A stretch of 45,704 nucleotides of DNA from Moniliella sp. 'wahieum' (taxonomy: Eukaryota), in NCBI GenBank assembly GCA_003971905.1, contig RSEE01000020.1:744001-789704 (forward strand), in the 5' to 3' direction. The notes under the pieces are model-generated. The model saw nothing but the letters and a program-made list of their open reading frames with translations, was not told where the DNA came from and did no database searches. Position numbers and translations under genes: made by a program. Position 1 is the stretch's first letter. Each line of letters opens with the position of its first letter. This document shows positions 1 to 45,704 of the stretch, piece after piece.

Positions 1-938
1 GGCGCCAGTGCCACCCTTGACGGTGAGCTCGCCGGCAACCTTAAGAATGACGTCCTTGGGCGCAGTCCAGCCCGACAGCTTGCCCTTCAGCTCAACACCG
101 ACCACCTTGGGGCACTTGAGCTCCCAAGGCAGGTTGGCCATCACGTCCACCGCATCAGCTCCACCGACACCGCAGGCAATCATGTTGAGACCACCAGCGT
201 TGGGGGTGTGCGAGTCGGTACCAATCATCAGACCACCAGGGAAGGCGGCGTAGTTCTCGAGAATGATCTGGTGGATGATACCCGACCCAGGCTTCCAGAA
301 GCCAATGCCGTACTTGGCCGTGCAGGTGGCAAGGAAGTCGTAGACCTCCTTGTTGATCTGCTTGGCGCGGGCAAGGTCAGCTTCACCGCCAACCTGGGCC
401 TGGATCAAGTGGTCACAGTGCACCGTGGTGGGGACAGCCGTCTTGGGGAGACCAGCCGACATGAACTGGAGCAGGGCCATCTGGGCAGTAGCGTCTTGGC
501 AGGCGACACGCTACAGAGAGGCAAGGAAGAAGCGGTCAGCAAGTGTCACGCACCAAAGCAAGGCTATGCTGCAAGCGAGAGAGAGAGCAAGTACTCACGT
601 CCGGGCGCAGCTTGAGGTAGGAGACACCACGCTCAATGTCCTGGGTGGGGGTCGTCCAAGTGGCCGTAGAGAATCTTCTCCGACATGGTGAGGGGGCGGT
701 TGAGGCGCTGCTGGACGATCTGGAGGTTGTCGTAGATGCGCTTGTAGTTGATGAAGTGGCCCTTGCCCACCTCGAGGGGCGACATCTCGACCTTCTCGTT
801 GAACATGGCGGGGTCGACGTCGGGGACCTGCTCTGCGACCGTGGCGGATGCGTACCCGCGGGTGGCCGCAGGGATGCGGGTGCTGGCCAGGGCAGCGCCA
901 CGGCGGGCGGAGGTGCGGAGGAGCGGGGCAGCGAGCAT
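1..938 (-). CDS. ACO1: Mitochondrial aconitate hydratase, N-terminal part (runs off window start)
   Basis: ATG at 938 with an Arg-rich transit peptide. Motifs [74 protein letters not shown]. Intron 511-598 (GTGAGT..GCTGAC..TAG). One apparent frameshift near 645. Confidence 0.96.
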
Positions 939-1409
939 GGCGTCGGCTGCGCGGGAGAAGGGCGGTGGTGGTGGGACAGAAGGCAGCCGGAGGCCTAGCT
1001 GGGCTGGGCTGCCTGCGAGCGCCAGCCGTCGCTTTTTAATCCAGCCGCCGAGGCCGCGGGCGCGGGCACGGCGCCAGTGGCGGCGCGTGCGGGGGAAGGC
1101 GGGGGACGCGGGCGCAGGGGCAGTATCCGGAGGCCGCGGCTGCCTTTGAAAACGAGCGGTGGCTCGTGGCATGCCGCCGCACCGGTGCTGTGCGCATGCG
1201 AGCCAACCCTACGGCCGCTGACAAATGGGCGCGATGTGCAGCCGGCAGTGCGCGGGCGTTTGGGCCGGGCCAAGCCGGAGATGGCAGTCGCAGCCCCTGC
1301 GTGTGCATCGCTCATGCATGTGCGTGCAGGCGGTGACACGCCCGGGCAGCCGGATAGCCGGGCAGCCGGGCAGCCGGAGAACGTCAACCGGCAGCAGGCG
1401 AGCCGGGCT

Positions 1410-1430
1410 GTCACATGTCACATGTCACAT
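1410..1430. repeat. (GTCACAT)3 heptamer array about 470 bp upstream of aconitase
   Basis: gtcacatgtcacatgtcacat read directly. Confidence 0.85.
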
Positions 1431-1763
1431 GCCATGTGGCAGCGGCGCAAGCGGGGCTACGCGGGTGCATGCGCCACCTGCTTTGGGCCAGCGTGAATGC
1501 ATGCGTTGCCTGCCAAATATCAAATCCCAGTCCCGACACAGGGGGATGTGCGGGGTCACGTGCCAACCCAGTCTGAGCGCACCTCAACTCAACCAACGCA
1601 GTTTACCCCAGACGCTCGCTTGGGCCATCTCCTGTCTGGCCACGCTACTAAAAGGGCGTGGAGGCACGGACATATATGTCACTTGGTGTTCCTTCCTAAG
1701 GCAACGAGAGCGAGAGAATCGTAGCAACGCACAGGCACGTGCTCGCCTGCTCCCCACCCCCCA

Positions 1764-4700
1764 TCACCCCCACTGCACCAGCCCCGCGTCCGACGCATCC
1801 TCCACCTCGTCATCGTCCACGCACAAGTTGTCGTCCACGTGCCCCTCGTGCCCGTCGCCCGGCGTCGCAGGCGACCCTCCCACCCGACGCGTCAGCCGAC
1901 GCACGCCCGTGGAAGCCCGCGATCGTGTCTGCACCCAGTCCAATCCCATCCACTCCGTCAGCCCCCACCCATCCGCAAGCCCTCCGGGAAAACACAACAT
2001 ACAAAAACGACTGCGCGTGCTGGTTGTATCCCTCGACTTGGTCGGCGCAAAGTCCCCCACATTGCTCAGATCCCTCGCCTCCTCCTCCTCCTCCTTCCAC
2101 TTCATCCCCCGACTCCTCGGGCCCAGACAGGTCGGCCTCCATCTGGAACAGGGCGCGCGAGGTGGGCGACGTACCAATCCGTTTTTTGCCATGAGGACGG
2201 GACGCAGTACCCTGCGCGCGCGCTTGCGTCCTCGGGCCGGTCCGGGCATGCGTCGGTGCCGCCCTGGACGTACTGCACCTGGCCGCGTCGGGACGAGCGG
2301 GGTTCGGGGGGACAGGTGGGACAGGGCGGGCGCCACGCCGAAAGCGGCCCCGTGTCGTCCCCGTCCGTGTCTGTGTCGGCTCGGGCGACGAGGAGGTAAG
2401 TAGGACGGTGTGCCGGCGCGGCCGGACAACAGGGGACGAGTCCTGCTGCAGCAGGGTCGGTCGAGCCCGTTTGGTCCCCCGCGGATCAAACGAAGGGTCG
2501 GGCTCGATCGGATCGATGCTCTCCCCGCGCGAGCTGCGATGGAGCTCAAGCGGGGAAGGTATGGCGCGCGCCTTACGCTTGCCCCTCGCTGGCTCGGTAG
2601 GCGCATGCACCGCACCAGTACCAGCTGGGCTGGAGGAGATCACGCCGTCCAACTCCTCGGCCTGGTCGCTGGCCGGGGCGAGAAGGAACGAGGCAGCCGG
2701 CTCGTCCGGGGTTAGGCACTCGGAATCTTGCTGGAATCCCGTCGAAACGGGGGGGTCGTGGCCCGCCCCTGGGCCTTGGGTACAGCGCACGGCTTGGACC
2801 CCCCATTCTCCTGGCGGGTACGACCCATTGGAGCAAGCACGGGGCTGGCACAAGAAGAGTCCAATTCTGGCAAGTCCGTTCCAAGCACTTGATTGTCCAC
2901 TGGGACTACTCGCTGCACTGGTTGCACCAACGACATGGAATCGGAATCCGAGTCCCCCCCCTCTGTGTCGGATGGCGAGAGGAAGAAAGGAAGAGTGGCG
3001 GATCGTCCGAGTCGAAAGAGTGGTCCGGCTTGCATCCGGGTTCAGGGGAACAACAACGAGGCCGGACAGAGGGATAGGATGGGGACGAGCCCCTTGAGGG
3101 AAGCAGGTGCGTCCGCTCCCGCCAAGACGAATGCGAACGAGAAGGTATGCTGGTGTTGGTGGTATGCTGCTTCAAGGGAGGGGGCTTGTTGTTCCACGAC
3201 GGCTCCTCATCCGACGTATCCGATACAACAGCGGCAGCATCCTCATCCTCCAAAGCGTACAAACTTGCCAGCAGTGGGTGGGTGGCCGAACGCTGCAGCC
3301 CCGCCGAGTCGGGACGCGCAACGTGTCCCGTCTGGCGGGCGGGGGTGGCCCAATCCGGGCCAGGACCCGACCGGGGAGCGTTTTCTTGGTCCCGCTGGCT
3401 CTGGAGGGGGGTGGGGAAGTGGGCCTGCCCAAAGAGCCGGAGAGTCTAGGTCGGTGGGTACTTGGATGGCGGTGAGGGAACTGGATTGGGACGGAGGGAC
3501 TATCAAGAGAGAGAAGGTCCGATATGCGCGGTAGCTCTTCGTCCGAGCTGTCCTGCAACGCCCGAAGTGCTTTGGAGACGATGCTTTCGCGCGGGCCGGA
3601 CAAAACGGTAGCGGAGGGAGGCGCCTCCTTGGGCGGAAGATCGTCGTCCGAATCGGAAAGGAGATATTTGGATCTCGACAGGTCGCTCGCATTGGCAAAA
3701 GACCCATACTGGGTTATGTCCTCCCTGTCCTTCTTCTTGTCCTTCTTGGTTGTCTTGGCTCTTGCTCGTTGGACGGTACGGCCAACGTCGATCATGCCCG
3801 GCTCAAACTCGGGCTGCGCAACGGGCTGCTTGACCACCTTGGGCTGGATATGGTCGGGGATCATGCGCGCCACATCGTCGTACAGCTCATAGGTACCCGT
3901 AGTGATTGAGCGCAGGACACTCTCGTGTTGAGACTTGGCTTGGTTCCATTTCCCTTCGTCCCGGCCCGGGGTGACCAGGACGACGACCTTGCCTTCCCGT
4001 TTGCGGCCGGTCCGGCCAATGCGCTGCAACATGCGCACCGGATCCGCCACCGAGTCGTAACACACAATCAAGTCCACCTCCCCAATATCCAGCCCTTCCT
4101 CCCCCACCGACGTGGCCACCAGCACTTGGTACTGGCCCTGCTGGAAATCCGCAATCGCCTTCTTTTGCTCTTTTTGCGCCATCCCGCGCGCCCGTTCCGA
4201 TCGTGTTGCTGCCCCACAAACCGACACGCACTGATCCCGTGCTGCGACAGACGCATCGTGATCTCCTCTACACACTCGCGCGAGGAACAAAATACCATAG
4301 CGCGGGACTGGGGGAGTGGCTCGTCGTCCCGTTGCCCTTGCGCTTGCGCTTGAGCCTGCGCCTGCGCAATGGCAGTCTGGTTAAAGTGATCTTCCAGAAT
4401 GCGGTGCAAGAGCTGAAGTTTGGGATGGCGGAACCCTTCTCCGGGCAGCCTGAGTTGGTCCAGCAGGGCCAACATGGATGCCACTCGGTGCTGGTCCGAC
4501 GAAAGGGCCCGCCTCGCTGATCTTGCTCGCACAGCGCCAACAGCCGCTCGCGAAAGACCATCGTCGAGGCATCCAGGAGAAAGGTGAGTGCATGCACGGC
4601 GGTGGCCGCCTTTCGGATCGTCGTTCGTAGTGCCGGCTGCGCACGCAGCACGTTCCGACACGCCTCGGATGTTTGTAAGCGGCGGAGAGAATAGGGCGTG

Positions 4701-6226
4701 AGCAAGTCCGCGCGCTGGTCCCCGCGCACCAACTGGAACCGGCGCAGCGAAGCAAGGTAGGCCTTTTCGAGCAAGGCGCAAAAGCGGTGTTTGATTTGGT
4801 CAATGATTGGCTCGCGCCCCACCCGCACCACCGTCTCCTTTTTGCGGTGCACATAGCGAAAAATATCGATCGCATCCGCCGTGCGAATCTCAATGGCACT
4901 GATGTGGAGCTTGTCGATAATCTGCTGCACCACCTCGGGCGACTTGCCCGGCGTGGCGGAAAGCGCGAGGATGCGGAAGGAGCGGTTGACCTGCATCAGC
5001 ATGGCGACAATCACCGTATATGCATAGCTGCCCGTTCCACGGTGCGCTTCGTCAATTACCAAGCACACGATTTCCTCGGGCTTGAGCAGCCCCAGTTTCA
5101 GGTCGTTGGCCAGCGTCTGCGGCGTCATGTAAAAGATCCGTTTCGCCCCATAGTCCACCTGCCGCAACGTGCTCTTCGTCTCGCCAGTCAGCTCCACCGC
5201 CACATTCCAAGGCAGACCACAGATGCGGTGGCAGGCCACTTGCTGCTGCGCCACCAAGGACGAGTGGGAGCAACAAAGATAATCTTTCCAGTCGGGTACC
5301 AGCGAAAGAAGTTGAGCATCACAACCGCTGCAATAAATGTCTTGCCGAGCCCAGTAGGCAGGGCAACGAGCACATTGCTGAAAGCCCAAAGGGTCAGTGG
5401 CGCGCTCCCAAACGGTGCAGGAAGGGGGAGAAGAAAGAACACACTTAAACAGGGCCTTTGGACAATGTTGAACTGGTAGTCGCGCACGGGCATATTGGTA
5501 GGGTAGATCCAGGTCACCGCAGCTTCGAGATCGACCTTGGGATGTACAGTGGTCTGCGAGGAACGAGCAAGACCCTCGTGCGCCAACCGCGCGTTCGCCC
5601 GGTCCGCATCCCAGTCTTCTACATCTTCTTCCGCTGGCTGTCCGGACTGGGGAACGGGTCGCCGACGGCGCAAAGGACCCGAGGCGGCAGTTTGGGACTT
5701 GTGCCAGCGCTTGCCCTGCCCATTGCGAGTTTCTGGCTGGGAGGTGTTTTGGACAGATAGCAAGCCGGGTTGGCGTTCGTCGACCCTATTGCCGTACAAA
5801 TCAACTTGCCCTCCAGCTGCATAGGCTGCAGCGGTAGGTGGATTAAAGATCCGGCGAGGTAGAGGGCGCGGGAAGCCTGATTTGGCAAACCAGGCTGGTC
5901 CTCATCAATGCCTGCCAAGACAGCGTTCGGACGATCGTCGACCCCGACATCGTCGTCGCTGTCGAGAACAATTGGGGTGGTATAGCTGGAGTCGGCGGAG
6001 GCGTTGGAGGTTGCTGTGGTGAGGTTGGGTTGGGGTTGGGGCGAGAGGGAGGGCGCTGGCGTTGGCGCGGGTTGAAGAGTCGTGGCTGGGGGGCATGGGG
6101 TCGTTGCTGTTGCTGGGGCTGTTGCTGTTGCTGTTGTTGCGGGTGAGGCGGAGGGGCGCGCATGTCGAGGTGGGCGATCAGCTCGTCGGCTGAGCCAAAC
6201 TCGTCGTCCGAGTCGGCAGTGGGCAT
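1764..6226 (-). CDS. MPH1: Mph1/Fml1/FANCM-family DEAH DNA helicase
   Basis: Likely start [12 protein letters not shown] at 6226. Motifs [73 protein letters not shown]; acidic C-terminal [10 protein letters not shown] segment. Intron near 5380-5444. Many frameshifts, so the C-terminal end is approximate. Confidence 0.92.
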
Positions 6227-7643
6227 CGGCAGGACATGCCCCAAGCGAGGCGGGGTGGGGCGGGAGAGATGGTGGTGGGCCGTGTCGCGTGGCATCGCGT
6301 TTGCCTCCGGACGCGCTCAACTAACTCTGAACGGTTAGCGTTTAACGTTTAACGTTTAACCCATTAATTGCAGGCGCGTCGGCTGGTTTCGGAATGCGCT
6401 CACGAGGCGGAATCGAGCCAGTAATAAACTGCGGGGCAACCATTGCACCGGTTCCCGAGCCCCAAGTAACCACATCTCTCAGTTTCATTTGTCCAGTGTG
6501 CAGTTTTTTCGCCACAGTACCAAAAACACGTCCTGCCCACTCTGTACTCAACACTGCACTATGGCAAGGAGTTTCAGCATGCAACACGGTTCAACGTTGA
6601 ATACCGATCGATTCGCCCTGTAAGGTGCGAGCTAACCGCTAACCCATCAGGCCTACCGTTTGAGAGTGATTGCAAAAACTCCAGTATTGTTTGTTGTTGA
6701 TTGTGACTACAACTCACCCCGCGATGTATCACATGTGCAAACAAAAGAAAGCGCTTGGGGAACTGTATCGCCCTGAAGGCTGTAGCGGACCCAGGAGAAC
6801 TAACAGATGCTATGCAGAGTCTGGACGTCCTGAACGATTCATTATGCCATGAAAAGCGGATAAAGAAAACGAAGAATAAAGAAAGAAACTCCGACTCTAT
6901 TTATATGTACTAAGAACCCCACACCAGCGGAGTGCACATATGCGTCAGTTCGACAGCAATGACCTTGGTTAAACGTTAATACTTGCAGGTAGGCGCAGTC
7001 TGCACCGTGGCTGTGTAGGCGCGTATATATAAGGCTGCGGTGGTAATGTTGTGGTTCCCGCAAAAGCGCCGAAGAGAGTAGGGATATATACGTGGTGTGG
7101 TGAGCTATAGCAACGCATGAGAGATATCTCAGACGGTTCCTCTACCAAATGAGATCGAGAGGCCACCACACAAAGATTCAAGGAAACGTATCTCTGTGGG
7201 ACAGGGGCATGTTGAAGAGGAAGAAGAAACACAGGGCCGCGGGAAGACCCGCTCGCTTTCGTACGTTAACCGCAACGGCTGTGGAAAGTAGATGGATGAT
7301 GTGATGATGCGGGCATGCCAGCTGTGTCGCTGCTGCTGGCCTCCTCATGCGTCCTGGGATGCATTGCATGTGGCACATGTGATGGACCACACCGCTGCCA
7401 GATTCTTCGAGGCATCCCCCACCAGCGCCACATTGAAATGCTTAGCCCGCGCACTATGTACAGTCCCCAGGCCCCAACGCCGAGCCCCAAGTGTCTCTGT
7501 CTGTGAAACTTACCACCAGTCCAGATCACATTTCTTCCCCTCTCGTTCGCGCTCGTTTCTTCAACCGCCTCCATCACGCCTGCCTTTTCCCCTTTTCCCG
7601 CAGCGCAAACCCCGCCCTGCTCCTTTCCACTGCTGTTACAGCC

Positions 7644-8941
7644 ATGGTCCATCCTTCTCACAGAGGAGATGGCCTGGCGCCTTTTCCCCATGCTGTGGCC
7701 GACCGGGAGCTGCTGTAAGCCGATGCCCTGTCTGAGTTCTGCGTCTCGGAATGCGTACACTTCTGACCGCAGGTTCTTTTGCGTCTCTCTAGTGAGTACC
7801 AGCTCACGCTTTGCGAGGCGCCTCAAACACGCGATCGCCTCCCCCGGTGCTGCCTGTACGTGCGGTGAGCCCCCAGCCCCTTCGCCCAGTCACACAAACT
7901 AACACAGGAGCTTCCTGGTTTAGCTCAGATGGGATCGATCCACCCCCCTCCCATGTTGCAGCTGCACGTGATTGCCCATGAGCAGCACAGTGAACCACCA
8001 CACGTTCTTCAGCATCCACTTTCGAGCCCACGAGGCCTGTCCGCCCGCGTGCTTGCTGCCCCTAGCCCTGGGCGAGAACAGCTCAAGACGGAACGAGGCA
8101 CTGGGTGGGAGGATCCTAGTTGGTATCTGTCCAATCCTTCTCTCTTTGTCTTTGCTTCGGTCGCTTCCGAGCAAGGCAGTACTTCTCCCCAACCTCTAAC
8201 AGGAGGGACTTCTGTCTCGTCCCTTTACCATCTACGTGATACTTCCTCCTCCGAGACCCGGGGATCTTTCTCTTTCCTCTCTCTCGATCCAAGCTGCAGG
8301 CCGGCACCGCCTTGCGTTCCACCTGTTTGAGATCATTGGGCGGACATTGTGCCATTGTAAAACCGTTTACTCCCCCTCGTTCAATGTGGATCCAGCAGCT
8401 GACACGGCCACACCAGCTGTACTGCCATCTTCATCGCCCCGCTCCCTGGCCCTACAAGGGGAGGGCGTCCATCGCGCCGGAACACCCCCAGCACGGAAAG
8501 AGTTTCCCAGAAAAGCCCCCCCCCAGAATGGCAGGAAAGAGGTTGCGAACTTCGACCCTCCATCCCCCCCGAACTGAGAGTTTTTCTTCTCAGGGAACCA
8601 GTGCCACCCCAACATTACCCCCGCCGGCAACATCGAGCGCGGGAGGTAGGATTACTCGAGCTGCGCAGCTAGACAGCTTGTCGTCTCATGCCCATTCTGA
8701 TTCTAGCAATACCTCCCCCTCGCCCCTTCTCGACGTACCTCCATGCGAGACGGGGGTGGGCCGAGACGCAATGCCCGAGCCAATCGGCGTGGAGCCTTCG
8801 CTGGCTCGGGCCGTACCTCTCTCAACCTTGCCTTCTTTGACAGGGCAGACACTTCCTCCACTCTCTGTAGCCCCCACCGACCCGCCGCGGACCATACCGA
8901 ACGGGCTAGGTATACCTTTTCCCAAACGATGGCCAGCCTAA
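7644..8941 (+). CDS. Divergent velvet-domain protein (VosA/VelC-like)
   Basis: Reconstructed across introns 7715-7792, about 7856/7865-7907 and 8123-8202 plus small indels: EYQLTLCEAP, IDPPP(P)MLQLHV, VLQHP, RILVG.TSVSSLYHLRD, LSIQAAGRHRLAFHLFEIIGRTLCHCKTVYSPSFNVDPA, RSLALQGEGV. These follow the velvet consensus blocks in order (YxLxVRQQP, PIDPPPIVQL, LQNP, LVGSxVSSLxxLKD, LSVRxEGxFRLxFSLFE, KSIxSxPFxV, RSFADQGV). Pro/Ser-rich tail follows. Confidence 0.8.
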
Positions 8942-9294
8942 GTGATTGCCATGTACTAAAGTACCCGCGCCCCGTTAGTTGTGCGCTTTTTTCTCTTTAT
9001 GTGACAGCATTGGCTGAGAGGGGCCACAGGAAGTGTAGGTGCGGAATTAACGATGAAGACATGGATGTAGATCACGAGCAGAACGTTGGTATCGACGGCC
9101 GCGACGAGGGTGGTATGCAAGATAAGGCGATTGGGCCCCAAGACCCGGGAAAGCGGAGGAACGGGGCAGCGCTTCATTTCTCACTTGAGGAAGCATATGA
9201 GAATGGTGCAGTCTGTTGGACATGCGTACGATTATTCCCCCAACCAAGCGCCTCAGCACAAGGGCCTGTTCACAAGCCCTTCAAGGCAACGCAG

Positions 9295-10330
9295 TTAGGG
9301 CAACTGGCCTCGCCTATTAAGCGCAAAGCGGAACCCTTCGTAAGTCTGCCATGGGGTCAGAAGAGTCCTTATGCTCACTAAGCGGGATAAGCAAACGTAC
9401 CAAGAAGCACAACGCATTTGACGGGATGTAGGTCAACACGCGAGGTGCCAAGCCACGGGAGAAGCCTCGGATCCCCTCCCGCTGAAAGATGATACGGAAA
9501 GCCTGGGTCATGCCAGAGGCCTGGCGGATGGCAACGTCGGTGGATGTGCCTCGTGTTTGAAGCAGCGTTTTGGCCACATCGAGTGTGTTGTCAGCGCCGC
9601 CGCCACCCCCCTGCAAATCCACCGGCCAGAATGTGAGTCCAAGGGTCGTACACTTCTTTGGGGTTGAGCACCTTCTTGGCCCACTCGTACGTGCTGAATT
9701 GAAGAGCAGTGAAAGGGACTGTCATGGTGAGGGTAGTGGGATAAGAAAGGTAGAACGCGCGCAGGCCCTCTTGTTGGTAAATATGATGGGCCGTTGAAAC
9801 GAGGGAGCGATTGCCCATGCCATGGATCTGCATTCTTTGTTTGATCACTATGCCAGCATCAACGTTCAACGTTAATCGCCCATTCGTCCGACAATGGAAG
9901 ACAGATACGTACCATCAAACGGGTTCATGAACGCATCTGACACGATGGTCGCAGCTGCACCCGACACGGCGGTTGAAACGACTTGATGCCCCTCTTGGTT
10001 GCCGCCCGTAGCATCCTTGACCAACTCGTATGTGCCAAAGTAGAGTGCGTGAGCTGGCCCGGCACCAAGAATCACACTCGACACGCCCCTCCACAGAGCG
10101 CGGGCGCCCTCCCGTGTGGTAATGTTGCGCAGTCCCTGCCCGACACTGGTGTAGGTCGCCGCAGGAGCGGCAGAGAGGACCTGCATACGCGTCCGCACGA
10201 CATCGATGGGGAACATGCACGCGTGCTCTGAAATGCCGGCGGCCGCACCAGCAATCATGTTGATGTGGAACGGCACCTCGCCCAGGCCTTCGTAATCGGG
10301 CTCTCCCTCAGCCATCATGGTGCCGGACAT
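9295..10330 (-). CDS. Mitochondrial iron carrier (mitoferrin, Mrs3/Mrs4 family)
   Basis: Carrier signatures PIDVVRTRMQ, PFDVIKQRMQ (across intron 9848-9912) and LDVAKTLLQ. Mitoferrin-type DYEGL, GAGPAHALYFGTYE, SYPTTLTMTVPF. Last intron gives LCFL|TYEGFRFALNRRGQLP*. Frameshift near 9600. Confidence 0.93.
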
Positions 10331-10442
10331 GGCGTGGGCGTTCTAGATGGAGGATCAGAGGGGAATGGGAATCTGATGTGCCACTCGAGCTTTGATGCCG
10401 AGAACAAAGCGAGATTCCTACCTCGAATAATTGTCTGGCTCT

Positions 10443-10495
10443 GATTTGATGATTGGCAACCCTACTGATTCAGATTTGTTGATTGGCAACCCTAC
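10443..10495. promoter_or_regulatory. 23-bp direct repeat (30-bp period), each copy with a CCAAT box on the minus strand, upstream of mitoferrin
   Basis: GATTTG(A/T)TGATTGGCAACCCTAC at 10443-10465 and 10473-10495. Regulatory role is inferred. Confidence 0.55.
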
Positions 10496-13400
10496 CATTC
10501 GGCGAATCGAATCCTGGCTGTCCTTGAAGCTTGCATAAGCTTGGCTCGAGTGCCTTCCACGTCCTTGCGATAGCAGGCCATGGCTGGGTGCAGCGCGCGC
10601 CGATGCCAGCCCAAAGCCCGCTCGCGAGCAAACATCCGAGAGACTCCCAGGGCCAGTTGTTCTACTCGACCACGACCTGCCTTCGGCATGTAAACCTCAC
10701 CCTGAATGCTACCTCTTCTCTTCCGGGCCTCGCGTCCCATCCTGCTCACAGTGCGATTCGATGAGCAAGTCACCTGCCACCTGCCACCTTCTCGACAGGA
10801 CCTTCGGCTGACCCCTGGAGGGAGTAGTTGTTGGACTCGACATGACTTCAGACGGCCTCACCTCGGTCGATGCCCGGGTCACTCCCACGGCTCTGGTTCA
10901 CGGGGGCTTCTTGCTCTTCCCACTCATGCTGACAGGGGGTTGACTTTGTGGGATGTTTTTGCAGGCAAACTGATTCGGATGGCCGTTGCCTCACCCCCTT
11001 GCCCGCCGCTACCGCGTTACGGGCGGGGCGAATCGCATGCATCTTTCCACTGACCTTTACTTTACCAGTCAGCTAGTCAGAACCTGCCCGAGCCGACGTT
11101 TTATCCCTTTGTCGAGTTGCGTCTCTTCTCGCTTGCCAGGCAAGGCCTCTGGTCACACCGGTTAGATCGTACCGGTGCGCTGCCCGCCTGCATCCCTTGG
11201 GCACAAACTACCACCCGCTTCTTGCGCTACAAGATTCCCTTTTCGATACCAGCTCTCCTGACCCGCACTACTATAATAGCCCCCTTCTGTTGTCGCCTTT
11301 TCTTACACCACGTACCGCAGGTCGTAACCAACTAAATGCAAAGCAAAGCATTGTGCACGCTATGCTATTGCGCCCACTCGCCTCATGAAGAGGTAACACG
11401 CCCGCTAGCCTCTGAGAACAAGACAGGGAAGTCGAAACCATAGCCACGGCGACGACTGCATGCATATGAAACGACAGGGAACTAACAGGTCGCACCAGTC
11501 GACCCCCAGAACACCGCGCCTATAATAGACCGAAAAAGAGTGGGTAGTATGCGATAGATTCCAGCCCCAGAGAGCAAGAGTGAGGGAAAAAGTACCCCCT
11601 CAACTCCCAAGGGCAAGGCGCCCGTGAGGGCACATCGCCGCAAGGGAGATGAGGAGAGAAGGCCCTGCACCCCGAAGAGAGCAAAACCGACGAAAGATTG
11701 AAGCGAGCTGCGCCCCGTAAGGAACGCAGCGGCCACCGCGCGCCAGTACCAACGACAAAGCGGGTCGGGCGTGCAATGCCGGCCACACGATGGTCGAACT
11801 GAGAATGCTTGAGCTCCCAGTCCTTCGCCTAGGTAAGTATGAGGTTCCAGATATTTCGTTCCAACCCCCTCCTTTTATACCTCGCCGTCCAGCTGCTGGG
11901 CCGGCGCTTTTTTGGCCCACGCGCCCTCATAGCCGGCACGGGGGCACTCCTTCCACCCGCGGCGAAAAAGACAGCACACGCCTGTGGTGCTGGCTGTGCG
12001 GCCTCCACATTGGGGGGCTAGCCACAGCGCCAGTGTTGCACGCTCGAGCCATCATCTCTGGCATCCAGGCACAGGGGCAGTGAGGTGTCGCAAACTTTTG
12101 TCCGCACGACATGAACACTTGAACTGTGACGCGTGTCGCGTGAGCGTGAACCACATGATGCATGAACGCTGGCACAGAGCCGTGTACCCCGCCTGTCCCT
12201 CCAGTGCCCCGCCGCGTGCCAGCAGTTGCATATTCCGCTTCCCCCGATTCCGCCACATCTTCGGCCACCATCCGGGGTAATTATTTTCTTCAGCTTTGGC
12301 ACGTTCACTGCCCCGCTTTTTACCAACACGTTCAGTTTGTTCACTTCTTCCTCCATTCTTCTCCATTTTCCTTCTTCTTACTTTTCCATCGTCAAGACCC
12401 GGTGCCTCTCCACCATTTTACGCTTGACAACCACGTTGGCAGCCACCTGCTTCCAGGACTCCCCAGTGCGGAACGCAATTACACCGGCGGTGAAAAGAAC
12501 TGCTTACAGTCCTGGAGGCGCTGCGTAATACTTGGAGGCACGATGTCGTTTCGGTTTCTTCAGTCACTGTTTTGACAGATGATGCCAACCTTACTGCATC
12601 CACCGCGCCCAAACATCTTGCTCGTCGACAGCCGCGTTAGCACGAGGAAATTTCGGCCATTAACATTCATCTTCGGTACAGACCTGGTGCAAGCAACGGT
12701 ATCGCTGATGCTCGAAGCCGCGCACCATTCTTTTCCCCTCACTCTTCTTCTAGGCAAAAAACTCCACTTTAGAAGAACCACCTTTCCAATCAGCTCGCTT
12801 GCCCTCCATCGCCCATAGGAGCTCCCAGCTTTCTCGTCCGGCCCCTAACGTGCAACCTCCTTGCAGACGCTGCCTAGCTCTATCCGACGAACAGCCAAGC
12901 ACTACTTGCGACCCTTGTTCCTTGGCCTTTGAATCTGAAGCGCGTTCATCAGTATATCGCGGGTCTTGTCTCCGATGGGTTACCGATGGGCAGGGAAGGT
13001 CCTTGCCTGGGAAGCCAATCCAGCAACCCCGTTACATTTAGAGAGGTTTTAGAATTTTCTGTATCGCCTCCATCCGTCGGTGTAGCTCATCTATGCAATG
13101 CAATACACCACCAACTGCCTCCTCTCGGGTCAGCCATATGCAAGCTTCCCTAACACGGCCGCTTTCAAAAGTAACTCTTCTCGCGTTAGGGAACGGTCTG
13201 TGAGAGGTCTCTTCATCTCCGAAACATGGTGTTCGCGCGGGTGGGCGGATGTACAGACGAGGCACTCACCATATTCACCTGTTCAAGTCCGACCGGGCTG
13301 CTGTCCACACCCATCCGACAACCCCGGAAAAAGTGTTGACGATTCGAGGTCACAGAGATGCATGGGGGCCCAGCATGGCTTGGGCTCTCTTGCGACCGCT

Positions 13401-15857
13401 TTCTCGTCATTTTTTAATCCTCATCGGGGCTCTTTCTCCGAAACGTTAGGACCGAGAGAGCGTGTGGAAACGAAGGGTTCGTCGACTGAGTTCGCTAACA
13501 GTGGTATACGCTGCACACACCCAAAGGATGGGCGAAGCAAGATGTGTGGGGGTGTTTTTGCAGTTAAAAAGGAGTGCGATTTGCGGTTGAAGCTGTGGGG
13601 ATGTAGAAGCACATATCAACGCGGAAGAGGAAGCAGACACTCTGCATGTGATGGTGTCCGTCGTGCATCGAGACTGGAGCTGTCACGGGGGGCGCCGCCA
13701 GGGGCCCGCCCTAGGGTTTTTGGGGTACAATCCCTTAGGCGACGGTAGGTCGACTCACGGTAGTTTCGGGCTTAGGCTGGTTGGTGTGTCCGAGCGGAGC
13801 TAGGGACGAGGAGAGGCCTTTGGTGGGGCGGCTGCACGTGTGGCAAGGCTGCGTCTGCACCGGCTTGGGCCGTAGTAACGTGTCTGAAGCCTCCGGGACT
13901 TAGGGACGGGAGGAGGCAGCGGCGGACAAACACTGCCTTAACTGGGACTGAGAATCGCCGCGACCGAAGGAGGGCTCGCGCGATTGGACTGACGAAGGGC
14001 TGGAGGACGAGGTCGGAGATGTCGGACGCTAACAAGAGGAGCTGCCTGTACTGGATCAATTGGCTGGAAACGGGCAGGAGTCGGACAAGATAGGCGGGAA
14101 AGGACGAGGGTGGAGACGAGAGATGACGAGAGGATGATGAGAGGGGACGAGAATGGAAGGTGGGGGAAAAGATCCCCATCAACCAGGGGTACAGGCAGGA
14201 TCAAAAGGGAAACGGATACAAGAGGGGGTGTAGAAAGGAAGACATGTCAAAAGCGGGGTTGGTCGCCACAGGCGCGACCGAGAAAGGAAACGGAAACGGG
14301 ACGGGACGGCAGTCGTCGCCACGGCACTGGAAGCTTGGTGGCCTTATTTAGGCCGGCCGACTTGGACTTGGGCGGGGGGGCGACTATTGTCGCGCGGAGC
14401 ATGGCCCTTCGGCCACGATACTTAATTTAGCCAACCATCATCACACTTGGTTGGCCTGCGGTGCACGCTCTACTGGGCATGTTCGGAGCAGGCGGGCCTT
14501 AGCTTGGGTCGGACCATCTCGTGTCCGCCGCAGCCCGTGACAGGAGCGTTCCACACGTTGAGCACGTTCGATGCAACATGTAACACGTTCAACATATCTG
14601 TCCAGGCGTAAGCGCGTACGTAGGTTCACCTGAATATTGCATCTTAATGGTGAGTTTGATTATTGCGGCAGGGGCAGAAACATGGTGTGAGCGGACGGGG
14701 CATGCTTTCGTACTGGGGCAGTGTTGCCGAATCTTCGCAGGGGAGAGTTCAACAATCAGTCTTCAGTGGCCCGTGCGCAGCCAGCATGGCTAGACAGGAG
14801 CTAGTTGGCCCAGTCCGAATCTGACGATGTGGCAGTTCGTTCGGTTGTTGGCCTAATAACCCAGTGTTTGGCTTCTGCCCTCCTATTCGCCACGCAGTGT
14901 ACTCACCGGATCACACTGGCCGCGTCGGTGTTGGTGCATGGTGGCTGACGCGCTCTGGCGCACGGGTGTACGGGTGGAGCACCTGCGTCATCGCGTCGTA
15001 GATCAGCTTGATGGATGGATGGTCGGTCGATGTCGATGATGGATGATCCATTCTCAATACCATGGCATCGTCATGCATCACTACGTCACTCTGAGGCACT
15101 TGCCATCGGTCGATGCCATCCGTGGAGATGCACCTGTGGGTGATGCAATGGGGGCGTGCCAATGGGGAGCCAGAGTGTGCTTGTGGTTATGCGCCCAATG
15201 GCAGCCCCGCCAGCCCGCCGCACCCCCGGATCCGAATGCTGTTTTGTGGTGATCGAGGTGACCAGTCTAGTCACGGAGTACTATAACACTGTAGCCCACT
15301 TTTCAAGTCACACGCGCCACGCCCTTCCGGGTTGTGTGCCCGGTGTGTGGCGGCTGGCGTCTGTGCCTCGCTTTGTGCCTGTGCTTCTGTTTTGTGTGGG
15401 CCAGCACATGTCGATTGCTTCGGCACTGGGGCAGCTGCTTCCGGCCTCCGCGGCGTAAGGCGAGACGGGCGTTGTGTCGATGATTGAGCGTGTATCGGTT
15501 ATGGTCGGTGATCGATCGCAAAGCAGTCCAGTGCTCTGGGGCGGCAAGGGGGGGGGCTCCGCGACCCCAGGTCGCAATCTCAGCCCAGCTCACGCCCAAC
15601 CGAGCCGCCGTCGCAGCAGGATGAGGACCAGGGCGGGCACGCGGCCACTCCCTGAGCCTCCCGCTTGGTTTGATTCGGCAGGCAGGGGTCTGTCTTCGCC
15701 ATCCCCCAACTCGTTCCATCGCCCTCCGCCGCACGGCAGCCACCCATCAACACCCCGCCTCCTTTGGTACAAAAGGCAGCATTTTGGTATACTTCACCGC
15801 TGCTCCCCCACCCCCACCACCGCTAACTCACCGCTGCCCCACCACTATTTCCTCACC

Positions 15858-17871
15858 ATGGCTGTTGTCGACGGTACCATCACTCTCACCGACTACCTCT
15901 GCGAGCGCCTGAAGCAGCTCGAGGTTGAGTTTGTCCAGGGCCTCCCGGGTGACTTTACCCTCGCCATGCTCACTCGTTGGCGCGAGGCCGGCCTCGGCTG
16001 GATCGGCAACTCGAATGAGCTCAACGCTGGTTACTCCGCCGACGGTCTTGCCCGCGTTCTCTCCGAGGGCCACCCACGCCCCGCTGTTCTCACTACTACA
16101 TTTGGTGTTGGTGAGCTGAGTGCCTGCAACGCCTTGGGCGGTAGCATGGCTGAGCGCCTGCCCGTCATTCACATTGTGGGCACTCCTTCGACGAAGGCTC
16201 AAGACGAGGGTCTCTTATTGCACCACACGCTTGGTATGTTCCTACCCCATATCCCCTTTTGATTTTCTCTAGTGCATCTGTTTGACCTCTGTCCATATCC
16301 ATACCAGGCGACCACAAATTCGACGCGTTTCTCAACATGGCCCGCCAGATCACGGGCTCCCAACTAGACTTGTACCAGATGCACCGTGAGGGTCGTCTGC
16401 CTCTAATCCCCAAGGGCACCAAGGCGGAGGACATTACCACGGGACTCGATGCCTGCCGTGCCATTGACTCCATCCTTGAGTTCTGTGTTTCCCGCTCGCT
16501 CCCTGTCTACATTGCGTACCCTTCGAACCTGGTCGACCTTCCTCTGCCCGTGTCGGCAGCAAAGCGCCTTGAGGAGTACAAGCTTCAAACGACTGTCACG
16601 CCCAACAACGCTGAGGTCGAGGCCAGTGTGCTCGAGGAGATCCTTGGCCGTATCAAGGAGGCGACTCAGCCCATCATTCTGGTCGATGCTTGCGCTTCGC
16701 GCCACAATGTGGTTGCTGAGACCCGCGAGTTTGCCAAGGTGACGGGCTTGCCAGTTTTCTCCACTCCCATGGGTAAGACTACCATCACCGAATTGGACAA
16801 CGAGCAGTTTGGTGGTGTGTACCTCGGTACTTTGACCAAGCCTGCCGTCAAGGACATTGTCGAGTCGTCAGACCTGATTATCTCTGTTGGTGCTCTTCTC
16901 TCTGACTACAACCGGCTCATTCTCCTACCGCACCAAGCGCACAGCCACAATTGAACTGCACTCGGACCACACAAAGATCGGCTATGCCGTCTTTGATGAC
17001 ATCAAAATGAAGTGGCTCCTGCCCAAGCTTACCCAGGCCTTGGCCGGCGAGCAAGGAAAGTACTTGGCGTCTACAAAAGCCCTTCTTGCCCCCGTTCGTT
17101 CGCTGAACATGAACACGCTCCCCTCGCCTGAGCAGGAGTTTGCTGAGCTGGATGAGCTTACCGCCTCTCGCCTCGGCGGTGCAGAAGGCTTTGCGGCCAA
17201 GGATGTGATCACTCAGGGTTACTTCTGGCCCCGTATGGGCCGCTTCTTTGAGGAAGGTGACACCATTCTTGGTGAGACGGGTACCTCATCGTTTGGTCTG
17301 ATCGATGTGACGTTCCCCAAGAACTCCAAGCTGATTGCCCAGATGCTGTGGGGTTCGATTGGCTACACGGGCGGTGCTGTACTCGGGGCTGCACTTGGGA
17401 TGCGCCAGTTGAAGCAGCACAACCCAGAGCGTCCTGGACGTACAGTGCATTTCATTGGCGATGGCTCCCTCCAGCTTACCGCCCAAGAACTTGGTACGGT
17501 TTTCCGCCATGGCCTGACTCCCCTCATCTTTATCCTCAACAACGACGGGTACGAAATTGAGCGCCAGATCTACGGGCCCGACGAGTTTTACAATGACATT
17601 GCGATCTGGAATCACTCCAAGCTGATTGACTTCCTCGCCGCCCCCGGCCTGGACCAAACCCAATGTGCCCTCGCACGAAGCGGACCCTGTGCCATCCACG
17701 ACGCAGTTCCACGCGGTCCACACCAAGGCAGAGCTCGAGGCATTACTGACCAACGAGGAGTTCAACAAGGCCGACAAGGCTCACGTGGTGGAAGTCTTCT
17801 TGCCCCGCGGTGACGCTCCTCCAGCTCTCAAGCGCCAAGCTGCTCTTTCGGCTGCTAACAATGCGGCCTAA
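15858..17871 (+). CDS. PDC: Pyruvate decarboxylase (TPP-dependent 2-oxo-acid decarboxylase)
   Basis: GLPGDF, NELNAGYSADG, TTFGVGELSA, LLHHTLG|DH (intron 16234-16307), ETGTSSFG, LWGSIGY, GDGSLQLTAQE..LNNDGYEIER. Frameshifts near 16910 and 17640-17670. Confidence 0.95.
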
Positions 17872-18600
17872 CGCTTTCATTGGTCCTACAACCCCTGATA
17901 TATGTGCGCTGTTTTACCGCGGCACACTCCATCTGATCACGACTACTGCTTCAGCACCTCACTGTTATATCCATGTTTTGTCTTTATCTTTCCATGCATT
18001 AATGGGTGCCAGGCTGTTGAGAGATGATGATAAAACACAACTGCACAATGACAGTAGTAGTACTATAGCAAAGAGATTTTGATGCTCCCACATCCTTGAA
18101 TGGATCTAGGTGGTTATGGTTATCGAGGAGATCAGAACGTCCTTGATGCAGGCTTGATGTTTCGGTGGCCTCAGCACTAGCGTGGGACACAATATACGAG
18201 TCAAGCGGACAACCACATCCCGATCTTTTAGCCTAAGTAATTCCAGACAAACATGTTGGCATGCAGTCACGACCCTCCCTGCCATGGGTAGAGCCCGTGC
18301 ATGGTCAATCGCGCTTGCAACAAGATTCAGTGCATCATCAAGGTATCATCACTCTCCTATCAAGGGCAGCTACAAGCACCTCCTCCGGCGACCGCGCATC
18401 ACTTGGGGGAGAGGATCCATCAACATAATGAACAAGAACAGTCGAGTCCTGACAGCCAGTACACAACCAACAGATTGGGAAAAGAATGATACATGAGTAC
18501 AGAGTAGGTAGTACCTTGGCTACCAGTATAAGGTGATAAGGGACAGAGTAGACGAGGGAGGCAAAACGATGAATGCAAAGAGGACATCGAGAGGACATTA

Positions 18601-18951
18601 CTACCATCGACGGTGGTTGTTCATCGCGTACGCATTTGCACCGGAATGTCTTCCACGACGACTACGGACCCCACCGCGAGAGCACCATCTCGGTACCAGC
18701 GACCATTGTCGCCACCGTCTGAGTACTATAGTGCACCATCCCTTCCAACTCAGCGGTCACTTCCTGCTTATCGCTTCGCGTAAAATCTTGACCAGCTCCT
18801 GTGCCGATTGATTTGGAGTCGCCATTGGAAGTGAAGAAAGTGACGGCGTTGCCTTTGGCACCGGGGCGTACGTCCCATCTGGTGAATGCACAGTCCTCTC
18901 AACATTGGGCATTTGTCCACACACTAATCACGTATGTGATTTCCTTGGGGT
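18601..18951 (-). pseudogene. DBP2: Decayed terminal exon of DEAD-box RNA helicase Dbp2/p68
   Basis: After a branch point and acceptor (CTGAC..TTTCAG ending 18952), across frames: DPKEITYVI, IHQMGRT, PGAKGNAVTFFTS, AQELVKILREA, KQEVTAELE, Gly/Arg-rich tail ending GRHSGANAYAMNNHRRW*. Matches the Dbp2 C-terminus (DVKxIxYVINYD..EDYIHRIGRTGRAGAKGTAxTFFT..ARELVxILREAxQ..RW*) but core motifs are substituted. Confidence 0.78.
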
Positions 18952-19126
18952 CTGAAATGGAACACCGGTGTCAGTAGAAGCCCGGCTCTAAGGCCGAGTG
19001 CTCCTCCCCCCCTGGAGGTTCAGGTTTTTTTCTCCTGTACTTGTACCTCCCAAAGCATTGAAGACCCTCATGGAGCTCCACATAACAGGTACAATTTTGT
19101 TAAAGTGTAGTGTCAATTCCATTTTT

Positions 19127-20415
19127 TCAGTCCTTCTTCTCCACCGGGTCCCCACGTTGAACTTCTGCTAGCGCCCAGCGCCGAAACACGTAATCGTACT
19201 GAGCGACTCCTGTCAGCCGCACCTTACCCTGTGATAATGTCGTTGCCGCCCTCTCGACCCAGGCCGGGTCTCGCAACAAGCCCCGACCCACCGAGATGAG
19301 CTGCGCTTTGCCGTTTAGCAGTGCGTCCTCTGCCACTTGACCCGGATAGTCTCCGCCTTGCATCAGGCCCACGGTGGAGACGAGCGCCTTTTGACCCAGT
19401 AGTCCTTCGTCCCGCAGTGCCTGGGTGACCCGTTCCGCCAGGGGTAGCTGGAAAGCAGCCTTCATCCCATTCGCCCCATGACCCGGCCGAGCCGACTCCA
19501 TCGTCTGTCCTCCCCCGATACGTCGATCACCTCAGCTCCGGCACGCACCAAGAGCGGAGCCAGGCGTACGGCCTCCTCGATCGTCCATGATGGCCGTGGG
19601 AGGTGCTCCTCGTAGTCTGACCCGTTGATGCGCACCCATACGCTCCGCTTTGTTTCGGTCTGAACTTCTTCCACAATCTCCCGCAAGAGGCGAGTGCGGT
19701 TGTCGAAACTGCCTCCGTACATGTCCTGCCGTTCATTGGTTGCAGGCGAATGGAAGGAGGAAAGAAGGTAGCCATGAGCAGCATGAATCTCAACAAAGTC
19801 GTCCCTGCTTGGAACGCACGTTGAGCAGCGCGTACAAACGCACGTTTGATCAATCCTACCTCATCCAGTGACAAGACGTGCGGGATCAAGCATCCCTCTG
19901 TATAAGGGATGGAAGAAGGTGCCACCGTCTCCAACACCCCCCCTTGGGAGGCAGGAACAAACCACTTGGCTTCTTTGGGCCCCATAGGTGGGAGCCCAGT
20001 AATTTGCCTTGCGTCCTGCATGCGCCAACTGCACTCCCACTGTGACCGAGGGAGAGAGCGCTTTGAGGGTTGCGACCAAGCGCGCATGACTCTCTACCTG
20101 TTCCTCTTGCCACAGCCCAAGATCTTGAGGTGAAATTTTGCCCCTTTCCTCGACCACCGTCGCTTCCACAACCACCGTCCCCACCCCGTGCATGGCCGTC
20201 GCGCCCAGGTGAGCGTGGTGGAACGGCGTCACCTTCCCGTCCCCCTCGGCACTGTACATGCACATGGGGGATTGCACCACCCGGTTCCGCAGCAGAAGCC
20301 CGCTCTGCGGCAAGCGCACCTCCTCCAACAGCTTGGGCACTGACGTTGCCGGCTCCACCACGTCTGTCGTGTGCCCGGGCAAGGGCAGCCCGGTGTAGGG
20401 GATGTTGAGTCGCAT
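19127..20415 (-). CDS. NADH:flavin oxidoreductase, Old Yellow Enzyme family (YqjM-like)
   Basis: RNRVVQSPMCMYSA, VVEATVV..GKISPQDLGLW, GVQLAHAGRKA, EIHAAHGYLLSSF, YGGSFDNRTRL, SVGRGLLRDP. No intron recognised; several frameshifts. Confidence 0.92.
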
Positions 20416-21625
20416 CCAAGGAATGCGAAGGCGTGGAGGTGTGAGGGGCGAAGACTTGTCGATCTGGTGCGAGGGTGGCGGCCTGCAGGATCTGTACTTC
20501 TAGTCCGTGAGTGTACTTAAAACTCCTGGGAAGAACATTGCGCTGCGCAGTCTCTGATCGGTACGTTCAGTAAGTAGTCATCGAGTCCTCCCAGATCTCA
20601 CCGATCACCATCTTATCATTATGTACATCAGGCCCATCAGGATGTGCATGAGGCTGCACCAGGTACCACAGACCTCAAGCACCATGGCGACCACTTCCGT
20701 CGGTGGGTTGCGCGCAGCTACTAGTTAGGGGGGTTGGCATACCTCGGCGATAGCCTCGATGATGTCGATGATCGACAACTTCGGTCAATATTCCATCGTT
20801 TTCCCCCTTCATGGAAAATGATCAAGGAGACGCACAATGAAACTCATCGCTTGCAGTAGACTGCCAGACATGCCCTCACATGCGTCTTCGATGTGCATAC
20901 TATGATGCCGTGACCCCCACTTCCCGGCCCACGCGCCGTGGTTCTTCGGCAACCGAGATTAGTTTAAGTAACGCACCCACAGGCGTGTGGAGGTGCACCA
21001 CCTCTGCGCTGTGGGTAACAACACCCTTATGAACGCGCCCTCAGAGAAGTCATCGGGCGGGGGCGGGTAATAGTAGATTCGATCTTTGGTCTAGCTGCGG
21101 CCCATCATATCTCCTTACTAGTTGCAGTTGGCTGGCGGCAAGCAAAGTACTTGCGCAGTGGATCGGTAGTAGGGTTGACATATGCCCTATCGAATGTGGC
21201 CCATGCTGTTTAGCGCACTGTCACATAACCCGCATTTGCGTTTCAATCCTCTAGTTCAGCGCCAAAGGTGGAACCCGTTTTAGTGGGTGTGGGCGACTTG
21301 CGGCTGGGAGTAAAAGTAGAGACCCAGGCCTTATTTCCCTATCGCGGCCAAACACATTGAAGATGTGAGAGAAGGTGATTGATCGCCAAAGTTGTCCAGT
21401 GAAAAAGTAAGCCGAAGTACAATCCAGTATAGAGAATCTGCCCCCGTAACATCCAACATGATGCATGATGAGAGCAACCAACCCCCGAAGGCAATTTAGC
21501 CACATATCCTCGTTGAACGTCGCCATTAGGCATGACTATGGTCGCGCAAAAATGGAAGTGCAAACTGAGGAATGTGTATAGACAGATGGATATGCCAAGG
21601 GTAAGGTTGTCGTCGACAGCTCTAG

Positions 21626-22130
21626 TTACTGGGCCAAAATTTGGCGGACAAATTGTTCGTAGTTAATGTTGCCGTCGCTGTGTATGTGGGGGGGGGGGGG
21701 GGGGGGTCAGCAAGGACTTGGGAACACTAGCAAGGGATGAGGGATTAACGTACGCAGACACGGGCACACCCTTGAGCAACTCGTCAACCTCTTGGTCGGT
21801 CAACTTTTCTCCTAGTGAGGTCAGCACGTAACGCAGCTCGCCTGCGCCGATAAAGCCATTGCCTTCCTTGTCAAAGACTTGGAAGCCCCGGATGAATTCA
21901 TCAGGCGTGCCAGCTGGCTTGAAGCCATTGGGCCGTTGTAGGATGGAGACAAACGTGGCGTAGTCAATCTCGCCTGGCGGGGGCACCGCAGCGATCAACT
22001 CAGCCACCTCCGCTTGGGTTGGGTTCTGGCCCAGCGCGCGCAGCAGGTCGCCCAGCACCGACGAGGGGATCTGGCCCGTGCCGCGCTTGTCGAACAGGGC
22101 GAAGGCCTCCTTGAACTCGGCGTCGGACAT
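21626..22130 (-). CDS. EF-hand myosin essential light chain (Cdc4/Mlc1 type)
   Basis: [61 protein letters not shown]. Intron 21678-21753 gives [18 protein letters not shown]. No frameshift. Confidence 0.95.
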
Positions 22131-22823
22131 GGGGTGGAGGCGGTGAAGAGGATGGGTGGGGTGGTTGAGGCAGGCTGGGGGACTTGTGTTGCGGGAGAAC
22201 TGGACCGAACAGAGCAGGCCGACTCCACTGGGCGCCACACCGGCCTACACTGGCGCTGGGCCTGGGCCCGTGTTGGTTCTGACACGCGCAGCATTTCCAT
22301 TCCGCCCTGCCACGTCACGCGTCACGCGTCAAGCCTCGAGCTTCAGCCTGTAGCGCTTCAGCGCTTCTGCCTATCAGCCTCGTGCTCTTCAAGCTTCAAG
22401 CTTCAAGGCGAATGCTCGGGAACGCCGGGGGGTGTGCGGGGCTGCTGCTGCCTCCCCACCACCAGCACCGCCAGTGAAGTAAAGGGATACGCGATCCGCC
22501 CTGTCACTCGTCACGTACGAGATGAGATCGCCGAGTCTACCTTCGCTCTTGCCCTCCCACCTTTTGTGGATAGGCATGTTATACATGTCTCCTGCGGGCA
22601 CATTAGCCAAGCAATCTCATGGTGACGCTCATAGTGACGGGTCACGCACCCAACCATATGGGGAGAAAGAATACAGGCAACTAGCGCGAAAAATAACATC
22701 ACAAGTAATAACTGAGCGCAACGAACGGTACAAGGAGGGAGGGGTTGGTGGGCGCGAGGCACCATAGACAGAAGAAAGAGTGCGAAGCCGGCGATCTGCG
22801 CACGCCTGCAATGGTTTTGCTTG

Positions 22824-25800
22824 CTAAGTCGTAGGTTCATGCGGTTCAGGTGGCATGCCCTCAATCCGCTTGAGTTCGTCAACCGTTGGCCTGTTGGGCT
22901 GCCTCCAACAGAAGGTTACCCTGGGGATCAATCCCTTCTCATACGATTCCACATGCGGATACACGTCTCAGGTGCCTCAACGTGAGACGTTTCCACAGGA
23001 GAGGGCGACCCTGTTTATCCCTCCGTCTGGGCCCCGCCACCAGTACCCATACCGTCGCTGGAACGTTTCCATGTCCCCATTGCAGTTCTCGTAGAACTTC
23101 TAAGAGCCATCTTGGCATCCTTCAACCGGGATAAGTAGGCATCTGTTTACCCGTCAAGGTCCACCAGCTCCACCGCCGTGGGTCCCGAAGCGCCTCCTCC
23201 AAAGTCCCTGGTATCTCCCTGTGATAGCCTTCGGGCATCCACGTCCACTTTTCACTTTCACCCACATCTGAGCCTCGACGCGGGGGCCCACAAAAGGCTG
23301 AAAAGTATTTCCCAACCAAGTCTCCGGCCGGTCCAAGTCAACCTCTAATGGCCGCGGCTGCTCGTATCTGGGCGGAGGAGGACGAGCAAGAATGGCATGT
23401 AACGGGTTGTAGAGGTTGCCTCCCCCTCTAGACGGCGGAAGGGGGAGAGGGGCAATAGGAGACGGAAGGCCTGCAGGGGCAAGACCCGGGGGGGAGCCCA
23501 AGTTAGAGGGCCGCCTGGTAAGGTGTGAACAGGAGGTCTGGAGGGGGGGCCAGGCGGTAAAGCAGAGGCACCGGGGGGCAGGACGGGGGCATCGGGAGGC
23601 AGAACGGGGGCATCGGGAGGCAGAACGGGGGCATCGGGAGGCAGGACGGGGGCATCGGGAGGCAGGAGGGGGCATCATCGGGAGGCAGAACGGGAGCGTC
23701 ACCAGCATGGGCCGTGGGTAGATCCCTATCAACCCCCAAAGGGGTTGGACCCCCGGCAACGGCAATCGTACCCGAAGGCGAAGCTGGCTCGACCTCAACC
23801 ACGATATGGGCACCTATCGATGGCTGCCTCTCCAACCCAGCGGGTTGCATAGGCATGTCCATCTGAGTGTCTTCGATCTCAGTCCCCATCGCAGTCTCCA
23901 TCTCGGTCTCCATTTCGGTCTCAGCCTGTCTCGCCTCCTCTTGGTTCACAAGGGATGTAGCTGTGGCAACCACTTCGGGGTTTTGCGAAGTGTCCTGTGC
24001 AAGGGCGCCATGGGACACCGTCGCCACGCCGTTGGTGGGCAATTGCTTGAGAAGTTGTTCGCACAATTTGCCCAGTTGCTCATTTGTCTTGTTGGCATTG
24101 AGAAGCCCAGCCGTGAGGTCACTGATCTTTGTGGTGACTTCGTTGACCTTCATGGTGAGCAGGGTCAGCTGTTGGCTCTCGGCCACCCCCTCGATCTCCA
24201 TGTTGGGGTAGGACTGTTCATGCCGCATCCGTTGGTTGAGAAGGCACCGCAGCAACGTGACGTCCTGGGAGTCATCGGACACCCCCCCCCACCACTGAAC
24301 CTCCGCTAGGCTTTTCAGCCGCTCCCCATAATCCTGCACAGTAAAGTTAGTATCGACAGGAGGATCATGAGCCGGGCGGGACATACTGGTGCGTTGACGA
24401 ACGCATCTTGAGCGCCGCCTCGGCGGAAACAGAGAGCTATATGGTTCGAGTAGGAGGCGTTGAAGCGAGGAACCTCCTTCAGCGTCTCTTTGAACCACCG
24501 GTTGACCGTGTCGAACTTGGCAGACTCGGTTGCATCCGAGGGCAGTCCATTCGTCCCCAGAGCAGGGAAGATATAGTCATCTTCTCTGATGGGAAAGCCT
24601 CGTATGTGAAGAAAGGCTCCATACGTCCAGCGCATCACGTGCCCCCGCGGCCGGCCGGTGGTCATTTAAGTCCCATAGGGGGTAATGCATCGCGGGAGAA
24701 CCATCCTGCTGGCTCGCTTTGCGGAAGGGGGTCCTAATAGACATCGCTCAGTCAGCAGCGCACGATGCAGGCGAGCAGGCTGCGCACACATACGAAATCT
24801 CAACGCCCAGGCGCACGCGTCGGCCGGCGGCGTCTCCAGGCTGGCAGGTTTGGATCAGCTTGACGTCTTTCCACGTCAGGGTAAGCACCTCGCGCAATCG
24901 CGCCCACAGACGATACGCCAGGATGCTCACCGTCTTGAGCAGCAGTGGCCTGGCCCACGTCGGCTGCATCGACTGACGCATTGCCATGTCCAAAAGCGCT
25001 AGCCAGGCAGGGTCGGTCACGTTGGGCCGCTGAGGGAAGCTCATATCCACAGCTGCCGATCCAGGTGTTCCACCAAGAGCTGCAGGTCGGGGTACAGCAT
25101 TGTGTTGGATAAATGGGAGTGGGAGCGGACAGTGCGGCTTTGGCGGAGGAAGCTTGCCCGCATGTAATCGTCGATGATCGCGCTGCGTGCCGGGTTGCCC
25201 GTGCACGTACCCGTCTGCTCGTTGCATCGAAACGGATCGATGCGACTCGAGTCGTCAAACTTGATCTGGAAGAACCAAAGGAGCGCATTCTGCATGGAAG
25301 AACACGTGTCGTGCTTTTGTGGTTTGACTATCACGTGGTATTGGAACCAGAGCATAACCACTTCATGGGTACGCTTGCTCTTCGTCTCCAGGTCCGTGAT
25401 GCGATGCTTGACTGCGTCCATGCCCAGCACCCACGCAATGAAGGCCTTCACCCTCTGCTTGTACTTGCCAATCGTGTTTCGGGACAAGGACTGGCCAGAC
25501 CTGGCGTAAATATAGTCCACCTCCCGGTCGGCAGGTCGGATGCGGAGCTCCACTTGCGTGGTATCGTCCGCGCCGAACTCGCTTCCTCTAGGGTAGAGAC
25601 GTTCGAACCACTGCTGCACAACCGCTCTGTCCACTCGATGAGGCGTCTCCTGCTGCCGGAGTTCGGGCTGGGGCGGAAGAGGCTCGTGCCCTGTATCTTC
25701 ACCGTCCTCATCGTCATCGTTCAGGTCAAAGAGGCGCGGTTGCCCGTCGTCATGGACATCCTCCCCCTCGGCCGCCTCGCGGTTGTTGGCGTAGTCCTCT

Positions 25801-25981
25801 TGATCATAGGCAAAGCCCTGCTCATCGTCGGCAGGTGCGGGGGGACGGGGGGAAGGATCTGGCAGGTTGACGCGGTCAGGTGGGGGCAGCGCCACGGCAG
25901 CGCGGGTGGCCGATGAGCGCGCCCGGCCATTTGCTCGTGCGCGTCTACGGGGGCGCGGAGCGGGGATGAGGAAGGGGGCAT
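22824..25981 (-). mobile_element. Crypton-like tyrosine-recombinase gene with two introns (transposon or domesticated derivative)
   Basis: GNPARS, AYRLWARLREVLTL (Arg-I), TPFRK after intron 24734-24793, DDYIFPAL, CFRRGGAQ, intron 24334-24386, SLAEVQWWGG..TLLRCLL, coiled coil, Pro-rich repeat, C-terminal KFYENCNGDMETFQRRY. Start ATG (25981 or 25930) and element ends uncertain. Confidence 0.82.
23567..23697. repeat. 21-bp coding minisatellite, about 6 copies, inside the recombinase gene
   Basis: Unit GGCATCGGGAGGCAG(A/G)ACGGG; one minus-strand frame reads DAPVLPP. Confidence 0.92.
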
Positions 25982-26130
25982 GTGTGCTCAGCTGACGGGG
26001 GAAGGGCGGGGGGGGGGGAGGGCACTGGCGGTGTCGAGGGCGAGCCGGCGCGTGTTGGTGGGGCTGGGTGGCCTGTGTACGATGGAGACTGCTTGCTGCG
26101 CTGCCGTCTGCGCCGTCGCGTCAGGCTCCA

Positions 26131-26173
26131 GTCACTAGTCACTAGCACTAGTCACGCGTCACGCGCGTCACGC
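26131..26173. repeat. GTCACTA/GTCACGC heptamer array upstream of the recombinase gene
   Basis: gtcactagtcactagcactagtcacgcgtcacgcgcgtcacgc read directly. Confidence 0.8.
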
Positions 26174-26422
26174 CCGCTGCGTCGGAGACTTGCAATTTCA
26201 AACCCGTTCCCATCCTCCCTCCGTGCGAGGGGCCACGTGGAGGGGCTGGCAGCCTGGCAGTGTTCCCATGCTAACCCTAAATCCTGTACCCCCCACGGCT
26301 ACGCAAAACAGGACGGAGGTGCAATTAAGCAGCAGCAGGCGCTACTAGCCGAGGATATATTTGCCAAGGAGCACGGCGGGAATGGTATACACGCACTGCA
26401 GCGCAGGCTGCTCCTCGGCCGC

Positions 26423-28846
26423 TCAGAGAAGCATCCTCTTGGTTTCGCCCCGCGCCTCGAGCTCGGCCCAGCGCGCATGCGCCTCGGCGAGGCGATGCTG
26501 CACATGGGAGCGGGCCAGCATGCGTGCGACCCAGTCCAGCAGCGCATCGTCGTCCTCCACCACAAAAAAGGACGACAGCGCACGCAGCAGCGTTTCGAAC
26601 CCCCGCTGCGCCCGCGGTGGGCGGGGCGCAAGCAGCCGCGCCTTGCTCGGCATCTGCCCCAGCGGAAGCGTAAGGCCCACCCCCCACAGTAACGCCAAGC
26701 CCGTCATCAGCAGCACATCCGGGCCGAGCAACAGATACGCGTCCCAGATCCGCAGCTGCGTCGCAAACGGCACAACGCCTTCGAAGAGCGTAATGTACCA
26801 CCGCGTCGCGTAGCTGCTCGGGGTAATGTCTGCCTCGTCCAGAGCGGCCGCAAGGGACGGAACATAGGCGCGAACGAGGCTTTGGTGCACATAGAAGAGC
26901 TGTTGGAGCCCGGGAAATCCTGGTTGGAATATGTTGTGGAGGTGGTAGTGATCGTGTAAGCCCATCAACGCCGTGTACGCCGCCAAGGCTGAAGGAAGCT
27001 GAAGCAGAAACGTGGCAGCGATCGGGCCCATGCCCTGACAGTACCCGCACGTATCCGGACAGTGCAGACTCATAGCATGTAACACTTGGAACAGTTGAAC
27101 CTGGCCCTTGCCATAGCGCGTGTAGAATGCCCAATGACCATTCAGCGTCCGCGGCACATCCAGATCGATCTGAACATCGTAGCGGCTAGGTACCGTTTGG
27201 GCGTGCACAAACGCTTGTTGCTTCTCTGCTCGGACTTCGCTCCGACTCCTACCGAGGCAGCACGACGATGGTGGTGGTAATGCGTCCAATGCGTCTCCCC
27301 TCGGGGATTTGGGACTCAGCATCCGACCGGCCTTCATCCGGATCAGTAGGGGCCACACCACAGGTCGCCATGCCTCTGGTACACCCTTGAATACCGCTCC
27401 TCACCGCCCCAGGGGAGACATCCGTTTAAATTCCACCTCGTCTGGAAGAGTAGACACGGTGGGGTGCTCTTGGACGAGGTGAGCATCTGTTGCCACTTGG
27501 CCGTTCGTGCTTGGTCCCGTCTCTGATGGACCTGATCCAATGCACTTCTCCTTTCCAGGCCGAGCCGTGCGTGCCTCTCGGCGGGCGAGCGAGGCTCTTC
27601 GTCATCGATCGACACTTGCCTCGTCACCGACTGCGCGAAGCGAGTGGCGGGGGGAACTCGCACCCAGCCTTCCATCCGAACGGATTGCCTCGATCCGAGG
27701 GCGGTGCGGAAGCTTGTGGAACACCTGGCTGGGCAAGGCCAGAGCCCGTCCTTGAGACAACTTATCCTCCCCTTCTCCCTGGAAGAACCCGTGCCGGTCT
27801 TTCTGACGTTCTGCCTAGCTCCGCTCGGGTGCGACGGGTCCGGCGACGGCGACGCATCCCTTCTCCGTTCGCGAGAGGTGTGGGCAGAGTGAGAGGGGAC
27901 GGCAAATGGAGGGACGAACGGGACGATCCAGATGGCTCATCAGAGAGCCTGGAGCATGCGAGGAGGAAGTGGAGAGGGCATGGTGCAACGCTGGGTCTGC
28001 CACAGAGGAACTGGATCCCAGGGCGGAGCTTCCGGGGGGCTCAAGAAGGGAGGTGGTGGCCGCAACGGCTTGGACAGGGGCCGTGGTGCCTTGCCTGAAC
28101 GTGTGCGCGGCCACACCTTCGCTCATGGAGGCCGTGCTGGGGCGCTGGATGCGGCCGCGGGCGGGGGGGGCATGACCAGCTTCAACGTCGTTCGGCGCGG
28201 AGGGGGAGATGTGAAGGTCGGAGAGGGCGGCTTGGTTGGACCGACCTGGCTCGGCCCAGGGCAGGGCACTGGCCTTGTGCCGGGTCATCTCTTCTCCCTC
28301 CACTTTTCCATCCCCGGGAACAGGGTGCGAGGCAAAGTACGTATAGGTGGCGCGCACCATCGCGCCCTCCTTTGCATCGGGGGCGGTCCAGTCGTCGGCG
28401 GGCGGCGGGGGGGGGTGATTGCGGAGGAGGGGGGTGTGCGGATGGAGGGGGGATGGCGCGGCAAACGACTCGCCCGGACAGGGCGCGGGAGATGGAGTGG
28501 GAGCGCGTCGGGGGGGCGCAGCGCCTTGGGGCGGGCGGAGGTGGTGGTGGCCATGCGGAGGTGGTGGTGGCCATGCGGCGCCCACCGTGGCGGATGCGCT
28601 GGCGGATGCACTATTAGCGGATGCGCCACGGGCGGGGTCGCAGCTGTGGCTCTGGCTGTGGCTGGGCGCCCGCGCTGAGGTAAGCACCAGCCGTCCATTG
28701 TTCCACGCTTCAATTTCAACTTTCAGGAGCCTTGCGCGCCGCTGGTCGTCCACTGGCGCCGCTGCTCTCAGATCGCCGGGGGGGCCATACGCCCCGAGGG
28801 TTGGTATCTGACTGAGGGACAGGCGGGGCAATCCCCCGGTTTGCAA
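26423..28846 (-). CDS. TBC-domain Rab GTPase-activating protein
   Basis: QIDLDVPRT (Arg finger), GYCQGMGPIAA (Gln finger), FQPGFPGL, YATRWYITLF, LRIWDAYLL. The 5' part is Pro-rich and frameshifted; true start not resolved. Confidence 0.85.
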
Positions 28847-29009
28847 TCGCTATGTAGAAGCAGCTTGCGCGTAATGCTCTCCCCAAGACACCCACATATT
28901 TTCTCTTCCTGCTTCCCGTGGGCCGTCATTAATCATTCTCCAACCATACAGATGCCTCGGACGGCAATAGAAATAGGGTTTCCGAACAGCATCCACGTGT
29001 TTGGCCAAA

Positions 29010-29661
29010 CTATGCCGACGCGGTGAGAAGGTAGTTCTTTCAACAGGTTAGCCCCAACACACATGCACCAAACGGGGGTTCGAGCGACACACCTTCTCCG
29101 CCTGAGCAACGGCCGACTTGAACTCTTGAACCGAGTTGAAGCAATCCAGCGTGCGCGTCGCATTGTTCCTTTAGTTCCCTGCTGTCAGCACCAGCTCTCT
29201 TAAGAAATGTTAGCAAGAAGCACATACTTGTAGCTGGGCAATCTTCTCGCGCGCCGCAGCAATCTCGGGAGATTGGAGCAACGACGCCCGCTTCTCCTGA
29301 CTGGCCTTGATCTGGGCCTGGATGGTGTCAAGCTGCGCTTGGAGCTTGGCCGAGCTTGTGGCCGTGGCAGGCAGGTTGGCCTCCTTGCTCAGCGCATCCT
29401 TCTCTAGCTCCAGCTCGATCTGCCGCCGTACATCGGCCTCGGCCTTGCGCAGCCGCTTGGCCTCGGCCACGATCGACGCCTGCACCCGCTCATCGAGCTT
29501 CTGCAGCTCCTCGGGAGAGAGGGCCTTGGCCCTTGGCTGCGGCAAGAGCGCCTGGGACTCTTGGACGTTTCAAAGTCCGCCAGCAGCTGGGCGCCAAGCG
29601 AAAGAGACTGGTTGCCCTCGGTAAGGTCGGCAGGTGTGGGCTTGCTCCCGGACGCTCCCAT
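29010..29661 (-). CDS. MIC19: MICOS subunit Mic19 (DUF1690 type)
   Basis: Myristoylation-like start MGASGSK and a long coiled coil. Two introns give (C)YK|NNATRTLDCFNSVQEFKSAVAQAEK|NYLLTASA*; the first Cys of Cx10C needs a 2-nt indel repair. Confidence 0.8.
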
Positions 29662-31202
29662 GATGGATGTAAGGCGAAGCACGGTGGGTTGCCTCGGTCC
29701 CTGGGCTGGTTTGTGTGCGGGCCAGAGCAGAGGGGGCGGCGCGGTGCCCTCGTCTCCCGTTCTTGGCCGTGCCAGCGCGCCAACCCGGCCGCATCCGGCT
29801 GACAAACACTTTCAATCTTTCAGTTGCCCGTTGCTTTAGGTGTTTTGCTTCACGAGCTTCATGCGGCACGCAGCCTTCGTCTTTGCCGCCAGACACCGTC
29901 GCCGAGCCTCAGTCGGTAACCAATCTATACCCATCTTGTTGCCTTGGGGAAACTCAAGCACGCTGGCTGCTGAAGGGACGCCAAGGCAGGGCATGATGTG
30001 ATTCCACCTGAGCCAGCCACAAGTTTTGAAGCCCACTGGCAACGACGCCGCAGAGGCAATGAGGAAGGAACGCATGGCTATGGTACACAACTTTAGTGGG
30101 ACTAGGAATGTGGGATTCAAGAATGATTAATGACCGTCTACGATTCGAAGTGGGTGGTGTCTTCAGACCAACGCCTTCACTCGGTTTGCCCCGAGAGGAA
30201 AAGTAGCCTTGCTCAGCGCTTAAATCGGCTCGTTTCATGGCTACAAAAGGCAAGGCTGTAGCCAGAAAACGTTCTAGTCGAACGTTGATGGGGTCGACAT
30301 ACTGTCGGCAGGCAATGGGGCCAGCGCGAAATGAAGTACTAGGTAGGTACATTGGTGGGTAGCGCTGTCGTTGGTCGATGTTTGCGTTTGATGGAGGGGG
30401 AAATGCGCGGAGGCCTGACCGGCCTGAGCTCAGGCTGAGCCCTAAGCCTCACAGGGCCTAACCGTTAGAATGTCAGCCTCAGCCCGTGGCACGTGGCACG
30501 TGACACGCGACTCAATGTTCAATGGGCGTCACGGTGACGGGTGACATCACGTATCATATATCACTCCACTTGAGCGATTGAATATTGAAGGCGGGGGAAA
30601 CATTCCGCCGGGTTCGTTTTTATCGATTCCGCGGTTTCCGGATGATGGCTTTGCAGCTTCGATGGCCGTCGGTCTCGGCCACTCTTGGGGCGTTTGAAAC
30701 TTGGCGGTGGCCTGCGGTGGCCGATCGAAGATGGCCGAACTGGCACGCAGCCTGCAAGTTTCAAACTGCGTGAAAGCGGTGCCGAGGGCCAGCAGGCGGC
30801 ACTTCGGGCATTGCCGGCTGTGCGCAGTGGCCGATGGCTGATCAGCTGCAAGTGAAACGCGCTTAACGTTTGAACGCCACTATGTTGTGCTTTAAAACAG
30901 GCGTGCGGGGAGGCTGGCGCAGTGCCCTGTCTCCGGGCGCATGTGAGACACATCATTTAACGCATTACGTAACGGGGGCGGCGGCGCTTGCGCGGCCTCG
31001 TCTGCTGTGACTCGGCCGAGTTGAGGGGGGAGGGGGGGGGAGATAACGCTGCAGGCCATCGGCCATCCGCGGCCCCCTCCCTTGCTACACCACCACCGCC
31101 GCCACCACCACCACCACCACCAACCGTACTCCTGTTCTCGTACGTTCCTTCCACTCACTTTCCCTCGTGACGCGCGCGCTAACACCGTCCCTGCAGTCCA
31201 CA

Positions 31203-31665
31203 ATGCAGCTCACTGTCCGCTCTGTTTCCGGCCACGTCTACCCGCTCTCTCCCTCCCTGCTGGGGCGACGGGTGCGCAGGCCAAGACCAAGCTCCAAGAC
31301 CTTGTCGGGTTGAGATGGAGCAGCAAAGGCTTTTCTCGCCATCGACTTGCTCGTGGTTGACGACGCCGAGTCGCTCTCGACTGACGACCTGTGCCTTGTG
31401 CTCCGTCTCCGCGGCGGAGGCAAGAAGCGATGCCAACACAACGCTGGCCAATTGACCCAGCAAGGTACCAATGCTCAATGCAGGATGCTGCGGTACGCTG
31501 GTGGGAGAGTGCCCGCACTGCAAGCTTCAGTTCTGTGGACACACCACCGCCTCCCTGAGCAGCACAGGTGTGCTCTTCAAGATCAGGTGCGCCATGCCGC
31601 CTTCCAAGCCAACAAGCAACGACTTGAGGCCGAGCGTACGCCGCGACCCATGGCCTTGCCACTAA
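31203..31665 (+). CDS. Ubiquitin-like domain plus AN1-type zinc-finger protein
   Basis: MQLTVRSVSG..QQRL..LVLRLRGG, then CPHCKLQFCG..HRLPEQHRC..AFQANKQRL. Frameshifted; stop approximate. Confidence 0.82.
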
Positions 31666-32494
31666 GACGCTGTTCACGTTATTGCTTACTTTATCCCACT
31701 GCTTCACCCCCCTCATACCTACCCCGGGTACCATCCCGGGTAATCCCATGTACCATCCTATCTCCCACCTTACTTGACAGCTCGATGTACACTCCGCCCA
31801 CACACGCATGCGCTGTGCCCGACATGCTGTACTTTCTATGACCCGGCCAGCCTTCTGGTTAACAGGGCCTGCATCTGTCGCTTGGTCTCGGCACCCGAGC
31901 TGTCTCTATGTGCTGTCCTCCTGATCGTCTTCGCCCTTTCTTTCTCCCCTCAAGTCTTGTTTGTAGCTCACATTGAGTTTCTCCTCCCCCCTCCTCCTCT
32001 CCCCCCCTCCTCTCCCCCCTTCTACTCTACTGGATCCCATTCACTCATCAGACGCCCTTTAGGTGCTAGATGTGTGAGAAGCTCCTGCATAAGTAAACCG
32101 TTTCGCTGGACTGAGCCCGTCTACCCCGTCTTCCCGTGAGCCGACAGGGTCGACAATAGAGCGCTCTCATGCGGCGCAGGCCAGGCGTCGCAACTAACCA
32201 CACCCAACTCTCGGCGCCTCCATACCCTCCTCCAGCCGCTCAGAACAGACCTACTGCCACTAGCCACTTCGGACGCGAGCAAGATGAAACAGATGCAGTA
32301 GTTGATGTAGCACAGGCAGAGTTGGCGAGGGGTCCGTCCCAACGCAGAGCGTGATAACAAACTAAGGGAGAAAAACAGGGGCTCAAGCGTGACACGGGGG
32401 CTAAGGCGGCTGCGCCAAGAGTGTCCAACCTAGGCCAGGCGATAAGAGCAGTAACGCATAACGGTCAAGAACCACGAATGAGTCGCAGGCGTAT

Positions 32495-34278
32495 CTACGG
32501 AAGGGACTGCTCCTGCGCCAGCGCCTGGCGGCCTGCGATGGTGAGCGTCGGGCGTCCGGATGAGTACTCAGTGGAGAAGAACTGCGGGACAAACTCTTGG
32601 CCGGTACGCTTGCGCTCCGCAGCCAAGTCGCGCTGCTGCTGTTCAATTTCCTGCTTGGACTTGGTCGCTTGCGAGTACTGCTTTGTCTGGATCGCCTGCG
32701 TCACCGGCGCCCAAATCCGACGCGACTCGAGTGGCCCATGCTCCTCCACCGGCCGCACGGTCTTGGGCGTGACGTTGAGATCAGCCAGGTTGACCAAAAG
32801 GCGTGACTCCTGCGCATGACTGCGTTAGTGCTGTGTCCTGTCTGATACACAGGCGGATGGGGAAAGGAAACGGTGATGCGGGGGACTTACCTTGTCTCCC
32901 TTGACTTTGAAGGTGATCTTGCCATTCCACTGACCCTCAAAGGTAGCCACAACCTTGTCCTCAGGAACCTGCTTGACTTTGGTCCAGTACGCAGGCCCAC
33001 TTTGCTCGCCATCCGGCAGATCCTCCTCGTCCGTCACACCGGCCTCACGCACCCAATCGTACTCGTAGATCACTCCCTCCACCGCATACTTGGCCTTGGT
33101 CAGCCATCCCTCCTCCTTATACTCGATCAGGCACGGAGCCGGGTGCCACCAGTGTTGTCCGCACGGTCACTGGCGCGCGAACCGCCATAGCAATCATCAC
33201 AGTTGCATCCGCCATGCTCACCCACAAGCTGCCGCGCAACGGCCATTGATCGAAGCAGTGGGATGGGTAATGCGGTACCGCTCCCCGGAAGCTTCTTTGC
33301 CAGTGGCGGTGGGCAAGAGTTTGATGAACATGCCCGATTCAACGAGCCAGCATAGAGACGCACCGACGTGCCCGTGAACCGGCCTGACAATTGGTCCACC
33401 CCGGAAATCTCAATCCCCGCTTCGGCCGAGGACCCATAAAACGTCGACACGGGCGGGTGATGCGATACCTGCTCGGTCAGGAACACGATCCGCCGCTTCT
33501 GCGAAGCCACCTTGCTCTCTGCCTGGGCCGAGTCACTGCTTAGTACGTTCAGCGCAGCCTCCGAGCCGTTAACGGGGTGGATGAACCTGCGGTGCGCAGT
33601 TTAGCAAACCCGCTTGGGCGTCGCGGGCGCCGCGGGCGCTGCGGCAGCGGCGGCGGAGGCAGCTGCCTTGACAGGGGCCAGGGGCTAGGCAACGGCTGCT
33701 TGTTGTCCAAGTTCTGCACGGGAACAATTTGCGCCGCCTTCTTGTGCACGATCGGTCCTACATCCCAGTGGCACTGGAAGTGCTCACCCAAGATGGAGTT
33801 GTAGGGCTTGCAGACTCCATTCTTGATCACCTTCAGATCCTTGGTCAGGTGAACCGCAGCACAGCCAGCATCCGGTCCGAGTGGTCAAAGTCGGGGATCG
33901 TCGCAAAGATATCCGCCCGTCGAGGAGGTCCAGTACTCAAGGTTGGGCTGGGGAGACGGGGCGTGTTAGGATTGGACGGACGAGAGGGGCAAGGCAGGGG
34001 GCTAGAGAGACGTACAATGGGCTCCATCAGGTTGGCCGGGAGAGAGAAGCGGCTGGATGCAAGCAACAGAGCAGGGTCAGTCAGATGGGCCGGGGTGTGG
34101 ACGGGAGGGGAGGCGTACATGGCGGCCAAGTCCTTGACGCCACAACCTTCTTGAGGATGCCGAGCAGGGACTTGATCTTGCGACTGGGTCTGCTCCTCAT
34201 TGTCGGCCGCGCTCAGGTCGGCGCCGGCGTCGTGGTCGAGGTGGACGAAGGCGTCGTCGGGGTCGTTTCGGGCGGCAT
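32495..34278 (-). CDS. Oxysterol-binding protein (ORD-only Osh family)
   Basis: RFSLPANLMEP, RMLAVLRF, KPYNSILGEHF, signature EQVSHHPP, LESRRIW, KQEIEQQQR. At least three introns and several frameshifts. Confidence 0.92.
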
Positions 34279-35787
34279 GGCGCGGCAGGGGCGGGGGCGG
34301 GCAGATGGGGGCCAGGCGGGGCGGATGGTGGTTGGGTTCGCGCGGTGCTATCGAACGTGGGCAATCAAAGCGTCGCCCAAGCAGCGGCGACGCGTGCTGA
34401 CCTAAGCCGTGGGGGCGGGCATTATGTCATGGGCAGCGTGCGCTGGGCCACACTGGCGCTGGGCGGCGGGGCGGGCGCATCGGGCCATGCATCACACATC
34501 ACACACATGCACATGACCACATCACACACGCCTGTCGACTGCTGTGCCTGCGCTGCGTTTGCACTGCATGGTCCTTCTTATAGTGACCAGTGACTAGTGA
34601 CTAGTGCTCGTGACAGAATAACGACTTCGATGGAGCGAGCAGCTACTGACTACCCCCGATGCGGATGCATGGGCCTGCTGACGACAAGAGACGGCCATCT
34701 TACCCACCTCTCCCTCGCCTCTGCCACGCAGGCCCCACACCGGCAGCCGACCCAACGAGCATGGCCGAAGAAGGATGGCGATGGGAGGCGAACGCTACTA
34801 GCATCGGACTGTGGGGAGCCCAAGCGGGGCTTGTGATATCAAACCAAGTCTGTAGCATTTCCAGCCCATATTGACTGTGTGTGTGGACTGAACGCAGGGA
34901 AGAGATGTGGGGATAGCTGCTGTTTGGGGTTGCCTCAGGAGGTGTTGACTCGTGAGAGGAACACAAGTAGTATACCTCTGGGCAGACACCCCGGGATTTC
35001 TTCTTCTTCATGGCCTGATGAGAGGACACACGCGGACTGTGGCTACCACAAGGCTGGTAAGACGACGTTTTTTGAGTCATAATCTCCTTGAAGTGTGTAG
35101 TGGATCCGAATCTTTTCGTAATCGTTGGTGAATCCGCCAAACCCATCCGCACCCATGGGGGCTACATCCAATCTGGAAACGGTTAACTGGAAAACCAGAG
35201 AGACGTTACCTTCTTGTAGAAGACCAGAGAGCAGGCAGTTGATGGTATATTACCTTGCACATGAGCTACAGAGCAAGTAGGAAATATTACTGCCCTCCAG
35301 GACCGAATATTGGAAGGAATGAACCCGAAGGTTACGCGCTTGGGCTACTGGCGCTACTACACCACAGTGTAGCGCCACACTTCTGGAGATTATACCACCA
35401 GGATCATCATCCTCGGTGGGGGGCGCATTGAAACTGCCACCAAAAAGGCGGAGTGTGAGCGAGCCTGCCGTGGGCCAAACACCTGTCGTGCGCGTGCGGA
35501 TAACCTATTGCAAAAATGTCATGATTCCCCAACATAGTGGGAGACGACAAAAGCAGGGAGAGTATAGATTGCAGGAAAAAGAGAGAGAAGCATTGCATAC
35601 CAACTTTTCAAACAAAGGAGAGAGGCCAAGATCGACCCAATAGTAAAGAATGTGCGTTCCACGGTGCAAAAGATACATATTGGCAGTCCAAAGACGGTGA
35701 AAAGAAAAGCAAGTAAGTTATAATGAGATCGACGATTCAAGCCCATTTTGTATCTGTTCTGGTCGGTCTTCCTTGTAAATATATAGC

Positions 35788-37499
35788 TCAAGCTGCGTCC
35801 CAAAAGGCGAGCAGGCCAGGGAAGTTGGGCACCCCCAAACCCGTGGCTGGGTCCCACCCTGGACCCGAAGGGAAGCACAAGTTCAAATCCGGACAGCCAC
35901 AGGTGGTGCCGTTGGTAATGTCACGCGCACCGCACCGCGCTGTTGACCGTGCTGGTAGAGACGTGGATGAACGAACCCGACCGTCTTCCGACCTTTTTGA
36001 CGCAGCGCCGAGTTGACCAAGGCCAGATGGGCCGCCCAAATCGGTGCCGAGGCCGAGGTTCCCGCGACGGTCATGGTCACATTGTTCACCACGACAGCGA
36101 TTCCTTCCCCAAACGCCGACACATCAGTGAGAGCCCGCCCGGTTTGATTGACGTATTTGGTAAGGTTGTGGGGAAGCGAGCGAAGATAGGCAGAAGAAAT
36201 GTTGGCCTGCCAGGAGCGGGCCTTGTTGAGGTTGCTCCAGCCTGCGCCGGACCAGACGCCAACGTTGGGTGAGGGCGCGGTATAGGGTTGGTGGCCTGTT
36301 CGGGATTGGTACCGGGGTGCTGCCGACGATGAGAATGGAGGAGGTGGTAGGCCAAGGGGGCTTAATTCCGGTCGTGCATGTCTCCCCAGTTTGGTCCACC
36401 CCAGAATCCCCGCTAGCAAACACGGTGGTCGTTCCCTGGGCGGCAAGGGCCAGCGCTGTTTTGTACCACCGCCGAGCATCGTCCTTGGTCATATCGGCTT
36501 CGGATGGTCCGTACGAGACACTGATCACTCCCGGCTTGACGGCGCTGTCGAGTACATGCTCCAATGGCTTGAGGTATGTGTCGCCTTCATTCATCCCACT
36601 CAGGAGAAAATCAACCTTGAGTGGCGCAGCAATCCCCACGGCCATTTCCAAGTCAAGCATCGTCTCTGTTCCGCCGTACGGACCTGATGCAGAAGAAGAG
36701 ATTTGATAGGTGGAAGTGTCAACCTTGTAGTGGGCCATATCGGGGCGATTAGTCCGAAGGTAGGTAGTCAGGTCCGAATCGAGGAATTGCTGCGACTCGC
36801 CAAAACCAATGACAAGTAGATCCGTCTCATTGCTCGGAACGGGATTAAAGCGGGCCGAGCCATAGTGCTGGCGGATGCAACTCAAGGTAACAAATGTATC
36901 TGAGCACCCTTGGGGATGCTGTTTCATTGTCTGAATCTCCCTTGCCACCTCACTCGGGTTGAAGCGATGACTGACACGATGCAACGGAGCCGGAATAAGG
37001 AAGGAGGTGAGAGGCGTAATGCTCTCTACCGCTTCCTCCAGCTCGTCGGGGACGGTGTACGACTCGGAGCGATAGAAGCGAACGTTGCTTCCCAGCGCGT
37101 ACAGTCCGAGCGGCGCCTGGAACATGTCGGTCACAGCTTGGTGGCTGCTAGTGAACGATACCCGATCCAGCGGGCTCCATTCAGCGTCCAGGACATTTTG
37201 CTTTTCGAGCCAGCTGGTAACGGTAGCCATACGGGATGGAGGGGGAGCCAGGTAGTTCTTTACCTCGTCGGGGGTGAGCCAGCGACCGTCCATCTGAGCA
37301 GCAAGCTCAGTCACTTTGTCCTCCAGCGCGCCAAGATGGTGCGAGGTGAGGTGAAGAGTTATCCGATAGGGCTCGGCTGCGTCAGCGCGGGCACCGACCA
37401 CCTTTTTGCTGGCTGCTCCGGCGGTGCATGGTGGACACGCGCGGCCGCAACGAGACTTGCGCCAAGGAAGGCGGACATGGCCAGCCTGGGGAAGAGCAT
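35788..37499 (-). CDS. Secreted sedolisin (peptidase S53, tripeptidyl-peptidase-like)
   Basis: Signal-like start MLFPRLAMSAFLGASLVAA, prodomain, ETMLD (catalytic Glu/Asp), ISVSYG, SGDSG, AGTSASAP (Ser), DITNG, GWDPATGLGVPNF. TATA-like element at 37581-37588. Frameshifts present. Confidence 0.93.
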
Positions 37500-38305
37500 G
37501 GTGACAATAGCGAGTCACACAAACTTGTGGGTGGGGGCGGGGATCAGGGACGTAGACCAGGACGATGTCGGGAGAGGGAGATATATAACAGTAAAAATCC
37601 GAGGCCGAGCAGTGGCGCTCTGGTGGTCATAGCGCTTACTTGCTATATGCAGCAGATCCACTCCACTCAGTATACCCTGTGGTTACCGCTACATAGCCGC
37701 CGGACCCCGCACCGGGGCAGTGTGTAGGCACGTCCCGCTGTGCGGCTTAGGTGGGTACGAGCGGAGTCAGCGAGTGGTGCACGGGGCGCCAAGACTGGCC
37801 TGCTGCCCGGTGCCTGACGCCAATGTGGCCCCGCAAGGTGCTCGTGTGCTTGGACTTGGACTCAACGCACCACGCCAGTGGATCCACCGGGGATTCTCCC
37901 GCCACTTCTATATACTCGCCGCTTTGGCGCTCTGCCATGGCTCCCCACCCCACTCCCAAGGGTGCCTTGCATTCGTAGATCCGTAGGTGCTGTTTTTGCC
38001 GTTGCCATCAGCTCTGTGCGACATGTCGCTGCCGACGGCTCTCTCTCTCTCTCTCCATCATTTGGCCGCTGCTGCCATCATATTGCCCCTGTCAGTACAT
38101 CTCACCACCACTCGCCACTGTCGATGCTCCTCCGGCAACCTCCTCCTTGCGTGCTATACTGCGCCGCTTACTCAACCGCGTCCATGTTAGTCCCGCTATT
38201 GTCTTCGAAACCCAAAATATAATGTGGTGTTGGATATAGATGTGAAACACGGCGCGGGTGCTTGATCCAAACTACTAGCTTTGGGAGCAGAGCTTTCAAC
38301 TGATT

Positions 38306-38354
38306 GAAGCTTCGCTCTATGAAGCGCCTTCTCAGGAAGCTTCGCTCTGTGAAG
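38306..38354. repeat. 19-bp direct repeat, 30-bp period
   Basis: GAAGCTTCGCTCT(A/G)TGAAG at 38306-38324 and 38336-38354. Confidence 0.75.
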
Positions 38355-38468
38355 TTCTCCTTCTGAATGTATTGAGAAGAAGGCAGAAGGGATACACAGA
38401 AAAAATCGCCAGAGAAGCTCGGAAGCATCTGCAGTACAGGTTATATCAGGTCGAACCCTGGACAGTCT

Positions 38469-38561
38469 CTCTCCTTAGCTCAGTTGGAAGAGCGTCAGAT
38501 TGTAATTGGTTAGCTGGAGTATCCGCTCTGAATGTCCTGGGTTCGACTCCCAGAGGGGAGA
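38469..38561 (+). tRNA. tRNA-Tyr(GTA) with 20-nt intron
   Basis: Acceptor CTCTCCT/AGGGGAG with A73; D-arm GCTC/GAGC; anticodon stem TCAGA/TCTGA with GTA at 38502-38504; intron 38506-38525; T-arm CTGGG-TTCGACT-CCCAG; T-run just downstream. Confidence 0.93.
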
Positions 38562-38833
38562 ATCTTTTGAAGATTTTTCCTAGCCACAAACTGAGTTCTA
38601 CCCAGGCCACAGCCGGGAGGGTGTGCGCGGGTTTCCCACACCCAGTCTTCTCTTCCTTTTCGCTCCTCCTACTGGACAGCGAGTTCCTAAGGCATCAGCG
38701 GGAGTCCATCCCGATTGGCCTGTTTAATGTTCAACGTTCAGCCTCCTTGTGAACACATGAGATGCGCAGGTTCATTCATGCAAGGAACACATGGGAGCAG
38801 ACGCAAGTGAAAAAAGCTCGGATGGAAAGTCCT

Positions 38834-39401
38834 CTACTTGGACTCAATGTCCTTGACCTCGGCCTCGAGCTGGACAAAACAAACAATGAAGGTAGTCAGG
38901 CATTCCATCCTTCTCGCAGCGTTCGAGTGGGGCGGAGCAAGCAGTTCGAGTCATCAGGCAAGCGTGATCCATTCCATCTCCCCATCCCTTCCCGTAGACT
39001 GAGTTGGGTCCACAGCTAGGGAGAGCAGAGCTTAGGCTCAGGGGAGGGGAGGCGGGCCCGAATGAAACACCCGAGGGAGGGACATACCTTCTCAATCTCC
39101 TTCTTGTGGGCCTCGATCTTCTCCTTGTCTGCACAAGAGGAAGGGGGAAGATAAAGTCAGCAAAGCTAGGAATGTCACCCCACCCATGGGTTGCACACGG
39201 CGGGGGGGGGGGACGTACACTTCTTGAGCTGCTCAGCCTCGTGCTGCTTAATGTAGACACTCTCCTCGCCCTGCTCGCGGTTCTTGTAGGACGCCGAGGT
39301 GGCCGTCGCGCCAGCTGAGTTCCCAACTGGGCCAGAGGCGAAGCGAACTTGGCCAGCCATGCGGGGGCGGCGAGAGCGGCACGGCGAAGGGGGGCAAGCA
39401 T
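38834..39401 (-). CDS. Mitochondrial ATP synthase inhibitor IF1 (Inh1/Stf1 family)
   Basis: Transit peptide MLAPLRRAAL, then GATATSASYKNREQGEESVYIKQHEAEQLKK|YKEKIEAHKKEIEK|LEAEVKDIESK* using two introns (second 38870-39087). One frameshift near the N-terminus. Confidence 0.85.
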
Positions 39402-42352
39402 GATAGTGGTGGTGGGGGTTGTGGGGGTGGTGGGGTGGGCTGATCTTTGCGGGCGTGGTGCACAAGCCAAGCCAGCCAAGCCCCGTCCGGGTGTTCTCGC
39501 CGGGTGGGGTAGGGTTGCGGGGGTTCGGTGACAAATGGCAGGACTGCCCCTGTGCTGGGGGACGCCAGCTGGCAGTGCGCGGGGCGGCACGGGGGCAGCG
39601 TGGCTCGCGGCATGGCCGGTCAGATCGATCAGACTACGCCAGGGTTATTATGGCTGGCTATAATCTAACCAGGTGGGTTTGATCATTTGTGCCGGATCCG
39701 CATAGTTGGCTGGCCCCAACAACTTGCAGCCGATGTCTTTGCCCTGCCCCTCTGCCTCGCCCCTGCTGGCTCGGGGCCCTAGGCCGTCGGCGATCACGTG
39801 GGCGGGGTACGAGAGGTTGCGGCGCCCAAGGCACCCACTCTGCCCCCCTGGTGCCGTCGTCCTGGCAGCCCCGACCGAGGGCCGACCGATGGAGGCCTGT
39901 CCATCGTCCAGTACCTCAAGGAGGCTGCTAGGCCTATTGAAGTCCACGCAGAGCACTACGATTCGTCTCCACATGGCAGTGTGAATGCATGCATAATGCG
40001 ATGTTGTGTCGGTCATGGAGAGAGAGGGGGGGTAGCACATTCGCTAGCACGATACCCACTTTTTTCCGACTGGATCAGAAACCACGACATTCTTATCGGC
40101 GCCGACAGTCTTTTTCCCATGATGTGCACGATGTATGGTGCGTGGGAAACAGAGCCTCTCGGGAGGAAGTCGCCTGCAAATCGGGGAACACTTGGAGCGC
40201 AACGAGGTCGTGACCGGTTTGGGCGCGTGTCGCAGACATCCAAATACATGCACTTGACGGCGATTCAATGTGATCGAAGCGAGAGCAAAGCACGAGGTTA
40301 TGGCCAGGCACGCACAGCATTTTATAGAAGAGTATGAGCAAAAATTGAAGGAAAAGTGAACGGCAGAGGCAGATTACTTGTATGGGGGGCCCAGCAAAAT
40401 TGCCCCACTGGTTGAGCACCGCCTCGGTCACAAGCAGCAGCACCCTATATATCTCTCGGTGCGATACGGTGGACTTTGCGTGCAGAGCCCTTGTACAACC
40501 CACTCATCCTTCTTTCTGTACAATGACGCGAGCGATCGGACGATCCAGTTGTATTTTGGCAACACCCTGGCCGAGATTTTGGAGTGTTGGGTCGATCCTT
40601 GACACCGCATCAGTCTGCACAAGGCGAACAGGACAAGTAGTCACCGGTCTTCTTCGGTGCCATATCTGGGGATCGTACTTTGAGGGTGTTGATCGCGGCC
40701 CAAACACGATACCTCCATAGCACCGGGAATGAAGTTGCTCAGTTCTTGCGTTTTGGACTGATCCTTCCACGGCCAAACACACTTTTCACACACAGTACAC
40801 AGGTGGACACCCGACATATGGTTGGGTTAGGCAAGAGACCCTTGACCTGGTAGATGCAACCAAAGTATCTGTTATTCAGGTCATATGTCGCCAAAACGTC
40901 CATTCCATCCCCTTGTACAGCCCCACACTGGTCCGTGGGCCTGTGACAATCATTTTGACTACATCCATGGAGCCGAGTAAAGCTGAGCCGAGGTCTTGTC
41001 CTGCGAACGAATCTTGACGAGCTCAAACGTCATCACGATAAACCGTTCGGTTGTACCGGCCTTGCGCCCAGTGACCAAGGAGAGGGACTGGCTCGCCCCC
41101 GTCAAAACTGACAGAACTGAGTCCTCCAAAATGTTCTTGACCGCTTTCTTAGGCTCCTCGAGACAGACGGGCTGCGCAGCCCGTCCACGATACAGCGTCC
41201 CAGGCCCTTCGGTTTTGATATCTGGGCAAAGCAGTTCACCATGTTGTAGTACAAAAAGGGACCGGAGCCGGCCGTCTGCAACTGCATCGTCATCACGGTG
41301 TCTTTTGACCACTTCCGGTCCGAGAGTAGTAGCGAGTACGTGGATGCAGAGTGGCGAGTTCGCTATGGGCCAGGGGGAGTGACGAGGTTCGTACCAAGCG
41401 GGTACAGGCGCAGCAACTCGGTGACCCCGGCGATAGCACCTGCCGAGAATTGAGCGTAGAAAAAGGCAGAGCGTCGCAGTCCAGGATCTAATTTTGGCCC
41501 CACTCGATCGATTAACGTTAAAACACGTTAAACGTCAACCGTGAAACGCACACCCAGCACCCCAGCAGCACAAATTAACTGCATGCCACGCGTGACCGTC
41601 CAGCTTTGAGCTCTGCAAGCTTATAGGCGGGTTACCGGTTATGATGCTTGAGGCTCCCTGATGGGCCTGATGGGGGTGCGACCGGGACCGGGAAAACCGG
41701 TAATTAGGTGAGCTCTGGGCACGCTACAGCTTGCTCGGCTCCTACTGCGCCACGTTTCAGCGACCTTTCTCTATATAACGATCCATTTCAGCTCGACTGC
41801 GGGGACGGGTGGCCACCAATGGGTCATACACCTTCAAGCTATTCACCGCGAATAACCCAGTTCCGTGAATCTGTGGGGCTCGAAAGGATCCCCGCGCCCA
41901 TGGTTTCTCGGCCCATTTCGCATCTTTTTGCATCATGCATCATGTTCATGCAGCGGCGCGCAGCACCTCGCATGGCGCCGACGGAGCACCACATCCAGGT
42001 CAGCTGACGGGCGGTGCCGGAATATTACAGTGGCGTGGGAAATGGTGCCACAAGCCTAGCTAGCAATGTGGGCGATGGGCAGGATGGAGAGGGTGGTTGC
42101 TGAGCTAACGGGTGCTAGACCTTGGCGAGAACGGCTCGTGAATTGTGCGCTGGTGTGCGCCTGTGCGCCGTCGTTGTGCTATCGCTTGTCGATCTGCGCG
42201 GCCGGATCGCTGATTGCGCTGATTATAGTAGCGGAACCGGGGCGCATTCCGTGGCGCAACCCCACGCACCGCCTCTGGGGTATAGTGGGGCCTGTGGGAA
42301 GCACGGCGGCCGGGCCAGCGCCACCTCCACCGCCAGCTGCGCAGGGGCCGCG

Positions 42353-45300
42353 ATGGCGTCGGAGGCTCTCATGCCCGTCGAGACGACGAGCTTCGCCGCT
42401 GTCAATGCCCTGCTCGCTGCCCATGGGCGCGCCCTCGACCCCAGCCTCAGCGCGGCGCAGGCAGCTGCCCAGGGCGACCTGGGCGCCGGCACCCCCTACG
42501 TCGTCCATTGCGACCCCCTCCCCGACGGACGCACCCGCTGGCATCTGCGCCCGCGCCGCACCGGCACAGCGGCGGCGATGCGGACTCGGTCCAGCACGGC
42601 GACATGCTCGGCGCCCTGCTGGCCATCCAACCCGGTTGGACTCATACCCCGTCCCCGTTGTTCCCCGTGCCCCCATCACCGCTCGGCGCGGGACTCCGCT
42701 TCCACCCGCTTCCCAATAACTTCCCCCTCCGCTCCGCCATCTGGGCCACATCAAGTGCCCAGGAGCCACACGACTTGCTCGAGATATCGGGCCCAGATGA
42801 CCCCTCTTCCCCACGAGGTCCCGTCCCGGCGTCGATCCAATCGCCACCCTGGGTTTTCTCTTCCCCATCACCAGGCCCACCCCCCCGCTTGCCTGTCCAC
42901 TGCGGCCGTCCGATCTTTCCGCTCTTTTTCCTCCGGGACGTGCGTCCTTGTTGGCAGCCTCAACCCAGCAGCTGGTGGAACACCTCACCCACCTCTTCGA
43001 CACGCGTTTGCAGACTGACTTTTCTACACCTTCCGCCTCATCATGACCCCTGCCGCCTTGCTCAACATGCTTCTCCTGCGCCTGGAAGGCACACTTTGCC
43101 CTCTCAAATCCCGCTGACGCTGTGGTCCGTGTTCGCACCATGGTTCTTCTCCGCTTCTGGCTTCAGCACTTTTTCGAGGACGACTGGTATTCTTCCTCCT
43201 CCCTACGCGGCACACTATGCACTTGGCTCAATAGCTTCCCCGATGCGGATGGGGTCCTGAGCGCGCTGCGCAAGACGGTCCGTAGCCTCGAACGCATGTA
43301 CTCTCCCGCCACTCCTCTGAGGAAGGGGCACCACTAGACCTGTCCGATCTCCTGGATCGCACCGCCTGGCCGCGCGCCACCCTGACCAACCTGACACCCC
43401 GTTTGCGTCCGCCCCCAAGACCAAAGCAGTGTCGTCGGGACGCAAATTCTTCCATCGAATGTCCCGCAATCCTACGCGTCAATCTCCCAAACCTCGTCCG
43501 GCTTCCACCAAGCCTGCCACAGAGCCACCACCGTTGCAGCCTGATCTCCTTACCAACCCACGGTTACTTTCCGAGTTTCTGCAGTTTTACCAAATCAAGC
43601 GGTCGCCATCACCGGTGTCTATGGATCCACCTCAAGAGGATGGCAAGACTTCGTTACATGTATCCCCATCAAAGCACCATGCCCCCCCCGCCCCTCTGCT
43701 GTCGAAGAATCTGAACCTGAGACGAGCCCTGATGAGGACCAGTCCTCGTATCCAACCAGTCCCGAAGAAGTACTGCGCTCATCTAGTTTTGACCATCCCG
43801 ATAGGGTGGATTCCTTGCACCTGGTCGAGCCGCATCACCTGCCGTTCTCCCCGTTGGCCAGACCACGGCTTCACCCTGTGAGCTACGTACGACAGAAGAA
43901 CGGCTGGGCGTTGAAGAACCGTTGTTGTTGGACATATCGATCGACTCCCTGATTCCTCTCTTGCCACTCTCAACCTTAGTTGAGTCAACCCAGCCTCTCC
44001 GTCTTCATTCCGCGTCCTCTGTAGCCAGGAAGCACAGAGGAAATATGCCTCCTCGTCAATGGGAGACGGCACGCGCCATCGTTGTTGCTGCGCCACTCTG
44101 GCCAGCACATGGCTTAGTGCATAAGCCCCTTCTCCCTGCACGTCACCGACCCAGTCGGTCCACGACGGGCACGCGCCCGCCACATCTCTTTCCCAAGGCG
44201 GATCCGGACGTGCCCCTCGATGTCGGATCGACACCTTCTAGTTCTTCGTGCTCGAGTGGAACCCCACTCACCTCGGGGCACCTGCTCACCCCCTTTGCGT
44301 CGAATGCGACGGGAATGTGACGGTGCCAATTCAAACGCGTCGGCCTGCATTCCTGAGAACAGCCATCCCGTAGAAGCTTTGCACCACATTGCCTCCGGAC
44401 GACGAGCGGACTACGATGCCCTGGTGGGTCCTGGTCCGAGGTGGTGCAGGGGACGAGGTGGAGTTGTCAAGTGACGACGAAGGGGATGCGGTGCGCAAGG
44501 CACTGCGACGCCTGCCGGGCGCACGGAACCTTCGGCATGTGCCCACTGTGGACCAACTGCGCCGCTTTCCACTTCGAATCCAGCTCGGAAAAAGACAAAG
44601 CGGCGGTCGTGCGCCCTCTGCCACCATCCGTCGTTCCCCCCACCCCAGCGGCAACTGCAACCGGGCTTTTTGACCAGCGATCTGTTTGATGACGAGCTGG
44701 CCCTGGCCGGGTGCGAGATGGTGGCTGGCTTAGCCTGGATGGATTTGAGTCGGACGGAGAAGAGGTGGGGTGGAGGACGCTCTGGGTCGGCTCGAAGGCG
44801 TCATCTCGGACGAGAAGCGAGCCGCGCGGGCACGCACAGTGCAACGGCTCCTGGCAGATTCGGAGCGTAATGCACCCCGAACGAGCGACGACGGTGCTGC
44901 CCACCTCGGCCCTCGGGAACAAAACCCTCAGCCTCAGCGAGCCACTACGATTGGTGCTCCGCATCCGCCGGCATGGGACGCTTGCCGCCTGTTTCCCGGC
45001 TGCGGGCGCTGCCTCCCCTGCACCGCTCCTTCCTGTTGGACTGGCCTTCGGAACGGATTGCGGGCCAATTGAGTCTGATCGAGGCCGAGCTGTTCACCCA
45101 CGTTACCTGGCAAGAACTGGTGGAGGGACGATGGAAATGTGTCTACCGTCTTCCGAGGTGTACGACTGGGAAGAATTTTACCGCACCCGCATGCGACGGC
45201 GCTTGGCGACAGCACACAGGCCGACACTGCGTTGGCAGTGGTGGCAGCACGGTTTAACTTGGTGGCGCACTGGGTCGCTTCCGAGATCGTTCTCACCCCG

Positions 45301-45704
45301 ACACCACAGGGACGTGCCAGCTTGCTGGCCAAGCTGATCCGCGTCGCGGTGCGATGCTACGAGAAGAACAATGATGCGTCTGGTGCAATTGGTATGTGGA
45401 CTGCAGTCGCCGTGGGTAGCACGGCTGGGGGCGAGTTGGGCGCGCGTGCCCGCGCTGGAAACAACGAGCGCTCAAAGACTTGCGTACGTTCGTCTCGCCT
45501 GCGCGTGGGTTCCGCCACCTGCGCCGTGCGGGGGAACGTGTGCTGCCGGTCGAGGCAGAGGAACTACTGCCTGCGTCGGCTTTGGATCCGCCTGCCCCCC
45601 GAGGCCGAGGCCCATCACGGCCTCGGTCCCGTTCAGTGGGCTGCTGCTCCTCGACTTGGCCCAGTGGATCAGTTGCCCACGCTCCTGCCTGCGGGCACCT
45701 ACCC
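42353..45704 (+). CDS. RasGEF (REM plus CDC25 domain), Lte1-like; runs off window end
   Basis: REM region FFYTFRLIMTP..VRVRTMVLLRFWLQHFFEDDW. CDC25 region RSFLLDWPSERIAGQLSLIEAELFTHVTWQEL, ARFNLVAHWVASEIVL, LAKLIRVA, GLQSPWVARL. Many frameshifts; start approximate. Confidence 0.85.

Follow-up and report, generated by a model that had tools for sequence, protein, structure and literature searches.

A Crypton-like recombinase-derived gene of Moniliella sp. 'wahieum' with cysteine in place of the nucleophilic tyrosine: a possible retained non-catalytic DNA-binding protein

Results

The locus

The window is a stretch of 45,704 nucleotides from contig RSEE01000020.1 (assembly GCA_003971905.1). Within it, in the 4.3 kb between two host genes, lies a three-exon gene derived from a Crypton-like tyrosine recombinase (Table 1), with no reverse transcriptase, long repeats or long terminal repeats beside it. 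A preliminary description had given it two introns that splice in frame, and this was borne out on the sequence. The position of intron 1 is common to the copies C73, C35, C46, C128 and C17 in the same assembly, and the only other carrier of intron 2 is the paralogue on contig C73.

The preliminary description left out that the gene is broken by frameshifts and is not a single open frame. Seven (near 25047, 24618, 23676, 23312, 23148, 23101 and 23024) are backed by homology or by a repeat unit that is one base short, and about three more (near 25940, 23460 and 22970) were placed by eye only. The resulting density of ∼3.3 per kb does not stand out from the background. Across 7.4 kb of adjoining genes, copy-specific frameshifting indels numbered 44 in the window and 38 and 32 in C56 and C59, the twin contigs of the sister subgenome. 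The errors observed in the assembly are mostly one- and two-base indels. Because housekeeping genes in this error-rich assembly show the same indel density, present-day intactness of the gene is unproven.

The acidic N-terminal stretch, read from the translation, has counterparts in the paralogues; homology of the extreme N-terminus to C73 was judged by eye only. For the core-binding domain, ESM Atlas feature hits scored 0.95–0.97 and included clusters with ALOG (62% of members) and Phage_int_SAM_1 (13%); the Pfam match to Phage_int_SAM_1 was weak (E = 0.25). The coiled coil is a prediction, carried over from a long helix at the corresponding place in a homologue's model and from a weak Pfam Laminin_II match (E = 0.0035).

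Table 1. Features of the locus (window coordinates)
Feature	Position	Strand	Remarks
EF-hand protein gene (myosin light chain / calmodulin-like)	21663..22130	minus	downstream neighbour
Crypton-like tyrosine-recombinase-derived gene	22824..25981	minus	ATG 25981, TAG 22826-22824; 3 exons
Exons	25981-24794, 24733-24387, 24333-22824	minus	∼3,045 coding bases; ∼10 frameshifts as assembled
Intron 1	24793-24734	minus	60 nt, phase 2; GTATGT, CTGAC branch, TAG
Intron 2	24386-24334	minus	53 nt, phase 0; GTATGT, CTAAC, CAG
Acidic N-terminal stretch	25690..25840	minus	translation
Core-binding (SAM-like / ALOG-like) DNA-binding domain	25047..25490	minus	ESM Atlas, Pfam, profile match
Box I	24889..24900	minus	Arg-I 24900-24898 and Glu 24891-24889, both kept
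Catalytic Lys	24720-24718	minus	kept
Box II	24423..24443	minus	His 24443-24441, Leu (CTC) 24434-24432, Arg-II 24425-24423
WWGG(V) motif	24280..24294	minus	Val (GTG) 24282-24280 after nine-G run
Nucleophile position	24246-24244	minus	Cys (TGC), same in C73
Probable coiled coil	24040..24175	minus	predicted; C-terminal to recombinase domain
21-nt tandem repeat, 6 copies	23567..23694	minus	Pro-rich linker; one unit a base short
Conserved C-terminal domain	22960..23345	minus	homology to C73
GTGAC/CTAGT motif cluster	26126..26171	minus	upstream; homologous to spacer after TBC gene in sister subgenome
Rab-GAP TBC gene	26423..28564	minus	upstream neighbour; frameshifted in assembly too

Family assignment and fold

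The conceptual window protein scored 164.9 bits against a profile of 48 homologues. An alignment of 232 rows was reduced to 223 by removing nine off-family sequences; 71 of these are gapped at the column of the window Cys, and Tyr stands there in 147 of the 152 non-genome homologues having a residue. Due to this score and this column, the homology is not a matter of chance. The gene is a member of a Crypton-like tyrosine-recombinase family marked by HCFRRGGAQ and WWGGW motifs and a Cre fold, and its core-binding and catalytic domains place it by descent in the Cre/XerD superfamily. Note that the evidence for the fold comes from a model of homologue P0020, which matched Cre, and that the window protein is tied to it by the profile match. 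Cre was the closest structural match to this full-length model (Foldseek E = 9.7e-8, Z 17.6, rmsd 5.6, 278 aligned) and resembles the family in its Trp-type third His position; identity is ∼13%, and Tyr324, essential in Cre, is Cys in the window gene. Ndc10 was a structural neighbour of the same model (Z 10.6, rmsd 16.1, 249 aligned), in a search that barely probed the model's C-terminus.

Members of the family occur in Exobasidiomycetes (Ceraceosorus CEH14089.1, Exobasidium UZJ51929.1, Jaminaea PWN30671.1, Parajaminaea CAO1614038.1), in Agaricomycetes and Mortierellomycota, and in one oomycete match. In the tree, the six copies of this genome fall with the Exobasidiomycete-type proteins (100/99), whose domain order and motifs they share, but identity over the recombinase region is only 25–32%. 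In these relatives His and Tyr are both present and the C-terminus is more GCR1_C-like, and in Exobasidium they are multicopy (four accessions with an identical protein and two further members). The idea that the dead gene is also maintained in related fungi was rejected, since relatives in other fungi have the Tyr. No description of a family with these motifs was found in the literature, and searching the PDB by sequence with the family profile returned a single match, which was irrelevant.

It had also been suggested that the C-terminal domain may be GCR1_C-like, with Ndc10 and Gcr1 as precedents; the former is unsupported for this protein, and the latter are an analogy only. The C-termini of the window protein, C73 and C35 gave no GCR1_C match at E up to 10, matches below the cut-off appeared in four of six Exobasidiomycete-type relatives (E 0.024–0.17), and hhalign related the window-type C-terminus to that of the family at only 0.6–28%. 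Ndc10/Cbf2, Gcr1, Msn1/Hot1 and Cdg1 descend from CryptonF, which makes them analogues from a different family: as is proposed for the window gene, they have a recombinase fold with catalysis lost, and they bind DNA (PMC3212892). As described there, however, they are defined by GCR1_C, are conserved across species and have not preserved the catalytic site, whereas the window gene matches neither NDC10_II nor GCR1_C, keeps most of its pocket and has no orthologue that we found.

In CryptonS of oomycetes and diatoms, box II reads HSFRRGGAQ in the alignment file of Kojima and Jurka (2011; PMC3212892), and the same source reports no recognised GCR1_C and a conserved C-terminal region. Two CryptonS rows there have DRGAW and FNYV/FAYV where the window family has WWGGW and LIRYL, and WWGGW is absent from all six supplementary files. 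The window gene is not enclosed by a TATGG pair, and no TATGG-bounded element was defined. The animal DUF3504 genes (ZMYM2-4, QRICH1, KCTD1, KIAA1958, WOC) are domesticated Crypton recombinases of CryptonA origin, all without the Tyr and the second Arg; in comparison with known domesticates, the window gene retains Arg-II and most of the pocket.

Active-site residues

Arg-I, Lys and Arg-II are retained at the codon level, as first described, and so is the Glu of active tyrosine recombinases. The nucleophile is not: the TGC codon is confirmed, and the alignment of homologues confirms that Tyr is expected in this column. The next Tyr downstream is Phe in C73. Among database homologues the only Cys is that of P0118, whose cluster mate has Tyr.

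The His of the HxxR motif had been read as Leu. The CTC codon stands, but a change from CAC to CTC may be the wrong history, since HMMER and DNA alignment to C73 assign a His at 24443-24441 to the consensus His column, with three inserted residues after it. A further reading, with compensating errors that mask YSS(H) in another frame, needs two extra errors and is disfavoured by the DNA alignment. The His change may be an insertion of three residues, and it counts for less than the loss of Tyr. Active Starship captains have Tyr at this same site. In Cre, 14 of 19 substitutions of the His are tolerated, Leu among them (PMC2943603); by this analogy, Leu is not disabling by itself. The reading of WWGGW as WWGGV is likewise correct at the codon level; the Val lies beside a run of nine G, C73 has Trp at this third His/Trp position, and the Val is possibly the product of a compensating pair of indel errors. 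As with the Val, the disturbed spacing of the His region is absent or different in C73.

The cysteine clade

C73 matches the window gene in the TGC codon, in the RCLLN around it and in the second intron. This sharing shows that the change from Tyr to Cys did not arise by sequencing error. Among the Tyr-type copies, C35, C128 and C17 lack both Cys and intron 2; in C46 the codon is broken by an indel, and intron 2 is missing. The window gene and C73 are monophyletic (100/95 and 100/97), the branches of their clade do not exceed those of the Tyr clade in length, and the two clades are ∼33% identical.

Over 407 codons the two Cys genes are 53% identical, with differences of 0.35/0.28/0.60 by codon position. 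NG86 gave dN 0.40 and dS ∼3.05; dS is saturated, LWL85 and YN00 failed on the whole alignment, and the dN/dS ratio should be considered rough. Their C-terminal domains are 56% identical over 126 codons (score 277; best of 20 shuffles 50). An ESM Atlas search with the C73 C-terminal domain gave no usable match, and its AlphaFold model has a mean pLDDT of 46. No in-frame stop was found in 503 window and 423 C73 conceptual codons or in the C-terminal alignment; C128 and C17 have one each in the same comparison. Under a simple model, the probability of two independent TAC-to-TGC changes, with each copy neutrally decayed by no more than 4%, is ∼0.0007, and a single origin of the Cys in the common ancestor may be inferred. 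Given that origin, the values of dN and dS reflect purifying selection following the loss of catalysis, and selection probably outlasted the loss of the nucleophile. The suggestion that the element was recently disabled is thus unlikely as an account of the Cys, which is shared with C73 and followed by purifying selection between the two.

The catalytically intact pair C35/C46 is near neutral between alleles (dN 0.032, dS 0.041), versus 0.016/0.061 in control genes (Fisher p = 0.003 on approximate counts). To our knowledge, transposon lineages always show dN/dS below 1; this and the saturated dS were counted against retention.

Copies and surroundings

A single syntenic copy had been named as what would support domestication. 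Instead, the assembly has Cys copies at two dispersed sites and no fewer than five loci of the Tyr type, and the sister subgenome has no orthologue at the matching site. Nor are there many near-identical dispersed copies: searches, which score best candidates only, gave one copy, with the nearest paralogue 69–78% identical in short stretches. Cryptons are usually low-copy (PMC3212892).

Synteny was taken from match coordinates and 1.5 kb past the TBC stop. No Cys-clade gene was detected in the sister subgenome (C59/C56), either at the matching site or by searches; there the TBC gene is followed by a CNNM (MAM3-like) gene. The dS of this subgenome to the window is ∼0.6–1.0, and the split of the window gene from C73 is older. 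The GTGAC/CTAGT cluster matches the spacer preceding that CNNM gene with a score of 48 (best of 200 shuffles 30). The window gene lies at a rearranged junction and the other Cys gene between 3.3-kb direct repeats; because synteny is broken at the junction, element ends, with the 4–6 bp terminal direct repeats expected of a Crypton, cannot be set for the window gene. The flanks of the two Cys genes share no sequence. Upstream, no termini are shared with C73 or with Tyr-type copies; downstream, there is only a 20-base simple-motif match with C35. C128 was rejected as a syntenic counterpart of C35, as only the genes match within ∼10 kb on each side. Unshared flanks and sites that are rearranged or flanked by repeats are what mobile DNA would show; these and the absence from the sister subgenome were also held against retention. 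No Cys orthologue was found in other organisms, metagenome locus scans gave no relative, and protein searches with N-terminal pieces gave nothing, which is weak evidence.

Discussion

The best explanation is a retained, non-catalytic DNA-binding derivative of a transposon recombinase, which we hold with as much doubt as confidence. The proposal of a catalytically dead DNA-binding protein stands in that loss of the nucleophile is real and old; it is weakened by the lack of a syntenic orthologue and by the two dispersed Cys copies. The window gene would be one of two survivors of an old subfamily, whose common ancestor exchanged Tyr for Cys and gained the second intron, and both daughters would then have been under purifying selection over the core-binding, catalytic-fold and C-terminal domains. 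The protein would clamp DNA with a two-domain Cre-like fold and its phosphate-binding Arg, Lys and Arg, and would oligomerise through the coiled coil, without cutting or recombination. It could serve as a sequence-specific DNA-binding or scaffolding factor, either in host regulation or against the Tyr-intact relatives of this genome, by poisoning their complexes as a subunit or by blocking their sites. When Tyr324 of Cre is replaced, recombination is lost with all 19 substitutions, and DNA binding persists in nearly all active-site mutants (PMC2943603).

That sequencing error altered the codons of an ordinary active element is very improbable: the assembly is error-rich, the P0118 Cys has a cluster mate with Tyr, and errors could well account for the Val and the His spacing, but TGC recurs at two independent loci, on different contigs, and most of the errors seen are one- and two-base indels. 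It is less far-fetched, though unlikely, that the window copy is now a pseudogene, from a subfamily formerly retained or from an element lineage, with some real frameshifts hidden among the errors. The ∼10 frameshifts, the Val and the His spacing fit this, as do the loss in the sister subgenome, which suggests dispensability, and the stops in C128 and C17, which are visibly decaying. Against it, the frameshift density is that of the background, the lack of an in-frame stop bounds neutral decay at ∼4% (P = 0.05), the splice signals are intact and the C-terminal domain is conserved; a Cys shared and conserved before any decay would be left unexplained.

The lineage could also still be selfish, moved in trans by Tyr-intact relatives, its own protein acting as an end-binding or phosphate-activating partner in a mixed complex. 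Flp without its Tyr can work in a shared active site. The shared site is mentioned in PMC4499138. The dispersed, non-syntenic copies in one subgenome, the retained Arg, Glu, Lys and Arg, the Tyr-intact relatives in the same assembly and the multicopy relatives in Exobasidium agree with this reading. We think it unlikely: each Cys gene is single, with no near-identical copy, upstream termini are not shared, and clades only ∼33% identical are a poor basis for a mixed active site. Changed chemistry is a slimmer prospect, with the Cys either taking over as nucleophile (phosphothioester) or assisting attack by water in a site-specific nickase or unusual transposase. In its favour, two proteins with differences at 47% of sites have this Cys in common, the transition-state residues persist, the Tyr-assisting His is altered in both, and, by the title of a paper in the reference list of PMC4499138, a Tyr-to-Cys change turns vaccinia topoisomerase into a site-specific endonuclease. 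Cre Tyr324Cys, however, lacks recombination activity, short side chains falling short of the phosphate (PMC2943603); conservation of a single residue is weak evidence when the background identity is 53%, and a literature search found no publication pairing a tyrosine recombinase with a cysteine nucleophile. A still-mobile subfamily with a functional Cys, as a cysteine recombinase or site-specific nickase, would explain lineage-restricted, non-syntenic copies at rearrangement junctions, and is similarly improbable. A catalytic Cys, unlikely as it is, would overturn the rule that Tyr is required in this fold.

Loss of catalysis and reuse of Crypton recombinases are known from CryptonF (yeast Ndc10 and Gcr1) and CryptonA (animal ZMYM genes). 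If the gene is a retained DNA-binding derivative, it would be a further case, in smut-related fungi, from a recombinase family for which we found no description. It would be observed while nothing but the nucleophile is clearly lost and while relatives with an intact Tyr coexist with it in one genome, and would offer a direct test of whether domestication begins with binding to DNA or with suppressing the element from which the gene came.

Gene structure and frameshift background

Most particulars of the preliminary description were borne out by the window sequence. Both introns of the recombinase-derived gene splice in frame with canonical signals, Arg-I, Lys and Arg-II are present (with a Glu three residues past Arg-I), and a TGC (Cys) codon occupies 24246-24244, where the nucleophile Tyr is expected. 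The Val of WWGGV is encoded by GTG, preceded by a nine-G run. The claimed replacement of the HxxR His by Leu stands in part: CTC is found at 24434-24432, three positions before Arg-II, but HMMER and a DNA alignment to the paralogue on contig C73 place a His (24443-24441) in the consensus His column, followed by three inserted residues, whereas an ungapped protein alignment favours substitution. By either alignment, the change would not be the disabling one, because 14 of 19 substitutions at His289 leave Cre active, as against none of 19 at Tyr324 (PMC2943603), and Tyr occupies the His site in an active Starship captain (PMC10104507).

The gene is also interrupted by about ten frameshifts, which had gone unmentioned; seven are backed by homology or by a repeat unit lacking one base, and about three were placed by eye. 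The assembly (69.5 Mb, 223 contigs) contains several related subgenomes. It resembles a hybrid or old polyploid, with twin contigs about 2% apart (C59/C56, C35/C46, C5/C27, C17/C65, C57/C67) and single contigs about 20% apart; a CNNM gene is present on six contigs. The gene's neighbours match the twins C59 and C56 at 74-82%, and these twins differ by substitutions of only 1-5%, yet by many one-base gaps. In five three-way blocks (7,436 window bases, taking in introns and some misalignment), copy-specific frameshifting indels numbered 44 in the window, 38 in C56 and 32 in C59. Of 15 control frames, the 9 judged coding contained 31 frameshift steps over 1,773 columns in comparison with the window, and 36 over 1,843 columns when the twins were compared with each other, together with 5 stops, probably from wrong-frame stretches. 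Since the gene's density of 3.3 frameshifts per kb falls inside this background, its frameshifts carry no information on intactness.

Family assignment

A box II profile matched 126 proteins with the motifs HCFRRGGAQ, WWGGW and LIRYLLDE, from Agaricomycetes and Mortierellomycota. Cre was the best match (E=9.7e-8, Z 17.6, rmsd 5.6, 278 aligned) for the AlphaFold model of a full-length homologue (P0020, mean pLDDT 72), and the window protein, with X at frame breaks, scored 164.9 bits against the family profile. Columns were counted in a redundant set of 223 rows, 9 off-family rows having been taken out first: the window's Cys column holds Tyr in 147 of the 152 homologues having a residue there, and the family His column holds His in 219 of 222. 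This Tyr is invariant and lies on the helix that follows the Trp turn, as Tyr324 follows Trp315 in Cre (PMC2943603), which suggests that it is the nucleophile.

The nearest relatives, from Exobasidiomycetes, keep His and Tyr. In Exobasidium, four accessions share one identical protein and the cluster has two more members, which looks like the mark of an element that has been active recently. In the P0158 cluster (Exobasidium rhododendri) and P0199 (Globisporangium splendens), multicopy, near-identical proteins whose catalytic set is intact point to a Crypton-like transposon family that is probably active, apparently lacks a description and ranges across Basidiomycota, Mortierellomycota and an oomycete. 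CryptonS has the box II motif in common with this family, but the segment before Tyr differs in the two CryptonS rows compared. None of the six supplementary files accompanying Kojima and Jurka (PMC3212892) contains WWGGW. The literature search returned no relevant description of the HCFRRGGAQ/WWGGW family or of a Cys nucleophile; subscription journals and Repbase, outside its scope, may contain one. The suggested GCR1_C-like C-terminal domain found no support, as neither NDC10_II nor GCR1_C matched the window protein pieces or 23 homologues. Sub-threshold GCR1_C matches occur in 4 of 6 Exobasidiomycete-type relatives, to whose C-termini the window type is linked only weakly.

Paralogues and selection

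Protein searches of the assembly yielded seven family loci: the window, C73, C128, C35, C46, C17 and C65, the last known from its C-terminus only. His and Tyr are kept in C35 and in C17, which has an in-frame stop; C46 keeps His, its Tyr codon being struck by an indel. His is changed to Tyr in C128, which keeps the nucleophile Tyr and has an in-frame stop, and in C73, which has TGC at the nucleophile site as in the window and alone shares intron 2. The C73 Cys segment as query found two loci only, the window and C73. With TGC at two loci, sequencing error is an unlikely source, and the idea that the altered codons are pure artefact is highly improbable. In C35/C46 (L013/L014), catalytically the most intact copy, Arg replaces the catalytic Lys; this allele pair is near neutral (dN 0.032, dS 0.041; control genes 0.016, 0.061).

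The window and C73 genes form one clade in two trees (support 100/95 and 100/97). They are 53% identical over 407 codons (56% over 126 codons of the C-terminal domain), with differences of 0.35, 0.28 and 0.60 at codon positions 1, 2 and 3. By NG86, dN is 0.40 against a dS of about 3.05, which argues for purifying selection, although this dS is saturated; two other estimators gave no value. For scale, the TBC gene between subgenomes has dN 0.09 and dS 0.95, so the window/C73 split predates the subgenome split. The aligned codons of both genes are free of in-frame stops. Under neutral decay of 4%, three stops are expected, and the chance of both copies independently standing at TGC by then is about 0.0007 (simple model). 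Given these results, a single origin of the Cys, then long constraint, is most likely.

Genomic context

The single syntenic copy looked for was not found. There are two Cys loci, and the flanks of both lack a near-identical twin. Searches limited to scoring the best candidates detected no Cys-clade gene in other organisms or in the twin-type subgenome, where CNNM follows TBC; either two losses occurred there or the subfamily went on moving. Single copy would prove little in any case, since Cryptons are usually low-copy (PMC3212892).

On C59 and C56, about 60-66 kb separates the EF-hand gene (presumably of myosin light chain type) from the TBC gene; the CNNM gene after TBC is one we take to be MAM3-like. 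The inverted block between EF-hand and TBC is the block that comes next in the window. Upstream of the ATG by 150-190 bases, the window carries a motif cluster with homology to the C59 spacer after TBC; the gene therefore follows immediately on host spacer DNA, at the site of a rearrangement. This is weak evidence, because rearrangements are frequent in the assembly. The C73 gene sits between 3.3-kb direct repeats, 91% identical (L011, C73:86581-89853; L041, C73:95031-98286), and its flanks have nothing in common with those of the window. The repeat contains a long frame, by its motifs presumably a GH35 beta-galactosidase. Genomic context counts against simple domestication.

Other features of the window

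The thiamine-pyrophosphate gene is matched over most of its length at 13 other genome places (68-82%), a large family even for a multi-subgenome assembly. The protease maps to different twin contigs, C57/C67, another synteny break. The motif clusters are possible regulatory sites; past the TBC gene they are conserved from one subgenome to another.

Features of the window
Feature	Position	Strand	Remarks
Recombinase-derived gene	25981 to 22824	-	
DEAD/ResIII-type helicase	3172-5785	-	over two frames
Thiamine-pyrophosphate enzyme	15854-17870	+	N, M and C domains; pyruvate-decarboxylase-like; three frames
Flavin oxidoreductase	19861-20499	-	
Oxysterol-binding protein	32495-34280	-	
Pro-kumamolisin (S53) protease	35788-37626	-	
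GTGAC, ACTAGT, ACGCGT motif clusters	26134-26171, 34590-34614, 22310-22330		intergenic, upstream of genes
Short dispersed repeats	about 35210-35385, 38460-38570, 14432-14542		many genome copies, 79-97% identical

Interpretation

The most likely reading, to which we give roughly even odds, is a protein that binds DNA and oligomerises without a phosphotyrosine bond. By analogy with Cre, DNA would be gripped by a Cre-like clamp and kept phosphate contacts, and cleavage would be absent, as the phosphotyrosine bond could not form; oligomerisation would proceed via the coiled coil, and the role may be that of a regulator, or of a blocker of Tyr-intact relatives. A pseudogene, its frameshifts hidden among assembly errors, is considerably less probable, and a Tyr-less element mobilised in trans is marginally less so again. 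Changed chemistry via the Cys is more doubtful still; vaccinia topoisomerase is reportedly a precedent, to judge from a paper's title and one sentence on a Glu mutant in PMC4499138.

Domestication, favoured by the old Cys shared with C73 and the constraint since, and opposed in its simple form by the want of a syntenic copy and by the junction and repeat context, is the best reading but unproven. The nucleophile loss is real and old and affects a subfamily with two members, part of a Crypton-like family that is undescribed; selection probably outlasted this loss.
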